A stretch of 64,000 nucleotides of DNA from positions 7,915 to 71,914 of the forward strand of contig PWEA01000005.1 of NCBI GenBank assembly GCA_003553905.1, in the 5' to 3' direction. Positions 1-64,000 of this stretch are shown piece after piece; within the stretch, counting starts at the first letter, position 1, and each line of letters begins with the position of its first letter. A program made the position numbers and the translations under genes. Below the pieces are notes generated by a model, which saw only the letters and a list, made by a program, of their open reading frames with translations, was not told the origin of the DNA and did not search any database. The stretch is from Candidatus Aenigmatarchaeota archaeon (lineage in GTDB: Archaea; Aenigmatarchaeota; Aenigmatarchaeia; PWEA01).

Positions 1-287
1 CTATGTAGTTTCTCTATATCAACAGTATTAAAACCAGCAAATGTTATTCCATCAAGCATTATGATACGGAGTTGGTCTCTGTGCTTAGTATTCTTCGAAG
101 CCTTGGCAATTTTTTGGGTTGCATCAAAGCCATCGACGGCTATATCTTCAACAAGAACACCATCAAGATAGGGTTTACCACCACGGACTACACTCCCTAC
201 AATAGGTACTCTTTCATCCTCTTCGCTGAAAGGAGAATCGTCCCAGCCCAGGATTCGTATTTCCTCCTTGATTTTCCTTATAGACAT
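1..287 (-). CDS. DUF99 (UPF0215) family protein, truncated by the window edge
   Basis: Minus-strand ATG at 287..285 reads through to position 1 with no stop. Translation MSIRKIKEEIRILGWDDSPF..VPIVGSVVRGG..VDGFDAT..RIIMLDGITFAGFN fits the conserved pattern of archaeal DUF99 proteins. It is absent from the ORF track because its stop codon lies outside the window. Confidence 0.5.
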   Translation of the reverse strand, partial: MSIRKIKEEIRILGWDDSPFSEEDERVPIVGSVVRGGKPYLDGVLVEDIAVDGFDATQKIAKASKNTKHRDQLRIIMLDGITFAGFNTVDIEKLH

Positions 288-317
288 CAAAAATCGAACC
301 AGCAGAATAAAAAGAAG

Positions 318-590
318 TCACAGATTCTCTGTCTGTTTTTTGAACTCTCCTGCATCGGACTTTATCTCTTCTGAAGCGTTTATGACTTCTTCGACAGGAT
401 CTCCTTCGGTTGTTTCAACTAGTAACTTTATGTTATCTAAGTAGGTGTGACCTTTCCTGAACTCCGCTTTTTTTATCTCAGTGCCGGATTCCCAAAGGTT
501 TTGTCTAAGAAGGTTCACAAGAGAAAAACCTTCGTCTTCAAACTCAAGCTTGAGTTTATTCTTTCCCTTTCCTCTAATCTTTATGCTCAT
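318..590 (-). CDS. rpoL: DNA-directed RNA polymerase subunit L (Rpb11-like)
   Basis: 90-aa protein with KLKLEFEDEGFSLVNLLRQNLWES..AEFRKGHTYLDNIKLLVETTEG, which resembles the RpoL consensus (LEFELEGEDHTLGNLLR..). Size and position next to housekeeping genes fit. Confidence 0.6.
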   Translation of the reverse strand: MSIKIRGKGKNKLKLEFEDEGFSLVNLLRQNLWESGTEIKKAEFRKGHTYLDNIKLLVETTEGDPVEEVINASEEIKSDAGEFKKQTENL

Positions 591-632
591 ATTACCACAG
601 GTTTATTTTAAGAACAATACTTTTAAAGTTTA

Positions 633-1577
633 TTACATCTTTAGGTTCTTAAAAACATTTTTCAGCTCACGGGGGTTGAGTATCGGACATCTGAAAGCTG
701 TTCTGTGCTCAACTGCAATACGGGGACATGCTGTATTGACAAAACAGTCAACGTCTATACCTTCGAGTTTCTCCGGGGTTATTTCATCCATAACAAACAC
801 AGAAACATTCCTACCGGCCTCCTTAAGCATATCCTTAAGTTCAAAGGCTAAATCAGGCCTTGACTGTCCTTTTTTTGTGGTCACAAGAATACCAAAATCT
901 TCTGCTTCCTTAGCCTGTTCTTGGGCAACTATACACTGTCTCTGGAATCTATCAAAGTCTACCATCTTCAACGACCCTTCTTCGAAATCCAGTCTAAATA
1001 TAGGCTTATCCGTCTCTAAAGCAAGACCGAGAGGATGAAACATACCGGAACCAATGTATATGAAACAGTCGACGTCTTCTTCAACCGCCATGGCAGAAGA
1101 AACATCGCAACCAAGGATCTGACCCTCCTCGACCCTTTCCCCAGCATCGCTAAGGACAGTAAATCCATTAGACTCAAAAAATTCCTTTGCCTTTTCAAAA
1201 GAAGGTCGGAAATTTGCAGCGGCAAGTAGGCCTATGTTTTCAAAGTCCTGAACAGTTTCGATGGAAGACTCTAATATCGGAACAGGATCTTTTTGATAAT
1301 ACCAGGGAAAGTATATGGTCCTTATCTTCTCGTCCTTGCAAAATCGTGTGTGACCTATATGAACAAGAATATCGCAGCCGAGGTCCATGGCTTCTGTGTC
1401 CTTTATATCACATGCTCCATAACACGGTTCCAGAGACACAATAGAATCTGTATCTTTCTTATCAAGTTCGTCCTGTAATACCTTTACCTTTTTCTTGAGG
1501 CCTTCCGGAACCTGGATAAATACTCTCTCGGGGTTATCTTCCAAAATCACAGAAACCAGTTCTCTTATCCGTTTCAT
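633..1577 (-). CDS. dph2: 2-(3-amino-3-carboxypropyl)histidine synthase (diphthamide biosynthesis Dph2)
   Basis: 314 aa with a conserved Cys-containing segment (LEPCYGACD) typical of archaeal Dph2 radical-SAM-like enzymes. Size is typical. Confidence 0.75.
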   Translation of the reverse strand: MKRIRELVSVILEDNPERVFIQVPEGLKKKVKVLQDELDKKDTDSIVSLEPCYGACDIKDTEAMDLGCDILVHIGHTRFCKDEKIRTIYFPWYYQKDPVPILESSIETVQDFENIGLLAAANFRPSFEKAKEFFESNGFTVLSDAGERVEEGQILGCDVSSAMAVEEDVDCFIYIGSGMFHPLGLALETDKPIFRLDFEEGSLKMVDFDRFQRQCIVAQEQAKEAEDFGILVTTKKGQSRPDLAFELKDMLKEAGRNVSVFVMDEITPEKLEGIDVDCFVNTACPRIAVEHRTAFRCPILNPRELKNVFKNLKM

Positions 1578-1578
1578 A

Positions 1579-2256
1579 TTATCTCAAAAGGTTTGATATT
1601 ATCGGCAGATACGATATCTCTCCAAATATGGACCACATGTAGGGCATTACAAGAAGTACAGCAAGTAGGACTGCAACAACGATTAACCCCTGCTTACTAC
1701 CCCCTTCTCTGAAACCAAAGGCTATGCCGGATACCATACCACCTATATGTGCTATATGCGCAACGTTTCCGTGTCCTCCTGTCATAAAGCTAACAACTTC
1801 CGTAATGGCCATAAATATACCTATAAGGGCTAGAGGAAGGGGGAGAGGTATAGGATACGGTATAAAATCAAAGGGTGTGAGAACTATGGCAGTTCCCATT
1901 ATAGCAAAGACGGCACCGGAAGCACCTATAACTATCTGATCCATTGGGTATGTAAAGAGGACAAAAAGGTTACCGACTATACCTCCTATAAAGAATATTA
2001 TTAGGAATGTTTTTACAGATAACTCCTCCTCGAGCGCACGACCGAAGAAAAAAAGAGCTATAGAGTTAAGGGCAAGATGAGCAGGGTTTCCATGGAGAAA
2101 TATCGAAGTTATAAGGGTCCACACTTCACCACCCATAAGATTCTCACCAGAAAATCCAAGGTTTTGGGTAATAATATCGGTCTGTGGGAAAAGCCAAATA
2201 ATAGTAGATATAGCTATAATGATTAAAATCATAAGGTAGGTAATTCTTAGTTTCAT
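1579..2256 (-). CDS. Rhomboid-family intramembrane serine protease
   Basis: Polytopic membrane protein with the GASGAVFAIMG (GxSG) serine motif and a downstream AHIAHIGGMVSG histidine helix. Confidence 0.75.
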   Translation of the reverse strand: MKLRITYLMILIIIAISTIIWLFPQTDIITQNLGFSGENLMGGEVWTLITSIFLHGNPAHLALNSIALFFFGRALEEELSVKTFLIIFFIGGIVGNLFVLFTYPMDQIVIGASGAVFAIMGTAIVLTPFDFIPYPIPLPLPLALIGIFMAITEVVSFMTGGHGNVAHIAHIGGMVSGIAFGFREGGSKQGLIVVAVLLAVLLVMPYMWSIFGEISYLPIISNLLR

Positions 2257-2260
2257 GGGG

Positions 2261-4354
2261 CTACCTCATACGTTCCAATAGAAGTTTTTTCTCGATCCTT
2301 GCGACAGTGTTCTTTACATGGGCTACTTTGTTAGGTCTAACTAGGATAGTATCGACGCCGTTCTCTATAAGCTTCATGAGAAAGCCTTTGTCTGCCACAT
2401 CGGAAACCGCTACCTTTGAACCTTCCTCTCTACAGGTATCACAAAAGTCCTCAATAGAACTCCAGAAGGGCTTAGACGAGAACACATTTCTTCCCTTGGT
2501 GTGTCCAAAGAAAAGGTCCACTAAACTCTCGAAATCAAGCAGGTAAAGATCAGCCCCTGTGTCCCCCAAACTGCCCAACGAAAGAAGCATCTCTGGGGTA
2601 TCAACAACCAGACCTACCTCTGTCTCATCAGGAATCCCAAGCGAGTTTATTTTTTTATCAAGATCTTTAAAGCTATTTACAGACAGCAGAACATTCGTAT
2701 TTTCGGGACTTCTGTCTATGGTCCCAAGAAGCTCAGAGACCCTACTCATACCACCATCACTATCTTCAGGCTTTAACCAAAGCTCCTTTTCCTTCGGCCA
2801 TCTTGAAAGCTTGTCCGAAAGTCCCCTTTCCCTTGAAATCCCAAAATTCATAGACGATACATTAGAACCATCAACCAGTACAACACACCCTTCTACGTCG
2901 TCGAATCTCTCGGGATCAAAGTTTTCTGAGTTTGTCAAAACAATCAGTTCGGTTGCAGTTATAGAATCTATATTGTGAGCCATCAGACTCCCACCACTGG
3001 AAGTTTCAGAATCCCACTGCATTCCATCGGCCTCATGTTTAGTTCTGTTGTGAGAAAAAACAACTCCCTCAACAGTATCCACTACCACTTCCTTACCTTC
3101 GGACAATGAAGAATAATCGGGATCTTCAATTATCATGGAAGGTATTTCCAACTCTCTTGTGATCTTAGCCTGCCTTGATGAAAATCCCCCCGATGTCGTC
3201 AGGAGTGCACTAGGTCTTTTTGTTAAAATATCAAACACTGAAGTCAGGTTTTTTACCAGTATCTTTTCTTCGGAATTCCTTTCTGATCTAGTAACCTCAC
3301 CGGAAACCTTTCCTGGGCTTACACCAAATCCTTTAGAAAGTACATCACTATTCTGTCCTTCTCTTTCCATTGTATTGGTATTTTTCAATGTCATCACATC
3401 AAGTACAAAAAAATCACCGTTGCGCGTGCAGAACTCCACAGCTACCGACGAACCAAATCTTGAAGTTACCTTTCTTAAACTTGACGCAAGTTCACTTGCT
3501 TCTCTATCCTTTAAAACAGGCCTATCTTTCTTACTGGAAGAAGATGGTTGTTTCTCAATGTCACCAGTCGATGGGTTTTTCTCCTGTACCCACTCCCTCC
3601 TATTCGTTTTCTTATCTACCAGGGATCCGTTTTGGTCAAAAAAGTAAATATCAGGAACAACCTCACCCCTGAACATCAGCTCACCGAAACCGTATATACC
3701 CTCCAAAACCGAACGTTCTGGATTACAAGGATCTCTTTCGAGGTATGCAAAGGTTTTATCTGGAACTATCATCTTTTGGACAAGGACCCCAAAGGAAAGA
3801 TCATGTGGATATCCCCTCTTTTCTCTATAGTATATGGCCCCAGGACTAAAGAAGCTCTTCCACGACTCCTTGATTTCTTTTATTAGATTATCATTTCCCT
3901 TTACATTCATACTGCTTCTGTAGATAGACGGTGAAAGATTACCATCCCTTTTTGGAGAAGATCTAACCACAACAGGCGGATTGTCTCTACCGGCCTTAAT
4001 TAGTTCCATGGCCTTACGACCAGCCTTTTTGGCCTCGGAAGATATGACGAAGTTTTTATATGCTTCCTCTATCTCATTTTTTAGCTCATGTGATATATGA
4101 AAGTTCTCGAAAAGATTAAATATCTCTCTGCTGGCATCTTTTAGTTCTCTCCTATCATCAATTTTTGTTCTTGAAAGAATAGAAAGTATCTTATCACTTA
4201 TCCCATTTCTTTCGAGAAAGTCTTTCATGGCTTGGTCTGTTACTACAAAACCCTGAGGTACCTTGGAAGTCTCGGAAACCGCAGCCAATGAAGCTGCCTT
4301 GCTTCCTACATCATCCTCTTCGTACGCATCTTCAAGAGAAAGTATTTTCTTCAT
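2261..4354 (-). CDS. PEP synthase / pyruvate phosphate dikinase-like protein (PEP-utilizing enzyme family, divergent)
   Basis: N-terminal PPDK_N / ATP-grasp-like region (VGSKAASLAAV..VPQGFVVTDQA). Central mobile-domain-like segment GGFSSRQAKITRELEIPSMI corresponds to the canonical GGRTSHAAIxARELGIP but lacks the His. C-terminal region is degenerate. Confidence 0.5.
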   Translation of the reverse strand: MKKILSLEDAYEEDDVGSKAASLAAVSETSKVPQGFVVTDQAMKDFLERNGISDKILSILSRTKIDDRRELKDASREIFNLFENFHISHELKNEIEEAYKNFVISSEAKKAGRKAMELIKAGRDNPPVVVRSSPKRDGNLSPSIYRSSMNVKGNDNLIKEIKESWKSFFSPGAIYYREKRGYPHDLSFGVLVQKMIVPDKTFAYLERDPCNPERSVLEGIYGFGELMFRGEVVPDIYFFDQNGSLVDKKTNRREWVQEKNPSTGDIEKQPSSSSKKDRPVLKDREASELASSLRKVTSRFGSSVAVEFCTRNGDFFVLDVMTLKNTNTMEREGQNSDVLSKGFGVSPGKVSGEVTRSERNSEEKILVKNLTSVFDILTKRPSALLTTSGGFSSRQAKITRELEIPSMIIEDPDYSSLSEGKEVVVDTVEGVVFSHNRTKHEADGMQWDSETSSGGSLMAHNIDSITATELIVLTNSENFDPERFDDVEGCVVLVDGSNVSSMNFGISRERGLSDKLSRWPKEKELWLKPEDSDGGMSRVSELLGTIDRSPENTNVLLSVNSFKDLDKKINSLGIPDETEVGLVVDTPEMLLSLGSLGDTGADLYLLDFESLVDLFFGHTKGRNVFSSKPFWSSIEDFCDTCREEGSKVAVSDVADKGFLMKLIENGVDTILVRPNKVAHVKNTVARIEKKLLLERMR

Positions 4355-4408
4355 ACTATCAATACTTTGGATTGTTAATTAAATAACTTAGGAGACCCGA
4401 GGCGAAAA

Positions 4409-4945
4409 TCACGAATACTTTTCGAGACCCTTGATAGTACAAGGACATGGAAGTTTATGTTTTGCCCTTCTGAGTGTTTCCTTTGCGATATCCAATTTGT
4501 TCTCTGGTACTCTGATAAGCATAAAATTCTGTCCTTTATCCATCCTTGCGGCTCTTCCTATAGGATTACCAAATGCCTTCGTCATTCCTTCCTGAAATCT
4601 ATCGGCTCCTGCTCCCGTCGCAAGGGGATTTTCACGAAGTACGTGGTGAGGATAAACAAGAAGCTTAAGGAAATAATTTTTCTCACCGAGTTTGTCCTTC
4701 AGATATTTGTTAGCATTCATTCTAGCAGCTTCTATGGCGTTATGCCTTATCTGGACATCCTTATCAACGGAAAGTTTAAGCTCGATCTTATAGTCATCCT
4801 TGTTCTTTAGATCGCCGTTTTCAAAGTCCCTTGTCTTTATAGCTGGAACTCCTTTGATGTAGCTCTTCCTGGGGTTTCTTTCACTTACCCTTGTATAAGG
4901 CTTCCCGTCCTTGTCACGGTAACACCTTCCTGGTCTGAGTCCCAT
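4409..4945 (-). CDS. rpl10e: 50S ribosomal protein L10e (uL16)
   Basis: MGLRPGRCYR..GAGADRFQEGM..AFG.PIGRAARM is the classical L10e/L16 signature. Confidence 0.9.
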   Translation of the reverse strand: MGLRPGRCYRDKDGKPYTRVSERNPRKSYIKGVPAIKTRDFENGDLKNKDDYKIELKLSVDKDVQIRHNAIEAARMNANKYLKDKLGEKNYFLKLLVYPHHVLRENPLATGAGADRFQEGMTKAFGNPIGRAARMDKGQNFMLIRVPENKLDIAKETLRRAKHKLPCPCTIKGLEKYS

Positions 4946-5047
4946 AATTTCACCTTTTGCCTTGAGAATTTTACTGAGTACATTTAAATATTTTTGCCTC
5001 TAAAACAAAGAAAAATAAAAATGGGGGTTCGACCACAAAGATATGGG

Positions 5048-5290
5048 TCATTCCTTTTCTTTCCAATCGCCTGTTTTCTTAAGGTATTCTACTTCGCCCG
5101 AGTTCTTGGCATCGTAGGTTACGCCGGTTTCGTGAACCATCTTTTTAACTACCTGATTAGTCACTTTATCCTTTGCGTACTCAGATGCCTCTTCGATGTC
5201 CTTGCCAATTTCTTCAATGTCTATTGTTGTCGGTTTTAGAATATCTGGCTTATCCTCGGACTTGTCATACCCCGATTCTTCATCAGCCAT
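5048..5290 (-). CDS. Hypothetical small acidic protein
   Basis: 80-aa ORF with coding-like composition and no recognisable motif. Confidence 0.35.
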   Translation of the reverse strand: MADEESGYDKSEDKPDILKPTTIDIEEIGKDIEEASEYAKDKVTNQVVKKMVHETGVTYDAKNSGEVEYLKKTGDWKEKE

Positions 5291-5348
5291 AGAATCACCA
5301 ATAATACTTAGTTACCTGAACTTTAAAAGCATTATATATCGCAGAAGG

Positions 5349-5831
5349 TTACTGTTTGTCGTATTTCTGTATTTCGTCATTCATTATCTCAAGTGCCACA
5401 CCTGCTTTCTGGAATATACTCTTCGTATCCTCGGAAGCATGATAGTCTCTTTCACAAACCACCCTTTCTATCCCAGCGTTGATTATCATCTTCGCACATG
5501 TATAACAAGGAGTCATCCTACAGTATAGGGTCGCACCCTCTATGGATACACCGAGTTTAGCTGCCTGTACAATTGCATTTTCTTCTGCGTGGCTTGTTCT
5601 TACACAGTGTTGGCTTGAAGAACCATCCTCATGAGTAACTTCCTTGAACTTATGACCTACCTCATCACAGTGCGGCATTCCAGAAGGAGCACCTACGTAT
5701 CCTGTGGTGAGTATCCTTTTGTTCCTTGCTATAACACAACCACTCCTACCACGGTCACATGTCGCCCTATCGGCAACCACATCGGCTACCTTCAAAAAGT
5801 ATTCATCCCAACTTGGTCTTTTATCGGTCAT
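5349..5831 (-). CDS. dCMP deaminase (CMP/dCMP deaminase zinc-binding family)
   Basis: HAEENAI zinc-ligand and catalytic Glu motif, then PCYTCA Cys ligands. Confidence 0.8.
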   Translation of the reverse strand: MTDKRPSWDEYFLKVADVVADRATCDRGRSGCVIARNKRILTTGYVGAPSGMPHCDEVGHKFKEVTHEDGSSSQHCVRTSHAEENAIVQAAKLGVSIEGATLYCRMTPCYTCAKMIINAGIERVVCERDYHASEDTKSIFQKAGVALEIMNDEIQKYDKQ

Positions 5832-5835
5832 AGTA

Positions 5836-7080
5836 TCAAAAGGGAGTCAGCCAGTCAGAAATTTTATCTCCAAGGCTTTTGCTTTCTTTTTCCTCCTTTT
5901 CTTTCCTTTCCATCTCCTTTATATTTTTCTTTATAACCTTCTCCGCTTTCTTCGCCGCTTCACTGTCGTTTCCGACACCTACCGATATACCAACTCCAAC
6001 TACGATTATATCGCTTCCTTCGGGTGATCTCATAATAGATTTTTCAACTAGCTTCTCAACTTCAGGAACTGCTTTGTATATCTCCTCCTTCATTGGTCTT
6101 ACTACATCCTCCATTGGATCCTGATTGATTCCAATTGACTCTATGGCTATGTCTTCTTCTACAGCTATATCTTCTATCCAATGTCTTTCAGCATTTCCCC
6201 TTGGCCCCATGGCAAATCCTACACCTTCAACTACACTACCTCTCTTCTCTCCCTTCAACATTCCTTTGGCATCTATCGGTATTATTTTATCCACATCATT
6301 TTCCTCGGTGATTTTTTCGACCGCTTCGTGAACCTCACCGAGAACTGCAGCAGGACCGTTCGGTTTTATTATAAACACGTTCCTTCCCTCAATCTCCCTT
6401 TCCGCACAGACCTGATCCTCGGCTATTTCCTCTACATCAGCATCGCCTATCAAAGATGCAGCACAAAGAGGTCCTATAGAATCACCTACAGGCTCTTGGT
6501 TTGCAAGACAAAGAACACTTTCTTTTAGCATCTTTATCTGTTTCTCTATAAACGGTATCTGCATCTTAAGAAGCATCCCTATCTGTAGGTTCTTGGTTTC
6601 TTTAACCAATTCGAGCATATGCCTAACAATCTTAGAAATCTGCTGAACCGCAGTAGCATGAACAGTTGCCGCAGCAAAGCTCTTTTGTTCTCCTGCCTCG
6701 AGATCGGAAACATCGCCTATAAACTGCCTGTATCTTTCATCATGTATATCATACATCTGTTTTATCTTCTTCATAACACCAGAAGGATCCGTCTGCTCAG
6801 GAGGAACAGTAAACAGGTCCACAATCCTATCAAAGTTTTCTCTTAGTTCGCTACTGGATAGTTCGCTCCTTTTTTCAAGTAACTCTACTAGCTCGTCTCT
6901 CGCCTCTTCAGACATCTCTTCGAACTCTTTAACCTTCTCCTGTAGCTTCTGAACCAATTGGTATATCATTAGCTTGGGGTAGAACATGAAAAAGGATATG
7001 ATTAATGCAAACCAAAGAATTCTAGTCCACCAATCACCGTTACCAAAAAACTGTGCAAGAATCTCCAACATAAAACCCAC
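5836..7080 (-). CDS. Hypothetical N-terminally membrane-anchored protein with acidic coiled-coil region
   Basis: 414 aa. N-terminal hydrophobic helix (WWTRILWFALIISFFMFYP), then a long charged region. Possibly a DUF1512-like archaeal protein, but the family is not verified. Confidence 0.5.
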   Translation of the reverse strand: MGFMLEILAQFFGNGDWWTRILWFALIISFFMFYPKLMIYQLVQKLQEKVKEFEEMSEEARDELVELLEKRSELSSSELRENFDRIVDLFTVPPEQTDPSGVMKKIKQMYDIHDERYRQFIGDVSDLEAGEQKSFAAATVHATAVQQISKIVRHMLELVKETKNLQIGMLLKMQIPFIEKQIKMLKESVLCLANQEPVGDSIGPLCAASLIGDADVEEIAEDQVCAEREIEGRNVFIIKPNGPAAVLGEVHEAVEKITEENDVDKIIPIDAKGMLKGEKRGSVVEGVGFAMGPRGNAERHWIEDIAVEEDIAIESIGINQDPMEDVVRPMKEEIYKAVPEVEKLVEKSIMRSPEGSDIIVVGVGISVGVGNDSEAAKKAEKVIKKNIKEMERKEKEEKESKSLGDKISDWLTPF

Positions 7081-7169
7081 GAACTTATTTTTATCTTTGG
7101 TCCTTTTAAATGTTCACAGCAGAATCTAAGGAAGCATTTGACCATGGACCTTAATTACTACATGGTCGA

Positions 7170-7436
7170 TTATTCAGCCAACTTGTCAAGCTCTTTCTTG
7201 ACATCTTCAGGTAGAATATCCTTCCCAAACTTGTAGAGTGGTTCCGAACCTTCCTCACGTTCCGGATCCCTTAGATTGTAGCTATCGTCTGTTTTCTCTA
7301 CCTTTTTGAAGGAAAACTCCTTTGTAGAACCATCCCACATCTCTTTGTAGAGTCTTGGATCTCCCTTTTCATCGTACCCGAAGTTAATGTCAATTTTTCC
7401 ATTCTCTTTGTTGTCGTCGTTTTCCATACCTAACAC
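7170..7436 (-). CDS. Hypothetical protein
   Basis: 88-aa acidic ORF, same strand as neighbours, no motif. Confidence 0.35.
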   Translation of the reverse strand: MLGMENDDNKENGKIDINFGYDEKGDPRLYKEMWDGSTKEFSFKKVEKTDDSYNLRDPEREEGSEPLYKFGKDILPEDVKKELDKLAE

Positions 7437-7479
7437 CTTTACTATGTAACCTGAATTATATTTATTTTTGAGCTTAAAA

Positions 7480-8193
7480 TTACTTTATCTTCTCCTTGAC
7501 TTTTCTAAAGAATCCTATAAGTACACTTGCTTCCTTTCTCGATATCATCGATCTGCCTAATATGTTTTTGAATGAAAACTTCAATGATTCATATCTGTAA
7601 TCCTCAACGTCGACGGAATCAACGATATCCTTCAGTTGGTCCATTAGAACCTCTCTCTCCTTATGACTAGCAAGTTCATAAGAACCGTCCCCCTCTGCCT
7701 TACTTAACTCATATAGTATTATTGCAGTGGCATGTGAAAGATTGAATACTGGATACTCGCTGTTAGCCGGTATATGGCAAAGCAAATCCGTTTTTTTGAC
7801 CTCGTCGTTATTTAGTCCCTTTGATTCGGGGCCGAAGACCAAAGCTATGCTTCCTTTGACATCGGAGATCTTCTCCTTGATATCACAGGGCCCAAGTGCA
7901 TTTCTGAGTATATTGTACCTTCCACCTGTCTCTGAGGAAGTCGAAATGACTATATCGAAGCCCTCCCAATCCATACTTTCCTCGATGACCGCATCGTCGA
8001 GGATGTCTCTGGCATGCTTGGCTCTGTTTCTTGCCTCGGTTCCAATATCACAAGGATCCACGAGCAAAAGTTTTTCGAAGCCGAAGTTTTTCATGGCTCT
8101 GGCAACGGCGCCTATGTTCCCCTCTGTTTCGGGTCTCATCAAAACGACAGTTATATTTTCATTCTTCATACAATCACTCAACAGTATATCCAA
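7480..8193 (-). CDS. trmJ: SpoU/TrmH-family tRNA 2'-O-methyltransferase (TrmJ-like)
   Basis: MRPETEGNIGAVARAMKNFG is the SPOUT-class TrmJ N-terminal motif. 237 aa. Confidence 0.65.
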   Translation of the reverse strand: MDILLSDCMKNENITVVLMRPETEGNIGAVARAMKNFGFEKLLLVDPCDIGTEARNRAKHARDILDDAVIEESMDWEGFDIVISTSSETGGRYNILRNALGPCDIKEKISDVKGSIALVFGPESKGLNNDEVKKTDLLCHIPANSEYPVFNLSHATAIILYELSKAEGDGSYELASHKEREVLMDQLKDIVDSVDVEDYRYESLKFSFKNILGRSMISRKEASVLIGFFRKVKEKIK

Positions 8194-8296
8194 ACGTGGA
8201 AATCCCTTTGATCTTTAGACTTTTATTATTAAGAGTTGGATGTATAGAGTCGTTTTTAACAGAGTATTTAAATCTCCAGTTCTAAAAATTTAGACA

Positions 8297-8983
8297 ATGA
8301 AAAAAGGCATCAGCACTTCTGTACTTTTGGCAGTGATAGCTGCAACGCTGCTCTTAGCAGGAGGTTTAATAAGAGATGTTGGCGGTGAACTCCCAACTGA
8401 AGAAGGTGTAACAGTTCTGAGAAGGGTAATAAACTTTGTATCGGACTCCATATCAAAAGGTGTCACAGTCAGAAGAGATATAGACATAAATGGATCTCTG
8501 ACCCATAACGGAAGTTTTGAATTCGAGAACATAAATCCTGAAAAGATGTCTATAAGGTATCTACCCGCTGAAACCGACGTAGTATCAGATGACAAAAGTA
8601 TAGTTGTCGACGGCGATGTAGCAGATATGGAAGTCGTTGATTTCCGTGGTTCCGTCGAAATTGACCACGAAACTGTGATATTGGAAGGTGAAACAACCTC
8701 ACTCTCTTCAGGAGGCACGACCTTCGAAGGCGATTTTATAGACGTCACAATGAACGGTACTTTCAAAAGAGTGGAGATTGGAAAAGCAGAGATAAAGGAA
8801 ATAGGCTTCGGAGATCCCCATGGAATACTTGATGTAGGTAGATCTTTATCAGTGACCTTGGATGGGACCGAAACAACAGTACACGCATTCTCTGGGGATA
8901 TTCAGTTTGAACCTCAAAAAGTATTCATAACCGGAGAAACGAGCAAGATAACCTCAGGAAACAAAACCATAAGCGCAAACTAA
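8297..8983 (+). CDS. Secreted or surface protein with pilin-like (class III-type) N-terminus
   Basis: MKKG then ISTSVLLAVIAATLLLAGG: a basic N-terminus, a KG dipeptide, then a hydrophobic helix. The rest is beta-rich and acidic. Confidence 0.5.
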   Translation: MKKGISTSVLLAVIAATLLLAGGLIRDVGGELPTEEGVTVLRRVINFVSDSISKGVTVRRDIDINGSLTHNGSFEFENINPEKMSIRYLPAETDVVSDDKSIVVDGDVADMEVVDFRGSVEIDHETVILEGETTSLSSGGTTFEGDFIDVTMNGTFKRVEIGKAEIKEIGFGDPHGILDVGRSLSVTLDGTETTVHAFSGDIQFEPQKVFITGETSKITSGNKTISAN

Positions 8984-8988
8984 AACTT

Positions 8989-9417
8989 TCAGTCATCCTC
9001 GCGGTTCTCTCTTAATTTCTTATCGAGATCGTCCTTCGTGACAAAGTCTTTACTCTTCGAAAACAACTTCCTTGCAGGCCATGTAACTACCCTTAAAATC
9101 TTCTTGACTGTGCCTATGAAAACATATCCCAGATAAAGGATAAGTGCGAACAGGCCATAGGACAACATCGAATCAATCCCTATGGCTATGGCGGTACCGA
9201 AAAAATTGTTGGCAAAAAGAGGGAAAAGCGCCCCTGCAACAAAAACAAGCATCCCATGGAAGGCTATCTTTAATGACTTGTATATAAGATACACAAATAT
9301 AACAAATACTGCTACAGGAAGCAAACTATAGAGGTTGGACCCTATGCCTATGAACTGATCGGGGATAACGGACGATAGAAGCGAAACTATAATATCTACT
9401 AAACCAGATAGAGGCAT
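8989..9417 (-). CDS. Hypothetical polytopic membrane protein
   Basis: 142 aa with 3-4 predicted TM helices. No A24 peptidase motifs could be confirmed. Confidence 0.4.
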   Translation of the reverse strand: MPLSGLVDIIVSLLSSVIPDQFIGIGSNLYSLLPVAVFVIFVYLIYKSLKIAFHGMLVFVAGALFPLFANNFFGTAIAIGIDSMLSYGLFALILYLGYVFIGTVKKILRVVTWPARKLFSKSKDFVTKDDLDKKLRENREDD

Positions 9418-9450
9418 ATAGAAAAATACTCCTTATTAAATAAAAATGTT

Positions 9451-10053
9451 TTAGTTTTTCTGTGTTTTTGGGGATATCTCAAGAACAAAGAGTGTTTCCC
9501 ATGGGATCTTTTTCTTTTTAACAACTTCGACCTCGAATCCACCATCGACAAACAAATCCTTTGTATCCCGAAGACCCGTAACCGATGAAATTAAAAGAAG
9601 TATAGTTCCACTTTCGGAGAGATGGTTTTCAACCTCTTTGGAAAAATCTCTAATCACAGATATACCGTCTTCGCCACCGAACCACTGTTCGCTTCCGGGT
9701 ATTTTTTCATCATAACCGTTCCCTGGTAGGTAAGGCGGGTTGAAAACCACAAGATCAAACCTTCCTTCAACTTCCTCGAAAAGATTACTTTGAATAAACC
9801 TGACGTTCTCTATTTTGTTTTTCGATGCATTGTGTTTAGCAAGATTTACCGCTTTATCGTTTATATCTACACCAACAACCTCTTGACACATCTCCGCCGC
9901 AAAAAGTGCAATCAGGCCCGTACCCGTCCCTATATCGAGTACCTTGTAATCATCCGAAATCTTATCCTCCAGAACATTCAGAAGAAGATATGTATCCTCC
10001 CTTGGAACATAGACATCGCTCAATAGATCGATATCAAGACCAAAAAAATCCAT
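9451..10053 (-). CDS. Protein N5-glutamine methyltransferase (HemK/PrmC family, Mtq2-like)
   Basis: SAM motif VLDIGTGTGLIALFAA and the NPPYLPG catalytic motif. 200 aa is typical of archaeal Mtq2. Confidence 0.7.
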   Translation of the reverse strand: MDFFGLDIDLLSDVYVPREDTYLLLNVLEDKISDDYKVLDIGTGTGLIALFAAEMCQEVVGVDINDKAVNLAKHNASKNKIENVRFIQSNLFEEVEGRFDLVVFNPPYLPGNGYDEKIPGSEQWFGGEDGISVIRDFSKEVENHLSESGTILLLISSVTGLRDTKDLFVDGGFEVEVVKKKKIPWETLFVLEISPKTQKN

Positions 10054-10059
10054 ATATAC

Positions 10060-10869
10060 CTACACCCCGGTGGATTCTATTAAAGCGGCAACCACCAGAA
10101 CAACCAGCCCTATACCAAAAAACAAAAAGGAGTCTCCCATTAGCTTCATGGCGTAGGCCTTATCTTCCCACTGTACAACTGACCTCACTTCATGGGAAAG
10201 GAAAAAACCCGAAAGTCCTGCTATTATGTACGCTGAGATTTCGAGAATGCCGTGTGGAAGATATGAAAGAACCATGATGGGCACGTCTACAATCCCTTTT
10301 GAAATTTCTGAAATGAAAACACCAAGTATAGAAGCGTTCCAAACGAGAACAAAAATCATACCTGCAGTAAGAAAAAAGGACAGTATAAAGGTAACAAGAA
10401 AAACTGATAGGTTGTTTGTCAGTATTTCCGTGAAAAAGCCTGGTGAAAATATCCTCCCTGTGGCTACATCCGGTCTTATTGATCCTATAACTTCGTGTTG
10501 GACCTCGAAAGACTCCGGAATAAAGGCATTCGAAACTCCAAAGGCAAGAGAAACACCAAGGAAGAAAATCAGATATATTTCAAGTTCCGATTTATGTCTA
10601 TCGAGTAGATCAAACATGCTACTAGAATCCTTCACTTTCCCTTCTTCAAATATTTCCTGCTCGTCCTCAAGATATTTTATAAGTGGATATGATGCTGCAA
10701 GGGATGTCAAAACTACAGACATAAAACCAGTGAACTCATATCCAGAGACCTTGAAAGGCACGATATACCGGGCGATAATAATAGAAGCAAAGGTGAAAAT
10801 TGTTGAAAGTGCAAAACAAAAGACAAAGTTCCTTTCTCTCTCTTCCCGAATCCAAAGTTTTTCAAGCAT
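10060..10869 (-). CDS. SpoIIM-like / DUF95-family membrane protein
   Basis: Polytopic membrane protein with the LPHGILEISAYIIAG motif characteristic of the DUF95 (stage II sporulation protein M-like) family. Confidence 0.55.
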   Translation of the reverse strand: MLEKLWIREERERNFVFCFALSTIFTFASIIIARYIVPFKVSGYEFTGFMSVVLTSLAASYPLIKYLEDEQEIFEEGKVKDSSSMFDLLDRHKSELEIYLIFFLGVSLAFGVSNAFIPESFEVQHEVIGSIRPDVATGRIFSPGFFTEILTNNLSVFLVTFILSFFLTAGMIFVLVWNASILGVFISEISKGIVDVPIMVLSYLPHGILEISAYIIAGLSGFFLSHEVRSVVQWEDKAYAMKLMGDSFLFFGIGLVVLVVAALIESTGV

Positions 10870-10872
10870 AGG

Positions 10873-11127
10873 CTACTCCCCCAAATCTATTTTTTCCTCA
10901 ACCCCGAGTCTTTTTATCTTGCCGTTTTTAGAAAGAACAACGGTTAGGGTTGCCCTATCTACGGCACACTTCTTCATATTGAAGACCTCTCCACAACTGT
11001 AACATTCAACGTCAGAAGCCATATCAATTCCATACCATCCCGACTCTGCAACAGGAGTACTGCACTCGGGACAAACAGCTACAGCCATATCAAAAAAAGT
11101 TATTTTCTCAGATTCTGATTTAGACAT
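10873..11127 (-). CDS. Small zinc-ribbon protein
   Basis: CPECS...CYSCGE: two CxxC pairs in 84 aa. Confidence 0.4.
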   Translation of the reverse strand: MSKSESEKITFFDMAVAVCPECSTPVAESGWYGIDMASDVECYSCGEVFNMKKCAVDRATLTVVLSKNGKIKRLGVEEKIDLGE

Positions 11128-11130
11128 ACT

Positions 11131-11739
11131 TTATTCCCCGATGAAAGCATTTACCTTTTCTATTATCATTTTCTTTGTATCTTCCAGAGATCCGCTATTA
11201 TCAACAACTACGTTATAATATTTTTTATCTCTGACATCTATACCATACTTTTCCTTGTATGTTTTAATATCTTGTGAGTTCCTTCTCTCCAGTCTCTCAT
11301 CTGCCTCATCAGGTGTCATTTTTTCCCTTTCAGCCAGTCTTTCTACTACAACGTCTCTAGAACACTCGACAAGGATCCTAACCTCTGCTATGTCGCACAA
11401 CAACGCTCCTGTAAGTCTTCCCTCGATAACAACATCATCCTTCGTAAAAGCCAGTCCGAGCACCCGTCTGTCCCACATAAGATCCGGATCTGGACCAACA
11501 TCAGGATTTCTATATTTGTCAAAGAAATCAGGAAGATCTAGGTCCTTTTCTTCTGCCTTCCTGCGAAAAAATGTTCCTGAAGAAATCAGATCCATTCCAA
11601 GTTCATCGGAAAGAATCTCTGCAACAGTGCTACTACCAACCCCAACCAGTCCAGAAACTGTAACTACCCTTTCTGAAGATGGACCATGCTCATCTCTAAG
11701 CTTAGTCTCGTACTCTTTGAGCCTTTCAACACACGTCAC
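11131..11739 (-). CDS. cmk: Archaeal-type cytidylate kinase-like protein with degenerate P-loop
   Basis: The architecture ISSGTFFRRKAEE..DRRV..DDVVIEGRLTGAL matches archaeal CMP kinases. The P-loop reads GLVGVGSST instead of GxxGxGKTT, so the lysine is absent. Confidence 0.5.
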   Translation of the reverse strand: MTCVERLKEYETKLRDEHGPSSERVVTVSGLVGVGSSTVAEILSDELGMDLISSGTFFRRKAEEKDLDLPDFFDKYRNPDVGPDPDLMWDRRVLGLAFTKDDVVIEGRLTGALLCDIAEVRILVECSRDVVVERLAEREKMTPDEADERLERRNSQDIKTYKEKYGIDVRDKKYYNVVVDNSGSLEDTKKMIIEKVNAFIGE

Positions 11740-11846
11740 GGTCTACCACAGTATATTTCATGTTCCGATAGTATAAAAATAGGCCTTCGGAAAGTTTTAA
11801 ATAAATACTCGATGAATAATTTTGATACTTAAGGAGGTAGATTTCA

Positions 11847-12035
11847 TTGATAATAACGTTAAGGGATCTTGCAAAGTGCAAAAGATGTGGATCCTCAAAC
11901 ACAATTGCTGAGATGGTTATTCCTTCAAGGGACTTGGATAAACTAAGGGGTAGCGCTGAAGAAGAAATAGTAGAGATATCATGCAAAAGCTGTGGAAAAA
12001 TTGATAGAAGAGATCAAAAGATAGAGATAGAATAG
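11847..12035 (+). CDS. Small zinc-ribbon protein
   Basis: 62 aa with CKRCGS...CKSCGK. Confidence 0.35.
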   Translation: MIITLRDLAKCKRCGSSNTIAEMVIPSRDLDKLRGSAEEEIVEISCKSCGKIDRRDQKIEIE

Positions 12036-12057
12036 TTAATCGTGGATATTCGTAGGT

Positions 12058-13311
12058 GTGGAAATGAAAAGCATAGAAATTAAAGAACCAGATGTAGTTG
12101 TAAGTGAATTTCCATCACACCCGGAGCACAGTGACTGGGGCCCAAAGGAGTCTGTTGTTTATAATACGAGAATATCAGGCGATCCCAAAGGACGTTCTGC
12201 GATTGAAATATGGAAAAACAAAAAAGAATCCATGGGAAAAAAGGAGCTGTTGGAAGAGGAGGAAGGCTTTCTGGAATTTCTAGCAGAGAGGGGACACATA
12301 TCTGCATTCTACAGGACCAACGTGGGAATAACCTACAAAGTCCCAAGGCATACGACACTTTTTTTCTGCTCCTTCGATCATCCAAAATATATGCAGCAGT
12401 CACAGAGGTATACAAAGGCTAAAGAGTTCATAAGCTTGATAGATTCCACTGAAGCTAAAGAGATGTTCTCAAAACAGTCACAGTTATATAACAAGATGAT
12501 AGAAAACAAGTCCATACCAAAGGAAGATGCTAGATATATACTTCCGCTAGGCACAGCAGCAACACATCTACATCAAAACACAAACATAGCAGGACTTATG
12601 AATATATACCGCGTCCTTAGATCCAATGGATCCGAGGTACCTGATATGACTGAAGATATATTCAAAGACTGTATAGGAAAACTTGAGGAGCTGGAACCCA
12701 GTCTTTTCAATGAAAAAATAATGAACCTGCTCATGGGTGCAGATAAGGGATACCCTGTTGCTAACATGTTCTCACAAAAAAATGAATGGGTCGATAAGGC
12801 ACTAAAGAATCACAGGTCCTGTGATGTAGTATCACGTTTCACATACGAAGTAACAGAAAAACTGAAAAACAAAGCAGATGGGTTCAACGATGAAGCATTG
12901 AGTTTTCTAAACCTGAATAATAGTCCTCTGAAAGTCGAAGGCTATGTTACAACCATGTCGATATCAGCCTGGCACCAGTTTATGAGAAATGACACTGTAA
13001 AGAACTCCGTAGAATCCATATACAGTGCAGCAGATAGAGGGAAGATGGTTATACCACCAAAAATCAAAGATTCGGAATTTGAAGAGGATTATATAGATAT
13101 TTTCGAGGAGTCTTTGAAACTATACGAATCATTGAAAAAACAGAATGGGAGAAGCACTGCGATCGAAGTCCTACCACACGGTCTTGGTATAGGTGTAGCA
13201 TTCGGTCTTGATGGCTTCAACAGGATCAAAGGATTTTTACCGGACAGAACACAAGAAGCTGCGCAGTGGGAAATAAGAGCCATAGCAAGAAAAGTAGCAA
13301 AAGAGCTTTAG
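12058..13311 (+). CDS. ThyX (Thy1-domain, flavin-dependent thymidylate synthase)-like protein with large insertion
   Basis: Blocks match ThyX: ERGHISAF (cf. HGHETPFEH), FDHPKYMQQSQRY (cf. RHRIASYNELSGRY), EDARYILPLGTAATHLHQNTNIAGLMNIYRVLRS (cf. [32 protein letters not shown]), and C-terminal AAQWEIRAIA (cf. HAQWEIQQYALAI). A ~200-aa insertion separates the last two blocks. Confidence 0.5.
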   Translation: MEMKSIEIKEPDVVVSEFPSHPEHSDWGPKESVVYNTRISGDPKGRSAIEIWKNKKESMGKKELLEEEEGFLEFLAERGHISAFYRTNVGITYKVPRHTTLFFCSFDHPKYMQQSQRYTKAKEFISLIDSTEAKEMFSKQSQLYNKMIENKSIPKEDARYILPLGTAATHLHQNTNIAGLMNIYRVLRSNGSEVPDMTEDIFKDCIGKLEELEPSLFNEKIMNLLMGADKGYPVANMFSQKNEWVDKALKNHRSCDVVSRFTYEVTEKLKNKADGFNDEALSFLNLNNSPLKVEGYVTTMSISAWHQFMRNDTVKNSVESIYSAADRGKMVIPPKIKDSEFEEDYIDIFEESLKLYESLKKQNGRSTAIEVLPHGLGIGVAFGLDGFNRIKGFLPDRTQEAAQWEIRAIARKVAKEL

Positions 13312-13321
13312 AAAAATATTT

Positions 13322-13804
13322 TTAATCCAATAAGAAGCTATCGTCCTTGAACTGATTAAACTTCCTATCGGGCTCTTCTTTTTTGAGTATAGCATCCGAA
13401 ATATCTTCACGGAGCTTGTTCAAACTTTTGTAATATTTTCCTACTTCCGGAACACCTTTAGATGGATTCTCTTGATTATCAAGAAAACCATCAGGAAGGT
13501 TTTCAAAGGCCTTGTTGTAGTCAAGCAGATCTTTATCGATCTGTATTTCGTCGTGACCCACTCTCTTGCCTCTAAAGGGTATCTCATAACAGGAAACCTC
13601 CACACTACTTTCTTTGTGTTGTCTTAGCTCAACGTTCCATCTTTCTGCATCTCTGTATATTATAACTCCTTGATCTCTGCTTGGATTTGTAGCATACACC
13701 TCTGCTAAAAAACTATCCGTGTCCGTGTCACTATACTGCTTCTCCAAACCCTTCTTTACTGCATCATCAACATCTTTCCTCATAGATCCAAGTCCCTGTG
13801 TCAT
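13322..13804 (-). CDS. Hypothetical protein
   Basis: The ORF in the track runs to 14164, but its upstream 120 codons are low-complexity and overlap the next gene. Internal ATG at 13804..13802 (MTQGLGSMRK..) gives a compact 161-aa protein. Confidence 0.45.
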   Translation of the reverse strand: MTQGLGSMRKDVDDAVKKGLEKQYSDTDTDSFLAEVYATNPSRDQGVIIYRDAERWNVELRQHKESSVEVSCYEIPFRGKRVGHDEIQIDKDLLDYNKAFENLPDGFLDNQENPSKGVPEVGKYYKSLNKLREDISDAILKKEEPDRKFNQFKDDSFLLD

Positions 13805-13903
13805 TTTAATTACCCCATAGTAATAATTTATAATAAAATATTTATATATCCCACACAGAATTGAAGACTTAAATCCATAGAAAAGGAAATTTTTCTGGGT
13901 AGG

Positions 13904-14962
13904 ATGACAGATAAAGCAAAACATATTGACTGGGGAGTTTTCGACGTAAACCAAGGCCTCGATCACGCGGCCGCCTCTGAAATTGTCTATGTAATAAACA
14001 ACTATAGACCCGTAGAAAAAACGTTTGCCTATGCAGCTAAAAACAGAGAGTATAGAGATATCCTTCGTCGTGCAGGTGAAGTTGATCGGGATATAGAAAA
14101 AGAAATAGGAAAATCTTACAACCCAGAAAAAAGTATTCTTGACAAAATACGTTATAAAACACACAGATTTGTCAGCGGACTTTTCGATTCTTATACAGAC
14201 GATGTCTTCTCAATGTTAATGAAAAAGAGGCCATATAAAAAGGGTGCTGTGATGAATACTGTATGTGAAAGTGCTGTGGAAAGTTTTGATGAAAACCCTG
14301 AAATATACAGAGACATGATCGAGGATCAGTATGTGGATTCAAAAAAAGTATCTCATATAGCACTCGGGATTGATGAAGAAACGGACAAGAAGACCTTGGA
14401 ACTTCTAAAAGAGCCAGAAACCAAAAAACTTATGGACGACTATAAAAAATACACAACTCCATCCGTCCTAGACGTAAGACTGCTTTCCATCGAGCCAGAA
14501 AGATCATTTGAAAGACTTGAACAGATAGAAGTCATAAACAAAGAAATAGTAGAAGAAGGATATAATATGGATCCGATGTTGAAGTCCGTTCCAATGATGA
14601 CATACAAGGCCTTTGAACTTGAAATCGATGAAATACAGAACTTTGTAAAAAATACAAGCTCTATGGACAAGTTTGTCCGAAATCTAGACAAATTTCTTCT
14701 GGAAAGTGATGAGAAAAGGGCAGATTTAGCCATCGAAAGCGCAACAAAGCTTATTTCAGAAGACCTGGACACATACGATAAAAAATCAATCAAAATGGCT
14801 TCTACGGCCTTGCCCTATGATATGGATAAAGTAACTGAAATGATGTATGATAAATACAAAAACCCCACGAAATACTCAAAGAAAGAAGAGTTATCGGAAA
14901 TGGATTGGAGAGGAACCGTGGAAAAAATAACAAAGGACAACGAACATCCACGGGTTTTTTAG
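13904..14962 (+). CDS. Hypothetical protein
   Basis: 352-aa ORF with coding-like composition and no recognisable motif. Confidence 0.5.
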   Translation: MTDKAKHIDWGVFDVNQGLDHAAASEIVYVINNYRPVEKTFAYAAKNREYRDILRRAGEVDRDIEKEIGKSYNPEKSILDKIRYKTHRFVSGLFDSYTDDVFSMLMKKRPYKKGAVMNTVCESAVESFDENPEIYRDMIEDQYVDSKKVSHIALGIDEETDKKTLELLKEPETKKLMDDYKKYTTPSVLDVRLLSIEPERSFERLEQIEVINKEIVEEGYNMDPMLKSVPMMTYKAFELEIDEIQNFVKNTSSMDKFVRNLDKFLLESDEKRADLAIESATKLISEDLDTYDKKSIKMASTALPYDMDKVTEMMYDKYKNPTKYSKKEELSEMDWRGTVEKITKDNEHPRVF

Positions 14963-15015
14963 AACTGAACCCTATGAAACCAAAGTATAAATTTTTTTCG
15001 TGTTAGTTTACTACT

Positions 15016-15210
15016 ATGTCAAGCATAAGTGAAGAGAGTAGTCTGTTTTACACTCAAATAGAAAAAGAATGTGAAGATATAGAAAAAGATCTCAAAAAAC
15101 TAAAAGAAAGGCTGTACTCTGTAGGACACAAACTGGACAGCTTTGACATCTATTTTGAAGATATGAAGGAAATTTCGGAGGAAATAAACGAAAAACTGAA
15201 GAAGATATAG
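15016..15210 (+). CDS. Small coiled-coil protein
   Basis: 64-aa K/E-rich heptad-like sequence. Confidence 0.3.
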   Translation: MSSISEESSLFYTQIEKECEDIEKDLKKLKERLYSVGHKLDSFDIYFEDMKEISEEINEKLKKI

Positions 15211-15220
15211 ACCGATAAAA

Positions 15221-15637
15221 CTAACTACCTGATTCATCCAGTTTCCTATTACACAGAAAGTCCGCCCTGCCTATCATTTTATGTTCGCGGTTTCTGTGAA
15301 CAAAACTTACCTTATCAAAAAAACGAGTAAGTCTTTTCACCTTCCTGTACAATGGTTTTATATTACTGCTTTTGACTCTCCATTCCCCTTGAAGTTGTTT
15401 AACCAAAAGATTGCTATCTGAGTTTACTTGAAGATCGCCATCTGTGTACTCCTTTGCCATTTCCAATGCATTTATAACAGCAGTGTACTCTGCCTGGTTG
15501 TTTGTTTTCTTCCCGAGGTACTCTGATCGTTCCTGAAGAACTGTCCCTTCTCCATCGGTAATAATAAAGGCTGCCGACGCAGGACCGGGATTACCGCGTG
15601 AAGCACCATCTGTATAAACTTTCAACTCATCTGACAT
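15221..15637 (-). CDS. rnhA: Ribonuclease HI
   Basis: YTDGASRGNPGPA at the N-terminus (the DEDD-fold first Asp motif) and TNNQAEY. 138 aa. Confidence 0.8.
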   Translation of the reverse strand: MSDELKVYTDGASRGNPGPASAAFIITDGEGTVLQERSEYLGKKTNNQAEYTAVINALEMAKEYTDGDLQVNSDSNLLVKQLQGEWRVKSSNIKPLYRKVKRLTRFFDKVSFVHRNREHKMIGRADFLCNRKLDESGS

Positions 15638-16085
15638 ATTTTTTCATCTCCTCTGCAAACTTTTTCGCATTATCCAAATCACTTTCGTTCGGCCTGCTCA
15701 TGTGAAGTCCTCCAAAAAACTTCAAGGGACCGTATCTGTCGCTCCCACGACATGTGAATGATCCAAGAAACTCAAAGCCGTTTTCCTTCAGTCTTTTCCT
15801 CATTTTTTCTTCATAGTTGTGGACAAAAGGCAGTGGTCTGAAACCACTTGTAGAAAGTAGAAAAGCTCGCTTTCCGTCGCCGTCTGTGTTATCTACGAAA
15901 TCCTTGATGCTTCTGTGAAAATCACCGTAGTATACACCAGAAGCAAAACCAATGAGATTATACTTATCTAGATTTTCTACTTCATTAGGTTCTTTAATCT
16001 CACAACCAATCACATCGGAAACAGCTTCAGCTACCTTTTTTGTATTTCCCATGTGGATAGACTTGTATATTATAAGAGAGTCCAT
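15627..16085 (-). CDS. Flavodoxin-like protein
   Basis: IIYKSIHMGNTKKVAEAV N-terminal FMN-binding loop pattern. 152 aa. Confidence 0.6.
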   Translation of the reverse strand: MDSLIIYKSIHMGNTKKVAEAVSDVIGCEIKEPNEVENLDKYNLIGFASGVYYGDFHRSIKDFVDNTDGDGKRAFLLSTSGFRPLPFVHNYEEKMRKRLKENGFEFLGSFTCRGSDRYGPLKFFGGLHMSRPNESDLDNAKKFAEEMKKYVR

Positions 16086-16092
16086 GGTATCA

Positions 16093-16911
16093 TCAACAGA
16101 GATTTGAAAGTGAATGCAATATGGTCTTCGCAGCTAGATGTGCTGTCCTGTTGTTAAGCCTCTTTGAAGCTACCTCACATAAATCCATACCAACGACTTC
16201 CTTCTCAAAAACAACATCTATAAGACTGAAAACCTCACGTGGACTCATGCCATCTTCCTCCGGGAAACCCACGTCGGGGGCAAACGATGGATCAAATACA
16301 TCCATATCCACTGTCAGATATATCGGACCCTTTGCCTCCCTTATATCTTTCTTCACACCGTCTTCGTCCATATAACTTTTACCTGTTTCCTGATCCTCCG
16401 TATAGCTTCTACATCCAACTCGGATAACCTCTGTGTCGTCTTCACTTACATTCGAAGCCCATGTATTATGTGAAAACTTGTTGCCTTGGTAGTCTTTGGC
16501 CATATCAAGATGTGCATCCATCTGGACAACGGTACTAGGTTCAAGTTCCTGAACGATTGGAAGGGTTATAGAATGTTCTCCTCCTATGAAAACGAAGAAT
16601 ATATCAGAGTTTTCATCCAAAATATCACAAACTGTATCCTTTATCCTCTCGGACGTCTTGTCAAAACACCCAGGTACCCATTCAATATCACCTATATCAG
16701 ATATCTTCAAATCTTTCAAGGGATTTTTCTTTTTGTCGGGCACATAACTCACCTTTGTTTTTAGGGCCTGTCGAACTGTAACTGGTCCAAATCTCTGGTT
16801 TCCCTCTGCAAGGGCGGTGGAATCAAATGGGATTCCAAGAAAACATACATCGGCCTCGTCTAATGGATATCTTGCTGTAAACGAACTTCGTGTATAAAGC
16901 ATATCATTCAT
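16093..16911 (-). CDS. speB: Agmatinase (arginase/ureohydrolase family)
   Basis: GGEHSITLPIV, DAHLD and DMDVFDPSFAPDVG manganese-binding motifs. Confidence 0.8.
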   Translation of the reverse strand: MNDMLYTRSSFTARYPLDEADVCFLGIPFDSTALAEGNQRFGPVTVRQALKTKVSYVPDKKKNPLKDLKISDIGDIEWVPGCFDKTSERIKDTVCDILDENSDIFFVFIGGEHSITLPIVQELEPSTVVQMDAHLDMAKDYQGNKFSHNTWASNVSEDDTEVIRVGCRSYTEDQETGKSYMDEDGVKKDIREAKGPIYLTVDMDVFDPSFAPDVGFPEEDGMSPREVFSLIDVVFEKEVVGMDLCEVASKRLNNRTAHLAAKTILHSLSNLC

Positions 16912-16962
16912 TTTATTACCCGGAGAACTGTTTAAACGGAAGGTTAATAACTTTTACGCAGC

Positions 16963-17277
16963 TCAGTCAGATGTAAGACTTTTCAGAAATTTTACGTACT
17001 CCTTTGAATCTTCTAATGCATGTTTTCTGTCTTCTATCATCTCTTCCTGAGAAGAAAATCCATTTCCCTCGAGGCTAACACCGACATCATCCACCTCTAT
17101 TTTTACCTTGTATGACTTCTCTTCATCCTTCTCAAATTCCGAGAAACTGTCTCCATAGATCACGCCTTTGACACAGTTGCGTATATACTCACTTCTGTTC
17201 ATGCCAAGTAACTCTGCCCTTTGATCTATATCATTCTCAAAGTCCTTCCCTAGACGAAGACTTATCTTATTTCCCAT
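16963..17277 (-). CDS. Ribbon-helix-helix (CopG-like) DNA-binding protein
   Basis: N-terminal ISLRLGKDFENDIDQRAELLGMNRSEYIRNCV fits the RHH beta-alpha-alpha pattern. Confidence 0.5.
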   Translation of the reverse strand: MGNKISLRLGKDFENDIDQRAELLGMNRSEYIRNCVKGVIYGDSFSEFEKDEEKSYKVKIEVDDVGVSLEGNGFSSQEEMIEDRKHALEDSKEYVKFLKSLTSD

Positions 17278-17350
17278 AAACCAACAAATAAAAACTAAAG
17301 CTTAAATTAGTTTCCTTTAGAAAAAGAAATAAGAAAGGGGTCGAGGCTTG

Positions 17351-17743
17351 CTACTTCTTTTCCTTGAGAAGTTTGTCACCCATGACCTCCCAATATTCTA
17401 CTTCATCTCCTTCGCCTAAATCACAGCTGTAGTCGTCTGGAATAGCCATTTCAAATGTATCGTAGGTTTCGAGGTCCATCAGTTGAACAGAATCACTTTT
17501 TATCGAAATGACCTGACCAACCTTCTTGTCTATTATTGGTACTTTGATCTTTGCATCAGAAGGTTTTACGATCTGCCTTTTCTTTCCGTCCACAATTCCC
17601 TTTGTTCTCAGTCTGACTTTTGTTGAGCCATGTTTCCCAGCAGAAGAAGTTTTTCTCTTTGTTGCTACACAAGGCTCTCCTTCTATAACTATGTAGTCGC
17701 CTTCCTTTACATTCTTTATCTGGTCTTGTTTCGTTGGCATCAC
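17351..17743 (-). CDS. eif5a: Translation initiation factor 5A (aIF5A)
   Basis: TSSAGKHGSTKVRL hypusine loop (GKHG) and an OB-fold C-terminus. 130 aa. Confidence 0.85.
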   Translation of the reverse strand: MMPTKQDQIKNVKEGDYIVIEGEPCVATKRKTSSAGKHGSTKVRLRTKGIVDGKKRQIVKPSDAKIKVPIIDKKVGQVISIKSDSVQLMDLETYDTFEMAIPDDYSCDLGEGDEVEYWEVMGDKLLKEKK

Positions 17744-17746
17744 TTA

Positions 17747-17947
17747 TTACCTCGTTACCAGGTCAACATCCTCTTTCTTTACTGTAACTCTTCCTGCGTG
17801 TTTTGTGGCAGTTACTGCATCCTTAGCAAGATCCTCTGCTATGTCCTCAACAACGTCCCTAAGCTCTTTCACAGCTTCTTCGGAAACTCTATCGGCTCCA
17901 GAGTTCTTTGCAATCCTTTTCAGCGGCGCAAGTGGTAATTCACCCAT
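17747..17947 (-). CDS. Archaeal histone (HMf-like)
   Basis: 66 aa with ELPLAPLKRIAKNSGADRVSEEAV..AEDLAKDAVTATKHAGRVTVKKEDV, a typical histone-fold sequence. Confidence 0.85.
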   Translation of the reverse strand: MGELPLAPLKRIAKNSGADRVSEEAVKELRDVVEDIAEDLAKDAVTATKHAGRVTVKKEDVDLVTR

Positions 17948-18012
17948 GTTTTCACCTCTTTGTATTGTTTTGAAAGAAAACCTTAAAAAACTTAACTATA
18001 AACCAACGGTAG

Positions 18013-19179
18013 TTACATCAACTTTCTTGCTGATTTTATCATCTTAGGTCTCTTAAGTAAAAGCCTTCCGAGTTTCGATAGTCTCTTTCCCTGAGTAAAC
18101 TTCATAAGATCATCACCATCGAGCTTCCGTGATAAATAATTCAGGTCTTCGTCGTCAAGATCCTCAAGAACTTCCCTGAGACTTTCCACATTCTTGAGAT
18201 CCTTTCCTCTCTCTTTCCACCATCTTTTATTATACTTCTGTAGGTTCTCGCTTGTTGTATCACCCTTTTCCAAGGCCTCGGTGACTACATCCGAAGCTAT
18301 AACCCCCGCCTTTATGCCTTCTCTTATTCCCCCACCGTGGATGGGATTTACCTGGTTCGCTGCATCACCGACTGCCAGAAGATTTTCTGCTGTCATGTCG
18401 TCAAGAAAACCTCCCACAGGAATCAGTCCAGAATTGACCTCAACCACCGAAGCTCTTTCAAATCTATCGTTACTATCTATAAACTTATCGAGATAATGCT
18501 TTGCATTTTTATCTGCATCTCCCGATATCCCGATACCAACGTTTGCCTTGTTCTCACCCTTTGGAAACACCCATACATAACCACGTGGTGCAACATCATC
18601 TCCAAAGTAAAGCTCAAGCTTATGTTTGTCCTTTAGGTCAAGGTTCACCATCTCGTACTGATATCCCGAATCAACTAGATGCATCTGTGAAGATCCTCTT
18701 ACCCCTCCCTTTCTTGCTATCAAAGATTCGACACCGTCTGCAGCTATTACCATCCGTGACTCAACTCTTTTTGTCTCGCCTTCGACCTCAACAACCACAC
18801 CTCTGTTATCAGGTAGAAGATCAACCACATCGGACTTTGCACGGACCTTTGCACCGGCATTTGCAGCTCTCTCCGCCATCCATTTGTCGAACATCTTTCT
18901 TTCAATTATCCAACCAACGGTTTCATTGGAATGTATTCTTACATAGTCTCCGTTGGGCGAGAAAACCAGGGCACCGTTCATCGATTGCATGCGGCAGTAG
19001 TCGGGTATATCAAGATCAAGTTCGTCCATGGCACTCAAAGAAAGTCCCTCGCCACATCTTTTTGGCGCTCCTATCTCTTGTCTTTTTTCATAAACAACAA
19101 CATCGTATCCTTCGTCTGCAAGTCCCTTTGCAACCGAACATCCCGCGGGACCTGCTCCTACAACTACAACATCTTTCAT
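18013..19179 (-). CDS. Geranylgeranyl reductase (digeranylgeranylglycerophospholipid reductase)
   Basis: N-terminal FAD fold VVVGAGPAGCSVAKGLADEGYDVVVYEKR, then RCGEGLS. 388 aa. Confidence 0.8.
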   Translation of the reverse strand: MKDVVVVGAGPAGCSVAKGLADEGYDVVVYEKRQEIGAPKRCGEGLSLSAMDELDLDIPDYCRMQSMNGALVFSPNGDYVRIHSNETVGWIIERKMFDKWMAERAANAGAKVRAKSDVVDLLPDNRGVVVEVEGETKRVESRMVIAADGVESLIARKGGVRGSSQMHLVDSGYQYEMVNLDLKDKHKLELYFGDDVAPRGYVWVFPKGENKANVGIGISGDADKNAKHYLDKFIDSNDRFERASVVEVNSGLIPVGGFLDDMTAENLLAVGDAANQVNPIHGGGIREGIKAGVIASDVVTEALEKGDTTSENLQKYNKRWWKERGKDLKNVESLREVLEDLDDEDLNYLSRKLDGDDLMKFTQGKRLSKLGRLLLKRPKMIKSARKLM

Positions 19180-19358
19180 CTGTTACCACCAACGGTTATA
19201 GATCCAACGGGGCATAGTTTCTCACAGTTACCACAGCTTATACATCTCCTTTCGTCTATTTCAATACCGTTTTCCGTGAGGACGAGAGCATCTACAGGAC
19301 ACACTGCAACGCATCCGCCACATCTCAAACATTTCTTTCTTTCTATTTCCCATGTCAT
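19176..19358 (-). CDS. 4Fe-4S ferredoxin
   Basis: Two CxxCxxCxxxCP clusters (CLRCGGCVAVCP, CISCGNCEKLCP). Overlaps the GGR start by 4 nt. Confidence 0.7.
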   Translation of the reverse strand: MTWEIERKKCLRCGGCVAVCPVDALVLTENGIEIDERRCISCGNCEKLCPVGSITVGGNR

Positions 19359-19390
19359 GCCAAGATACCTCAGATCACAATTTTTAATTA

Positions 19391-20695
19391 TTACGGTTCA
19401 AGTCTATCGGGAGTCCTGGGGAAAAGCACAGCCTCCTTTATGTTTTCTATACCAAGAACACTTGCTATAAACCTATCCAAACCCATTCCAAAACCTCCGT
19501 GTGGTGGCATTCCATATCTAAATGCATCGAGATAAAACCTCATATCACTCGGATCCATACCCTGCTCTTCTATTCTCTTCTTTAAAAGCTCCAGGTTATG
19601 TATCCTCTGTCCACCGGAAGACAGCTCCCATGATCTATAGTTTAAATCAAAGGTCTGCGAGTATTTTGTATCCTCAGGATCTGGTCTGTAGTAGAAGGCT
19701 CTTTCGTCTGCAGGCCATCTCTTTATAAAATAAAAGTCGTGTCCTTCTTCCTTAAGCCTATCACCTATTTTTCTCATGGCCTTTATGTTTATATCCTCCC
19801 CCCATTGTATATCCTCTCCCTCCTCCTCTGCTATTTCTAAAGCTTCATCATAAGTTAACCTTTTCAATGGAAGCTCTGGTATTTCTAGACCTACATCCAA
19901 CTCTTCAAGCTGTTTGCGGCCTTTTTCTTTTATCATATTTACCATATCTCGGACAACCATCTCCTGTACCTCCATGACATCTTCTTGGTCCTCTATAAAT
20001 GACATCTCCATGTCCACAGACCATGATTCTGTAAGATGCCTTGGAGTCCGACTTTTTTCGGCACGCCACTGTGGAGTTATTTCGTATACCCTTTCAGCAC
20101 CACTCGCCTGCATCAGTTGTTTGTAAAGCTGTGCAGACTGAACCAAGAAAGCTTCTCTTTCGTAATATATTATAGGAAAGACTTCAGCGCCACCCTCGGT
20201 GCCCGAAACTGTTATCTTTGGTGTGTGAACCTCCATAAACCCGTTCTCCTCTAAACATTTCCTGGCTCCACGGCAGGCAAGGTCCCTGACCTCGAATATA
20301 GCCCTTCTATCGACCTTTCTTAAATCCATAAAACGGTTGTCAAGTCGTGTAGCAAGATTGGCATCCTGTTTTCCGCGTGGATCCATAGGAAGAGGTTTTT
20401 TTGCCTCGGAAAGTAGTTCAAGACTCTCGGGGTGTATTTCATTCCCGCCAGGTGCCTGTTCGTTTTCTTTTACAGCACCAACGACTGATATAACTGACTC
20501 ACGGGTAAGTTCCTCTGCGAGTTCAAGTAGGTTCCCATCAACCTCATCCTCTTTAACCGTTATCTGAACCTCGCCGTATCTATCCGCCAATATAAGAAAC
20601 ATTATACTTCCGAGATCCCTCTTTTCGCGTAGCCAACCCTGAACCTTCACGCTACCCGAGCTACCGGCGATATCCGAAGTGTGTATTCTTTCCAT
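19391..20695 (-). CDS. aspS: Aspartyl-tRNA synthetase (archaeal type, class IIb)
   Basis: N-terminal OB fold, class II motifs and C-terminal GMGLDRFIASVLG..FPRTPDRLEP. 434 aa matches archaeal AspRS. AsnRS cannot be strictly excluded. Confidence 0.7.
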   Translation of the reverse strand: MERIHTSDIAGSSGSVKVQGWLREKRDLGSIMFLILADRYGEVQITVKEDEVDGNLLELAEELTRESVISVVGAVKENEQAPGGNEIHPESLELLSEAKKPLPMDPRGKQDANLATRLDNRFMDLRKVDRRAIFEVRDLACRGARKCLEENGFMEVHTPKITVSGTEGGAEVFPIIYYEREAFLVQSAQLYKQLMQASGAERVYEITPQWRAEKSRTPRHLTESWSVDMEMSFIEDQEDVMEVQEMVVRDMVNMIKEKGRKQLEELDVGLEIPELPLKRLTYDEALEIAEEEGEDIQWGEDINIKAMRKIGDRLKEEGHDFYFIKRWPADERAFYYRPDPEDTKYSQTFDLNYRSWELSSGGQRIHNLELLKKRIEEQGMDPSDMRFYLDAFRYGMPPHGGFGMGLDRFIASVLGIENIKEAVLFPRTPDRLEP

Positions 20696-20704
20696 GGTAA
20701 ATCC

Positions 20705-20956
20705 TCAAAGATTGTAGAAAAATACTGAGAAAACTGCCCAAATAAGTATAAATGGCACTGCTCCGTTGCTAATCCACCACTTTAGTCCCCTTTCTTCATC
20801 CTCAGAAACAAATATCTTTGCCGCATTGCCTGTAACTAGAAGAACTGCGATTGCTACTCCGAGTGCATGCGTAGGTTGACCAGTAAAGTTTGAAAGGTAT
20901 CCTGCAACGGCACCTGATAATGCATGTACTGATGTCAGTAGTTTGTCGTCGTCCAT
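20705..20956 (-). CDS. Small membrane protein
   Basis: 83 aa with two hydrophobic helices. Confidence 0.4.
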   Translation of the reverse strand: MDDDKLLTSVHALSGAVAGYLSNFTGQPTHALGVAIAVLLVTGNAAKIFVSEDEERGLKWWISNGAVPFILIWAVFSVFFYNL

Positions 20957-21040
20957 AATACCCCCACAGTTTAAGCTACACTGGTTTTTATAGTTTGTAC
21001 TTAAATAATTTATTTAAATCTAGGAGAAAAAGTTAACTCC

Positions 21041-21682
21041 ATGAAAAGGGTCCATGGATACGTATCCATTGTTATCGTGTCTTTTCTTCTCCTTGGCAGC
21101 ATTGCATCGGCGGACTTCTTCAGCGAGGATCTAATGATAATTGTTGGGATAGAAGAAAGGATGGACATAGAGGTAACGGACTGTACGGGTTACGGAGACG
21201 AAACAATAGAAAAGAAACTAGGTGAATGGGGTCACTGTAATATAAGTCTTAGAAACGAAGGAAATACCGACTTCACCTTTAACATCACAGCTCCCCTTGA
21301 CCAAGGAAACAGAGACTGGACAAGATGGAAGTTTGAATGTACCGATGACATCGGAACGTGTAACGGTGAATCAGATTCAGAAATGGAGCCCCTGGATAAG
21401 GATCCTAAGGTAAGCAACATAGAACTCAATGCCGGTGAAAGTACACTGCTTCGATTAAATACCTCGGTTTCGTTATCAGGAAAGAGCTCCATAATAGGGC
21501 TTGTTATGGTCTATGAAGATCAAGAAGGTGATCCCGAGGAAGTAGGTAAAATTACCGTTATAACCGAGGACGAAATGGGTGATGAATATGGCCCCTTTGT
21601 AGCGCCTGGGTACACAGAAACTTCAATCATAGCACTCTTTATACTATCGGTTTCACTGTTTTCGTTAACAAAAATCAGATAG
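21041..21682 (+). CDS. Secreted protein with Sec signal peptide and C-terminal TM anchor
   Basis: N-terminal signal VSIVIVSFLLLGSIASA. C-terminus PGYTETSIIALFILSVSLFSLTKIR: a tripeptide, a TM helix, then a basic tail, which is PGF-CTERM-like. Confidence 0.5.
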   Translation: MKRVHGYVSIVIVSFLLLGSIASADFFSEDLMIIVGIEERMDIEVTDCTGYGDETIEKKLGEWGHCNISLRNEGNTDFTFNITAPLDQGNRDWTRWKFECTDDIGTCNGESDSEMEPLDKDPKVSNIELNAGESTLLRLNTSVSLSGKSSIIGLVMVYEDQEGDPEEVGKITVITEDEMGDEYGPFVAPGYTETSIIALFILSVSLFSLTKIR

Positions 21683-22339
21683 ATTTCCTTGGTTCTTTTC
21701 CTCGACCATTCTTTCTGCCGTTACCCAACTATTCCTAACTACATGAGGAAAAACGCCGTCTCTTTCAAGAACTCTATGAAGAAACTTCTTTGTCCTGTCA
21801 TCACTGGGATACCCATTTCCTATCTCCTCGTCAAGTTTTCTTTCTATATCAACTACTGAACTATCTCTTGTTACCTTGGCAAGAATAGAGGCCGCAGAAA
21901 CAACCGGATAGTTTTCATCTGCCTTGTTCTCTGCAACTATTTCCACAGTCTTTCTTGCTTCCTCGCTCAGAAGACTTTGTATAACCCTTTGAACCTTGTC
22001 CGTATTCGCTTCTGTGGCATCAACTATTGCCCTATCTGGTCTTAAAGTATCTATAAGATTCGCCATTCGTTTGGCTTCTATGAGGTTCAGACTCATGCTC
22101 CTCATCTCTTCATCTATTTTGCTGGCCCTTATCTTTATCACAGCAAAATCATGAGCAACCTCTTTTACCTGCTCTTCCAGCTCTTCCCTTCTCTTCTTAC
22201 TAAGTTTTTTAGAATCATCGACACCCATATCTTCAAGAACCTTCTCCTTTCCCTCCTCGACTACAACCGCAGCTATACAAAGAGGACCAACTACGGCCCC
22301 TCTACCGGCCTCATCAACTCCCAGAACAAGATCAGACAC
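21665..22339 (-). CDS. rnhB: Ribonuclease HII
   Basis: VLGVDEAGRGAVVGPLCIAAV N-terminal catalytic motif. Confidence 0.85.
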   Translation of the reverse strand: MSDLVLGVDEAGRGAVVGPLCIAAVVVEEGKEKVLEDMGVDDSKKLSKKRREELEEQVKEVAHDFAVIKIRASKIDEEMRSMSLNLIEAKRMANLIDTLRPDRAIVDATEANTDKVQRVIQSLLSEEARKTVEIVAENKADENYPVVSAASILAKVTRDSSVVDIERKLDEEIGNGYPSDDRTKKFLHRVLERDGVFPHVVRNSWVTAERMVEEKNQGNLSDFC

Positions 22340-22443
22340 CTTAGCACCATAGAAAAAATAGTTTTTGAACTTATTAAGATTCGGATACTAATCCAACAAA
22401 CTTTAAAAGCTTACTTCACAATTCAATTAAGGTAGTGAAATAA

Positions 22444-22518
22444 AGCGGGGTAGAGCAGCCTGGAGTGCTCGTCGGGCTCATAACCCGGAGGTCGGTGGTT
22501 CAAATCCACCCCCCGCTA
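22444..22518 (+). tRNA. tRNA-Met(CAU), initiator type
   Basis: Cloverleaf read by eye: acceptor AGCGGGG/CCCCGCU with an A1:U72 pair, D-arm GAGC..GCUC, anticodon loop CUCAUAA with three G:C pairs at the bottom of the anticodon stem, T-arm GGUGGUUCAAAUCCACC, discriminator A. No CCA is encoded. Confidence 0.8.
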
Positions 22519-22584
22519 CTATTTTCTAAAACAGCTCTGGAACAAGGCAAGGTATATAAATTTTTGTATTGTAAATAGTTAGAT

Positions 22585-23109
22585 ATGTCATCGAAAGAAG
22601 ATGCTCATGCTCCTGAATATAGGGTAAGAGGTGGTGAATTGGATTTTCCCCTCGATCCCGAAGAATTCGCTGAACTCCTTAGAAATGTAGAACTTATGGA
22701 GCTTGTTGATAAAAAACCTATATACCCCGGTGTAGAGAGATTGAAACCTGAAAACTCAACCAGAAGTAGAAAGGTTATAAACGGGTCGGGTGTGGGTGAA
22801 AAAACATCAGAAATTCTTGGTCTAGAAAATGATCTAATAGGTGAAGTATACTGCATAGAGGACAACTCCATATCGATACTTCTGGGAACAGAAACCCTGG
22901 GCAGGGGTGATGGCTACAAGAACCCTCTGAATTACAGTGTAAGGAAAGAAGGTAAAACACTGATACATTCGTTCAGGTGGAAGGGAACGGACTCGCCCGA
23001 TACAGAAACCGATTATGAAAAAAGGATACTCGATGCTTACGGTGATATAACAATGTCAAACAGAGATGATGTAGCAGACTACATGGAAATATGGACCGAT
23101 GGAGAGTAG
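22585..23109 (+). CDS. Hypothetical protein
   Basis: 174-aa ORF with no recognisable motif. Confidence 0.45.
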   Translation: MSSKEDAHAPEYRVRGGELDFPLDPEEFAELLRNVELMELVDKKPIYPGVERLKPENSTRSRKVINGSGVGEKTSEILGLENDLIGEVYCIEDNSISILLGTETLGRGDGYKNPLNYSVRKEGKTLIHSFRWKGTDSPDTETDYEKRILDAYGDITMSNRDDVADYMEIWTDGE

Positions 23110-23159
23110 AACTGCTTTTCTTGATAAAATACTTTAAAACTCCAAAAGTATACACATCC

Positions 23160-23711
23160 ATGCTAACACAAGAACAAGGCTCGAAGGTACTGGAATATAC
23201 AAGGAAAGTCTTCGAAAACTACATAGAAGGCCAAACTATACCCGATCCTCCCGACGAAGATTTCTTCAAAGAAAACAAAGGTGTTTTTGTAACGCTGAAA
23301 GGGGGAGATAATTTAAGAGGTTGTGTTGGGGTTCCCAGTCCCCGATTCAAACTTGGAGAAGCCATAAGGAGAGCTGCTATGTCTGCGGTAGATGATAGAA
23401 GATTTCCCCGGGTAGAAAAACACGAAACCAAAAAGATCGATATAGAGGTAACCATACTGACCGAACCTAAAACTATAGAAGTACAGGATCCATCGGATTA
23501 CTTAAAGAAGATAGAGATAGGTGAAGATGGACTGATAATAGAAAGGGGGAGTAAAAGCGGTCTTCTCCTTCCCCAGGTTCCTGTTGAACAGGACTGGAAC
23601 TGCAAGGAATATCTTAGGGGTCTGTGCAAAAAGGCTTTACTGGATCCAGATGCCTGGAAAAATAGTTCGACAGAGATAAAATCCTTCAGGGGTCAGATCT
23701 TTAGAGAATAG
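23160..23711 (+). CDS. AMMECR1-domain protein
   Basis: The LRGCVGV motif matches the AMMECR1 LRGCIG signature. Start is trimmed to the internal ATG (MLTQEQ..) to avoid overlap with the upstream gene. Confidence 0.65.
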   Translation: MLTQEQGSKVLEYTRKVFENYIEGQTIPDPPDEDFFKENKGVFVTLKGGDNLRGCVGVPSPRFKLGEAIRRAAMSAVDDRRFPRVEKHETKKIDIEVTILTEPKTIEVQDPSDYLKKIEIGEDGLIIERGSKSGLLLPQVPVEQDWNCKEYLRGLCKKALLDPDAWKNSSTEIKSFRGQIFRE

Positions 23712-23803
23712 ATACAATGACCACACTATATATACGATTTCTCGACATACAACGAGATAACCTTTATATATAACACATATCAATTGATATCATACGTGGT
23801 AAA

Positions 23804-24076
23804 ATGATTGAAATAGCATTCGTTCTTGTCTGCCTCCTAGCTCCTGTACTTGCTAAGTACGCAGGAATAATGGAGAGGGCAAAAAGAGGATTTTCATTGA
23901 TCGCTGGAGCAGGTATACTTTACCTGCTTTCTGCTTCCTTCGCAAGAACAGAACTTGTAGTTGAAGAAGCAGCTGAACTAGCAACATGGGGTTCCTACCT
24001 ATTTGGTCTCATTGGATGGATCTTCGTACTTGTGGGATCCCTTATGGTAGCATACAAATTTGCGATCGAGGAATAG
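23804..24076 (+). CDS. Small membrane protein
   Basis: 90 aa with three hydrophobic helices. Confidence 0.4.
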   Translation: MIEIAFVLVCLLAPVLAKYAGIMERAKRGFSLIAGAGILYLLSASFARTELVVEEAAELATWGSYLFGLIGWIFVLVGSLMVAYKFAIEE

Positions 24077-24106
24077 TAGAGACATAAAAAATCTCTACAC
24101 CTTTTC

Positions 24107-24943
24107 TTATTTTTTATCTTTGAAAACGCAGTCTACACATATCTTCCATTTTCTAGGAGCAAACGGTAAGACCTTTCTAGTGTCCTTTATCTCTGTTTCC
24201 TTGTTGTTTCTTCGTCCTGCCTCAATGAGGTTCTCCTTGGCTTTGTCGTAAAGTCCATCTTCTCCACTCCAACTATAGTAATGTACGATGCCTGTATCTT
24301 TCAAACACTTCACAGCCAAATCTAGAAACCTATCCGAATCCTTTGGAAGTGGCATAAGAACCCTATCACACATTCCAAAATATTCGGGACATATATCCAT
24401 CACATCACCTTTGAGAGGAACCACAGTATCCTCAAGCTTGTTCAGTTTTATGTTTTCCTCGAGATAATCGCATGCAGCTGGATTTAACTCAACTGCATAT
24501 ATCTTATTGACATCCTTTTCCCTGGCTATTACAATTGGGAATGGTCCAACACCTGCAAACATGGCCATTATAGTTTCACCCCTCTCGACCTGCTCCATTA
24601 TCCTCTGCCTTTCCGTTGCCTCCTTCTCAGAAAAATAAACCTTTGTTGGGTCAAGTTTAAACCGACATCCATGTTCTTTATGTATGGTTTCTATATTGTC
24701 CATCCCTGCTATTAGTTCATAGTCCCTCGTCCGAAACTCTCCTTTACGACCCGAAGTCTCTCTCAAAACCGTCCTTATATGACTGTTGAGTTCCATCAGT
24801 CTTTCGCCTATGATATCCTTCCTATGTTCAAGTTCCTCGGGAACCTCCAATATAGCTACATCACCCACTACCTCAAAGGACTTGACTAGATGGTCAAGCT
24901 CGTCGTCGTCAAGATCGTCTTCTAAAGCATCCTTGAGATCCAT
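24107..24943 (-). CDS. Trm5/Taw2-family (Met-10+ like) tRNA methyltransferase
   Basis: Class I SAM methyltransferase with MFAGVGPFPIVIA and AVELNP motifs, as in tRNA(m1G37) methyltransferase / wybutosine Taw2 enzymes. Confidence 0.65.
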   Translation of the reverse strand: MDLKDALEDDLDDDELDHLVKSFEVVGDVAILEVPEELEHRKDIIGERLMELNSHIRTVLRETSGRKGEFRTRDYELIAGMDNIETIHKEHGCRFKLDPTKVYFSEKEATERQRIMEQVERGETIMAMFAGVGPFPIVIAREKDVNKIYAVELNPAACDYLEENIKLNKLEDTVVPLKGDVMDICPEYFGMCDRVLMPLPKDSDRFLDLAVKCLKDTGIVHYYSWSGEDGLYDKAKENLIEAGRRNNKETEIKDTRKVLPFAPRKWKICVDCVFKDKK

Positions 24944-26403
24944 AGTGAAACACCTCTAAAAAAATCATCTAAAACCCTGGCTGTGTTTTCGACAAAAAGA
25001 TCCAAAGTTCCTGGTAAGGTTGGGTCCTCTAGCACACGTCTCTCTTCTATATCTATTTCTTCTTTTCTAGCGTCAAACGTATGGTTTAGATATATATCTT
25101 CCATGTCGAAGGTCTGGTTATTTATACGGTCCAGACAACTATCAAACTCAGTCCTGCTTTCATTATAACATGGTCGCATGTCGACTATATCCTCCATAAT
25201 TCTAGCTTTTTCGCCGGGATCTTCGATCCTTCTCCCGATTTCAGAAAGCTCACTATACAAATCTCTTAACGAATCCATACCCTCGTTCTTTACATGATTG
25301 CGTATAATAAGCTCTGAAAGGGCATAACCAAATGTTCTTGAATCCTCGTACTCTTCGTTTCTGGGTGACCAGTATACTATCCAGTCATCACCCTCCGAAT
25401 AGTAGTCCCATAGTTCGTCGGAAGAAGACTTGGAAGGTATCCTATACCTCGAGCCATCTTCGGTGTAGTCCACTGCCTCTCCAAACACTTCGGCTCTAGG
25501 AAAACCAACGACCTCGGAAAAGAGAAGTTCTGTGAACTGCGCAGTCCCCTCATCATAGTAGGCTGTTCCTGTTGAATCCCAGTTGAGAGCTCGATCGTTA
25601 AACGCATGTGTTGTTTCATGTAAAAGTGTACTTATCATATCTATATGGTCCATCTTTTCACGTATCGCTACAAGTCCGCCTGATTTATACATACCATCAC
25701 TCCACGATCCGAACTCGTCATCGTAGGAATCATCAGAAAGCACCACAACAGGAATCTTTTCATGTGGGTTCGAAACTCCTGTAACATGCTCGACAATTGG
25801 AAACATCTCCTCCGCTTCTGAGAAGTCATAGTCCTCAGAATAGTAATAATTATCTGTAGATTCGCCTCCGTCGGAAAGGTATCCCAATAACCAGAGATTA
25901 CCTTCCCCTTCGAACTTAAGAAGACCATCGGAATACTGTGATTTAAACAAAAATGGTTCGTTCCATGAAACCAACCGGGTATCTTCTACAACCACGTTTG
26001 TCTTTCTACCATCAAAGCCAAAAAGCCCCACATCTAGCCTTTTCAACCCGGAAAAGGGTTCTGTAAGAGCCCGATTCTTTGACCAAGCCACCTCTATATC
26101 ATGCTCTCTTCTTGAAACGGACGAATCGACCTCCAGGACCAAGTTACCGCCATCATAGCTATATGTAGCTTCTCCAACCTGACTGGATACGTTGATTACA
26201 TCTATATCTTCTTCAAGTCCAACCGTAATCCTTGCCCCACCAACGGCTTCCTCTGACTCCAGTAGGAGAAACGAATCCACTAGAGCTGAACCGCCGTCCA
26301 ACTCAACATCATGTCTAACAAAGGCCGAGGTCGTCGACGAAACAAGCGAAAAAAATAGTACAAAAGCAACTAAAGTACAAAAGCTCTTCGTGTATGGACG
26401 CAT
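24922..26403 (-). CDS. Secreted protein with HExxH zinc-metallopeptidase-like motif
   Basis: N-terminal signal (FCTLVAFVLFFSLVSSTTSA) and LLHETTHAF. 493 aa. Confidence 0.5.
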   Translation of the reverse strand: MRPYTKSFCTLVAFVLFFSLVSSTTSAFVRHDVELDGGSALVDSFLLLESEEAVGGARITVGLEEDIDVINVSSQVGEATYSYDGGNLVLEVDSSVSRREHDIEVAWSKNRALTEPFSGLKRLDVGLFGFDGRKTNVVVEDTRLVSWNEPFLFKSQYSDGLLKFEGEGNLWLLGYLSDGGESTDNYYYSEDYDFSEAEEMFPIVEHVTGVSNPHEKIPVVVLSDDSYDDEFGSWSDGMYKSGGLVAIREKMDHIDMISTLLHETTHAFNDRALNWDSTGTAYYDEGTAQFTELLFSEVVGFPRAEVFGEAVDYTEDGSRYRIPSKSSSDELWDYYSEGDDWIVYWSPRNEEYEDSRTFGYALSELIIRNHVKNEGMDSLRDLYSELSEIGRRIEDPGEKARIMEDIVDMRPCYNESRTEFDSCLDRINNQTFDMEDIYLNHTFDARKEEIDIEERRVLEDPTLPGTLDLFVENTARVLDDFFRGVSLWISRML

Positions 26404-26532
26404 ACAGTCTACTGATGGGCCCAGAGATAAAAAACTTTAGAAAGTAAACGATAACTCTTCCTGCGCCACCCAAACCGATCGAAACGATGATCGGTGATGG
26501 GATATTTAAAGTTTAAGAAACCTACTTTTTCC

Positions 26533-27273
26533 ATGCTCACTCTTATAGGCCTCGGTCTTATAGACGAAAAAGACATAAGTATCAGAGGTCTCGAAGCATT
26601 GGAACAATCCGATGAGGCCTTCCTTGAGATATACACCTCGCCCTGGAAAGGTCGGAGAGGCCTCGCGGACTATACAGATATTGATATAGAAACCGTTAGT
26701 AGGAGCGACCTGGAAGAAAACGTTGATAGAATACTGGATCTGGCTGAGAAGAAGGATATCGCTGTATTGATACCCGGTGATCCTCTTGTAGCTACCACAC
26801 ACGTAGAACTTTTAATCCAAGCCAAGAGAAGAGGTATAGATACAAGTATTGTGCACTCATCCTCGATCTATTCGGCTGTAGCTGAAACAGGCCTTCAGAT
26901 ATACAAGTTTGGAAAAACCACTACAATACCAACGCCACAGAAAAACTACAGACCTGAATCACCATATGAAGCAATAGCTGAAAACAAGGCCATGGGTCTT
27001 CATACTCTTGCCCTTCTTGATATAAAGGAAGATGCTATGAAAGTCAAAGAAGGATTAGAATATCTTTTAGAACTCGAAGAAAGGAAGGGTGACGGTATAA
27101 TAGACAAGGATGAAAAGGTTGTGGCATTCAGTATAGGAAAAGGTAAAAAAAGCATAGCTTACAGAAGGCTGGGAGAAATGTTAGAAATGGATTTTCCAAC
27201 TCCGGCAGTAGTAGTTTTCCCTGGGAAGCTCCACGAAAAGGAAGAGGAGGCACTCGAGCTACTTTCCATTTGA
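26533..27273 (+). CDS. dph5: Diphthine synthase (Dph5)
   Basis: MLTLIGLGL tetrapyrrole-methylase-fold N-terminus and ~247 aa. The track ORF starts 13 codons upstream; the internal ATG is chosen by homology. Confidence 0.8.
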   Translation: MLTLIGLGLIDEKDISIRGLEALEQSDEAFLEIYTSPWKGRRGLADYTDIDIETVSRSDLEENVDRILDLAEKKDIAVLIPGDPLVATTHVELLIQAKRRGIDTSIVHSSSIYSAVAETGLQIYKFGKTTTIPTPQKNYRPESPYEAIAENKAMGLHTLALLDIKEDAMKVKEGLEYLLELEERKGDGIIDKDEKVVAFSIGKGKKSIAYRRLGEMLEMDFPTPAVVVFPGKLHEKEEEALELLSI

Positions 27274-27283
27274 TGGTGTTAAG

Positions 27284-27529
27284 ATGAGAGAAACAGAAAA
27301 GCTACTCGTGAAGGAAACAGACAAATGGCTATCCAGATTAAAGAGCAAAGAAGTGATCTCTTTAGGTAAAAAAGGCGACATGATCAAAGAAAATATAGAA
27401 GCATACACGGAGGATGCAGAACACTTTTTAGACAAGGATGACCTCGTACGAGCGTTTGAAGCAGTTGTTTGGGCATGGAGCTGGCTAGAGATAGGTGAAG
27501 AACTGGGGAAAGTAGAAAGATCCGAATAA
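27284..27529 (+). CDS. Hypothetical small protein (possibly DUF357-like)
   Basis: 81 aa. DDLVRAFEAVVWAWSWLEIG recalls a small archaeal DUF family. Confidence 0.4.
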   Translation: MRETEKLLVKETDKWLSRLKSKEVISLGKKGDMIKENIEAYTEDAEHFLDKDDLVRAFEAVVWAWSWLEIGEELGKVERSE

Positions 27530-27550
27530 TTTTCTCGAAGTATAAATATC

Positions 27551-27955
27551 TTGACCTGGAACTATTTCTCGTCGAGCAAAACCTTGGACTGTGTGGTGAA
27601 TATCATCGAAAAAAAGAATTATGTAAAAAATCATCCAGGAGAAGATGCTACCGAAGACGAATGGGTAGAGATGTACAAGCAACATATCAATAGAGAAAAA
27701 AACGAGGGTATAGAAGGCTTTGTTACAGCCTACGAACTACTCGGAGAAGACAGACACAGATGGTTAAAAAGGATCTTAGGGATAGACAAGAAAATGAAGA
27801 AACCTCCCGAAGAACACAGAGAAGAGGAGGATATCTACAGGATACGAAACGAAACTGGAAAGTACGGAGAAATGCTGTCTGAGAATGAAAGAAAGCATCC
27901 AGGAGAAGAGAATTCCGACGATATCTGGTTAGAAAGATACGATGGATCTAGGTAG
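27551..27955 (+). CDS. Hypothetical protein
   Basis: 134-aa charged ORF. Confidence 0.4.
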   Translation: MTWNYFSSSKTLDCVVNIIEKKNYVKNHPGEDATEDEWVEMYKQHINREKNEGIEGFVTAYELLGEDRHRWLKRILGIDKKMKKPPEEHREEEDIYRIRNETGKYGEMLSENERKHPGEENSDDIWLERYDGSR

Positions 27956-28068
27956 TTTTTCGGATTAAATGAAGTGTTGTTAAAAACACCTGCAGTTTTA
28001 CTACTTTAGAGTTACAAATAACCCAAACCTTTAAATAGTAGGAATGTTAATTACTAATTGGTGGTAAT

Positions 28069-28398
28069 ATGTCAGAAGAAAAAAAGTTGTACGATAAAGA
28101 TAATGTCAAAAAAGGTGTCACAGAAGGACTGATGGACTTTGGAGATTATCTGACAAAGGGTTCAAAAAGCTTTCTGAAAGAAGTTTACGAAGGTGTCAAG
28201 TATAATCCAAAGGGAGAAGACTGGTATCCTGATACCTACGATGAAATCGATATAGGAGAAGACGAAGAAGAACTCTATATAGATCTAGAAAGTATGGTAG
28301 ATTATTGGAAGGACGTAGAAACAGAGTACAAGGATCTGAAGGATCACAAAGATACCCTTGTCGAAGACTTGGAGTACCTAGACTCCAACGAAGAGTAA
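28069..28398 (+). CDS. Hypothetical acidic protein
   Basis: 109 aa, very D/E-rich. Confidence 0.4.
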   Translation: MSEEKKLYDKDNVKKGVTEGLMDFGDYLTKGSKSFLKEVYEGVKYNPKGEDWYPDTYDEIDIGEDEEELYIDLESMVDYWKDVETEYKDLKDHKDTLVEDLEYLDSNEE

Positions 28399-28416
28399 AA
28401 TTTCTCAGGTGATTAT

Positions 28417-29433
28417 ATGAACGAAACAGAAATATATGAAAAACTTATGCGTGGCGTGGAAACCCGGGTAAAGGTAAAAGAGAAGATTAAAAATATTTCT
28501 CCAGAGTCCTTGATAAACAAAATAAACGGTTTTGAAAATGAGCTTGATGAAGGATACAACGAGTTTATAGGACCATGTCTACAGGAATACTGCAGCGTTC
28601 AGGAAAGACTGGAAAAGGTTCAGGAAGAAATAAACCAAGGAAGCGGGGACTGTGAGGAGTACAGGGATATTGAAAACAAAATCGAAGGTTCTTTTGGAGG
28701 ACTACCCTGGGAACCCGAGGACATAAAACAGATTGCAGACGAGGATGCAAAAGCCTACAACGATGCCATAAAAGAAAATGTTGACTCCGAAATACTTGAA
28801 AGAATAACTAATCAGGTAGATGTCTGGGAAAGTATGAAGGATTTAGTTAAAGAAAATCCAGGCGAACTGGAAAAAAGATTAGACCAAGCCCTTGAAGAAG
28901 AAAGGGGTCTGCTCGTTGAAATAGAAGAATCCATTGATCCTATATACAAGAAACAGGTGGAAATCGTTCGAAACTTAGAGGAAGCCGGTTATATAGAAAA
29001 CATCCTTGAAGATGCTGATAAGACGTACAATACAAGAGCCTACACAAAGGAAAGCAAGGCAATAAAATACCATGAGGGTCTATTGGACTTGAACGTTCTA
29101 GAGCAGAAAATGTACAATAACGGGAACAGAAGGGGGAGTGTACTGGATGACGATGATTATAAAATAGCAGACAGGATAAACGATATGACTATAGACGACA
29201 TCAACGACTGGAAGGTAAAAATAAATAGAGCTATGGAATCAGAAGAAAAATCGTACCTAGAACCAACAGAAGCACTCCAGGAAACAGTGAACGCATACGT
29301 AAATGAAATACTGGGGGGTAAAGACAGGAAGGGTGCAAAAGAAAAACTGAGAGTCGCTTACACAGACATAAGAGAGTGTACTAGCAAAGGACACGGAAAC
29401 GGTATACCCTGGCAGATCGTACAGGATATATAA
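28417..29433 (+). CDS. Hypothetical acidic helical protein
   Basis: 338 aa, charged and helical, no motif. Confidence 0.45.
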   Translation: MNETEIYEKLMRGVETRVKVKEKIKNISPESLINKINGFENELDEGYNEFIGPCLQEYCSVQERLEKVQEEINQGSGDCEEYRDIENKIEGSFGGLPWEPEDIKQIADEDAKAYNDAIKENVDSEILERITNQVDVWESMKDLVKENPGELEKRLDQALEEERGLLVEIEESIDPIYKKQVEIVRNLEEAGYIENILEDADKTYNTRAYTKESKAIKYHEGLLDLNVLEQKMYNNGNRRGSVLDDDDYKIADRINDMTIDDINDWKVKINRAMESEEKSYLEPTEALQETVNAYVNEILGGKDRKGAKEKLRVAYTDIRECTSKGHGNGIPWQIVQDI

Positions 29434-29478
29434 AAACCTAGTTTTTTATATAGGAGCCTTCAATTAATTACTGGTAGC

Positions 29479-30033
29479 ATGGACCTTTATCAGTTGATAT
29501 TCAGAGTAATTTTGGGGGTGGCCGAATGTTCCAGAGGTTCTGACTGGGGCTGTCTAACCGGAGATCCAACACATGATTTCATATATGCATTCCTACTTCC
29601 ACATATTGTTCTGTTCATTTTTCTATTCATATTTGCTCAACCAATCCATAAACTACACAATGGCCTGGGGGTTTTATTCGGGGTAGGTGCATACATATTC
29701 ATAATATACGAAGGATGGTACGGAGCTATCCTCGCTCCTCTGTTAATCTGGTGGTTTGTATTAAGTATCATTATGGGACTTGGATACTTTTTCATCACGA
29801 AGTTCATGGGTGCCGGTGAACAAAGAGGTAACGTAGGTAAATGGGCAGGTGAAAAGATCAAGAAAGGAATGAAAAAGGAGAAGGTTATACAGCAGCTTGA
29901 AATGGACATCAACGATTACAAACAAAAGTTAAAAAACACAAACAACGACGAACAGATTAAGATTTACACCCAAAAATTAGAAGAACTAAGAGAAACAAAG
30001 AAAAAAATAATGAGAGGAAATCTAGACCCCTGA
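29479..30033 (+). CDS. Membrane protein, distant member of the tandem paralog family (LPWLL..SQLGDG family)
   Basis: Three to four TM helices. FIFAQPIHKL resembles LLFAQPLMAF of the fourth paralog (31159..31653). C-terminal coiled-coil tail. Confidence 0.5.
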   Translation: MDLYQLIFRVILGVAECSRGSDWGCLTGDPTHDFIYAFLLPHIVLFIFLFIFAQPIHKLHNGLGVLFGVGAYIFIIYEGWYGAILAPLLIWWFVLSIIMGLGYFFITKFMGAGEQRGNVGKWAGEKIKKGMKKEKVIQQLEMDINDYKQKLKNTNNDEQIKIYTQKLEELRETKKKIMRGNLDP

Positions 30034-30048
30034 GGGTGAAAAAATACC

Positions 30049-30528
30049 ATGAGTTCTCCCTTTGTTCAGCTACTTCAAGACCCGACTGTACAGCCGTTCC
30101 TGCCATTTTTCTTTACGTTGGCGGTTGTTTACGGCCTATTGTCTATCATGGGAGAAGGTGATGAAGGACTTTTCGGGAAAAACTCTGTCAACCTTATAAT
30201 TTCTCTCGTATTTGCTTTTTTTGCGGCGGGCTACAGCCCCTTTGTAAATTTCTTCATAAACTATTTCGGCATAATACTATGGTCTTTCATAGGTCTCTTT
30301 TTCCTAGCCTTTTTCAAGAAAGCAATATCAGCAGGAGATGCAAATAGACAGGACAAAATAATAATAGTTGGTGCAGTTCTACTTGTAGGTGTTAGTCTGG
30401 CGGGGCTTGGTACAGGTTACATAAAAGATATGGATATACCGATAATAGGATCAGAGAACTTTATAGTGCTTATAGGACTTTTCCTTGTGATGTTCGTATT
30501 TTACAACGCATATAAGTTAAAGGAGTGA
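30049..30528 (+). CDS. Membrane protein, tandem paralog family member
   Basis: PFLPFFFTLAVVYGLLSIMGEGDEGLFGKNSVNLIISLVFAFF aligns with the LPWLLTFAIVYGVLSQLGDG..SDA.R.VI..VLAF core of the downstream paralogs. Confidence 0.55.
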   Translation: MSSPFVQLLQDPTVQPFLPFFFTLAVVYGLLSIMGEGDEGLFGKNSVNLIISLVFAFFAAGYSPFVNFFINYFGIILWSFIGLFFLAFFKKAISAGDANRQDKIIIVGAVLLVGVSLAGLGTGYIKDMDIPIIGSENFIVLIGLFLVMFVFYNAYKLKE

Positions 30529-30609
30529 AAACTTAGTCTGAATATTTTCAAAAGTGGCAGTACTGGTTGAAGCTTTAAATAAGTAACCTCGAAAGAATAA
30601 AATGGTAAG

Positions 30610-31107
30610 ATGTCAGGAAGCATTATAGGACAAATGATACAGAACCTCGAGGGTCTAGGCTTCTTTGCATATCTACTACCTTGGTTACTTACTCTGGCAA
30701 TAGTATTCGGAGTGCTAGAACATTATGATATGCCCGAGTCAACTTCAGCCAGAGGTGTAATAGCAATAGTTGCTGCATTTGTTGTACTTCCTGTAGGCAA
30801 TATAATAGCTCCATTTTTAAAGAATATAGTCACGGGACTTGTAGCTATAGGAGTCGGTATTCTGGTTGCAGTAATCTTTATAGAACTCCTGGGGTACAAG
30901 GTCAGTGAAAAGGAAAATATCTTCCTTGCAAATCCTATGAGCTTCGGTGTAATAATGATAATACTTGCTGTTATGGTATTCATCGGTGCCGGTGGAATGG
31001 ACCTTGTAGGGTTTAGCATAGATATTACGAGCGAGCTTGTAACGCTACTTGCCTTCCTAGCTGTGATATCGCTGGGTGTTTGGTTTATGGCAGCAAAGGA
31101 AAGTTAA
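30610..31107 (+). CDS. Membrane protein, tandem paralog family member
   Basis: LPWLLTLAIVFGVLEHYDMPESTSARGVIAIVAAFVV shares the core motif. Confidence 0.55.
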   Translation: MSGSIIGQMIQNLEGLGFFAYLLPWLLTLAIVFGVLEHYDMPESTSARGVIAIVAAFVVLPVGNIIAPFLKNIVTGLVAIGVGILVAVIFIELLGYKVSEKENIFLANPMSFGVIMIILAVMVFIGAGGMDLVGFSIDITSELVTLLAFLAVISLGVWFMAAKES

Positions 31108-31158
31108 TGTAAGCGAAAGGCTTAAAAAGTTTAAGGAGGAAAAGTAAGGTGTGAAAAG

Positions 31159-31653
31159 ATGAACGGAGTTGCTTTGGATCTTTTTGGAATGGGAGCTGCA
31201 GATTCTTTCTTTATATATGCTATGCCCTGGCTTCTTGTTTTTGCCCTTGTATACGGGATACTTTCACAGTTAGGTGATGGAGGACTACCCAAAAGCGATG
31301 CGTCCAGGGTTGTGATATCAGTAGTACTCGCTTTTTTCTCCCTTCTGTTTGCCCAGCCACTAATGGCTTTTCTTCAGGCAATGGGAGGAAGCACAATCGT
31401 GGTACTCACAGGCTTCTTGTTTTTCCTTATATTACTCGAAATAACAAGTGAAGATGGCGCCATGAAGTTTGTAAGCCAACGTCCAAAGGCCTTTGGTATA
31501 GGTATACTGGCCGTTATAGTTGTTTTATTCCTTGGGTCGGGTGGCATGGAAATGATTGGATGGGGAAACATAGATCCCCAACTGAACCCTGTAACTGTGT
31601 TTTTCCTTGTCATAGTTGCCGTTTCGATATGGTGGATGGTAAATGAAAACTAA
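31159..31653 (+). CDS. Membrane protein, tandem paralog family member
   Basis: MPWLLVFALVYGILSQLGDGGLPKSDASRVVISVVLAFF. Confidence 0.55.
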   Translation: MNGVALDLFGMGAADSFFIYAMPWLLVFALVYGILSQLGDGGLPKSDASRVVISVVLAFFSLLFAQPLMAFLQAMGGSTIVVLTGFLFFLILLEITSEDGAMKFVSQRPKAFGIGILAVIVVLFLGSGGMEMIGWGNIDPQLNPVTVFFLVIVAVSIWWMVNEN

Positions 31654-31665
31654 AAGGTGATATAA

Positions 31666-32268
31666 ATGTTTAATATAGCAAATGGTATGACTGCCTTGAT
31701 GGCGCAGACAGGACCAATCGACGAAGTATCACAGATAATCGGGATAGACTTCTTCTCAATGGTGCTTCCATGGCTTCTGACCTTCGCTATAGTATACGGA
31801 GTACTTTCACAGTTAGGTGATGGAGATGGACTACCCGAAAGTGATGCAGCCAGGGCGGTAATCGGAATAGTACTGGCATTTGTAATAGCACCTGTTCTTT
31901 CGCCTTATGTCATACAGCTCGCTGCGCTTTCAACCGGATTCGTAGCCTTGATCGCCGGAGTAATTCTGCTTTCAATATTCGTTCAGATAGCAGGCTTCGA
32001 AGGTGGTGGAGGTGGAAAGAAGTTCTTCGGGAAGTATCCGACATTAACAGGATTCACTGTCTTCGTACTCGCGGTATTGATTTTCATAGGATCAGGTGCA
32101 CATGAAGCCCTTGGTATAACAATCCCAGGATACATATCACAAAACTATCCGCTGTTGTTTTTCCTTGCATTCATGGTTATGATTGTACACTGGATGGTCA
32201 AGGGAGACGAAGACAACAAAAAAAGCGGCGGTAAACCAAAGCAACAAAGACCGAAACAACAGAATTAA
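31666..32268 (+). CDS. Membrane protein, tandem paralog family member
   Basis: LPWLLTFAIVYGVLSQLGDGDGLPESDAARAVIGIVLAFV, plus a Gly run and a basic tail. Confidence 0.55.
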   Translation: MFNIANGMTALMAQTGPIDEVSQIIGIDFFSMVLPWLLTFAIVYGVLSQLGDGDGLPESDAARAVIGIVLAFVIAPVLSPYVIQLAALSTGFVALIAGVILLSIFVQIAGFEGGGGGKKFFGKYPTLTGFTVFVLAVLIFIGSGAHEALGITIPGYISQNYPLLFFLAFMVMIVHWMVKGDEDNKKSGGKPKQQRPKQQN

Positions 32269-32279
32269 AATCTTTTCTC

Positions 32280-33074
32280 TTAGTCTGTTGGAATAGCTGA
32301 CATCCCGTCCTTTTCGTCTTGATTTTCCTCCAAAGAATCACCACCTACCATAGCCAAAGCCTTGTTTCTGTTGTCTCTCGATAGTTTTGGTAAAAACTCC
32401 TTAAATGCTCTTTCCAAAGAACTAACTCTGGATTCGATGCTCTCGACCCGAGAAAGTGCTTCATCTGCATCTTCTTCTATGTCTCTTATCTTTTTACGCT
32501 GGCTTTTTTCAAGATCTTCGACCTTGTCTTTGACGCTTTCAAGTTCTGTGTTTATATCACCGATATCATCGATAAGACCACTTAACTCGAGTTCTACGTT
32601 ATCCCACTTTTCATCGATTATCTCTTCCACAAGTATTTCGAGTTCTATCTGATCTTCATCTGACATCCCTGTCTTGTTACTGGACGGCTGTGAAAAATCG
32701 CTGTCTTCCTGATTTTCTTCCTGATTTGTAAAAGATGATGACGGCTGGGGTGCAATGAAGTTTTTATCGGAGATACCATCACCTGAACTACTGTAATCGG
32801 CTGGAATTTCTTCGTCGAAGTCCGGTGAACCACGAGCAACCCTTTCTTCTCCGGAGAAGCTTGAAACCTTGTTTTTGAGTACTTTGTTCATACTCCTCTC
32901 TATCTCATCGTTTGGATAGCCCTTGGCCTTGAGTTCATCGATTATCTCCATCTCAGAATATCCTCTCGAAGCAAGTCTCCTGACCTCTCCTGTAGGAGAC
33001 CCACCCCCAGAAGAATCTAAACTATCACTCCTCTCACTACCTCCGTCGGTGTTATTACCCAAACCAAGAACCAT
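32280..33074 (-). CDS. Acidic coiled-coil protein with small N-terminal helical (UBA-like?) module
   Basis: RRLASRGYSEMEIIDELKAKGYPNDEIERSMNKV, then a low-complexity acidic linker and a C-terminal heptad coiled coil. Divergent from the pilus ATPase operon. Confidence 0.5.
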   Translation of the reverse strand: MVLGLGNNTDGGSERSDSLDSSGGGSPTGEVRRLASRGYSEMEIIDELKAKGYPNDEIERSMNKVLKNKVSSFSGEERVARGSPDFDEEIPADYSSSGDGISDKNFIAPQPSSSFTNQEENQEDSDFSQPSSNKTGMSDEDQIELEILVEEIIDEKWDNVELELSGLIDDIGDINTELESVKDKVEDLEKSQRKKIRDIEEDADEALSRVESIESRVSSLERAFKEFLPKLSRDNRNKALAMVGGDSLEENQDEKDGMSAIPTD

Positions 33075-33079
33075 GTTAC

Positions 33080-33481
33080 CTACTTTCTCCTTTGAAACTC
33101 CTCTTTAATAAGTCTTTTTACTTCTTCTTCGGTAAGAAACTCCGTCTCGAGGGGAGAAAAAAGATCTACGAAGCTTTTCACCTCTTCGAACTCGCCTCTG
33201 CGGGGAACGTCCTCCAGTCTTTCCTTGATCTTGGGTATTTTGTTTTCTACCTTCATTATCCTCATTAGAAGTTCGTCCAGTCCGTCCTTTACCTTTTCTA
33301 TGTCCTCGACTTCCTTCTTTTCTAGATCCATCAACCGATCTTCTATAGACTTAAGGTTCGATTCCATGGAGTTACTTCTTTTCTCCACATCTCTGATACG
33401 TCTGGAATTTCCTTTAACACGGTCCAAAAGCTCCCGTACAATATCCCTGAGACCCGAATCATCCGCCTCACCGAAAGCCAT
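33080..33481 (-). CDS. Coiled-coil protein
   Basis: 133 aa, almost entirely heptad-like K/E/R-rich helix. Confidence 0.5.
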   Translation of the reverse strand: MAFGEADDSGLRDIVRELLDRVKGNSRRIRDVEKRSNSMESNLKSIEDRLMDLEKKEVEDIEKVKDGLDELLMRIMKVENKIPKIKERLEDVPRRGEFEEVKSFVDLFSPLETEFLTEEEVKRLIKEEFQRRK

Positions 33482-33562
33482 AGTATCAGTTTACTTTATT
33501 AGAACTTTACTTAATAAAGTTAGAGGGATACAAAACTTTTAGAAGCTCCTACACAAAAGATA

Positions 33563-33570
33563 AGTATATA
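33563..33570 (+). promoter_or_regulatory. Candidate archaeal TATA box for the ATPase operon (leaderless transcript)
   Basis: AGTATATA lies ~20-25 nt upstream of ATG 33588. The intergenic region is shared with the divergent coiled-coil genes. Confidence 0.3.
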
Positions 33571-33578
33571 CCTGTACT

Positions 33579-35861
33579 GTGGTTCAAATGCCATGTGATT
33601 ACGAATACAACCAAAAGGAAAATAAAATAGAAGTAAACTGCTCTGGATGCATCTACGGAAGTAGTGTAGCTGACTACGAGGAGTGTATGGCGAACACAAT
33701 CGATAAAATTCTTGAAGTAAAAGGAGTAGAATCGATTGTATTCAAAAACAGCCGTGAACACGAGTATCCGTATGAGCAGACAAAGCTCCTTGTAGAGATA
33801 GCCCAGGTTCTTAAGGATCTGACCAAAGACAAGGGTCTAAGGAAACTAAAGAAGCTAGATGTACCGGGCTGCAACAAATATTTCCGGGAAAAATATTCGG
33901 AGCTACAGAATATAATCCTCGAAGAACTGAGCAAGGACCCAATAGGTACGTACATACATCTCAAAAGAAAGATAAGGCATCTCAAGATCCAATTAAAGGA
34001 AAATAAGGGTGGTTCACAGAACGAGTGCAGAGAAAAGTACATGAACAAAATACTTATACCAATAAAGGACGAGATCGAGAACACGGGAATGATACAGGGG
34101 GTTAAAAACCAACTTTCCGGATATCGACCAGGCAGGAGAGACGCCTACAGAGAGCTTTTTTACCCTTCTGTACGACCAAACTTCATGCGGACAAAATACA
34201 TGAGACAAGCCCCCGAAGAAGGTAAGAAGGTAGAACATTATGATGTAGGAACTTCTGATGTAGATATATACAGACTGCCTGAAGAAACCAGGCCTCTATA
34301 CCACTTTTCCCCTCCCGAGTTCAAACTCGAGGAGGAAGAATATAAGATACTAGACGAGGCTCAGAGATATATCAGCGAGCATAGACCCGAAACTACCGAG
34401 TTTGCAGAGTCGAAGAGAACCAGGGAAGTTTTCACATCAATATGCAGGGACCTGGTGAAAGACATAGCGGATAATAAGAAAACTGTACTGGAAACCGATC
34501 AGGTCGAAAGACTCACAACCATACTAGGTAGATATACAGGTGGTTTGGGGATACTTGAAGCACTCCTGGAGGACAAAAGAATCCAAGACATATACATAAA
34601 CTCACCAATAGGAAACAAACCGATCTTCGTCAACCACGAAAAATATGGAGAATGCAAAACAAATATAATACCCACCCAAGACGATGCAGAAAGCTGGGCA
34701 ACAAAACTAAGACTTTCGAGTGGAAGACCATTGGACGAAGCCAATCCGGTTCTTGATGCATCCATAGAGGTACCCGGAGGAAGTGCAAGGATAACGGTCA
34801 TAGCTCCCACGCTTTCACCTGAAGGTATTGGTTTTGCTATAAGAAGACACAGAGAAGATCCATGGACATATCCACTGTACTTGAGACCGGATATAAACTA
34901 TATAAATCCACTTTTTGCAGGTCTCATGAGCTTCATAATCGATGGTGGACGTACGTTCCTCGTTGGGGGTGGAAGGGGTTCTGGAAAAACATCACTTCTC
35001 GGAGCCTCGATGCTTGAAATGAAGAGAGACTGGAGGATACTTACAGCAGAGGATACATTAGAGCTACCAGTCGAAAGGCTCAAAAGGCTTGACTACGATG
35101 CACAGAGATTAAAGTCAAGGTCTGTTATAACCCAGGTAGAAACCGAACTTCCTGCGTCGGAAGCAATACGAACGGCCCTTCGTCTGGGTGATTCAGCACT
35201 AGTTATAGGTGAAGTAAGGAGCACGGAAGCAAAGGCCCTCTACGAAGCCATGCGTATAGGAGCGATGGCTAAAACGGTCGCCGGTACTATACATGGTGAA
35301 TCAGCATACGGTCTTTTCGACCGTGTTGTAAACGACCTCGGAGTCCCAAAGACATCTTTCAAAGCTACAGACATCGTAGTTATATGCAACAGGATAAAGA
35401 GCGCATCCGGTCTCGAGGAAATAAGAAGAGTAACAAGTGTTACTGAAGTAAGAAAACACTGGTCCGATGATCCCAGGGCAGAGGATGGATTTGTTCCTCT
35501 TATGAAATATTCGGCAGAAGATGACGAGTTAAAACCGACCGACACTCTACTAAACGGTGAGTCAGAGGTTCTGAATAAGATATCTTCACAGGTCAAGGAC
35601 TGGGCAGGAAGGTGGGATAGGGTCTGGGAAAATATAGAGCTCAGGGCTAAGGTTAAAAAAGCCATAACCGACTATGCACTCGAAACAGGTGAAGAAGATC
35701 TAATGGAAGCCCCGTTTGTTGTCAAGAGCAACAGCAAGTTCCGCCTTATCATGGACGAGGTAAAAAAGAAGACAGGTTACATAGACCCGGATGAAACCTT
35801 CGATAAGTGGGAACAATGGCTCAAGGATCAGATAAAGACTGGTGAATTTAGGAATGTTTAA
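33579..35861 (+). CDS. Type II/IV secretion-system ATPase (FlaI/TadA/PilB/VirB11 family) with extended N-terminal region
   Basis: Walker A GGGRGSGKTSLLGA, Asp box ILTAEDTLEL, GEVRSTEA and a TIHGE His box. 760 aa from the GTG at 33579; the alternative ATG at 33588 would be leaderless. Confidence 0.8.
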   Translation: MVQMPCDYEYNQKENKIEVNCSGCIYGSSVADYEECMANTIDKILEVKGVESIVFKNSREHEYPYEQTKLLVEIAQVLKDLTKDKGLRKLKKLDVPGCNKYFREKYSELQNIILEELSKDPIGTYIHLKRKIRHLKIQLKENKGGSQNECREKYMNKILIPIKDEIENTGMIQGVKNQLSGYRPGRRDAYRELFYPSVRPNFMRTKYMRQAPEEGKKVEHYDVGTSDVDIYRLPEETRPLYHFSPPEFKLEEEEYKILDEAQRYISEHRPETTEFAESKRTREVFTSICRDLVKDIADNKKTVLETDQVERLTTILGRYTGGLGILEALLEDKRIQDIYINSPIGNKPIFVNHEKYGECKTNIIPTQDDAESWATKLRLSSGRPLDEANPVLDASIEVPGGSARITVIAPTLSPEGIGFAIRRHREDPWTYPLYLRPDINYINPLFAGLMSFIIDGGRTFLVGGGRGSGKTSLLGASMLEMKRDWRILTAEDTLELPVERLKRLDYDAQRLKSRSVITQVETELPASEAIRTALRLGDSALVIGEVRSTEAKALYEAMRIGAMAKTVAGTIHGESAYGLFDRVVNDLGVPKTSFKATDIVVICNRIKSASGLEEIRRVTSVTEVRKHWSDDPRAEDGFVPLMKYSAEDDELKPTDTLLNGESEVLNKISSQVKDWAGRWDRVWENIELRAKVKKAITDYALETGEEDLMEAPFVVKSNSKFRLIMDEVKKKTGYIDPDETFDKWEQWLKDQIKTGEFRNV

Positions 35862-37938
35862 GGGCGATAAGGATGACCGCAAAGAAGAGATAAAAAGACT
35901 TCTGGAAAGAAGAAACGAAGGACTCCGGATGCCCGAAAGCAGAAAAAGAACATTCACATCGAGGGAGTACGAAACATTCTTAAAAGAGGAACAGAAGCAG
36001 AGGAAACTATCACTTTACGAAAAACTATGTAATATTGCCGAAAATATAATAGTCGTAGAGCCGTCCGATGAAAAGAGGGAGGAGATGGAACGGTCAATAG
36101 ATATGACCTACATGAATATAACCCCTGAGGGGGCCTACTCTCTAGCCATTCTGTCCGGTATCGGCATCTTTGTCACTGCGATATTACTTATGGTACTGGG
36201 TCTTGCCTCGATAATATTTGGTCTCCTCATGTTTATACTGGGTGGTGTATCAATATACCTCCTCGCAGAATATCCAAATTCGGAGGCCAGGCTTTTCCGG
36301 GTCAAAGCTGCCGATCAGATTATGCTTGCTGTGATATACATGGTCATATACATGCGTACTTCTCCTAACCTCGAAGGTGCAGTTAAATTCACCGCCAAGC
36401 ATCTAGGAGAGCCCCTTTCACTTGATTTCAAAAAACTGCTCTGGGATGTAGAAACCCGAAACTATGTTTCGATGAGGGAAGCCCTTTCCGCCTACCTGGA
36501 AAAGTGGGAAGACAACAAAACCTTCGTGGAAGCTATACAGATAATAGAAGACTCGATGCAACAAGCCGGAGAAAAAAGAAAAAGAATGCTCAACGAAGCA
36601 ATAAACACGATGATGACAGGCTCAAGAGAGATGATGAAAAACTACTCAAACAAACTCGAACTTCCTATACTCGTAATACACGCCCTCGGTATAATGCTTC
36701 CTATCATGGTTCTGATAATGTTCCCTATAATAATGCTTATGCTTGAAGAAACTATCCGGCCTGCGTTTCTCATTCTGGGCTACAATGTTATACTACCGCT
36801 CATAATATATCTAACAGGAAAAAGAACGCTGGAGTACAGGCCGATGGGATTTTCTGAGCCTGACATATCAAAACATCCGGACCACATTCCCTCTGGAATG
36901 ATAAACATCGCAGGTAAGGAGATAAAGATATGGCCTATATCTGTTCTTCTGTCGGTTCCTGTGATAATTACCGGTATCTATCTGGTTAACTTCTACGCAG
37001 GTACAGATATATCAACTCAGCTCTACACGTCAATAATCATAACCATCGGAATAGCACTGGGTCCTTCGAGCTACTTCTACCTCGACTCCAGCGCTAAGCT
37101 CAAGATAAGGAAGGAGGTGAAGGATATCGAGGATGAATTTTCGGAGTCTCTTTTCTCACTGGGTAATATACTCAAGCTGGGTAAGCCAATGGAGAGGGCC
37201 ATGGAAGAAGCTGCTGTAAAAAATAAGGATATGGACATATCGAAGATGTTCGATATAGTCGTAAACAATATCAAAAAGGGTGGGATGAACATCAGGAAGG
37301 CTTTTTTCGATGATGAATACGGTGCAGTGTGGCATTATCCTTCGACACTCATAATATCCGTCATGAAAATCGTCATAGATGCGACAAAAAAGGGTTCCGA
37401 TATTGTCTCTAGGTCAACTATATCAATATCAAAGTATCTACAACAGCTCGATGAGATAGAAGAAGACCTGAAAAATATGCTCTCTTCGGAGACTACTTCT
37501 ATGCAGTTCCTGGGAACGTTTCTTGGACCCTTTGTGGCAGGTGTTTCTGTGGCCATGGCTGCTATAATGATATCAATATTCCAAGGTGTGGGTGGTTCAT
37601 TGGATGCACTGGCAGGAACCGGAACCTCACCCGGTGTTGGAGGTCTAGGTGGGATGGGACTCAATGAAGGCCTAGTAGGTGGATGGGGTTCAGCAGAAAA
37701 TATGATACCCATATCATGGATACAGGTTGTCGTAGGTCTCTATGCTATCCAGACATCCTACCTTCTTTCTATGCTAACATCCGGCATAGAAAACGGTCCC
37801 GGTGACCAAATAAAGAAAAGACAGTCCGCAGCAATTATGATAATGATAGGTGTAATAGTCTACGGTGTTTCAATTGCTGTGGTTTGGCAAATATTCGGAG
37901 GGCAGATATCTGAACTTCTAGCAGCAACCATAAACTGA
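35842..37938 (+). CDS. FlaJ/TadC-like polytopic membrane platform protein
   Basis: 698 aa. Cytoplasmic helical domains alternate with clusters of TM helices, the two-T2SS_F-domain layout. Overlaps the ATPase by 20 nt, suggesting translational coupling. Confidence 0.7.
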   Translation: MNLGMFKGDKDDRKEEIKRLLERRNEGLRMPESRKRTFTSREYETFLKEEQKQRKLSLYEKLCNIAENIIVVEPSDEKREEMERSIDMTYMNITPEGAYSLAILSGIGIFVTAILLMVLGLASIIFGLLMFILGGVSIYLLAEYPNSEARLFRVKAADQIMLAVIYMVIYMRTSPNLEGAVKFTAKHLGEPLSLDFKKLLWDVETRNYVSMREALSAYLEKWEDNKTFVEAIQIIEDSMQQAGEKRKRMLNEAINTMMTGSREMMKNYSNKLELPILVIHALGIMLPIMVLIMFPIIMLMLEETIRPAFLILGYNVILPLIIYLTGKRTLEYRPMGFSEPDISKHPDHIPSGMINIAGKEIKIWPISVLLSVPVIITGIYLVNFYAGTDISTQLYTSIIITIGIALGPSSYFYLDSSAKLKIRKEVKDIEDEFSESLFSLGNILKLGKPMERAMEEAAVKNKDMDISKMFDIVVNNIKKGGMNIRKAFFDDEYGAVWHYPSTLIISVMKIVIDATKKGSDIVSRSTISISKYLQQLDEIEEDLKNMLSSETTSMQFLGTFLGPFVAGVSVAMAAIMISIFQGVGGSLDALAGTGTSPGVGGLGGMGLNEGLVGGWGSAENMIPISWIQVVVGLYAIQTSYLLSMLTSGIENGPGDQIKKRQSAAIMIMIGVIVYGVSIAVVWQIFGGQISELLAATIN

Positions 37939-37987
37939 GGGAGGAAAACAATAAAAACAAGGTAAAACAAGGTTTACCTAGGTCCAC

Positions 37988-39286
37988 ATGAAGCCGCTCA
38001 ACGACCAGATAGGAGCTTCAACTCTTATCATGATAATAGCCGGGGTAATAATAATACTCATAGCGGGCAGCTTTGCAACAGTACTGATGAGTCGTATTGC
38101 CCAAGACGTACTTGGACAAAGTGTCATGTGTGATACTTTTTGTTCGATGCAGTCTACTGTTAAAGAAGTGACAACACTGGATATGATACCAAGCCCCGGA
38201 CTTACCGGTACACTTGGTTATATTGCCATAGGGGCTGTAATAGGTTCGGTGGTACCGGGAATAGGAACCGCGATAGGAGCAGCGATAGGAGCAATTGTTG
38301 GAGTTGCTATAGCCGCAGTACAACATTTTGCAAGCTGGCTGGGAAGAGATGATGAAGATGTTGCAAGAGATCTGGCAATAGACTACTTGGTTCGCCCCGA
38401 AGGCATGGGTTGTTACTGTGGCGTGTCCAATGCCAGAGGAAAGTATATACACTTTCTGACACCCGGTCCTAGCTCAACCAGGCCACATGTGGCCGAGTTC
38501 CATCTAACAGACCAAACTCCGGAAAAACATCTCCAAGAAGAGATAATAGATACAGATGGAAACACTATATTCAAACACGGTGGTTATGGCCAAAAAAGTA
38601 ACTGTGAAGATGAACTTAGTAAAATAGATGAACTTGACAACGGTGAATACTTAGTCGAACTCGATATATATCCAGGGTGCATAATACTATCAACGACCGA
38701 TGACAACTGTGCAATATGGGCATTCAATGAAACCTTTGCAATAACCAATGAAGAAGGAAAGTCCATAAGGGAACAGGCTGAAGAACAGGATAAAATAATA
38801 TTCGCTAGCACGATAAGGTCCGATGACCCCGTAAACAGCCTGGGTATCGCAGAAGAGATAGAGGCAAGTGGCAGACACGAGTCCCAGAGGATGCTCCTCG
38901 AGCATTACGAAGAAGGTATACACCCATTCCAAGTTCACGTCCCTGTAGTTTGTAAATCTGAAGAAAGAACTGAAAGGCGTGTCCAGGATCCACTTGACAG
39001 GGCATGTAGAGAACAGTGCCATGACGGAAACGCACTTCTATGGGCTTCTAGGTGTTTCGAAGAACCAGAAGATGCCGGGGAAACCTACTATTCACTGGAA
39101 GAAGATTTTCTTCCAGAAGAATATGATGACACCAGAGACTTATGCCCTATGGAAGACGAAGACAACGGAGATGAAGACGGGGGGGAAGATGAAAACAACA
39201 ACGAAGATCGCGGTTATCCCTTCTGTCTCTGTAACACTCCTCGAAGTTATTCATGGGAACTGGACGAAGAATACGCAGAAATATAA
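37988..39286 (+). CDS. Pilin-like protein with Cys-rich acidic extracellular domain (family 1, paralog A)
   Basis: N-terminal hydrophobic helix. Motifs shared with family-1 paralogs: C.TFCSMQ, GMGCYCGV, YIHF, HLTDQTP, DGNTIF, SQRMLL, VVCKS, CREQC, LCP, PFCLC, SWELDEEY. An extra Gly-zipper hydrophobic segment (GAVIGSVVPGIGTAIGAAIGAIVGVAIAAV) is unique to this copy. Confidence 0.65.
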   Translation: MKPLNDQIGASTLIMIIAGVIIILIAGSFATVLMSRIAQDVLGQSVMCDTFCSMQSTVKEVTTLDMIPSPGLTGTLGYIAIGAVIGSVVPGIGTAIGAAIGAIVGVAIAAVQHFASWLGRDDEDVARDLAIDYLVRPEGMGCYCGVSNARGKYIHFLTPGPSSTRPHVAEFHLTDQTPEKHLQEEIIDTDGNTIFKHGGYGQKSNCEDELSKIDELDNGEYLVELDIYPGCIILSTTDDNCAIWAFNETFAITNEEGKSIREQAEEQDKIIFASTIRSDDPVNSLGIAEEIEASGRHESQRMLLEHYEEGIHPFQVHVPVVCKSEERTERRVQDPLDRACREQCHDGNALLWASRCFEEPEDAGETYYSLEEDFLPEEYDDTRDLCPMEDEDNGDEDGGEDENNNEDRGYPFCLCNTPRSYSWELDEEYAEI

Positions 39287-39307
39287 TATCTTGAATTTGT
39301 GATGTAA

Positions 39308-40408
39308 ATGATTGACGAAAAAGGTGGTTCCTTATTACTCATAATAGTTGTAGGTATAATATTATCCCTGATCGTTGGTTCTTTGATGACCGGTGCATTT
39401 AGTGTGGTGGTGAGAACCGTAATCGGAACCGACCTGTCGTGTCCTACATTCTGTGCAGTTCAAGCAGACATAGAGGAGTATAGCATGGCAGATATAATGC
39501 TACCATCGATTCTACCATTCATAGAGGAAAGCTCTGAGGCAACGGCTCATAAAATAGCAGACTGGATAATACAACCGGAAGGGCTTGGCTGTTACTGCGG
39601 CGTCAAAGCAAGAAGTGGAAGATACATCCACTTCCATACAGGTTCACCTGGAGAAAGGTACATAAGAGAGCTTCACTTGACGGACCAAGATCCACATATA
39701 CATCTAGACTATCATGTCAGTGATTCCGATGGAAACACGTTGTTCGACCACAGCTTCGACAAGAGCAGCTGTGAGGAAGACATAAGTAACATAGAAGAAG
39801 TACAGTACTATCAAACCGTTGGCTGTGTAATCGTGGTTAACTCCGAGGGAGGGTACTGCTCTATACATGTAATAGGAGAAGGTTCAGTTATAGAAAACAA
39901 CATAGGTGAAAGCATACACGATCAGGTTGAAATAAAGGAAACATTGACGACAAACTATGAAGACAACGATCCCATTTCATTTTTTAAAATCGGCGACAGA
40001 TACAGCGTACCTCGATTTGCATACGGGACAGGAGATGTCCTGACCTACACGATAGGAACCCAGCCCTACCAGCACGATTCCCAACGAATGCTCCTCCGGG
40101 ACTACGACGAATACCTAGGAGCTAAGTTCGCTCTCTATGCTCCTGTTGTCTGTAGGGCATCAACAAGAGAAGGACAAGATACTCAGACAGAACTCGATGA
40201 AAAATGTAGAAAGCAATGTAAGGAAGACGATAAGATTTTCTTCTCTTCTGCATGCCAAGATATCCCCAGGGAAGGTTATGACATGCTACGTGACGAATAC
40301 CGCGAAGACACTCTCTGTGAAAAGGATGACGAGGGCCCATACTGCAGATGTGTGCACGAGAAACGATACTACTGGGAGGTAGACGAAGATTATTCGAGAG
40401 AAGAATGA
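39308..40408 (+). CDS. Class III signal-peptide (type IV pilin-like) protein with Cys-rich domain (family 1, paralog B)
   Basis: MIDEKG then GSLLLIIVVGIILSLIVGSL. Shared motifs SCPTFCAVQADIEEYS, GLGCYCGV, YIHF, HLTDQDP, DGNTLF, SQRMLL, VVCRAS, CRKQC, LCEK, PYCRC, YYWEVDEDY. Confidence 0.7.
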   Translation: MIDEKGGSLLLIIVVGIILSLIVGSLMTGAFSVVVRTVIGTDLSCPTFCAVQADIEEYSMADIMLPSILPFIEESSEATAHKIADWIIQPEGLGCYCGVKARSGRYIHFHTGSPGERYIRELHLTDQDPHIHLDYHVSDSDGNTLFDHSFDKSSCEEDISNIEEVQYYQTVGCVIVVNSEGGYCSIHVIGEGSVIENNIGESIHDQVEIKETLTTNYEDNDPISFFKIGDRYSVPRFAYGTGDVLTYTIGTQPYQHDSQRMLLRDYDEYLGAKFALYAPVVCRASTREGQDTQTELDEKCRKQCKEDDKIFFSSACQDIPREGYDMLRDEYREDTLCEKDDEGPYCRCVHEKRYYWEVDEDYSREE

Positions 40409-40447
40409 AAAAGTTAAAAACTAAACGAAAACCTATTAAATGATAAT

Positions 40448-40561
40448 ATGGAAGTAAGTATGTCTGTCTTGCTCTGGGTGATTGTAGCCTTTGCTCTGTT
40501 TGTATTTGTAGTAATATTTACCGGTATGTTTTTCGCCGACACGTTTGGAATTTTAATATAA
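40448..40561 (+). CDS. Possible 37-aa hydrophobic micro-protein
   Basis: MEVSMSVLLWVIVAFALFVFVVIFTGMFFADTFGILI is a single TM helix lying between two pilin genes, below the ORF-track cut-off. Confidence 0.2.
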   Translation: MEVSMSVLLWVIVAFALFVFVVIFTGMFFADTFGILI

Positions 40562-40572
40562 TCAAGGATACT

Positions 40573-41850
40573 ATGATCGATCAAAAGGGAGCATCAGTAA
40601 AGGCACTCTTCGTAATCATAATTGTAATGGTGGGTGCATGGGTTTTAATACAAAGTATTGGTCCTATAACCAAAGCTGCCATGGGAACCGAAGTATCCTG
40701 TCCGCTTTTCTGTGATATACAGTCAGGTATAGAAGACTACTCGAGATGGGCATGGTGGCCGGGGTGGCTTGGAGGAAGTGTAAGCTGGTCCGATATATTC
40801 AAAAATGAACTAAGAAGAAACATGGTAGCACCTAAATCAATGGGATGTTACTGTGGTGTACAGGAAGAAAGAGGAAAGTTTATCCATTTCCAGGGGAGTA
40901 CCAGTAGTATACGCGAATTCCACATGACGAATCAGGATCCATTGGTACATCTTAGCCTTGAGGCCGGTCCATTTGACCACAGGCCTACTTCATCGCAAAT
41001 TCGTAATATGTGTCGATCCATCATAGAAGATTACGGAGAAGAGTTCAGTCCACCTGTATACGATCAAAGCGATCTCAATAGAGTTCAAGCATGCATGATT
41101 GTTTCAGAATCACCGGGTTGTGCAATATGGAGATTTGAAGAGGGTTTTGTCATTAGGAGAGACTCTGATGATTCTATATGGGAACAGGCACAGGAACAGG
41201 GAAAAGACATAGGCTTTTTTTCCTTTAATAGAGACGAAGACCCTGTTTCGGATCTAAGCATAGGTGAAACTGTGTATGTATCGGGATCAAAGGACCCCTC
41301 CCAACGGATGTTACTCCAAAAATACGAAAGCGGCGATCAAGATTTCAATCTCTCTGCATCCGTGGTATGTAAAAGTGTTAGAATGGATGAATCTATGCCC
41401 ACAAACGAACTAGACAGGGCTTGCAACGAATACTGCTCGGATGAAAATCTTTTCTTCATGAATTCTAACTGCCTAGAGGAGAGGAGAGGTGGTTATGATA
41501 TCCTTCCAGAAGAATACATAGAAAATGGGAGGGATAAACTCTGCCCTGAAGGAAGAGAACTTCCCTTCTGTCTCTGTGCAGGAGAAAAGGACTACTACTG
41601 GGAAACATACTGGGAAGATTTCTACACAGTAACGGTAGAAACCCAAGGTAGTGGAAATGTGGACATAAGCCCCGACCTGGACGAGTATCACGAAGATCAG
41701 GAAGTATCATTGGAAGCAGAAGCGTACAACGATTGGGAATTTAGCCATTGGGAAGGAGATCATCCACATGGACAAAAAGAAGATGCAGAGATAACGATCA
41801 CGGTAGATGGAGATATGGAAGTAACTGCAGTATTCGAATCGACATCATAG
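40573..41850 (+). CDS. Class III signal-peptide protein with Cys-rich domain (family 1, paralog C) and C-terminal InlB B-repeat-like domain
   Basis: MIDQKG then ASVKALFVIIIVMVGAWVLI. Shared motifs SCPLFCDIQSGIEDYS, MGCYCGV, FIHF, HMTNQDP, SQRMLL, VVCKS, CNEYC, LCPEG, PFCLC, YYWE. C-terminus YTVTVETQGSGNVDISPDLDEYHEDQEVSLEAEAYNDWEFSHWEGD..ITITVDGDMEVTAVFE fits the divergent InlB B-repeat pattern. Confidence 0.7.
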   Translation: MIDQKGASVKALFVIIIVMVGAWVLIQSIGPITKAAMGTEVSCPLFCDIQSGIEDYSRWAWWPGWLGGSVSWSDIFKNELRRNMVAPKSMGCYCGVQEERGKFIHFQGSTSSIREFHMTNQDPLVHLSLEAGPFDHRPTSSQIRNMCRSIIEDYGEEFSPPVYDQSDLNRVQACMIVSESPGCAIWRFEEGFVIRRDSDDSIWEQAQEQGKDIGFFSFNRDEDPVSDLSIGETVYVSGSKDPSQRMLLQKYESGDQDFNLSASVVCKSVRMDESMPTNELDRACNEYCSDENLFFMNSNCLEERRGGYDILPEEYIENGRDKLCPEGRELPFCLCAGEKDYYWETYWEDFYTVTVETQGSGNVDISPDLDEYHEDQEVSLEAEAYNDWEFSHWEGDHPHGQKEDAEITITVDGDMEVTAVFESTS

Positions 41851-41910
41851 GACAGGTCGTGGATTAAAACTTATAATACGCGGTAAACATACATAATAGG
41901 GAGATGTTCC

Positions 41911-42093
41911 ATGAATACGGATTCAAAAAGCCTCTTTTCCAGAGGTGAAATAAGTATACAGGCCCTGGTAGTGATAATTCTAATGTTGATAGGGATCATA
42001 ATCATTGTTATAATATCATCGGGCGTCGGTGACTTTGGAGGAGATGCGTCTTCGACTATAATGGAATATTTAGCAGATGCTATAGGTGCATAA
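41911..42093 (+). CDS. Short pilin-like protein (60 aa)
   Basis: SLFSRG then EISIQALVVIILMLIGIIIIVI. Almost entirely the signal/helix segment, so a candidate structural pilin. Confidence 0.5.
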   Translation: MNTDSKSLFSRGEISIQALVVIILMLIGIIIIVIISSGVGDFGGDASSTIMEYLADAIGA

Positions 42094-42097
42094 AGTT

Positions 42098-42250
42098 ATG
42101 GTACATAATAAAAAGGGGTTCATAAGTTTCGCTATGATTGTGATCATAGTTCTTATAGCTCTAACGGTCGGTATTCTGCTTATACACACCTTTTGGGGAG
42201 GCGGTGAAGGATTGTTAAACCTACTCATCCAAAGGCTTCAACAGGTATAG
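42098..42250 (+). CDS. Short class III signal-peptide pilin (50 aa, not in ORF track)
   Basis: MVHNKKG then FISFAMIVIIVLIALTVGILLIHTFWGGGEGLLNLLIQRLQQV. Textbook archaeal prepilin N-terminus. ATG at 42098, TAG at 42248..42250. Confidence 0.5.
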   Translation: MVHNKKGFISFAMIVIIVLIALTVGILLIHTFWGGGEGLLNLLIQRLQQV

Positions 42251-42259
42251 GTATAAAAT

Positions 42260-42406
42260 ATGTCTACATTTAGCGACACATTAACTGTTTTCGAAAACAA
42301 TACAAAGATAATATTTGCCTTAGTGGTGTTTGCTCTGCTTATAGGCATACTTTACTACACGATAGGTCCTATAATAGATACATTACTGGGGGCTATAGGT
42401 TATTGA
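42260..42406 (+). CDS. Small membrane protein (48 aa, not in ORF track)
   Basis: MSTFSDTLTVFENNTKIIFALVVFALLIGILYYTIGPIIDTLLGAIGY. Single TM helix, no KG cleavage motif. Confidence 0.35.
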   Translation: MSTFSDTLTVFENNTKIIFALVVFALLIGILYYTIGPIIDTLLGAIGY

Positions 42407-42407
42407 T

Positions 42408-43124
42408 ATGAACGTAATCAACAAAAAAGGTTCAAGATCACAGAGTGAGTTCATATTTCTTGCAATAAAGGCAGTGATAGGTATCTTGGTTATAGGAATT
42501 GTTGCCTTGAGTGTTAGGGGCATGGAAACAGGCTGCAGTACACATGACGAAAATCCAACGGCATGTATAAGAAATACCGAATGCAGGCCTGCAGTTAGAA
42601 GAAAGAGAAACATATTCACGTTCTATATTGATCCTGCTCGTACCATAGACCTAATCTACCATACAAAAATAACCGGTGATATAGAATGCCGAGACGCGAT
42701 AAGGACTCCTAACAACAGATACCACGCCGCAGAGGATGCTCAGTGTGTATGTCCTGTTGGATGGGAAGTAATTTTAGACAAGGATGATCAGTACTACGGA
42801 GTCTGCAGACTACCAGGAACTAACGACTATCACCCATGCGAGTATCCACCAGACGGCGAACAGCAAGAAGCAGAATTCAAAGACATGTGTGAAGATGGAG
42901 ACAGATACCACGGAGAAGTCTGGATCGACGGAACAGATGAGGAAGCTCCAAATATGTGCTGCGATGATGGAGATACAAAGGAATGTGACTCCGATAACAT
43001 AGACGAAGAATGTGGCGATTTGGTTTGTATTGAAATAGAGGTCGAGGACGAAGACGGAGAAGAGGAAGAAACCACTTTCTGGATAGAAGAAGAAAGCGTA
43101 CCTGATATAGAATACTTCCTTTAA
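42408..43124 (+). CDS. Class III signal-peptide protein with Cys-rich acidic domain (family 2, paralog A)
   Basis: MNVINKKG then SRSQSEFIFLAIKAVIGILVIGIVAL. Shared with the next gene: ETGCSTHDENPTACIRNTECRPAV, GDIECRDAIRTPNNRYHAAEDAQCVCPVGWE, YYGVC, YHGEVWIDG..MCCDDGDTKECD. Confidence 0.7.
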   Translation: MNVINKKGSRSQSEFIFLAIKAVIGILVIGIVALSVRGMETGCSTHDENPTACIRNTECRPAVRRKRNIFTFYIDPARTIDLIYHTKITGDIECRDAIRTPNNRYHAAEDAQCVCPVGWEVILDKDDQYYGVCRLPGTNDYHPCEYPPDGEQQEAEFKDMCEDGDRYHGEVWIDGTDEEAPNMCCDDGDTKECDSDNIDEECGDLVCIEIEVEDEDGEEEETTFWIEEESVPDIEYFL

Positions 43125-43151
43125 AATACACAAAATAAAAGATGAAGCGGA

Positions 43152-43802
43152 ATGTTTTCAAAAAAAGGTACTGCTAAATCGCAGGAAGAAACACTTTGGT
43201 TTATAATCAAGATAGCTATAATGTTGATAGGAATGGTAGTTTTGATTGTTTCTTTACTCGAGATGGAGGCAGGCTGCAGTAGACACGATGAAAATCCATC
43301 GGCATGTGTAAGCGATGAAAACTGCAGACCCGCAGTTAAAACATTTGACCTAGGATGGGGTTTATATGGTTTCTCTCAAATCGAAGTAGTGGGTGAGATC
43401 GAATGCCGGGAATCTGTGAGAAAACCCAATACAAGATATCATGCAGCCCAAGATGGAAAATGCGTATGCCCTGGTTTCTGGAACGAAATCATGGACAGGG
43501 ACCATGACTACTTTGGTGTGTGTTATACTGAATATGACGGAGAAGAAATGTACTATCCATGCCAGTACGGCCTGGATGTTCAGGCTGAGGAAATAAAAGA
43601 CAGATGCGATACCGACAACGGTCTTAGAATGCACGGAGAAGTATGGGGCTCCGGTTGGAATGTTCCAGATAGATGCTGCGACGATGGTGAAGTAAAGAAA
43701 TGTGGGATAGATAAAAGAGGTGAAACTTGTGCAGACCATACCTGTAAATCCGGTCCAGCAATGCATGATGTTGTTATAGTCAACTACTATTGGCAGCCAT
43801 AA
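43152..43802 (+). CDS. Class III signal-peptide protein with Cys-rich domain (family 2, paralog B)
   Basis: MFSKKG then TAKSQEETLWFIIKIAIMLIGMVVLIV. EAGCSRHDENPSACVSDENCRPAV, GEIECRESVRKPNTRYHAAQDGKCVCPGFWNE, YFGVC, MHGEVWGSG..RCCDDGEVKKCG. Confidence 0.7.
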   Translation: MFSKKGTAKSQEETLWFIIKIAIMLIGMVVLIVSLLEMEAGCSRHDENPSACVSDENCRPAVKTFDLGWGLYGFSQIEVVGEIECRESVRKPNTRYHAAQDGKCVCPGFWNEIMDRDHDYFGVCYTEYDGEEMYYPCQYGLDVQAEEIKDRCDTDNGLRMHGEVWGSGWNVPDRCCDDGEVKKCGIDKRGETCADHTCKSGPAMHDVVIVNYYWQP

Positions 43803-43847
43803 ACCACATTTACACCTTTCAAAAAGATTTAAACGAACACGACAAAG

Positions 43848-44270
43848 TTGTATATGATGAACACCCCAGCAAAGGGCATAGGCGTAGGAAAGTCTCTTAT
43901 GTTAATATTGATACTGGTAGTACTCATATTTACAACGGTCGTAATAGGTGACATCTTTACATCTGTTCTTGGTATGGGTATAGGAGATGAGTTCCACCTC
44001 ACAATGGGTGAGTTGTCTGTATCCTACACTACATCTAGCTCTTTTCAGGAAAAAACAGAAATAGAAGAAAATCTTCCGATGGCCTGCGAAAGAGTTGTAT
44101 TTAGAAACAACACACTAAAGGCTTATCTAGAACATGATGAATTCTACTTCGTTTCCTACACTACACAGGAAATGGATGAAGATTTCGAGGTAGAATGTGA
44201 TTCCTTTGGTGGGGTGAAGTTTATTGACGGGAGGATTGAAGCCTCTAGCCCGGTTGATGGAACATTGTGA
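43848..44270 (+). CDS. Class III signal-peptide (pilin-like) protein
   Basis: MNTPAKG then IGVGKSLMLILILVVLIFTTVVIG. 140 aa. Confidence 0.6.
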   Translation: MYMMNTPAKGIGVGKSLMLILILVVLIFTTVVIGDIFTSVLGMGIGDEFHLTMGELSVSYTTSSSFQEKTEIEENLPMACERVVFRNNTLKAYLEHDEFYFVSYTTQEMDEDFEVECDSFGGVKFIDGRIEASSPVDGTL

Positions 44271-45169
44271 TTATGATGACAAGGATAGATAACAAAGGAA
44301 CAACCGGAGGAGACTATATATGGTATATACTATTTGTGATAGTAACAATAACCTATCTATATGCCTTTTACGCAATATTCATGGCCGGTTCAACAGTAGA
44401 TGTTGAGGGAATTGAAAGAACTCAAGGAAGACTACAGGGTTCTGCTGCTTATACAAGATTGTTATCATATCCCAACTTCGTCTCGACGGGAGAGATCGGT
44501 GTATTCGATAAATCATCTCTCGATTCGAAGAACGGTACAGAGAAGCTAGAGGAACTCTACAACCCATCACTCTGGATTTATATTGAGATAGAAAACACCG
44601 AAAATGATGATAAGTATATATTCGGTACACCAGGACCAAAGAAGGCAACCGAAGAATGGATAGCTGAGGACGGGTATATGAGTACCTGGGACGATGAAGA
44701 TGAAATGAGCTTTTGGGATCATATGTCCGCCAAATATAGTACAATGGTAAACATAGACACCGGCGACGGCTTCGATCTAGCTAAACTACATTTTTACTTC
44801 CGACAAATACCCGATCCTGTATTGAGCCTGAAAAGGGGTGCCCATATAGCCAAGGAGGAAGGAAGCCATACAGTCACATTGTTTCACCCAACGTCAGGCT
44901 GTAAAATTTATGCACAAGATAGATATGGGAGAGCTCAGTGTTTCGTCCGCGAAGATCCTTTTGTAATAGATACAAGTCAATCTGATAAAATAAAGGACGA
45001 CTTCGGTGAATACATGCATCTGAAAGGCATAGAACTGAAGGCATTCGACGATGATGAGGAAGAGTTCGAGATAGACCCGCCCGGTAGGTTTACAGAAGGA
45101 AAGACGAGGTTAGAACTAGCCCACACCGGCGGCAAAACGGTAGAGTATGAAATAGTCGATAGTTGGTAA
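44267..45169 (+). CDS. Class III signal-peptide (pilin-like) protein
   Basis: MTRIDNKG then TTGGDYIWYILFVIVTITYLYAFYAIFMAG. 300-aa acidic globular domain. 4-nt overlap with the upstream gene. Confidence 0.6.
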   Translation: MIMMTRIDNKGTTGGDYIWYILFVIVTITYLYAFYAIFMAGSTVDVEGIERTQGRLQGSAAYTRLLSYPNFVSTGEIGVFDKSSLDSKNGTEKLEELYNPSLWIYIEIENTENDDKYIFGTPGPKKATEEWIAEDGYMSTWDDEDEMSFWDHMSAKYSTMVNIDTGDGFDLAKLHFYFRQIPDPVLSLKRGAHIAKEEGSHTVTLFHPTSGCKIYAQDRYGRAQCFVREDPFVIDTSQSDKIKDDFGEYMHLKGIELKAFDDDEEEFEIDPPGRFTEGKTRLELAHTGGKTVEYEIVDSW

Positions 45170-45170
45170 A

Positions 45171-45701
45171 ATGAAAAAAAGAATCGGTAAAAAGGGTGGC
45201 TTTATGATCTTGCTAGCTACGCTTATATTCACCGCCGTGTTCTTAATTACTTTGTTTATAGTCGGTCCCTTCGTTGGAGGAGCACAGATGGAAATAGAGG
45301 TAATGTCAGAAGACCCTGCCAGATTCAGTATAGAGAAAAATACGCTTCTAAGAACCAATGAAACAAAAAGAAAACTCATGGCTTTCGGAGAAGGAGACGG
45401 GTCGGTAGACGAATCTATCGCCAAGACAAGCGACAAATTTGGAGAAGCTGATTCGGGCTCTCATATACTGCTTTTCCAGTTCGAAGGGGACGATGACATA
45501 GAAAGGGTGGGTTTCCTTTGTTTAGACGACTGCGGGCATATAAGTGGATATGATGAAGAGTTTAAAGCAATTCTACAAAATTCAAAAGTAATAGCACCTA
45601 GACCCATAATGCTCCCGGAAGGTGGAATGGGATCCTCATATTCGATCTATTATGATCCAGATGAAGTCGCATCAGATATTATGGACGGTGTGATGTACTG
45701 A
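45171..45701 (+). CDS. Class III signal-peptide (pilin-like) protein
   Basis: MKKRIGKKG then GFMILLATLIFTAVFLITLFIVG. 176 aa. Confidence 0.6.
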   Translation: MKKRIGKKGGFMILLATLIFTAVFLITLFIVGPFVGGAQMEIEVMSEDPARFSIEKNTLLRTNETKRKLMAFGEGDGSVDESIAKTSDKFGEADSGSHILLFQFEGDDDIERVGFLCLDDCGHISGYDEEFKAILQNSKVIAPRPIMLPEGGMGSSYSIYYDPDEVASDIMDGVMY

Positions 45702-45708
45702 TGATAAA

Positions 45709-46272
45709 ATGTTAGGAGATAAAGGAATAAAGGTTACGATTGTGGTCTTAGCAGCCGTACTGATAGCCATCTCTCTGGCAACTACAGTAATTGTAGGAGT
45801 ACTATCATACCAAGGTCAGGAGCAGTCCTGGTTCGGGCAGAGTGAAAGAGTTACAGCAAAGGTTCAGTTTGACCATGCTCTGGAAGCTATAGAAGATTCG
45901 TTTTTGTTAGGTATATACTGGGGTATACGGGAATCAGGTAGCGACTGGGAAGACGCAAGTGAATCCCTTGAAGAAGAAATAGAGGAGAAAATAGATGATT
46001 ATCTGACTAAGTTAGAGGGTTTCTACAGAGGCGAATACGATACGCAACCGTTCCGACTCGAAACGATGATACAGATAAATGACGTCGATATAGAAGTAGA
46101 TTTGGATGAGGACGAGGAAACCATAGATAGGGTAGAATTATCAGGTAATCTGACTTCTTACAGGAACCAGCCCTCGATAACAATATCCGATGATTTCTAC
46201 TTCAGTGAAAACTTTAACGAAGACTATTCAGACCTCTATGACATGGCTCGTAATCCATTAGAAAATATGTAA
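45709..46272 (+). CDS. Class III signal-peptide (pilin-like) protein
   Basis: MLGDKG then IKVTIVVLAAVLIAISLATTVIVGV. 187 aa, acidic. Confidence 0.6.
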   Translation: MLGDKGIKVTIVVLAAVLIAISLATTVIVGVLSYQGQEQSWFGQSERVTAKVQFDHALEAIEDSFLLGIYWGIRESGSDWEDASESLEEEIEEKIDDYLTKLEGFYRGEYDTQPFRLETMIQINDVDIEVDLDEDEETIDRVELSGNLTSYRNQPSITISDDFYFSENFNEDYSDLYDMARNPLENM

Positions 46273-46301
46273 ATTTTATAAGAAAGGGGGAGATATTTAA
46301 C

Positions 46302-47288
46302 ATGAAGATGAATCAAAAGGGATCCAAGTCTATGATGGCTTTAGTAGTTCTTATAATTCTAGGTGTTTTGGTAATATTTGTTTTTTCCACAACATCGGGA
46401 TCTTTTTTGGAGATTTCAGAAGGTCTTATGGACATAGGCGAGGAGGAGGCAAGAAGGGTTCATAGGAAGTTCAAATACCCTATTTTAAAACACGAGCTCC
46501 CGGAAGAAGAATTTCCCGGAGAGGGGTCAGGACGGATTGTGACCTCATGTAAATCAATAGGTTCAGAAGGTGAATATCAGCTCCAAGACTCTATAAGATG
46601 TTCAGATCACGAACCAATCCGAGAGTTCAGCGGGACGCTGGACGGTCGTGGTCACAGTATATATGGTTTAGATGAGCCACTATTTGAAACGATATCTTCC
46701 TCGGGAACCGTAAAAAATATTAGAATCTCGGAAGTAGATATATTTGAGGAAGGTCCTGCAGGTGGTCTTTCTGTAGAAAACCAAGGAACCATCAAAAGAA
46801 TCCGTATTTCCGGGATGGTTCAAGGCGAAAGTAACGTTGGCGGTCTTGTTGGAACAAACAGTGGAGAGATACGGAAATCTTCCTCCACGGCAAATGTAGA
46901 TGGAGATCAAAATGTAGGAGTACTGGTAGGACAACATACCTCCGGTTCCGTAACAAATTCTTACACGGTCGGCTCTGTAGAAGGTATATCAAATGTAGGG
47001 GGACTAATAGGATCAGGAAGTGGACAGGTAGATAAAACATACGCAGCTAGTTTTGTAACCGGACTCACAAACAAACAAGGCTTGGTCGGTTCCGGTTCTG
47101 CTGGGGCAGTGACAAACTCCTTCTGGAGTACTGACACATCCGGAATTCTTCCTGGAGATATCTCTGGAAGTGTTATAGGAACACCGAAAGTTGACGAAGC
47201 CATGGAAGACAAGGCAACATTTGTTTCCACAAGAACGGAAGGCCTCGTAGATCCCTGGGACTTCGATGAAATATGGACTATGGGATAA
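46302..47288 (+). CDS. Class III signal-peptide protein with GLUG-like repeat domain
   Basis: MKMNQKG then SKSMMALVVLIILGVLVIFVF. Central repeats NVGGLVGTNSGEI..NVGVLVGQHTSGSVTNSYTVGSVEGISNVGGLIGSGSGQV..GLVGSGSAGAVTNSFW fit the GLUG motif (GGLVG.N.G.I.NSYATG.V.G). Confidence 0.65.
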   Translation: MKMNQKGSKSMMALVVLIILGVLVIFVFSTTSGSFLEISEGLMDIGEEEARRVHRKFKYPILKHELPEEEFPGEGSGRIVTSCKSIGSEGEYQLQDSIRCSDHEPIREFSGTLDGRGHSIYGLDEPLFETISSSGTVKNIRISEVDIFEEGPAGGLSVENQGTIKRIRISGMVQGESNVGGLVGTNSGEIRKSSSTANVDGDQNVGVLVGQHTSGSVTNSYTVGSVEGISNVGGLIGSGSGQVDKTYAASFVTGLTNKQGLVGSGSAGAVTNSFWSTDTSGILPGDISGSVIGTPKVDEAMEDKATFVSTRTEGLVDPWDFDEIWTMG

Positions 47289-47290
47289 AA

Positions 47291-47452
47291 ATGAACTACG
47301 CTCTTCGAACCAGAGGACTACAGTTTAATATCCTTGTTTATATAATACTTGGAATACTTTTGATAGGTGTGATTGCTGCTCTTGCCCTGACTACAGAGGG
47401 GCTCTTCGAAGGATTTTTTGACCTAATGAAAGAACTGATACTTTCAGGGTGA
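47291..47452 (+). CDS. Short class III signal-peptide pilin (53 aa, not in ORF track)
   Basis: MNYALRTRG then LQFNILVYIILGILLIGVIAALAL. ATG 47291, TGA 47450..47452. Confidence 0.45.
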   Translation: MNYALRTRGLQFNILVYIILGILLIGVIAALALTTEGLFEGFFDLMKELILSG

Positions 47453-47497
47453 GGACAGACCGTAAGTTTTAAATCCAATAGGTAACAACCTTTAACC

Positions 47498-47755
47498 ATG
47501 AAAATCAAGTCCGGGAAGAGATTAAAGCCTCTACATCTCGGAGCTCTGGTTTTGAGTTTGATAGTGATCCTATCCATCATAGTTTTTAGTCTGGACGTAA
47601 CAGAAGGACCAGGTGAGGAAGATGAGATGGGCAGGTCTTGTGTAGGATACCTACAGAGGAATTGTTGCAGTAACCCCGGAGCAGTTCGATGCCAAGAATT
47701 CGAAAACGAAATATGGACACACCAAGAAGATCCATTTGATGTATGTTGTGAATAA
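47498..47755 (+). CDS. Small TM-anchored Cys-rich protein (family 3)
   Basis: N-terminal helix LHLGALVLSLIVILSIIVF, then SCVGYLQRNCCSNPGAVRCQEFE..DVCCE, a C..CC..C..CC pattern shared with the next gene. Confidence 0.5.
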   Translation: MKIKSGKRLKPLHLGALVLSLIVILSIIVFSLDVTEGPGEEDEMGRSCVGYLQRNCCSNPGAVRCQEFENEIWTHQEDPFDVCCE

Positions 47756-47758
47756 ACT

Positions 47759-48070
47759 ATGTTAAGTAAAAAGGGTATGGACGCGATAAGAATAATAAGG
47801 GTATTTATAATAACATTACTCATTCTCTTTGCTCTTCTTGCCCTCTGGGTAGGCACAGGAGATGCAGGTCTAACGGAAATAGAGTTCGATGGAAAGATGA
47901 GGATAGCCTGTAATAGATTTGAAAACAGGGGTTGTTGTAGAAGCTACGACGAAGAAGATCCCGGACAGTGTGCTGTAGATAAGGTATGGGAAGGCTACGA
48001 CGAAGAAGAAATGGACGAAGAGCTTATAGAAAGGCTGGAAGAAGTCGATTGGGAACAAAGGTGTTGTTGA
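47759..48070 (+). CDS. Class III signal-peptide Cys-rich small protein (family 3)
   Basis: MLSKKG then MDAIRIIRVFIITLLILFALLAL. IACNRFENRGCCRSYDEEDPGQCAVD..EQRCC. Confidence 0.55.
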   Translation: MLSKKGMDAIRIIRVFIITLLILFALLALWVGTGDAGLTEIEFDGKMRIACNRFENRGCCRSYDEEDPGQCAVDKVWEGYDEEEMDEELIERLEEVDWEQRCC

Positions 48071-48071
48071 A

Positions 48072-48323
48072 ATGAAAGAAAAGGGTATATCGCTTGCGAT
48101 AAGGACCGTTGTAATCTTGATTATCTCTATACTCATACTACTTGCAGTTATCACCATGTTTACAGATGTATGGGATGTAAGTCCCTTTGAAGACACTAAA
48201 GGAAATATTTCCGAGGAATACGGACCGGATTGGGGTAATGGGGAAGAAAATGGCCAAGAAAGTTACAATACCTTTTCTTTAAGCAGTCTATCCGAAACCA
48301 CACATTCACTGTCTAGTCTTTAA
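48072..48323 (+). CDS. Class III signal-peptide (pilin-like) protein
   Basis: MKEKG then ISLAIRTVVILIISILILLAVITMF. 83 aa, S-rich tail. Confidence 0.55.
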   Translation: MKEKGISLAIRTVVILIISILILLAVITMFTDVWDVSPFEDTKGNISEEYGPDWGNGEENGQESYNTFSLSSLSETTHSLSSL

Positions 48324-48329
48324 TCAATA

Positions 48330-48513
48330 GTGCGCCTGCCGGGAGTTCCCGAATCCCTCAGGAGAGGCATTCACATTATCTTCCGTGAACGTTTTGTCTT
48401 CTGCAAAAAGATTCTTTTGAACCCGGGCTTCGAGCATGGGAGGCTCGAGTCTTACCCAAAGGACGTAGACTTCGTCCACGTCGATCTCTAGGCCAGACTA
48501 GACCACAGGCGCA
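48330..48513. ncRNA. Candidate structured ncRNA (identity unresolved)
   Basis: A ~184-nt GC-rich island in AT-rich DNA between convergent genes. Terminal 9-bp helix GUGCGCCUG / CAGGCGCAC. A nested CCGGG / CCCGG helix encloses hairpins GGGAguuCCC, CCUCaggaGAGG and UUCAC..GUGAA. Further 3'-half hairpins CGAGC..GCUCG, GGACG..CGUCC and CUAG..CUAG. No ORF. Confidence 0.3.
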
Positions 48514-48538
48514 CGTTCTTATCCTTGTATTTTATAAC

Positions 48539-49669
48539 TTAAGTCTTTAATCCATGGCCTGTCACAATACAAACTACTTTTTCTCCCTGTCTGAAATTTT
48601 CTCTATTTTTCAGTATCCCTGCTAGCGCAACCGCACCTGCTTCTTCTGCATATATTCCTTCCCTTTTGGCTAGAACCTGTTTCGCCTCCAAAATATCTTT
48701 ATCGCTCACAGTAATACCCGTTCCTTCGCTTTCCCTCAAAGCCATGATAGCTTGGTCTCCGTCCAAGGGCTCTCCACATGATATTGCGTCCGCCACCGTA
48801 TCAGGTTGATCTATAACATCAGGTTTCTCCCGACCCTTGTTTAATGCCCCCACGACGGAATTGCAGCCCTTTGACTGAACACCAACCATCTCAGGACATT
48901 TCTTCAACAAACCTGTAGTCCTCAGCTCACAGAAACCTTTCCAAACGCCATGTATAAGGGTTCCGTTTCCGATGGGTGCAACAACTTTGTCAACCTCAGC
49001 CTGGTCGCCTATCTCATGACCTACTGTCTTTTCACCCTCGCCTCTGTAAGGATAGTCTCCCATGAGGTACATATCATCTTCTTCTTTGTCTTCCCATGCC
49101 CTCTCCTCTGCGTCATTGTAATCGTCGCTCACCTCTATAACCTCAGCACCGTGTTCTCTCATATGCTTTAGCTTCGGGCTCGCTACACCATGAGGTACAT
49201 ATATTCTTGCTTCAACGCTTGCCCTCGCACAGTAGGCAGCTATCGAAGAACCCATATTTCCGGTCGTGGCGGTAACTATCTCTTCGGCACCATGCTCCAG
49301 AGCCTTTCCAAGCTCGACGGAAGTTCCTCTGTCCTTGAAGCTCCCTGTAGGGTTCAAACTCTCCATCTTGAAGTAAAGGTCTATTCCTAGTTTCTCGCCT
49401 AAGCTTGTTGACTTTAAAAGAGGTGTTCCGCCCTCACCCATCCTTACTATAAAATCGGGGTCAAGGACAGGTAAAAGTTCCTTATATCTCAAGTGAGAAA
49501 AATTCCTTTCTCTCAAAAGATCCCAAGAAAGCTTGTTTTTTACCTCGTTGTAATTGTAAAGAACATCGACAGATGAATGGCATTTCTTACATGAATATCT
49601 TATTTCGTCTGCAGTATATACTTCACCGCACCCGACACAAACAAGGCCTTGTACATGCATACAATACAT
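48539..49669 (-). CDS. thrC: Threonine synthase
   Basis: N-terminal Zn-ribbon-like CVGCGE..CKKCHS, the PLP-lysine motif SLNPTGSFKDRG and GNMGSSIAAY. Confidence 0.8.
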   Translation of the reverse strand: MYCMHVQGLVCVGCGEVYTADEIRYSCKKCHSSVDVLYNYNEVKNKLSWDLLRERNFSHLRYKELLPVLDPDFIVRMGEGGTPLLKSTSLGEKLGIDLYFKMESLNPTGSFKDRGTSVELGKALEHGAEEIVTATTGNMGSSIAAYCARASVEARIYVPHGVASPKLKHMREHGAEVIEVSDDYNDAEERAWEDKEEDDMYLMGDYPYRGEGEKTVGHEIGDQAEVDKVVAPIGNGTLIHGVWKGFCELRTTGLLKKCPEMVGVQSKGCNSVVGALNKGREKPDVIDQPDTVADAISCGEPLDGDQAIMALRESEGTGITVSDKDILEAKQVLAKREGIYAEEAGAVALAGILKNRENFRQGEKVVCIVTGHGLKT

Positions 49670-49720
49670 CTCTAATTCACAATTAATAACTATAACGCAG
49701 AAATGGATATATCCAACAGA

Positions 49721-50578
49721 CTACGGACTGTCCGGATCCATACATGTTCTTCCGTAATGAAAAAGATATTCCTGTGCGTAACCAGCATACTTTCCAAAGT
49801 AGTTTCTCATATTTTCCGACAGCTCGCTGTAGTTTTTCGAATATTTTCCATTATACTCCTTTTTAACTATCTTCCTTATCCAAGTATCAATGGGGAACGA
49901 TTCAAGGAAGTCCAAAGAAAAAAGAAGAACACAGTCTGCAACCTTTTCTCCGACACCAGGAAGTATCATTAGTTTATCCTTTGCTTCCTCGTAGTTTAAT
50001 CGCCTGATTTCACCGGGATCAACGACACCGTCCCGTATCATCTCAGAGGTCCTCTTGATGTATCCGGCTCTATATCCTGCATTGAGATCCCTCAGTTCGT
50101 TCTCCGGTACTTCTGCAAGACTCTCCGGTGATGGGAACTGGTAATACTCTCTGTCAAAGTCCAGAGATGCTCCATAGTTTATTCTGATGTCCTTCTGTAT
50201 TCTTTTTATCCTGGGGATCTGCATCTGTGATGAGGTTATATACGATATGAGACAAGGGAAAAAATCATCTCTAACGATACGAAGACCATAGTTCGCTGCT
50301 ATAGTTCTTTCAATAAACCTATCCTTGTTCATGGATTCATAGATATCATCAAGCTTGTCATCAAGCCTTAGAACATCGATGGGATCCACCTCATCGCCCT
50401 GGTTAGTATAAAAAAGCTTATCACCGTCTTGCCAGACCTTTAAAACACCACCACTTCTCACCGTATAATATTTCTCGGTGTCCTCCTCCTTGATCTTGTT
50501 CCAAGAAAATGTCTGTCCGCATTCAAGGGTCTTTTCTAAACTAAACGGAACGTCTTCGAGGTTTATGAAATCAACCAT
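49721..50578 (-). CDS. ogg: 8-oxoguanine DNA glycosylase / AP lyase (HhH-GPD superfamily, Ogg-like)
   Basis: N-terminal LECGQTFSW (OGG N-domain GQ.FRW-like) and HhH-GPD motif LPGVGEKVADCVLLF with a downstream Asp. Confidence 0.6.
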   Translation of the reverse strand: MVDFINLEDVPFSLEKTLECGQTFSWNKIKEEDTEKYYTVRSGGVLKVWQDGDKLFYTNQGDEVDPIDVLRLDDKLDDIYESMNKDRFIERTIAANYGLRIVRDDFFPCLISYITSSQMQIPRIKRIQKDIRINYGASLDFDREYYQFPSPESLAEVPENELRDLNAGYRAGYIKRTSEMIRDGVVDPGEIRRLNYEEAKDKLMILPGVGEKVADCVLLFSLDFLESFPIDTWIRKIVKKEYNGKYSKNYSELSENMRNYFGKYAGYAQEYLFHYGRTCMDPDSP

Positions 50579-50756
50579 CTATATCACCAGCTTTTCTGAA
50601 CTTCCCATCGGAGTCCTTTGGTTTAGGTCGTGAACAACGGTTCGTTTTTTCTTTGTATGTAGCACCACAGTTATGACATTTCACACGTTTTTCTGCCTTG
50701 GACTTCTGCCTAAATCCACAGCGAGGACATCGGTGGTAAAAGACTTTATCTCTCAT
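50571..50756 (-). CDS. Small basic zinc-ribbon protein
   Basis: CPRCG..CHNCG in 61 aa. Overlaps the ogg start by 8 nt. Confidence 0.4.
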   Translation of the reverse strand: MRDKVFYHRCPRCGFRQKSKAEKRVKCHNCGATYKEKTNRCSRPKPKDSDGKFRKAGDIDG

Positions 50757-50831
50757 CGATCATAGTTTCGATCTCAAGTCTAAAAAGTTATTCGGTGGGT
50801 AACAGAATATTTAAACCATCGAGAAAAAGAA

Positions 50832-51329
50832 TTGTTCATGGAAAAGCTTTACCTTGATATAGAAACAACCGGCCTAAGTAAGGAAAGGAACAAAGTTACT
50901 GTAGTGGGGGCCTACGATGGAAACAGAGTTTATCAGCTTGTGAAGGGGAGGAACCTAAACCAAAAAGCTGTAGAAGAACTACTTGACAAAGCCGAAAGGA
51001 TAGTTACATACAACGGAAAAAGATTTGACATACCGTTTCTAGAGCACAACTACAACCTAGAGGTGGATATTGATCATAAAGATCTAATGTATCTTGGATG
51101 GAAATGTGACCTAAAGGGCGGACTAAAGGTAATAGAAAAAGAGATAGGAATAGGGAGAGATTCGGGTGTTTGTGGTGGTTCGGAAGCAGTTCGCCTCTGG
51201 AAAAAATACAAACAAAACAACTGCAGTAAGTCGCTCAGAAAGCTTCTTATGTACAACAGGGAAGACGTAGTAAATCTTGTAGATGTAGAAAAAGCCATAG
51301 TGAAGAGGCTACAAAAGCAAAACTCATGA
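50832..51329 (+). CDS. RNase H-like (DEDD-type) 3'-5' exonuclease domain protein
   Basis: YLDIETTGL exo I motif near the N-terminus. 165 aa. Confidence 0.5.
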   Translation: MFMEKLYLDIETTGLSKERNKVTVVGAYDGNRVYQLVKGRNLNQKAVEELLDKAERIVTYNGKRFDIPFLEHNYNLEVDIDHKDLMYLGWKCDLKGGLKVIEKEIGIGRDSGVCGGSEAVRLWKKYKQNNCSKSLRKLLMYNREDVVNLVDVEKAIVKRLQKQNS

Positions 51330-51335
51330 AACCAG

Positions 51336-51713
51336 ATGTCCGAAAAAGATAAGTTTTCAAAGGGTCTATATCTTCTTTTCATCCGCCTCGATGTCAGTAA
51401 AACTATAGGAATAGGGAAACTAGGAAACTTTGAATTCAAACCAGGGATATATTGTTACGTTGGATCGGGTATGAACAACCTGGATAAAAGGATTGAAAGA
51501 CATATTTCAGACGACAAGAAAAAACACTGGCATATAGACTACTTTCTCGAGGAGGCAGAAATCATAGCTACGGTAAAGATAAGAACCGAAAACAATGACG
51601 AATGTCTCCTAAACAAAGCTATTTCTATCTTAAGCAAAGAAACCCCGGTCAAAAAATTTGGATCTTCCGACTGTAACTGCAGAGCTCATCTTCACTATAT
51701 GGAGGAGAAGTAA
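51336..51713 (+). CDS. GIY-YIG nuclease-like protein (DUF123-like)
   Basis: GIYCYVGSG..LDKRIERH fits GIY-(x9-11)-YIG..R..E spacing. 125 aa is typical of archaeal DUF123. Confidence 0.5.
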   Translation: MSEKDKFSKGLYLLFIRLDVSKTIGIGKLGNFEFKPGIYCYVGSGMNNLDKRIERHISDDKKKHWHIDYFLEEAEIIATVKIRTENNDECLLNKAISILSKETPVKKFGSSDCNCRAHLHYMEEK

Positions 51714-51722
51714 AGCTATTCA

Positions 51723-52076
51723 ATGCTTAAATACTTTACCGACCTTATATTAGCCTATTGTCTCTTAACCTGGAAAGGAGGTGAAAAAATGAGCCAAGAA
51801 AATGAAATCGACAAAGAACTGTATTCTTTTGAAGAATTCAACGAAGTCATACGGGATCCTTATGCTACCGATATCGGTGCTGTTGCGCTGAATTTCGAGC
51901 CGGAGAACTGCAGACAAAGATTTTATAAAGCAATGGTCCTCGAAGGCCAGTGTTTTTTCGATGAAGCAGAAAAAGAGTATACATCTGTACTTGAAGAAGC
52001 CGAAGACCAATGTAACGAAGAAATCAAGTTCATGGCCGGTTACAGACTACACAAGCTTCCAAAGAAAAAGGATTGA
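51723..52076 (+). CDS. Hypothetical protein
   Basis: 117-aa ORF. Probably begins at the internal MSQENEIDKE. Confidence 0.35.
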   Translation: MLKYFTDLILAYCLLTWKGGEKMSQENEIDKELYSFEEFNEVIRDPYATDIGAVALNFEPENCRQRFYKAMVLEGQCFFDEAEKEYTSVLEEAEDQCNEEIKFMAGYRLHKLPKKKD

Positions 52077-52139
52077 ATAGACAGAAAGAATTTGTAAATA
52101 TTTAAAAAGGTAGTTGTCTAAGATAAGAACGGGGATAGT

Positions 52140-52685
52140 GTGTTAAGGAAATTAAAAGAAAGTTTTTTCTCGGCTTCTCGAAAGAGTGGGAGTTCGACAG
52201 AGAGACCCTATCCAAGGGTAGCAGAAAGCGCTTGGGTGGCTCCGGATGCTGTACTTATCGGAGATGTAGAAATAGGTGAAAACAGTTCTGTATGGCCTGG
52301 CACTGTGATTAGAGCAGACATAGGAAAAGTAAAAATAGGAGAAAATACGAACATCCAGGACAATGTTGTCATACACCCTAACTCCAAGGACGGCGTTAGT
52401 ATAGGAGACAACGTAACAGTTGCCCACGGAACTGTTCTCGACGGCTGTGATGTCGACGATAACGTAATGATAGGAATAAATGTTACTGCTCTGCATCACA
52501 CCAGGATAAAAAGGAACAGCATAATAGGAGCAGGAAGCCTGCTTCCTCCGGGAACTGAGACTAAGCCAAATTCTGTCTACAGTGGAAATCCTGCAGAAAA
52601 GGTAAGAGAACTCCAAGAACAGGACAGAGAAGTCATGAAAAAGATGGCAAAGAGCTACGTAAACCTGAAAGGAGAATACCAGTAG
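52140..52685 (+). CDS. Gamma-class carbonic anhydrase-family protein (left-handed beta-helix, hexapeptide repeats)
   Basis: AWVAPDAVLIGDVEIGENSSVWPGTVIRADIG.VKIGENTNIQDNVVIH shows hexapeptide repeats with conserved His positions. Confidence 0.7.
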   Translation: MLRKLKESFFSASRKSGSSTERPYPRVAESAWVAPDAVLIGDVEIGENSSVWPGTVIRADIGKVKIGENTNIQDNVVIHPNSKDGVSIGDNVTVAHGTVLDGCDVDDNVMIGINVTALHHTRIKRNSIIGAGSLLPPGTETKPNSVYSGNPAEKVRELQEQDREVMKKMAKSYVNLKGEYQ

Positions 52686-52709
52686 AACTGGATTTCTTCC
52701 CGATGTTAT

Positions 52710-53732
52710 ATGGGTGTGAATATTGCGGATCTCGTTGAACCTGAAGAATCTTCTTTAGATTCATTTAAAGGCAGAGCCTTTGCTATCGATGCTCTTAACA
52801 TGCTCTATCAGTTCCTCTCTATAATACGACAACCAGATGGCGAACCATTGAAAGACTCAAATGGAAGGATAACATCCCATCTTTCGGGCCTTTTCTACAG
52901 AACCACAAAGCTCGTAGAACATGAGATTAGACCCTTCTATGTTTTTGATGGAAAGCCTCCTGAATTTAAGGAGAGTGTAAACAACGAGAGAAGGGAAAAA
53001 AGAGAGGAAGCAAGGAAGAAATACAAGGATGCACTGAAGAGAGGTAATATAGAGAAAGCAGAAAAATATGCTAAACAATCAACAACGGTCCAAAAAGAGA
53101 TGGTAAACCAGTCTAAAAATCTACTGGATGCCATGGGAATCCCGTGGGTACAAGCACCAAGCGAAGGTGAGGCCCAGGCCGCACATATGACAAAAAAAGG
53201 TGATGCATGGGCGGTAGGAAGCCAAGATTTTGATGCACTTCTGTTTGGTTCACCAATACTCGTGAGGAATCTAACTATAACAGGAAAAAGAAAGCTCCCC
53301 AATAAGCAACAATACAAGAAGATTAGACCAGAGAAGCTGGATCTCGAGAAAATACTGAACAAAAACGGCATAAGTAGAGAACAACTAATTATAATGGGAA
53401 TACTTGTAGGGACTGACTACACTCCAGGCGGTGTAAAGGGTGTAGGCCCTAAGAACGCGTTAAAGCTTGTAAAAAAACACGGAGATCTACGCTCTGTAAT
53501 CAATCAAGTTGATTGGCCTTTCGAAAAGGACCCAGAAGATATATTAAACCTATTCATGAACCCGTCTGTGACCGATGATTATAAAATCGAATGGCGGGAT
53601 CCCAGTAAAGAAAAGATCAAGAGCTTTCTGTGTGATAGACATGATTTTTCCGAAGACAGAATAAAAAAGCCCATTGAAAGATTACAAAGGGACAGAAACA
53701 AAGGAACACAGTCAAGACTCGACACATTCTAA
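52710..53732 (+). CDS. fen: Flap endonuclease 1
   Basis: MGVNIADL..AIDALNMLYQFLS..TSHLSGLFYRTTKLVEHEIRPFYVFDGKPPEFK is canonical FEN1. Confidence 0.9.
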   Translation: MGVNIADLVEPEESSLDSFKGRAFAIDALNMLYQFLSIIRQPDGEPLKDSNGRITSHLSGLFYRTTKLVEHEIRPFYVFDGKPPEFKESVNNERREKREEARKKYKDALKRGNIEKAEKYAKQSTTVQKEMVNQSKNLLDAMGIPWVQAPSEGEAQAAHMTKKGDAWAVGSQDFDALLFGSPILVRNLTITGKRKLPNKQQYKKIRPEKLDLEKILNKNGISREQLIIMGILVGTDYTPGGVKGVGPKNALKLVKKHGDLRSVINQVDWPFEKDPEDILNLFMNPSVTDDYKIEWRDPSKEKIKSFLCDRHDFSEDRIKKPIERLQRDRNKGTQSRLDTF

Positions 53733-54971
53733 GCTGACATCAATCCCAAGGAGTTCTTCAGTATGTTTCACGAGTTCATCCTCCAGTTCATCTATCGTAT
53801 TCTCAAGATCCTTCTGTTTCTGCTTCGTTTTTTCGAGTCTATCCCTCATATCTTCTATATCCTCACTTTTTCTCTTTATCTTTCCACTAATATTCTCTTT
53901 GGGCCCCTCTGATAAAAGATTCTCGATTGATTCTTCTAGTTTGTTTCTTTCCTCTTCTAAATCATAAATGGTTTCAACAGAGGACTTGATTTTGTTTATA
54001 TCAACAGCATCGAGTTCATTTTCAAGTCTTTTTGCTTCTGAGTCATCGAAGTCCAGATTCCTGTCAGCAAGCTTTTCATCAAGTTTCTCAGTTGTTTTTA
54101 ATAAGAACGAAAGGCCTTCGTCTTTTTTGGTAGCCAGAACAGGCTTGGTGATATAATGTTCAAGAAGCTCTTCCTCTCCTGAAAAAAAACCAAAATATCT
54201 TAGCTTCTTAAGACCTCTTTTTAGTGGCGATATACTACTGCGTATCCTGCTCTTCTCCTTTTCCATTTTCTTCTCTACATCCCCCATCCTTTGGCGCTTT
54301 TCTTCTATGGCTTCTCTATCTTCAGATTTTTCTATCTCCTCCAACTTTTTATGAAGTTTTTCTCTTTCTTCGAGGCTGTCCTCCAACTCGATTTTTATCT
54401 TTTCATGCCTATCTGAAAGTTCCGAAAGCCTTTCGATCTTTTGATTGAGTTCCTTGTATAAATCAACTATTTCGACGGTCTTCTGTAGGTCTTCATCTAT
54501 ATCAAGAGATCTTTCTAGTTCTCTTATTGAATTAACTATTCCCTTTGTAACGTCTGGCTGTGCCTTATCAAGTACAACCAAACTCCTCTTTATATTATCT
54601 GAAACCTTATCGAGCTCCGACGATCTATCCTCCAGGAAGCTTTGCAATTGTTTGTATCCTCTTCCATCGGGTATAGTAAACTTATCGATGAAACTCTGAA
54701 GATGCTTTATCAAAACCTTTCTGTTTGATTGGGCCATTTTCTTAAGCCTGGGTGCCATTTCATCGGGAAGATCCTTTTCCTCGAACTCTACCAAAGCCTT
54801 CTGCAAGCCTTCCATAGAATTCTTTATTTGGGAGTATACTTCGTTCTGATCGCTCCAGTCGAAACCATCCAAACCCTTGAGCTGATTCTCAAACCAACAG
54901 AGGAAATCTTGAAACTTAACCGTTTTCTCTTCCTTTTTTTTGTCAGTAAAAAACCCAAATACAGAAGACAT
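53712..54971 (-). CDS. Large coiled-coil protein
   Basis: 419 aa, dominated by heptad K/E/L-rich segments. Confidence 0.45.
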   Translation of the reverse strand: MSSVFGFFTDKKKEEKTVKFQDFLCWFENQLKGLDGFDWSDQNEVYSQIKNSMEGLQKALVEFEEKDLPDEMAPRLKKMAQSNRKVLIKHLQSFIDKFTIPDGRGYKQLQSFLEDRSSELDKVSDNIKRSLVVLDKAQPDVTKGIVNSIRELERSLDIDEDLQKTVEIVDLYKELNQKIERLSELSDRHEKIKIELEDSLEEREKLHKKLEEIEKSEDREAIEEKRQRMGDVEKKMEKEKSRIRSSISPLKRGLKKLRYFGFFSGEEELLEHYITKPVLATKKDEGLSFLLKTTEKLDEKLADRNLDFDDSEAKRLENELDAVDINKIKSSVETIYDLEEERNKLEESIENLLSEGPKENISGKIKRKSEDIEDMRDRLEKTKQKQKDLENTIDELEDELVKHTEELLGIDVSLECVES

Positions 54972-54994
54972 ATAAAACCTATTTTATTTTAAAC

Positions 54995-55642
54995 TCAAAA
55001 ACCTTTGGTTCCTCTGAGCTTAACGAAACGATAACCCCTTTCTTTCTTTATGAGATCTAAACCGTCGTCTTTCTTCTCAAAAACAACAAGACTGTGTAAA
55101 ACTATTTCTCCGAGGGGAGTAACCAGCCTCCCTCCTACCTTAAGCTGTTCAACCCATTCGTCCTGAATCTCTGGAGAAACGGCAGTACAGATTATACTAT
55201 CATATGGAGCATATTTTTGTAGACCGATCGACCCATCCCCAAAAACAACCTCCACGTTGTCTATACCTGCCTTATTGATATTTTCTCTGGCGTTCTTTGC
55301 CAGCCCTTCAATTAGTTCAACTGTATAAACTTTTCCCGAACTTCCAACAAGACGAGAAAGTACAGCAGACTGCCATCCGGACCCAGCACCTATTTCAAGT
55401 ATTCTGTCACCCTCCTTGACGTCAAGAAACTCTGTCATCTTTGCAACAACAGACGGTTGGGAAATAGTTTGACCATGACCTATGGAAAGAGGTGAGTCGG
55501 TGTATGCCTTTTCTTTGTCTTTACTTGAAACAAAAAGATGCCTCGGAACCTTTCTCATAGCCTTCTCAACACGTTCAGAAGTAAGATTGCCCTTGGCCTT
55601 CATGGTTTCGATTAAAGAATCTATATCCTCTTTTTTGTTCAT
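54995..55642 (-). CDS. pcm: Protein-L-isoaspartate O-methyltransferase
   Basis: GQTISQPSVVAKMTEFL..ILEIGAGSGWQSAVL is canonical PIMT. Confidence 0.85.
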   Translation of the reverse strand: MNKKEDIDSLIETMKAKGNLTSERVEKAMRKVPRHLFVSSKDKEKAYTDSPLSIGHGQTISQPSVVAKMTEFLDVKEGDRILEIGAGSGWQSAVLSRLVGSSGKVYTVELIEGLAKNARENINKAGIDNVEVVFGDGSIGLQKYAPYDSIICTAVSPEIQDEWVEQLKVGGRLVTPLGEIVLHSLVVFEKKDDGLDLIKKERGYRFVKLRGTKGF

Positions 55643-55680
55643 ACAAAACCTTTTATTTATCGCTTCACATAAAGTTTTCT

Positions 55681-56535
55681 ATGCCGATGCCCGACGTCGA
55701 TGAGACTGTAAAAAAGATAAAGAACCTTGAAATACAGGGAGCACAGTCAATAGCAAAGGAAAGTCTTAAAGTTCTTTCGAAGATAGTCGAAGAAGAAGGG
55801 TTCGGTGAAAAATTCGAAGAAGCAGCAGAAAGATTGAAAAATGCGCGTCCCACGGGAGTATCAGCACATAACTGCATAAACTTTGTTAAAAGAAGGGGAG
55901 AGATAGAAGCCATAGACGCAACCCTAGACTATCTAAACACCGCAAAAAACGAAGCGGGTAAAGTAGTCGCAGATATTGTAAAGGACGAATCCGTAATACT
56001 GACACATTGTCACTCTTCTGCTGTTATAGCAGCTTTTAGGAGTATGCTGGATATGGACAGAAACTTCCGTGTGATAGTTACAGAAACCGAGCCAAAGCTA
56101 CAAGGCGTTAAAACAGCAAAAAAGCTCAATGAGATGAACATACCTGTCAATTATATAGTAGATGCAGCAGCCGGGCTATATATGTGGGCTGCAGACTACG
56201 TGTTTGTTGGCGTGGATTCGATAAGGCCTTCTGGTGTCCTGAACAAGATAGGAACATATATGCTATCCCTTGCTGCGAAGGAGGATCCTGATACGGAGTT
56301 TTACTTCATAGCTACAAAGGACAAATTCGACTACGACAACTTCTCAACACTGGAAGAGAGATCGCCTGATGAAATACGGGAACACGAATACCTTGAGAAA
56401 GAACACGAACTGGTACTAGAAAATCCTGCCTTTGATATGACACCCTGGGCAAATATAGACAAACTAATAACGGAAGACGGTGTAATGAAAAAACATGAAA
56501 TAATAGAAGAGTTAAAAGGAAGGTTCACAATATAG
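55681..56535 (+). CDS. Ribose-1,5-bisphosphate isomerase (eIF-2B alpha/beta/delta family, e2b2)
   Basis: eIF-2B-family fold signature (ILTHCHSSAVI, Rossmann-like segments). Immediately upstream of type III RuBisCO. Confidence 0.7.
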   Translation: MPMPDVDETVKKIKNLEIQGAQSIAKESLKVLSKIVEEEGFGEKFEEAAERLKNARPTGVSAHNCINFVKRRGEIEAIDATLDYLNTAKNEAGKVVADIVKDESVILTHCHSSAVIAAFRSMLDMDRNFRVIVTETEPKLQGVKTAKKLNEMNIPVNYIVDAAAGLYMWAADYVFVGVDSIRPSGVLNKIGTYMLSLAAKEDPDTEFYFIATKDKFDYDNFSTLEERSPDEIREHEYLEKEHELVLENPAFDMTPWANIDKLITEDGVMKKHEIIEELKGRFTI

Positions 56536-56553
56536 ATAGAGAGGGATGAATTT

Positions 56554-57816
56554 ATGAACTTCATAGACAAAGAATACGAACCAAAAGAAGACGATCTTAT
56601 CTGTCTTTTTAGAATAGAACCATCAAAGAACTACACGATCAAAGAAGCAGCAGCCAATGTCGCCAAGGAATCCAGTGTAGGAACATGGACACACATCGGA
56701 ACAGTCAATGAAAGAGCAAAGAGGATAAAGGCGAGGGTATATGATATAGATGATCCCTACGTAAAAATAGCCTATCCGAAGGAACTCTTCGAACTCAGCA
56801 GCATACCACAACTGCTGTCTTCGGTTGGAGGAAACATATTTGGAATGAAACTACTCGATAGTCTACGGCTAGAAGACATAAGATTTCCGAAGAAAATGTT
56901 AGAAAAGTTCCATGGACCACAGGTAGGTATAGACGGAATAAGAAACCTCTTTTCTGTATATGATAGACCAATGCTCGGAACTATAGTCAAACCCAAGCTC
57001 GGATTGGGCCCAAAAGAACATGCCAAGGTTGCTTACAAGGCATGGAAGGGTGGTCTTGATATAGTAAAGGATGATGAAAATCTTACCTCGATGAGCTTCA
57101 ACGGTTTCAAAAAAAGGGTAGACGAAACAATGAAACTCAAGGAAAGGGCCGAAAAGGAAACAGGCGAAAAGAAAGAATATATGGGAAACATAACGGCGCC
57201 TGTATCAGAAATGAAGAAGAGAGCAGACTACCTCATAGGAAAGGGCAGCAACTACGTTATGATAGACATAATAACAATAGGTTGGAGTGCACTACAGGAG
57301 ATGCGTGAATACCTCGTAGGAAAGAATGTAGTCATACACTGTCACAGAGCAGGTCATGCCGCATTCACCAGAAGCAAAAAACATGGTATCAGCATGCTTA
57401 CGGTGGCTAAACTAACAAGACTCATAGGTGGTGACCAACTACATATAGGGACAGCTGGTATCGGTAAGATGGAAGGAGACCAAAAAAAGGTCCTGAAAAT
57501 AGAGGAAGCTATAGAATCAATGGACGTATCCGAAGAAGGCCGCAGGTTGGATCAGAACTGGGGTAATATAGACAAAACATTTGCCGTTGCATCCGGTGGT
57601 CTTCATCCAGGAGGACTTCCTGGCTTAGTGGATAAAATGGGCAAGGATATAATAGCCCAGTTTGGCGGAGGATGCCATGGACACCCCGATGGTACAGAAG
57701 CCGGAGCCAGAGCCATAAGACAAGCCTGTAGAGCTGTTATGAATGGAAGAAGTCTAGAAGAAGCATCGATGGAAAACAAAGAACTGAAAAAAGCGCTAGA
57801 CAAGTGGGAAAAATGA
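56554..57816 (+). CDS. rbcL: Ribulose-bisphosphate carboxylase large subunit, type III
   Basis: GTIVKPKLGL (carbamylated-Lys region), GGLDIVKDDENLTSMSF, and a C-terminal GGGCHGHPDG-like loop. 420 aa. Confidence 0.9.
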   Translation: MNFIDKEYEPKEDDLICLFRIEPSKNYTIKEAAANVAKESSVGTWTHIGTVNERAKRIKARVYDIDDPYVKIAYPKELFELSSIPQLLSSVGGNIFGMKLLDSLRLEDIRFPKKMLEKFHGPQVGIDGIRNLFSVYDRPMLGTIVKPKLGLGPKEHAKVAYKAWKGGLDIVKDDENLTSMSFNGFKKRVDETMKLKERAEKETGEKKEYMGNITAPVSEMKKRADYLIGKGSNYVMIDIITIGWSALQEMREYLVGKNVVIHCHRAGHAAFTRSKKHGISMLTVAKLTRLIGGDQLHIGTAGIGKMEGDQKKVLKIEEAIESMDVSEEGRRLDQNWGNIDKTFAVASGGLHPGGLPGLVDKMGKDIIAQFGGGCHGHPDGTEAGARAIRQACRAVMNGRSLEEASMENKELKKALDKWEK

Positions 57817-58070
57817 TAAATATAGGATGGCTAGGAGCTATTTTACTGCTAGCAGCATGGCTACCCGAAACCATAACCACAATGAAAACAGAAAGCCTAG
57901 AAGCACTGGACCCAAAATTCATTTTCTTTAGTCTGCTTGGATCCATGTCACTTGCACTACATTCCTACAGGATAGGAGATCTTGCTTTTCTATTTATGAA
58001 TACGATCTTGTCGATTGTGGTAGCCATTGAGCTGGTTGTTTATTTTTATAAATCAAAGTCCACCGTTTAG
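57804..58070 (+). CDS. Small membrane protein (uncertain)
   Basis: 88 aa, three hydrophobic helices. Overlaps the rbcL end by 13 nt. Could be spurious. Confidence 0.3.
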   Translation: MGKMINIGWLGAILLLAAWLPETITTMKTESLEALDPKFIFFSLLGSMSLALHSYRIGDLAFLFMNTILSIVVAIELVVYFYKSKSTV

Positions 58071-58080
58071 TTGTGTTAAA

Positions 58081-59556
58081 ATGGAAGCAAAGGTAAAGAC
58101 TCTGGATATAAGGGCAGGAAAGCCTGTGGTAATTCTCAACAACAGGGAAGCCATAGAACGTTCTATATTCCTTGGCGACAGAATATGTATAAAGCACGAG
58201 GACACAGAAGTCATGGCCATAGTTGATACCTCAAACGAGGTCCCGGAAGGTCATATAGTACTGTTCGATGAAACAAACGAAGAACTCGGGGCCGAGGAAG
58301 GAAAAACCGTCATCGTAAACAGCATACCAAAACCTGATTCTATAGACTATATCAAGAAAAAGGTAGAAGGTAAGGATCTATCATATGATGAAACCCATGA
58401 AATAGTAAAGGATGCAGTAGACTTCCGTTTAACTGATTCCGAACTGATGGCATATACTGTAGCTATAGATATGTCCGACTTCTCACTTGATGAAGCAAGG
58501 GATCTTACAAAGGCGATGGTAGATACCGGTGAAGAGATAGATATAAAAAATGCATTGGACAAACACTGCATAGGCGGTGTCCCAGGAAACAGAACAACAC
58601 CGATAATAGTTTCTATAATCGCAGCAGCTGGTTATAAGATACCGAAAACCTCGTCAAGAGCGATAACCTCACCGGCAGGAACCGCAGACACAATGGAAGT
58701 CATCACAGACGTAGAACATTCTTTGAAGGAGATCGAAGATATAGTTGACAAAACCAACGGATGCTTCTCGTGGGGCGGAGCACTAAATCTCGCACCGGCC
58801 GACGATGAATTCATAAGAGTCAGGGATTCCCTCAATCTGGATCCACTGGAGCAGCTCCTTTCATCTGTTCTGGCAAAGAAAAAGGCTGTTGGGGCCGAAA
58901 CTGTGCTTATAGATATACCCATGGGAGACGGATCAAAGATAAAAAATTCCAAAGAAGCAAGTAAGCTATCTGAATATTTCGAAAAGCTGGGGAGTGAACT
59001 GGGAATGGATGTTTTCACTCTTGTATCAGATGGCTCCAATCCGATCGGAAATGGGATAGGCCCGGCGCTCGAGGCAAGGGACGTTTTAAAAATACTGAAA
59101 TCCGGGGGTAAAGAAGGACCTAAGGATCTAACAGAAAAATCTATTAAGATGGCCGACCTTCTACTTGAAGAAGTTGGTTCAGATAAAAGTGCAGAAAGGA
59201 TACTAACAAGTGGAAAAGCTTACAACAAGTTCAAAGATATAGTCGAGGCCCAGGGAGGTGGAGTTATGGACCCTGATGAAGTAGAACTTGCCGAAAATCA
59301 TCAGATAGTTCGATCTCAGAAAAGAGGGCGTGTAAAGGATCTGGACAATAAAATAGTGAGTAAAATAACAAAGGCAACGGGCTGTTCTAAGGACAAAAAA
59401 TCAGGACTATACCTACATAAGAAAAAAGATGATCCCGTTGAAAAGGGTGAAAAAATTATGACAGTCTATTCTGAAAGTCCTGATAAACTTAAAAAAGCAC
59501 TGGAAATTGCGGAAGAAAATAAGGTCTTTACATTCAAATCACTTCTTTCAGAATAA
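58081..59556 (+). CDS. deoA: AMP phosphorylase (thymidine phosphorylase family)
   Basis: MEAKVKTLDIRAGKPVVILNNREA N-terminal domain and GGVPGNRTTPIIVSIIAAAG glycosyl-transferase-family-3 motifs. Start is set at the internal ATG, 18 codons into the track ORF. Confidence 0.8.
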   Translation: MEAKVKTLDIRAGKPVVILNNREAIERSIFLGDRICIKHEDTEVMAIVDTSNEVPEGHIVLFDETNEELGAEEGKTVIVNSIPKPDSIDYIKKKVEGKDLSYDETHEIVKDAVDFRLTDSELMAYTVAIDMSDFSLDEARDLTKAMVDTGEEIDIKNALDKHCIGGVPGNRTTPIIVSIIAAAGYKIPKTSSRAITSPAGTADTMEVITDVEHSLKEIEDIVDKTNGCFSWGGALNLAPADDEFIRVRDSLNLDPLEQLLSSVLAKKKAVGAETVLIDIPMGDGSKIKNSKEASKLSEYFEKLGSELGMDVFTLVSDGSNPIGNGIGPALEARDVLKILKSGGKEGPKDLTEKSIKMADLLLEEVGSDKSAERILTSGKAYNKFKDIVEAQGGGVMDPDEVELAENHQIVRSQKRGRVKDLDNKIVSKITKATGCSKDKKSGLYLHKKKDDPVEKGEKIMTVYSESPDKLKKALEIAEENKVFTFKSLLSE

Positions 59557-59603
59557 AAAAAGAAAAGAAAGAATAGGGCTTGTTTTTGAAACATTACCTG
59601 TTT

Positions 59604-59894
59604 TTACTTCTTCATCAGGATGTCTATCGAGCTAACGTTGATTTCATCTCCTTCGTCTGTTTCAATTTCTTCGGTTCCTGTCTCGATGCTTTCTATAACA
59701 GCGTCTTCTTCGAACCTGTTCCTTGTTATCTCTGCAACATCAACTGCCCTTGAGATTGCTTTGCCTCTTGCCTTGATGTGAACCTCATCCATTCCATCGT
59801 TGAACTGAGTAACACATGCAAGAACATAGCTCATCGGTGGCTTGTTTCCAACGAAAATCACATTGTCGTCTGCTTCTTCTGCCATTAGATTCAC
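59604..59894 (-). CDS. albA: Alba (Sso10b) DNA/RNA-binding protein
   Basis: [45 protein letters not shown] is canonical Alba. Confidence 0.85.
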
Positions 59895-60016
59895 CTCCGT
59901 TTATTCTGTTGTTTTGGTCTTTGAATTTCTAGTACTTTTGAACACTAGATCTCACTCTGTCCATTTGATTAACCTGTAAAAGTATTTAAAAGTTTGCAGA
60001 AGGTGAAAACAAAAAA

Positions 60017-60343
60017 TCAGCATGCAGGACATTCACTTGGCCTGGGAACATATTCCGAACAGACGCGTTCTCTGCCCCCTATATCTACACAAACGTCGCC
60101 TTCCATATCACCACATTCGCTCATACCACTGAGCTCGGGATCCCAGCTGTCTTCACCACAGTGTCTATAGGTTACGACGGGGCTGCAGCATGAGTTTATA
60201 ACTGTTCTATCCTCCACGGGACCTGTGTCGAATCCACCGGTAAAGAAGGCTATAACGGCTAAAAGAACTATAACGGCTACAGCAAGGATTACAAGCATGT
60301 TGATAGGAAGAGATATTCCTTTATCCGTTGTCATGTTTAACAC
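60017..60343 (-). CDS. Class III signal-peptide pilin with Cys-rich C-terminal domain (family 4)
   Basis: MTTDKG then ISLPINMLVILAVAVIVLLAVIAFF. CCSPVVTYRHCGE..C..C..C..CPAC. Confidence 0.65.
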   Translation of the reverse strand: MLNMTTDKGISLPINMLVILAVAVIVLLAVIAFFTGGFDTGPVEDRTVINSCCSPVVTYRHCGEDSWDPELSGMSECGDMEGDVCVDIGGRERVCSEYVPRPSECPAC

Positions 60344-60397
60344 TACCTATAGTTTATCTGAACTACTTAAAAACTTGTTGTCGAGAAACGCTGATCT

Positions 60398-60733
60398 CTA
60401 ACAGGCAGGGCAGTTTTGTGGACCGCCAGGAATAACATTACTACAGTCGTGCCATTCGCCACCGACCTGTACACATACCTCGGCAGTGGAAACAGGTGAA
60501 TCATCGGGAGCATCACAATCAAGGGCTGTTAGTTCCTCTGTCCAACTGGTTTCTGCACAGTGACCAAAGGTTGCAACAGGACTACAACATCTATTTATGA
60601 CCGTCTGTTCATCTACAGCACCTGTCTCGAAGCCTCCCATAAAGAAAGCGACTATGGCTAAAAGAACTATAACGGCTACAGCAAGGATTACAAGCATGTT
60701 GATAGGAAGGGTAACACCTTTTTTTGCAGCCAT
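60398..60733 (-). CDS. Class III signal-peptide pilin with Cys-rich C-terminal domain (family 4)
   Basis: MAAKKG then VTLPINMLVILAVAVIVLLAIVAFF, near-identical to the paralog. CCSPVATFGHCAE..C..C..C..CPAC. Confidence 0.65.
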   Translation of the reverse strand: MAAKKGVTLPINMLVILAVAVIVLLAIVAFFMGGFETGAVDEQTVINRCCSPVATFGHCAETSWTEELTALDCDAPDDSPVSTAEVCVQVGGEWHDCSNVIPGGPQNCPAC

Positions 60734-60851
60734 ACAATCACTAACTTAAATGTATCAACTCCTTTATTTAAAAGTTTCCCTCTGTATCATGGGCAACTAG
60801 GTATAAAGGGCTGGTTTTGAAAGTTAAATACCTTGAAAATAATAATATATC

Positions 60852-61037
60852 TGTGGCGGGAGGTCAGGGGTCTAGCCTGTCTTAGTAAGGCGTGGAGCGT
60901 GCGTTCCATAAAGTCCTTGAGACTGGAGGGGCGTATGTGAGACGAACTGTAAAACACACGGGAGAAATTCGCGAATCGCGCCGTTTGGACAAGGCAACGG
61001 CAAGGAAGGTAGCCATGACCCTAATAACTTCCCCCAC
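60852..61037. ncRNA. Candidate structured ncRNA (SRP-RNA-like motifs; identity unresolved)
   Basis: ~186-nt GC-rich island after an A/T-rich promoter-like stretch (TATAAAGG at 60801..60808, AAATAATAATATAT at 60836..60849). Terminal helix GUGGCGGGAG / CUUCCCCCAC. 5' GGUCAGG and 3' GGAAGGUAGCCA segments resemble SRP RNA helix-8 consensus. The only ORFs here (60872..61162 minus, 60892..61083 plus) are low-complexity and mutually overlapping. Confidence 0.3.
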
Positions 61038-61089
61038 GTTTTACCCAACCGAAATATTTTTAAGTATGACAACGAGAGAGTGAAAGGCA

Positions 61090-61647
61090 ATGATAAAGGA
61101 TAAAGTCGATGAACCCCTCGTGAGAGAAGTAATGTCTGAGGATTTGAACTATGCCGACCCACAGGAATCCATATGCGACATAGCCAAAAGACTGAAAAGT
61201 GGCGACAGGGGTTCAGTTATAATAAAAAAAGATGATGAGATAAAGGGATTAATCACTAACTCAGATATAGTCAACAAGTTTGTCGTCGATGATAAGGGAA
61301 GCAAAGCAAAGGACATAATGACAACAGATATGGTCACAATCTCCCCTGAGATGGATATAGAGGATGCAGCAATGGTTATGGTGGAGGAGGGAATAGAAAG
61401 ACTTGTTGTTATGGAAGGAGGAGACATCATAGGTATAATCTCACAACATGACATAATGAAAGTAAGGCCAAACCTCTATCTAGGTATAAGCCAGGGAATC
61501 AAACTTGGTCCCGAAAGTATGGATATGGACTTCGGTGATAGAGAAATAGGGAAGTGCGAATCTTGTGAAAACTACTCTGAATCTCTCAATGAGGTCAACG
61601 GAAACCTTCTCTGCCCCGAATGTCAGGAAGAAATGAACTTTGCCTAA
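61090..61647 (+). CDS. CBS-pair domain protein with C-terminal zinc ribbon
   Basis: Two CBS-like segments (VMSEDLNYADP..I; IMTTDMVTISPEMDIEDAAMVMVEEGIERLVVM..IGIISQHDI) and C-terminal CESCEN..CPEC. Confidence 0.65.
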   Translation: MIKDKVDEPLVREVMSEDLNYADPQESICDIAKRLKSGDRGSVIIKKDDEIKGLITNSDIVNKFVVDDKGSKAKDIMTTDMVTISPEMDIEDAAMVMVEEGIERLVVMEGGDIIGIISQHDIMKVRPNLYLGISQGIKLGPESMDMDFGDREIGKCESCENYSESLNEVNGNLLCPECQEEMNFA

Positions 61648-62024
61648 GAATTCAGTTTCTTAACTTCTCCGTGAACAAGAACAAGGCCGATAAATGTAGA
61701 AAGTACTCCTACAAAGAAGTTCAGTCCCATTGGCATCAATACGATCAAGGGGACACCCATCAGAAAGAAAGCAAGGCCGAAAGCAAGCTTGCCCTTGTTG
61801 AATCCAAGTTCCTGGTCCATCAGCATATCCTTAAACTCATCGGAATCCCTTTCCTCCAAAAACTCCTTCGCGTCATCTAGTCTATCTCCATCTATATTCA
61901 AAAACAGCCTTCCTTTGTATCCACATTCAGGACAGCTGTATCCGCGCTCCATCCCCAACAAAGCTAAAAAATTAGCTCTATCTGTTTCTATCTTCTCCGA
62001 ACCACAACTGGGACATATTCTCAT
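61644..62024 (-). CDS. Zinc-ribbon protein with C-terminal TM helices
   Basis: CPSCGS..CPECG, then two hydrophobic helices. Confidence 0.45.
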   Translation of the reverse strand: MRICPSCGSEKIETDRANFLALLGMERGYSCPECGYKGRLFLNIDGDRLDDAKEFLEERDSDEFKDMLMDQELGFNKGKLAFGLAFFLMGVPLIVLMPMGLNFFVGVLSTFIGLVLVHGEVKKLNS

Positions 62025-62096
62025 GTCTATATCTTATCTATCAAGAACTTTAATCTTTCCCGTAAACATTTAAAGAGAAAAGTAAATTATCACAAC

Positions 62097-62756
62097 ATGC
62101 TCAAGGAAAAAATCGACCGTTTCTACCGAAAACAGGAAAAAAATAGACGTAGAGACTACTTTTATGCTTCCGAAGTAACCGACTGCAAGAGAAAAATATA
62201 CTTAAAGATGAAAGGAGCCGACAAAGAAGATCTTGATCCGCAGACAAGACGAAAGTTTGAAAGAGGAGATATGATACACCAAAGGCTTGTGTCTGCTCTC
62301 TATTCAGCAGGGGTAGTTACAGCATCGGAGGTTAGAATGCCGGATCAGTCCATGTTCCATGGACGAGCAGACGCAATCGTTTCGATAAACAACGAAAACT
62401 ATATAGTTGAAATCAAATCGGCAAGTCCGTATAGTTTCAAAAATCTAAGCGAACCCAAAGAATCGTGGAAAAAACAGCTCCAGATCTATCTAAACCATTT
62501 TGGTATAGACAAGGGGATAATACTCGTAGAATGCAAAGGAACACAGAAGCTTAAGGAGTTCAGTATAGAAAAAGACGAAGGAGTTTTGGAAGAGCTTCAG
62601 GAAGAGTTCGAAAAGCTCCTGGATATGATAAAAAAAGATGTAATACCCAAAAAGCCTGACAAGGGCGACTGGAAGTTCGATAAGTGTAGATACTGCCTTT
62701 ATAAGGAAGCATGTGAAGAATCCAGCAATAATTTAACAGGCTTCACAGGTGAGTAG
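62097..62756 (+). CDS. Cas4-like PD-(D/E)xK nuclease with 4-Cys cluster (DUF83/RecB-nuclease family)
   Basis: N-terminal YASEVTDCKRK (first Cys), GRADAIV..YIVEIKS (D..E.K catalytic triad) and C-terminal CRYCLYKEAC (three Cys). No cas genes or repeats nearby. Confidence 0.55.
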   Translation: MLKEKIDRFYRKQEKNRRRDYFYASEVTDCKRKIYLKMKGADKEDLDPQTRRKFERGDMIHQRLVSALYSAGVVTASEVRMPDQSMFHGRADAIVSINNENYIVEIKSASPYSFKNLSEPKESWKKQLQIYLNHFGIDKGIILVECKGTQKLKEFSIEKDEGVLEELQEEFEKLLDMIKKDVIPKKPDKGDWKFDKCRYCLYKEACEESSNNLTGFTGE

Positions 62757-63189
62757 GATACCACAAAACGTTTTGGCAAGCGGTAAGTTTGACTTGATCC
62801 ATCCTGGCCACCTATTCTACCTTAAGAAATCCAAGGAACTGGCAAGCAACGGAAACCTAAACGTAGTGATAACCAACGAAAAAAACATAAGAAACTGTCT
62901 TTTCTCGAATATCGAAAGGAAAGAAATGATAGAAAACCTTGGTATTGCTGACTATGTTGTTGTTGGCGAAAGGAAAATCAACTACAACAAAATATTAAAG
63001 AGATTCGAACCTGATATAATATCCCTTGGACACGATCAAGAACCAAACGGTCTCCAAGAAGCTCTCGAGAATTATAAAGGTAAAATAAAAATCAAGAGAA
63101 TCAGATCACTGAAACCCGAAAAGTACTCCTCAAGCAGATATAAAAAAATCTTCAAGAACCGAGATCCTAATCTTCAAGGCCGCTTATAA
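62749..63189 (+). CDS. Cytidylyltransferase-like nucleotidyltransferase (RibL/FAD synthetase-like)
   Basis: GKFDLIHPGHLFYL is the (H/T)xGH motif of the nucleotidyltransferase alpha/beta phosphodiesterase fold. 146 aa. 8-nt overlap with the upstream gene. Confidence 0.55.
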   Translation: MSRIPQNVLASGKFDLIHPGHLFYLKKSKELASNGNLNVVITNEKNIRNCLFSNIERKEMIENLGIADYVVVGERKINYNKILKRFEPDIISLGHDQEPNGLQEALENYKGKIKIKRIRSLKPEKYSSSRYKKIFKNRDPNLQGRL

Positions 63190-63985
63190 AGCTGTGGATA
63201 TTCTTACCCAGATGATCGGCTCCGTATCCACCTTCTAAAACACAAAAAGTAGGTAAACCAAGTTCGGATAGTTTCTTCCCTACTCTCCTATAAGATTCTG
63301 TGGTAAGCTGTATTTGAGAAGCCAGGGGGTCTTCTTTATGTGTATCAAAGCCCGCAGAAACCGCCAATAGATCAAACTCTCCACTGGAGTTCAACATGCT
63401 TCCAAGAACTTCAAGATACTCATCATCCTCTACAGTACGTGTAAAGCGGTGATTGCGACAGTTTTGTTTTGATAGTTTACCTGTACCCGGGTACCCGACA
63501 CTGTGTAGAGAAACGTACTCTACATCATCCCTCCCAAAAAATATATTCTGTGTACCGTTTCCATGATGTCTGTCTATATCAACTATAAGGACTTTTTTAT
63601 CTGATCTCTCAACGGCTACAGCTATATTATTAAAATAACAGAATCCACCAACCGAATCATGTGTAGCGTGGTGACCAGGTGGTCTCATCAACGAAAAGCC
63701 GTTGATTTCTGCAGCCTTTAGGGCGCCACCGACAGAAAGACAGGCGTATTCGTAAATTTTATCATATCTTGGACAGTCTGAAATATGAAAATTATTGTTT
63801 TTAACCTTCTCGATAAAATCTCTGCTGTGCACTGTAAGTAGATCCTCTTCAGTACATTTTCCAGGGTCGGTGAATTCGTACCCTTTATTCTTCAAAAAGT
63901 CAGCAGCCTTCTCTACCCGTCTGGGCGATTCTGGATGGCCTATTCTACCGAAACGTAGACATTTGGGAGTATATACTATCTTCAA
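63167..63985 (-). CDS. Histone deacetylase-family protein (HDAC / acetoin utilization / acetylpolyamine amidohydrolase)
   Basis: RPPGHHA, DIDRHHGNGTQ and GGGY motifs. Start Met at 63985. Confidence 0.7.
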   Translation of the reverse strand: MKIVYTPKCLRFGRIGHPESPRRVEKAADFLKNKGYEFTDPGKCTEEDLLTVHSRDFIEKVKNNNFHISDCPRYDKIYEYACLSVGGALKAAEINGFSLMRPPGHHATHDSVGGFCYFNNIAVAVERSDKKVLIVDIDRHHGNGTQNIFFGRDDVEYVSLHSVGYPGTGKLSKQNCRNHRFTRTVEDDEYLEVLGSMLNSSGEFDLLAVSAGFDTHKEDPLASQIQLTTESYRRVGKKLSELGLPTFCVLEGGYGADHLGKNIHSFISGLED

Positions 63986-64000
63986 CTCACACCAACTCCT

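Follow-up and report, generated by a model that had tools for sequence, protein, structure and literature searches.

GLUG repeats in a pilin-like protein encoded in a type IV pilus operon of an Aenigmatarchaeota-like archaeon

We find that a 328-aa pilin-like protein encoded in the window, i.e., the whole stretch of 64,000 nucleotides that was analysed, contains tandem GLUG repeats behind a class III-like N-terminus, which confirms as a whole an observation made in an earlier note on this DNA. The protein is best explained, with a probability of about 0.6, as a minor, modular pilin-like protein at the surface of a DPANN archaeon (Aenigmatarchaeota-like), where it would present an adhesive beta-helix. 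Based on this explanation, the carrier would consist of a hydrophobic N-terminal helix behind a short leader of class III type, and it would be joined through a conserved linker of ~45 residues to the cargo, the GLUG beta-solenoid.

Architecture of the gene and its protein

Upstream of the gene, on the same strand and either overlapping or separated by short gaps, lie the genes of an ATPase (FlaI/CpaF-like) and of a platform protein (TadC/T2SSF-like). An SD-like GGGGGAG is present ~9 nt 5' of the ATG of the GLUG protein gene. The features are as follows.

33579..35861, + strand: ATPase of type IV filament assembly, 760 aa, its N-terminus carrying a long extension (NCBIfam FlaI 2e-40, TadA 1e-32)
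35842..37938, + strand: polytopic platform protein, TadC/FlaJ/PilC-like, 698 aa, its gene overlapping the ATPase gene (T2SSF of its homologues)
37988..48323, + strand: 16 ORFs in a row, each with a class III-like N-terminus; the GLUG protein is the 13th among those detected (motif scan)
46302..47288, + strand: GLUG pilin-like protein gene, complete, stop codon included, 328 aa (ORF list)
46302..46322, + strand: putative class III leader MKMNQKG, residues 1-7 (motif scan; predicted cleavage after G7, K at -2)
46323..46391, + strand: hydrophobic N-terminal helix, residues 8-30, SKSMMALVVLIILGVLVIFVFST (AF2 helix 9-33; hydrophobicity count 17/18)
46392..46532, + strand: linker, residues 31-77 (low-confidence model, conserved sequence EGL.D.GE...FKYP.L..EL)
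46533..46751, + strand: N-terminal cap and first beta-helix coils, residues 78-150 (Pfam, alignment, pLDDT ~97 from residue 80)
46752..46829, + strand: degenerate GLUG unit 0, residues 151-176, GPAGGLSVENQGTIKRIRISGMVQGE (weak unit-HMM match, residues 160-175; modelled as a beta-helix coil)
46830..46907, + strand: GLUG unit 1, residues 177-202 (unit HMM i-E 9e-12; best Pfam Glug stretch 175-199)
46908..46988, + strand: GLUG unit 2, residues 203-229 (unit HMM i-E 1e-7, match 208-228)
46989..47066, + strand: GLUG unit 3, residues 230-255 (unit HMM i-E 1.3e-7, match 230-254; offset-53 self-match to unit 1)
47067..47141, + strand: GLUG unit 4, residues 256-280, leading into an NSFWSTDTSG motif (unit HMM i-E 7.5e-5, match 260-274)
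47142..47285, + strand: C-terminal cap ...GTPK..EAME......GL..PWDF.EIW (family consensus; pLDDT 87-96)

The helix of residues 8-30 would be either a pilin-type alpha1-N or a membrane anchor. In the linker, the columns E40, G41, L42, D44, G46, E47, F57, K58, Y59 and P60 are invariant in an alignment of three orthologues, and the KYPIL motif is also found in L029:21141, an elongated orthologue of the protein. Residues 78-150 include the invariant C83 and C100 and the motif F.G.LDGRG..I, and overlap a match to Peptidase_M26_N (residues 108-171). The interval 46750..47160 in which the repeats had been placed before corresponds to residues 150-287 and coincides exactly with the repeat region. The C-terminal cap is common to bacterial and archaeal GLUG proteins, with the family consensus NSFWD..TSG...GGTGKTT.EM....W(D)F. 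It is noted that an identical protein (P0001) is present on public contigs of up to 82 kb.

Identity of the repeats

The Pfam model Glug (PF07581) matches the protein in two stretches with 28.9 bits (E 1.2e-6) against a gathering cut-off of 20.5, which bears out the previous assignment of the GLUG motif. Peptidase_M26_N also matches, with 28.6 bits against a cut-off of 27.7, the match covering only the N-terminal beta-helix part of that model (positions 182-250). The orthologues P0002 and P0003 reach 19.1 and 19.0 bits, respectively, with Glug, just under the cut-off, and both pass Peptidase_M26_N.

The internal repetition is equally clear. In a self-comparison with BLOSUM62 and 20-aa windows the best offsets are 53 (score 69), 26 (score 52) and 27 (score 41), while in 500 whole-protein shuffles the maximum averages 26.9 (sd 4.3) and is at highest 51, and shuffling the Gly/Ser-rich sub-region alone gives at highest 48. 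The two leading offsets thus stand above all shuffles, and therefore the repeats are not an artefact of composition, a low-complexity Gly/Ser origin being excluded. A 27-position unit HMM with the consensus SNVGGLVGTNSGGTISNSYATGSVTGD, built only from non-orthologous homologues, finds four significant GLUG units, none with an i-E above 7.5e-5. The units repeat with a basic period of 26-27 aa, and residues 151-280 hold the four clear ones together with a degenerate one. The tandem units, of ~26-28 aa, have the GG[LIV][VAI]G core and the N-S-[YF] turn, and the family-typical caps, F.G.[FL]DG.G..I on the N-terminal side and NSFW...TSG...G..K...M....W.F on the C-terminal side, are found as well (from the consensus of 116 homologues and from individual sequences). 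The earlier note had described three imperfect repeats; the repeats are real, but the 51-aa pattern that it had in view is an A-B double unit occurring twice plus a half degenerate copy, i.e., about 2.5 times. The A-B alternation itself is supported by the strongest self-match, at offset 53.

At the DNA level, TRF detects no tandem repeat, and therefore the repeats are old and exist at the protein level only, a recent DNA duplication being rejected as their origin. The Glug family is very large, with ~29,000 cluster representatives at an E of 1e-10 or better in a profile search of a 1.84-billion representative library; this search yielded no further pilin-type orthologues, giant multi-GLUG proteins dominating it.

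Predicted fold and catalytic potential

The AlphaFold2 model (pLDDT 87.4, pTM 0.81) consists of a helix of residues 9-33, a low-confidence linker (residues 31-55 with pLDDT below 50) and a beta-solenoid with pLDDT of ~97. As modelled, the solenoid is right-handed and compact, with about seven coils, four to five of them being GLUG units, and is closed by the family-typical N- and C-caps. No pilin globular head is present in the model, there being no beta-rich head on which an alpha1 helix would pack.

The likeness to IgA-protease-associated regions that had been pointed out before holds both by sequence and by predicted fold. With the model, Foldseek returns 3N6Z at 1.2e-5 and 6XJA/6XJB/7UVK at 3-5e-4, every other match having E > 0.1, and phmmer against the PDB finds the IgA1 proteases 7UVL (6e-9) and 6XJA (2e-7). 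Among solved structures, the N-terminal GLUG beta-helix of the IgA1 proteases and 3N6Z are thus the only significant matches. The repeat family, as defined by Pfam Glug and by Peptidase_M26_N in its C-terminal part, is common to the protein, to the M26 IgA1 metalloproteases (the N-terminal domain, ~781-1070, of S. pneumoniae IgA1P, 6XJA/6XJB/7JGJ, and the G. haemolysans enzyme, 7UVK/7UVL) and to B. ovatus BACOVA_03286 (3N6Z), which is a stand-alone GLUG beta-helix. Like the helices of IgA1P and 3N6Z, that of the protein is predicted to be small and smooth, with no inserted domains. By contrast to the IgA1 proteases, which have 1,300-2,200 residues and a cell-wall anchor, the 328-aa archaeal protein has a class III-like N-terminus and lacks the protease, G5 and LPXTG parts. 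Moreover, no HExxH or other zinc-metalloprotease catalytic region is present in its sequence, and the full-length NCBIfam models ZmpA, ZmpB and ZmpC give only 15-24 bits with cut-offs of 3000. An annotation as IgA1 protease (M26, ZmpA/B/C) is rejected, with the catalytic part missing. It is also noted that the beta-helix of IgA1P contacts the IgA1 Fab in a cryo-EM complex (PMC7695701), and it therefore provides a precedent for protein binding.

The N-terminus and the surrounding operon

According to the published rule for class III signal peptides, the H-domain directly follows a G, A or S at -1, which is itself preceded by a charged residue at -2 (PMC4371748). The N-terminus MKMNQK(-2)G(-1)/SKSMMALVVLIILGVLVIFVFS, the slash marking the predicted cleavage site, agrees with it, having K6, G7 and a hydrophobic stretch of ~20 residues, and the Epd pilins of M. 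maripaludis are processed at KG/ (PMC4371748). The KG is kept in the orthologues of L009 and L028, while two orthologues have no charged residue at -2 (KIG/S in L010 and RSG/V in L029). After the predicted cleavage, the protein would begin with SKSMM..., whose Lys at +2 is unusual in a helix of the filament core. The curated HMMs for class III or pilin N-termini (e.g., Pfam Class_IIIsignal and Pilin_N, and the TIGR archaeal flagellin N-terminal model) give no match at E <=1 in Pfam or <=0.01 in NCBIfam, nor do such models match any of the neighbouring ORFs, Pfam scans of the small pilin-like ones giving no hit at all. The bacterial N_methyl / IPR012902 motif (G/F..xE) does not match the protein either, no Glu being present at +5.

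The genomic context points to a filament system. The ATPase also matches Pfam T2SSE (57.7 bits) as well as PDB 2OAP, CpaF and FlaI. The platform protein, in which a hydropathy scan gives seven hydrophobic segments, is identified as such because its homologues (35-68% identity) are annotated with PF00482 T2SSF and carry the JGI name 'Flp pilus assembly protein TadB'; its own Pfam scan gives nothing beyond a weak Spore_III_AB match, it has no match among PDB sequences, and BLASTP of its two halves reveals no internal duplication. Then follow the 16 ORFs with the motif M-x(2-14)-[KRQN]x?G and a hydrophobic stretch, several of which have large Cys-rich globular parts; the same class III-like array is present in L009, L010 and L028. 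The pilus operon is syntenic in soda-lake Aenigmatarchaeota MAGs, and the KG motif is kept across orthologous operons with no more than 37-66% identity. In the same habitats, further archaeal GLUG proteins have Sec-type signals and PGF-CTERM-like tails instead, and the KG-type N-terminus is thus specific to the operon-encoded ones. Taken together, the published rule, the motif of the 16 ORFs, the orthologous operons and the type IV pilus ATPase and platform protein support the class III signal peptide claimed earlier, which we call putative, with cleavage after G7 predicted from the sequence. Candidate small major pilins are found elsewhere in the window, at 60017-60733. No prepilin peptidase (PibD/FlaK/EppA) is present among the scanned ORFs of the 64-kb window, and a scan for sigma-70 promoters and intrinsic terminators, which is ill-suited to archaea, showed no enrichment.

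Relatives and carriers

A contig search with the single protein gave no relatives, while a profile search with an alignment of three sequences succeeded, and additional pilin-type orthologues were obtained by walking out from the platform protein. In L029, besides the elongated orthologue, the protein of 16949-18391 has a GLUG helix (E 1e-23) behind an N-terminus homologous to that of the window's 43848-44270 (E 7e-8), whereas in L030 the operon core is kept and a non-GLUG protein occupies the slot. The GLUG helix thus sits on two different pilin-like carriers in related operons. Among bacteria, the Firmicutes-like P0061 has a canonical prepilin end, MNDKNG/FTIVEML (N_methyl 20.2 bits), and nine GLUG units, and the Chloroflexi homologues P0017, P0019 and P0047, of similar size, have a single GLUG helix on a lipoprotein-type anchor. 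We take IPR011493 to be the GLUG entry. In a catalogue of modular pilins from bacteria, the combination IPR012902-IPR011493 has six entries (PMC8179133). The domain combination, which had been called unusual, is therefore rare but not unique, occurring on two carriers in the archaeal clade, in P0061 and in these six catalogue entries.

Discussion

We propose the following pathway for the minor pilin-like protein. It would be inserted by Sec, and MKMNQKG would then be removed by a prepilin peptidase of the PibD/FlaK type. The ATPase and the platform protein, whose genes open the operon, would take up the freed hydrophobic helix, and the pilus would incorporate the protein as a minor subunit of low abundance, most likely at its tip because a beta-helix of 25 kDa cannot pack in the filament body. 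There the beta-helix would bind a ligand on a host cell or surface. The cleavage, the incorporation with the tip position and the adhesion role with its ligand are what we infer. We know of no GLUG domain for which an adhesin function has been demonstrated.

Alternatively, the protein could be a membrane-anchored surface protein rather than a filament subunit, its N-terminus being an uncleaved signal-anchor or a long Sec signal and its beta-helix standing on a flexible stalk at the cell envelope or at the base or collar of the pilus, co-expressed with the pilus and never polymerised. The helix of ~25 residues is followed by a linker of low confidence and by no pilin head, and therefore it may be a plain membrane anchor. 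The lack of class III HMM matches and of a peptidase in the 64-kb window, the Lys at +2, the variation of the -2 position among the orthologues and the lipoprotein-type anchors of the Chloroflexi homologues are also consistent with this arrangement. However, a KG precedes the H-domain in 16 consecutive ORFs and is kept across the diverged operons, the archaeal GLUG proteins outside such operons do not have it, and the linker has been conserved instead of drifting freely. We thus consider plain anchoring unlikely.

The class III leader could also serve a short, non-protruding type IV filament, bindosome-like or pseudopilus-like, that keeps binding proteins, the GLUG helix included, near the membrane, with the role of capturing substrates or partner-cell components rather than of long-range adhesion. 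In the bindosomes of Sulfolobales, it is established that binding proteins other than pilins carry class III signal peptides, an arrangement proposed to be widespread (bioRxiv 10.64898/2026.04.22.720090), and the unusually many class III-like genes of the operon (16 or more), several with large Cys-rich globular parts, would be in line with such a display. By contrast, the operon has no substrate-binding-protein domains and no adjacent ABC transporter, and the candidate small major pilins at 60017-60733 also speak against such a display near the membrane, which we consider improbable. Parallel beta-helices are frequent in pectate lyases and phage tailspikes. An enzymatic or accessory role of the helix (acting as a glycan lyase or hydrolase, or gating the substrate for a partner protease), with the pilus carrying it to a host envelope that it would modify, is highly improbable: although pectate lyases and phage tailspikes occur among the weak Foldseek matches (E 0.16-1.7) and the GLUG helix works within a protease in the IgA1 enzymes, these fold matches are not significant, the 328 aa hold neither a catalytic domain nor HExxH, the Zmp models stay far below their cut-offs, and the modelled helix appears to lack the protruding loops typical of lyase active sites because its 26-27 aa period is regular.

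How DPANN archaea recognise their hosts and attach to them is largely obscure, with type IV pili being the prime suspects. A pilus-operon protein with an identifiable, well-folded and separately expressible module of binding type (residues 78-328) is a concrete candidate for host attachment. In one operon family, the same cargo is found on different carriers while the ATPase and the platform protein are conserved. It is tempting to speculate further, with the odds against it, that the pilus operon of haloalkaliphilic Aenigmatarchaeota is a cassette system which swaps binding modules such as the GLUG beta-helix, Flg_new_2 and Cys-rich heads among pilin-like carriers and so re-targets the pilus to different host cells. 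The GLUG pilin would then determine the host specificity of a DPANN episymbiont, having acquired its cargo from GLUG surface proteins that are common in the surrounding sediment community.

The proposed design resembles the bacterial modular type IV pilins, such as PilB with a vWA module and PilC with a lectin module in S. sanguinis and other architectures of IPR012902 plus an extra domain (PMC8179133). In both cases, a carrier with a prepilin-type N-terminus, a linker and a bulky module of ligand-binding type are encoded in a pilus operon among several minor pilins. The class III-like N-terminus joined to the independently known GLUG domain corresponds to a modular pilin sensu Raynaud et al. 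2021. In contrast to the bacterial ones, the protein has an archaeal KG/ leader with no G/F..xE N-methylation motif, and its helix leads to the cargo with no detectable globular pilin module in between. The modular pilin idea, a design already known in bacteria, is thereby extended to archaea.

Among archaea, the sugar-binding proteins of the Sulfolobales bindosome have a class III leader and helix that present a functional domain via a type IV filament machine, as we propose here. [quoted passage not shown] Different from both, the present protein carries a GLUG beta-helix as cargo and comes from a DPANN archaeon, and in the literature searched we found no description of GLUG as the cargo of class III-signal proteins.

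Finally, we note that the operon provides a new context for the GLUG motif, which is very abundant and functionally uncharacterised, being termed 'of unknown function' in the literature (PMC9723798). Methanimicrococcus blatticola has acquired 15 membrane-bound GLUG proteins (PMC9723798). These and the PGF-CTERM proteins of haloalkaliphilic Thermoplasmata, i.e., the archaeal GLUG 'adhesin-like proteins', have the repeat family and the presumed cell-surface role in common with the present protein; unlike it, they are large proteins with Sec signals and C-terminal anchors whose genes lie outside pilus operons.

The GLUG gene and its repeats

The GLUG gene (46302..47288, + strand) is a real open reading frame that encodes 328 aa, with an SD-like GGGGGAG about 9 nt upstream of its ATG, and an identical copy of the protein is encoded on public contigs, the longest of them 82 kb. 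The earlier note claimed three copies of a 51-aa pattern at 46750..47160, which corresponds to residues 150-287. In self-comparison of the protein (BLOSUM62, windows of 20 residues) the top matches are at offsets 53 (score 69), 26 (52) and 27 (41), while the maxima of 500 shuffles have a mean of 26.9 (sd 4.3; highest 51) and the Gly/Ser-rich sub-region shuffled alone gives a top score of 48. Based on these scores, the periodicity is no effect of composition. Moreover, a unit HMM of 27 positions, made from 400 units of non-orthologous homologues only (consensus SNVGGLVGTNSGGTISNSYATGSVTGD), matches significantly at four places, residues 177-202, 208-228, 230-254 and 260-274 (i-E 9e-12 to 7.5e-5), preceded by one degenerate unit, and therefore the basic period is 26-27 aa. 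The repeats thus stand but the count of three does not, the arrangement being two copies of an A-B double unit and one half of a weak third. At the DNA level no tandem repeat was found.

Family and fold of the repeat domain

The GLUG motif recognised by eye is borne out by Pfam Glug PF07581 (28.9 bits, cut-off 20.5), and the domain belongs to the GLUG family, whose N-terminal cap it has as F.G.LDGRG..I and whose C-terminal cap it has as NSFWSTDTSG...GTPK..EAME...GL..PWDF.EIW. The family is large, a profile search giving 48,962 cluster representatives at E <=1e-3 and 29,120 at <=1e-10, with numerous giant multi-domain proteins among the matches.

The AlphaFold2 model (116 homologues as input; mean pLDDT 87.4, pTM 0.81) shows a predicted beta-helix fold: a helix (residues 9-33) and a stretch of pLDDT <50 (residues 31-55) come first, and from about residue 80 the chain forms a regular beta-solenoid (pLDDT ~97), with 3-4 short strands per 26-27-residue coil. 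Its Foldseek relatives in the PDB are 3N6Z, a B. ovatus 'putative IgA1 protease' (1.2e-5), and IgA1-protease structures (3-5e-4), with pectate lyases, the L. reuteri SRRP adhesin and phage tailspikes appearing only at E >0.1; phmmer against the PDB likewise gives IgA1 proteases only (7UVL, 6e-9; 6XJA, 2e-7). Pfam Peptidase_M26_N aligns the last 70 positions of its model with residues 108-171 (28.6 bits, cut-off 27.7). It is noted that in the S. pneumoniae IgA1 protease the corresponding small smooth beta-helix (residues 781-1070) touches the IgA1 Fab and serves as a gate (PMC7695701). An identity as an IgA1 protease itself is rejected, since the HExxH motif is absent from the 328 aa, this length is too small for the protease, and NCBIfam ZmpA/B/C give only local matches of 15-24 bits, far under their cut-offs of 3000.

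The pilus operon and the N-terminus

The genes of the operon and its surroundings, and two pilin-like genes elsewhere in the window, are as follows.

Genes in and around the pilus operon, and pilin-like genes unlinked to it
29479-32268, +: a tandem set of five small polytopic membrane paralogues (184, 159, 165, 164, 200 aa)
32280-33481, -: two acidic coiled-coil proteins (264, 133 aa), divergent from the pilus ATPase
33579-35861, +: pilus ATPase, 760 aa (NCBIfam FlaI 2e-40, TadA 1e-32; Pfam T2SSE 57.7 bits)
35842-37938, +: platform protein, 698 aa, polytopic membrane protein, overlapping the ATPase gene
37988-41850, +: three paralogous Cys-rich pilin-like proteins (432, 366, 425 aa)
42408-43802, +: two paralogous Cys-rich pilin-like proteins (238, 216 aa), KG being separated from the hydrophobic segment by 6-8 polar residues
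60017-60343 and 60398-60733, -: two tandem ~110-aa proteins starting ...KG|[IV][ST]LPINMLVILAVAVIVLLA ('|', predicted cleavage site)

The PDB relatives of the ATPase are A. fulgidus GspE 2OAP, CpaF and FlaI. The Pfam scan of the platform protein itself gave no match, and its homologues of 35-68% identity in Aenigmatarchaeota, Nanoarchaeota and Woesearchaeota carry PF00482 T2SSF and the JGI name 'Flp pilus assembly protein TadB'. With these two assignments, the operon therefore consists of a type IV filament core that is spread across DPANN, with a long array of accessory genes behind it. At the C-terminus of the third Cys-rich paralogue (425 aa) lies a Flg_new_2 / InlB B-repeat domain (PF18998, 36 bits), a module that is a frequent companion of GLUG in bacterial surface proteins. 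The five small membrane paralogues have a common 'LPWLLTxAIVYGVLSQLGDG'-type motif and no Pfam family. The ATPase has an N-terminal extension of ~280 aa (33579-34400) that opens with a cluster of Cys residues, CDYEY...C.GC...C, resembling a zinc-binding element.

A simple scan for class III-like starts matched 22 of all 383 window ORFs of >=40 aa, and 16 of these, including the GLUG gene, are consecutive on the + strand (37988-48323), directly downstream of the ATPase and platform genes. The GLUG protein starts MKMNQKG|SKSMMALVVLIILGVLVIFVFS; by the published rule, archaeal prepilins have G/A/S in position -1 and a charge in position -2, with the H-domain following, the M. maripaludis Epd pilins having KG|Q (PMC4371748). 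Curated class III and pilin HMMs gave no match on the GLUG protein, the ATPase, the platform protein or the array ORFs scanned, and a prepilin peptidase was not found among the scanned ORFs of the 64-kb window. The two tandem ~110-aa proteins, without Pfam match and unlinked to the operon, are the best candidates for the major pilin. Also distant from the operon, a 228-aa protein (8297-8983, +) with no family match has the class III-like start MKKG|ISTSVLLAVIAATLLLAGG.

Related operons and other GLUG proteins

The nearest species-representative genomes, soda-lake sediment MAGs of Candidatus Aenigmatarchaeota, represented by PWHK01000020 (78% identity) and PWIB01000020 (44%), have operons in full synteny with the window. 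The synteny extends to the neighbouring genes for threonine synthase, OGG and form III RuBisCO, and the two orthologues, starting MKEKG|FMFG... and ...NKIG|SLEF..., keep the N-terminal motif. Three further operons were reached by walking out from the platform protein. In L028 (platform 71% identical) a 326-aa GLUG orthologue occupies the equivalent slot. Two GLUG proteins are encoded in L029 (GCA_046540935.1; platform 68% identical).

GLUG loci of L029
16949-18391 and 21141-22088, JBKHEG010000001.1: one on a different carrier; the other of 734 aa with an ALK_LTK_GRD glycine-rich domain

The elongated 734-aa orthologue aligns from residue 1 (E 9e-26); in the 480-aa protein the first 94 residues are homologous to another member of the operon, the window product of 43848-44270 (E 7e-8), and a GLUG helix makes up the C-terminal part (E 1e-23 against the window GLUG protein). 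In L030 (platform 57% identical) both core genes, for the ATPase and the platform protein, are retained, but the slot is filled by an unrelated acidic protein of 383 aa, and almost none of the accessory genes are in common with the window. The cargo is shuffled in operons whose core is conserved (ATPase 77-80% identical between operons, platform protein 57-77%); accessory proteins of the window and of the related operon L010, the GLUG one included, are 37-66% identical. Upstream of the operon, L028-L030 have a gene run similar to that at 29479-32268 and similar-sized genes at the position equivalent to 32280-33481.

Further GLUG proteins of archaea in comparable habitats (Thermoplasmata, another Aenigmatarchaeota MAG) have 580-2,300 aa, Sec-type signals and PGF-CTERM-like tails, and therefore the KG-type N-terminus is specific to the operon-encoded versions.

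GLUG proteins with PGF-CTERM-like tails, IPGFTSTLLLLALVI...KKK
L012 9140-10849; L014, L018, L020: haloalkaliphilic Thermoplasmata and another Aenigmatarchaeota MAG

These tails imply archaeosortase-type anchoring in those lineages. Among the 120 closest database homologues, a prepilin-like start occurs only in the orthologues and in one bacterial, Firmicutes-like protein of 562 aa with nine GLUG units, whose N-terminus MNDKNG|FTIVEML is of the canonical prepilin type (N_methyl 20.2 bits, cut-off 21.2).

Locus of the bacterial homologue
L027 1423-3111 (ENA ERZ28668719 scaffold_7404): alone beside the housekeeping genes PGK, TIM, Spo0A and RecA

Interpretation

As the best-supported reading we propose, with a probability of about 0.6, that the window protein is a modular pilin-like protein with GLUG cargo, probably a minor tip subunit with an adhesive module. 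The beta-helix would be presented via the pilus machine on a carrier of class III type, joined to it by the conserved linker, with the protein probably a minor subunit at the pilus tip and the helix acting as the binding module. The analysis shows the family, the predicted fold, the N-terminal motif, the operon context and the shuffling of the cargo; cleavage, polymerisation, location and ligand are inferences. We take IPR011493 to be the GLUG entry. The architecture matches the bacterial 'modular pilin' concept, the dataset of which has IPR012902-IPR011493 six times (PMC8179133). It also matches the archaeal use of class III signals on functional proteins, such as bindosome binding proteins and the SPIII galactose-binding protein of the Epd locus, in a study that describes archaeal loci with adhesin-like and beta-helical proteins and makes no mention of GLUG or Aenigmatarchaeota (bioRxiv 10.64898/2026.04.22.720090).

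That the protein is instead an anchored surface protein, never polymerised, is unlikely beside its KG-type start and place in the array; in its favour are the short N-terminal helix, the missing pilin head, a Lys in position +2 and the absence of HMM matches. A bindosome-like short display structure, which the class III likeness would also suit, is quite improbable, and an enzymatic beta-helix, with pectate lyases at E >0.1 only, is very doubtful. The GLUG protein is of moderate interest, mainly because it offers a concrete candidate, open to testing, for how DPANN archaea attach to hosts, and because its operons show module shuffling inside one operon family; literature searches on GLUG in archaea yielded only putative adhesin-like proteins 'of unknown function'.

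Other genes of the window

The 493-aa protein at 24922-26403 (- strand), with an N-terminal signal-like segment, an HETTH (HExxH) motif and no Pfam family, may be an unclassified secreted metalloprotease. Three successive genes at 55681-59556 (+ strand) encode an e2b2/IF-2B-like isomerase, the large subunit of a form III RuBisCO and an AMP-phosphorylase-like protein, and this trio is the archaeal AMP salvage module, which is common in DPANN genomes.

Follow-up and report, generated by a model that had tools for sequence, protein, structure and literature searches.

Do two small Cys-rich genes lying beside an Alba gene encode the subunits of the type IV pilus that a nearby locus is equipped to build? 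DPANN archaea are thought to need physical contact with their hosts, with type IV pili as the leading candidates for the structures that establish it. The pilins of these archaea have been described as genomic "dark matter" (PMC6393860). We analyzed a stretch of 64,000 nt from an Aenigmatarchaeota genome, here called the window, in which a sequence-only reading had picked out the two genes as class III pilins.

The gene pair and its surroundings

The sequence-only reading had proposed two genes, and both are real minus-strand ORFs whose products are homologous to each other (BLASTP E = 3e-41, 54% identity). The pair and the elements around it are arranged as follows.

60398..60733, minus strand: geneB, the upstream copy, an ORF with an ATG start encoding a precursor of 111 aa
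60017..60334, minus strand: geneA, the downstream copy, an ORF encoding a precursor of 105 aa from the ATG at 60334
60765..60777, minus strand: BRE/TATA-like box AAACTTTTAAATA, ~37 nt upstream of the geneB ATG
60363..60376, minus strand: TATA-like box AAGTTTTTAAGTAG, ~38 nt upstream of the geneA ATG, read from the sequence
60005..60016, minus strand: T-rich run TTTTTTGTTTT, immediately 3' of the geneA stop codon
59604..59894, minus strand: gene for an Alba chromatin/RNA-binding protein (Pfam Alba E = 6.6e-22), the conserved downstream neighbor

An alternative start for geneA is a GTG at 60343, which would give an ORF of 108 aa (60017..60343). The ATG at 60334 is the likelier start because it agrees with the public gene call, with the MSTDKG start of the orthologue, and with the matching spacing of the two TATA-like boxes (37-38 nt). 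The geneA product, public protein P0003, is the orthologue of L005_dn; its precursor reads MTTDKG↓ISLPINML... (the arrow marks the predicted cleavage site) and continues into a head with eight Cys residues that terminates in CPAC. The geneB precursor reads MAAKKG↓VTLPINMLVILAVAVIVLLAIVAFF and is followed by an acidic head, also with eight Cys residues and terminating in CPAC. The predicted mature geneB protein has 105 aa and a pI of ~4.0, and the geneB product (P0001) was found in identical form on independent JGI and ENA contigs.

The two products had been called near-identical, which is true of the N terminus but not of the whole protein. Identity between them falls from 24/31 over the signal and helix to 18/28 over residues 32 to 59 and to 18/52, with two indels, over the C-terminal head (residue 60 to the end), and the statement that only a short exposed segment differs was therefore too strong. 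The N-terminal motif had been quoted exactly. Within it, the 25-residue H-domain is identical at 23 positions between geneA and geneB and retains ~85% identity across the clade. All eight Cys residues of the proposed framework align between the two proteins, in the order CC, C, C, C, C, CPAC, although the dot spacing with which that framework was written is schematic and not literal.

The box upstream of geneB is conserved in an alignment of the orthologous loci. The same 13-mer occurs exactly twice in the 64 kb, at 60765..60777 and at 59983-59995, where it precedes Alba. The box at 60363..60376 suggests that geneA probably has its own promoter, and the T-rich run behind geneA is likely to be an archaeal terminator, to judge from its sequence. 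The next same-strand gene downstream is Alba, which had been named as a neighbor; its synteny with the pilin genes extends over L001-L012 and also to the distant loci L014 and L016, but Alba is probably functionally separate from the pilin pair. The effective codon numbers of the pair (Nc = 43.5 and 45.9) are the 4th and 10th lowest of 67 genes, values that are noisy at 105-111 codons. Together with the promoter 13-mer identical to that of Alba, this codon bias gives weak hints of high expression. A conserved noncoding element lies upstream; a search against Rfam returned only noise at E <= 10, and a covariance model of the element found matches in the soda-lake clade alone. A candidate RNA of 170 nt is located at 60857-61030 on the plus strand.

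A family of pilin-like proteins in Aenigmatarchaeota

Both proteins carry the pattern of a class III signal, in which a short charged N-region ends in [KRDE][GA] and at least ~20 hydrophobic residues follow directly. In geneA the motif reads KGIS, identical to the PibD site predicted for Sulfolobus acidocaldarius UpsB (PMC4371748). AF2 models of both proteins (pLDDT 82 and 86) share a layout of helix, break, helix, and small head; in the geneB model (pLDDT 86), the helices span residues 11-32 and 38-56, and a beta-hairpin spans residues 87-96. The head is modeled as a small Cys-rich alpha/beta domain, free of N-glycosylation sequons, and not as the Ig-like beta-sandwich of characterized archaeal pilins. 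Foldseek searches with both models found no similar solved structure. A profile search of the PDB gave only nonsignificant matches (E 0.2-1.0), four of the five best of which were archaeal pilins or filament subunits. The Pfam Pilin_N model (PF07790; cut-off, 25.2 bits) scored the two proteins below its cut-off, at 14.4 and 11.5 bits (E = 0.074 and 0.57). A regular-expression search for the GxGD motif of prepilin peptidases found none in the ORFs of at least 60 aa in the 64-kb window; such a gene could be located outside this stretch.

An exhaustive profile search (E <= 1e-3) placed the pair in a family of 723 clusters at 50% identity, with cluster representatives mostly of 95-135 aa that match via the N terminus. 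The named members all come from Aenigmatarchaeota, and every Aenigmatarchaeota locus examined carries the family, often in two to four copies. Scans of the two proteins and 147 members against Pfam, NCBIfam, and PHROGs found no curated family. The Pilin_N cut-off was reached by none of the 147 members (best E = 0.0065), and Pilin_N was both the best and the commonest weak Pfam match, obtained for 29/147 members at E <= 1 and aligned over the hydrophobic helix.

The core of the family consists of KG, xxLP(I/V)N, and ~20 hydrophobic residues, and the helix is almost invariant. Relative to the predicted cleavage site, K stands at −2 in 145/147 members, G at −1 in 141/147 (G or A in 146/147), I, L, V, or M at +1, L at +3, P at +4 in 144/147, and N, E, or D at +6 in 145/147. 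The KG sits 3-6 residues from the N terminus in most members. The hydrophobic domain is near-invariant even among members that are only 40% identical overall, from which we infer a filament-core helix in preference to an ordinary signal peptide or membrane anchor. Of the 147 members, 142 have an even number of Cys residues, six being the commonest number. C73 and C88 (geneB numbering) vary together, both being missing from members with six Cys residues, and are predicted to be bonded to each other. It is a speculative possibility, with little likelihood, that the conserved Cys residues (CxC or CxxC at the extreme C terminus) form intersubunit bonds or bind metal instead of making simple intramolecular disulfides.

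The type IV pilus locus ends ~12 kb from the gene pair, the distance that had been given. Four of its genes bear on the role of the pair.

33579..35861, plus strand: type IV pilus assembly ATPase (PilB/FlaI-like; Pfam T2SSE E = 1e-15)
35842..37938, plus strand: polytopic membrane platform protein (TadC/PilC-like), with 36% full-length identity to an L018 protein
47759..48070, plus strand: 103-aa ORF, a distant relative of the family (hhalign, 94% probability over 62 columns)
48072..48323, plus strand: 83-aa ORF (MKEKGISLAIRTVVILIISILILLAVITMF...) with a family-related N terminus (hhalign, 97% probability over 36 columns)

The ATPase is presumed to be the motor that assembles the subunits. The platform protein had no Pfam match of its own, and its counterpart in L018 has a faint T2SSF match. 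Up to position 48323, the locus contains ~12 prepilin-like ORFs with KG and hydrophobic N termini. Controls aligned to the family profile with hhalign scored 0.7-30%. The 103-aa ORF has a KG and an H-domain, two conserved Cys residues that align with those of the family, and six Cys residues in all, ending in CC. The KGISLAIET subtype seen in the 83-aa ORF recurs in L014, L016, and L017. At locus L018, in another lineage, two family members lie ~500 nt from orthologues of the ATPase (46% identity over the full length) and the platform protein (36%) of the window. The assignment of the pair to the class III pilins is thus favored by convergent indirect evidence: the KG motif common to the prepilin-like ORFs of the locus, the relatives at its end, and the linkage in L018.

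A role unrelated to pili would make the two products small Cys-rich anchored or secreted proteins, such as toxin- or bacteriocin-like effectors, signaling peptides, or metal binders, with a hydrophobic N terminus that either stays uncleaved as an anchor or acts as an atypical signal peptide. The lack of a significant match to a pilin family or structure would agree with such a role, as would the scattered weak conotoxin/toxin-like Pfam matches among family members and the housekeeping genes that surround the pair in this genome; tandem arrays with fast-evolving Cys-rich C termini are also typical of secreted effectors. We nevertheless regard this as very unlikely. Behind a KG placed 3-6 residues from the start comes a near-invariant helix of 25 residues, which far exceeds a Sec h-region in length and conservation. 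The weak Pfam and PDB matches are consistently to archaeal pilins, family members are linked to the ATPase and platform genes in L018, and relatives occupy the end of the pilus locus in the window. Phage relatives were also absent, as judged by tblastn against phage genomes and by the PHROGs scan.

If the pair does encode pilin-like subunits, these might still be minor pilins, pseudopilins, or surface-anchored accessories with class III signals cut by the prepilin peptidase, the bulk of the fiber being another small subunit, such as one of the class III-like ORFs at 41911-42093, 47759-48070, and 48072-48323 in the pilus locus. The main locus does hold several more small ORFs with KG and a hydrophobic stretch, two of them related to the family, and many of the proteins that FlaFind picks out in known systems are minor pilins or nonpilins (PMC4371748). 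Against this stand the extreme conservation of the H-domain and the layout of the genes. A conserved H-domain, encoded by small stand-alone or tandem genes outside the operon, is the known mark of major pilins (PMC4858521, PMC4371748), and the gene pair, 12 kb from the pilus machinery and flanked by housekeeping genes, has the stand-alone/tandem layout that serves as a predictor, not proof, of major pilins (Makarova et al. 2016, PMC4858521). The apparent promoters of the pair, one with a box identical to that of Alba, and the presence of the family in all the Aenigmatarchaeota loci examined, often in two to four copies, also argue against a minor role, which we consider unlikely. A major-subunit role for geneA and geneB, as the sequence-only reading had suggested, is plausible by analogy. 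They are the best candidates for it because they are small, lie outside the machinery operon, have strong-looking promoters of their own, and are tandem paralogues as in most other lineages.

Gene conversion and head divergence

The DNA that encodes the hydrophobic helix is identical in the two genes over 54 nt.

60656..60709, minus strand: 54-nt tract in geneB (codons of LPINMLVILAVAVIVLLA), every base identical to the geneA tract
60257..60310, minus strand: 54-nt tract in geneA, matching the geneB tract at 60656..60709

None of the 15 synonymous sites in this tract differs between geneA and geneB, against a pS of ~0.71 elsewhere in the gene, and a permutation test of the tract gave p < 5e-5. 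Compared with the tract, orthologues from other genomes show 5-16 differences, and the divergent copy L009_up shows 30. Between orthologues, the 54 nt differ at 5-7 positions, against none between the paralogues. In the sister genome L011, a different run is identical between the copies, 112 nt long and located in the head, and the two heads are almost identical. Mosaic gene conversion between the tandem copies keeps the helix-coding DNA identical here. An assembly artifact as the source of the identity was rejected, since the pair is present on independent JGI and ENA contigs and L011 has a different tract. Functional constraint on the tract at the nucleotide level was likewise rejected, since the orthologues differ at those 5-16 positions, many of them synonymous. 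Gene conversion had gone unmentioned in the sequence-only reading.

That reading had also taken the difference between the heads as the pattern expected under diversifying selection and had proposed comparing the copies by dN/dS. We made this comparison, but outside the 54-nt tract the synonymous sites are saturated (pS of ~0.7), so dN/dS between geneA and geneB is uninformative. Comparison with the L011 orthologues gave dN/dS values of 0.35-0.47 for the heads, from short sequences, against 0.06-0.17 for the N-terminal parts and 0.01-0.07 for neighboring genes. Even this best comparison yielded no segment with a dN/dS of >1, the highest head value being 0.47, and diversifying selection as proposed is not borne out. 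Variation among homologs in one segment, which had been put forward as a further check, is present in the clade: the loop that joins the third Cys (C59) to the beta-hairpin ranges from 14 to 33 residues, has 34% mean pairwise identity, and contains nearly all of the indels.

Relaxed constraint explains a fast, indel-prone head equally well. The alternative, which concerns the mode of evolution only, is positive, diversifying selection on heads exposed at the surface in place of relaxed constraint with patchy conversion, and we think it rather unlikely. The head is the fastest-evolving part, and the loop is hypervariable in both length and sequence, as positive selection would predict. Yet dN/dS never exceeds 1, the paralogue synonymous sites are saturated, and the data come from just ~10 sequences, none forming a strain-level set (a metagenome scan contributed five loci, all known or truncated, and a genome scan contributed three). 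The near-identity of the L011 heads, which is due to conversion, also means that the heads of the two copies do not stay divergent in every genome.

A more far-reaching proposal is that the tandem copies form an exchange system, in which frequent short conversion tracts shuffle head and loop segments among at least two expressed pilin genes, possibly across co-occurring lineages. Against the sister genome, geneB has diverged at synonymous sites about half as much as the flanking genes have, a difference that segment exchange would fit, but we consider the proposal a speculative one with little likelihood. If it were true, the symbiont would gain a changing, disulfide-stapled pilus surface for host attachment or virus evasion, and would do so with a pilin fold unlike any solved structure.

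The candidate filament and known pilins

We conclude that the products of geneA and geneB probably are type IV pilin-like subunits from a family specific to Aenigmatarchaeota and that they are the best candidates for the major subunits, which form the filament. Under this reading, the precursor would insert in the membrane with its short basic N terminus (M-x-x-K/D-K-G) inside, and a class III signal (prepilin) peptidase would cleave after the KG. The mature protein of ~100 aa would then be extracted from the membrane and polymerized by the ATPase and platform protein whose genes lie at 33.6-37.9 kb. Its invariant hydrophobic helix (LPINMLVILAVAVIVLLA...) would form the filament core, and the second helix and the small acidic head, with a predicted three to four disulfides, would form the filament surface. 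The segment from C59 to the hairpin is free to vary in sequence and length. Gene conversion repeatedly homogenizes parts of the two copies, acting on the 54 helix-coding nucleotides here and on the 112-nt head tract in the sister genome. The two copies are probably interchangeable in the filament core.

This work defines a phylum-wide, uncurated family of ~100-aa Cys-rich proteins as the best candidates for the pilus fiber of Aenigmatarchaeota, and the family supplies concrete targets for proteomics and cryo-EM. Its signature, KG-x-x-L-P-[IV]-[NE] followed by 20 hydrophobic residues and four conserved Cys residues, could seed a Pfam or arCOG model. The pair also offers a clean natural case in which tandem pilin genes undergo mosaic conversion.

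Among the closest known systems, PilA1-PilA6 of Haloferax volcanii are adhesion pilins and PibD substrates with a conserved H-domain (Esquivel et al. 2013, reviewed in PMC4371748). Like them, the window proteins are small paralogous pilin-like proteins with almost fully conserved H-domains and divergent heads, encoded apart from the pilB/pilC operon. Unlike the H. volcanii proteins, which belong to Pfam Pilin_N (DUF1628), the window proteins stay below the Pilin_N cut-off, and their motif is KG↓xxLPxN in place of (R/D)A↓VSPVIG. They also differ in having a small, Cys-rich alpha/beta head that lacks N-glycosylation sequons and in being encoded by tandem copies homogenized by gene conversion.

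EpdE of Methanococcus maripaludis (MMP1685, arCOG06620) is a very small major pilin encoded outside the pilus locus and identified by mass spectrometry (PMC4371748, PMC4858521). The window proteins resemble it in being very small, in being encoded outside the pilus locus, and in having a processing motif that starts with KG. EpdE has an EppA-type Gln at +1 (KGQI), whereas the window family has I, L, V, or M at that position and never Gln. We detected no sequence relationship between the window family and EpdE, which is not known to be Cys-rich.

With bacterial type IVa pilins (PilA/PilE), the window proteins, as modeled, have a general architecture alone in common, without homology: a broken N-terminal helix of ~50 residues, a small head, and a disulfide near the C terminus, which is a predicted one here. 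The polar or acidic residue early in the helix is E5 in the bacterial pilins and N or E at +6 here. In the antigenic variation of Neisseria pilE/pilS, promoterless silent cassettes donate variable segments to one expressed locus. Conversion likewise transfers segments between pilin copies in the window family, but both copies here are full length, each with a start codon and a TATA-like box, in place of one expressed locus with silent cassettes. The tracts that we observed also homogenize the copies, as in concerted evolution, and do not diversify them. No current view is overturned by these results: the architecture and genomic logic of the pair follow the known paradigms for archaeal major pilins, and we regard the proteins as a new pilin family of a kind already known.

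A pair of cysteine-rich paralogues and their family

Two genes lie side by side next to an Alba gene (Pfam E = 6.6e-22), all three on the same strand:

60398..60733, minus strand: geneB, the upstream copy, 111 aa from an ATG start
60017..60343, minus strand: geneA, the downstream copy, 108 aa counted from GTG

GeneA more probably starts at an ATG at 60334 (105 aa), because that start is the public gene call, the start of the orthologue agrees with it, and its distance from a TATA-like box (38 nt) is the same as in geneB. The two products are clear homologues (BLASTP E = 3e-41, 54% identity). A sequence-only reading had described them as near-identical Cys-rich class III pilins beside Alba. Its N-terminal motif recurs exactly in both products and each has eight cysteines at aligned positions, but near-identity is confined to the signal and hydrophobic helix (24/31), falling to 18/28 over residues 32 to 59 and to 18/52, with two indels, in the rest. 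The heads, meaning the C-terminal part after the helix, are acidic (pI about 4.0-4.1), and contain no N-x-S/T sequon. Identical proteins are found on soda-lake sediment contigs (JGI 3300027784 and ENA ERZ27266004), and the closest genome-resolved relatives come from Candidatus Aenigmatarchaeota MAGs.

A word-indexed search returned only 12 close relatives. When 1.84 billion cluster representatives were searched exhaustively with a profile, 723 passed E <= 1e-3 and 84 passed E <= 1e-10; almost all were 95-135 aa long and matched via their N-terminal 60-80 positions, and every member with a named source was from Aenigmatarchaeota or an unclassified archaeon. No Pfam or NCBIfam model matched consistently at E <= 0.01 across 147 members, for all of which the precomputed Pfam column was also blank; this large family is therefore uncurated.

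Around the predicted cleavage site, K occupies position −2 in 145 of these 147 members and G position −1 in 141. I/L/V/M follows at +1, S/E/A/T at +2, L at +3, P at +4 (144/147), I/V at +5, and N (124), E (18), or D (3) at +6. The approximately 20 hydrophobic residues that come next are near-invariant even where overall identity is only 40%. Four cysteines (geneB positions 50, 59, 108, and 111) are kept in >90% of members, and the total number of cysteines, most commonly six, is even in 142 of 147, which argues for paired, extracytoplasmic disulfides. The extra cysteines 73 and 88 of geneB are either both present or both absent within the soda-lake clade (the close relatives of the window's locus), as would be expected of a bonded pair.

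Relationship to type IV pilins

A type IV pilus locus lies ~12 kb from the pair. It encodes an ATPase with a T2SSE domain (33579-35861; Pfam E = 1e-15), a polytopic membrane protein of 698 aa taken as the platform protein, and roughly twelve ORFs starting with a short charged stretch, then KG and a hydrophobic helix. Other genes in and beside this locus are as follows:

37988-41850 and 42408-43802, plus strand: large prepilin-like proteins in two paralogous groups (432/366/425 aa and 238/216 aa)
30049-32268, plus strand: a tandem array of four membrane protein paralogues (159-200 aa), immediately upstream of the locus

Both large prepilin-like groups contain many conserved cysteines, for example in MGCYCGV and CRxxC motifs, which makes Cys richness a trait of the whole pilus system, beyond the small pair. 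The last three of the four tandem membrane proteins have a common LPWLLT-x-A-x-V-x-G-x-L motif; none of the four had a Pfam match.

Scores of 14.4 and 11.5 bits against Pilin_N fell below the cut-off of 25.2 bits. Although direct membership in that family fails, the indirect lines of evidence for pilin identity converge. Pilin_N was by far the commonest weak Pfam match in the family (29/147 at E <= 1). Prepilin-like ORFs of the window's own pilus locus carry the same KG motif as the family, equally far from the N terminus, and KGIS is the predicted PibD site of Sulfolobus acidocaldarius UpsB (PMC4371748). In hhalign comparisons with the family profile, two short ORFs at the far end of the pilus locus reached probabilities of 94% (47759-48070) and 97% (48072-48323), against 4% and 30% for two other prepilin-like ORFs and 0.7% for a multi-pass membrane protein used as controls. 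In a different lineage of Aenigmatarchaeota, the L018 locus has two family members separated by ~500 nt from divergently oriented genes for an ATPase, 46% identical over its full length to that of the window, and a platform protein, 36% identical to its counterpart in the window. Of the five top-scoring PDB sequences for the family profile, four were archaeal pilins or filament subunits, at nonsignificant E values of 0.2-1.0. A prepilin peptidase motif was looked for within the 64-kb window and not found, a result that settles nothing for the genome as a whole.

AF2 models from 12 and 102 sequences (pLDDT 82 and 86) were mutually consistent, with a helix at 11-32, a Gly-Gly break, a helix at 38-56, and a small head made of a short helix and one beta-hairpin. 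The predicted shape resembles a long, broken alpha-1 helix with a mini-head. Foldseek found no solved structure similar to these models, and the head thus lacks the Ig-like sandwich seen in characterized archaeal pilins. Very probably, the pilus machinery handles the two proteins as type IV pilin-like subunits; for the stronger statement that they form filaments, we consider the chances even. The composite explanation, type IV pilin-like, filament-forming subunits of an Aenigmatarchaeota-specific family, is one we favor with some reserve.

Pilin genes outside T4P operons, singleton or tandem, have proved to be major pilin families (PMC4858521), a heuristic that the pair fits, and by analogy the two may be major subunits. 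In other lineages (L014, L016, L017, L018, and L019), the family as a rule forms tandem pairs or longer arrays. Each of the two genes has its own TATA-like box. That of geneB, AAACTTTTAAATA, is conserved among orthologous loci and occurs exactly twice in the 64 kb, the other occurrence being upstream of Alba. Among 67 genes, Alba had the lowest Nc (35.3), with geneB fourth (43.5) and geneA tenth (45.9); the codon bias of the pair is modest and, as a hint of expression, at most suggestive.

Selection and gene conversion

Compared with the sister genome, L011, the flanking genes had a pS of 0.72-0.77 and a dN/dS of 0.06-0.07, Alba 0.51 and 0.01, and geneB (orthologue at L011 6001-6342) 0.37 and 0.27. 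The dN/dS of geneB was 0.06-0.17 in its N-terminal parts and 0.47 in the head, and no comparison or segment gave a value of >1. The proposed dN/dS test between the two copies was uninformative, with synonymous sites saturated (pS 0.71) outside one tract. In the clade as a whole, the loop from Cys59 to the hairpin is hypervariable: it ranges from 14 to 33 residues in length, has a mean identity of 34%, and contains most of the indels. A variable exposed segment of the kind proposed does exist, but the diversifying selection attributed to it has no dN/dS of >1 behind it, and relaxed constraint explains the loop as well as positive selection does. Strong codon bias, or a recent exchange of the gene among co-occurring lineages, might account for the pS of geneB, which is about half that of the flanking genes and also below that of Alba.

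In the exceptional 54-nt tract (codons LPINMLVILAVAVIVLLA), none of 15 synonymous sites differ between geneA and geneB, and a run as long was reached in 0 of 20,000 codon-shuffled permutations. Orthologues differ from the tract at 5-7 positions in L011 and 10-16 in other typical copies, many of the changes being synonymous, and nucleotide-level constraint is therefore not the explanation. Paralogues with 0-2 differences and orthologues with 5-7 point to concerted evolution by gene conversion. The L011 copies (MAG T1Sed10_130) have a near-identical N terminus, strongly divergent codons 38-58, and then 112 nt of perfect identity across the head, the downstream copy there having acquired an upstream-type head. 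Little or no recent conversion was seen in two other loci, L005 and L009. Since the window and L005 have orthologous downstream copies, the duplication is older than these lineages.

Genomic neighborhood and comparison with known systems

Genes and elements near the pair include the following:

53712-59556: archaeal AMP salvage module
55681-56535: IF-2B-family ribose-1,5-bisphosphate isomerase
56554-57816: RuBisCO large subunit
58027/58075-59556: AMP phosphorylase
60857-61030, plus strand: conserved noncoding element of ~170 nt between a CBS-domain gene and geneB
62097-62756, plus strand: Cas4-like PD-(D/E)XK nuclease (Pfam Cas_Cas4 E = 1.2e-8)

The AMP phosphorylase was identified by direct scan and the other two salvage enzymes through equal-length syntenic orthologues with precomputed Pfam matches. 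The Cas4-like gene is syntenic across the clade; no CRISPR array or further cas gene was noticed around it.

The noncoding element is 90% identical to that of L011, though synonymous sites of the flanking genes are saturated in that comparison; at other loci of the soda-lake clade, identity is 74-84%. The plus strand was favored by RNAalifold (−41.3 kcal/mol, nine pairs with compensatory changes), and the element has its own TATA-like box (conserved TTAAATA, ~60826-60834) and a T-run downstream. Rfam gave nothing but noise at E <= 10, and a covariance model matched in the soda-lake clade only. The element is probably a small RNA gene of no known class.

Family members flank Alba in the soda-lake clade (59604-60733 in the window) and on two distant contigs, where the other neighbors differ: L014 (5750-8784: 110 aa, 110 aa, Alba, 110 aa, 107 aa) and L016 (6879-9061: 109 aa, Alba, 148 aa, 154 aa). 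Alba was absent within 8 kb of family members at four other distant loci (L015, L017, L018, and L019); FEN-1 (XPG) is close by in most loci. The linkage may reflect ancestral synteny or a common high-expression neighborhood. At L015 (4394-7930) and L016 (4618-6765), a conserved cluster, with a family member immediately downstream, encodes small class III-signal-like proteins together with a predicted peptidoglycan hydrolase of very large size (Amidase_2, SLT, and Peptidase_M23, 1178 aa; SLT, 715 aa). Such an enzyme, odd in an archaeon, hints at attack on bacterial cell walls.

Both copies are complete genes with promoters of their own, which rules out a Neisseria-style pilE/pilS system. The chief value of the pair lies in the handle it gives on the pili of DPANN archaea and in the prospect of a curated database entry. 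The closest analogues in function and genomic logic are PilA1-6 of Haloferax volcanii and EpdE of Methanococcus maripaludis, from which the pair differs in its KG|xxLPxN motif, its small, acidic, and sequon-free head, presumably rich in disulfides, the confinement of its family to one DPANN phylum, and its visible mosaic gene conversion.
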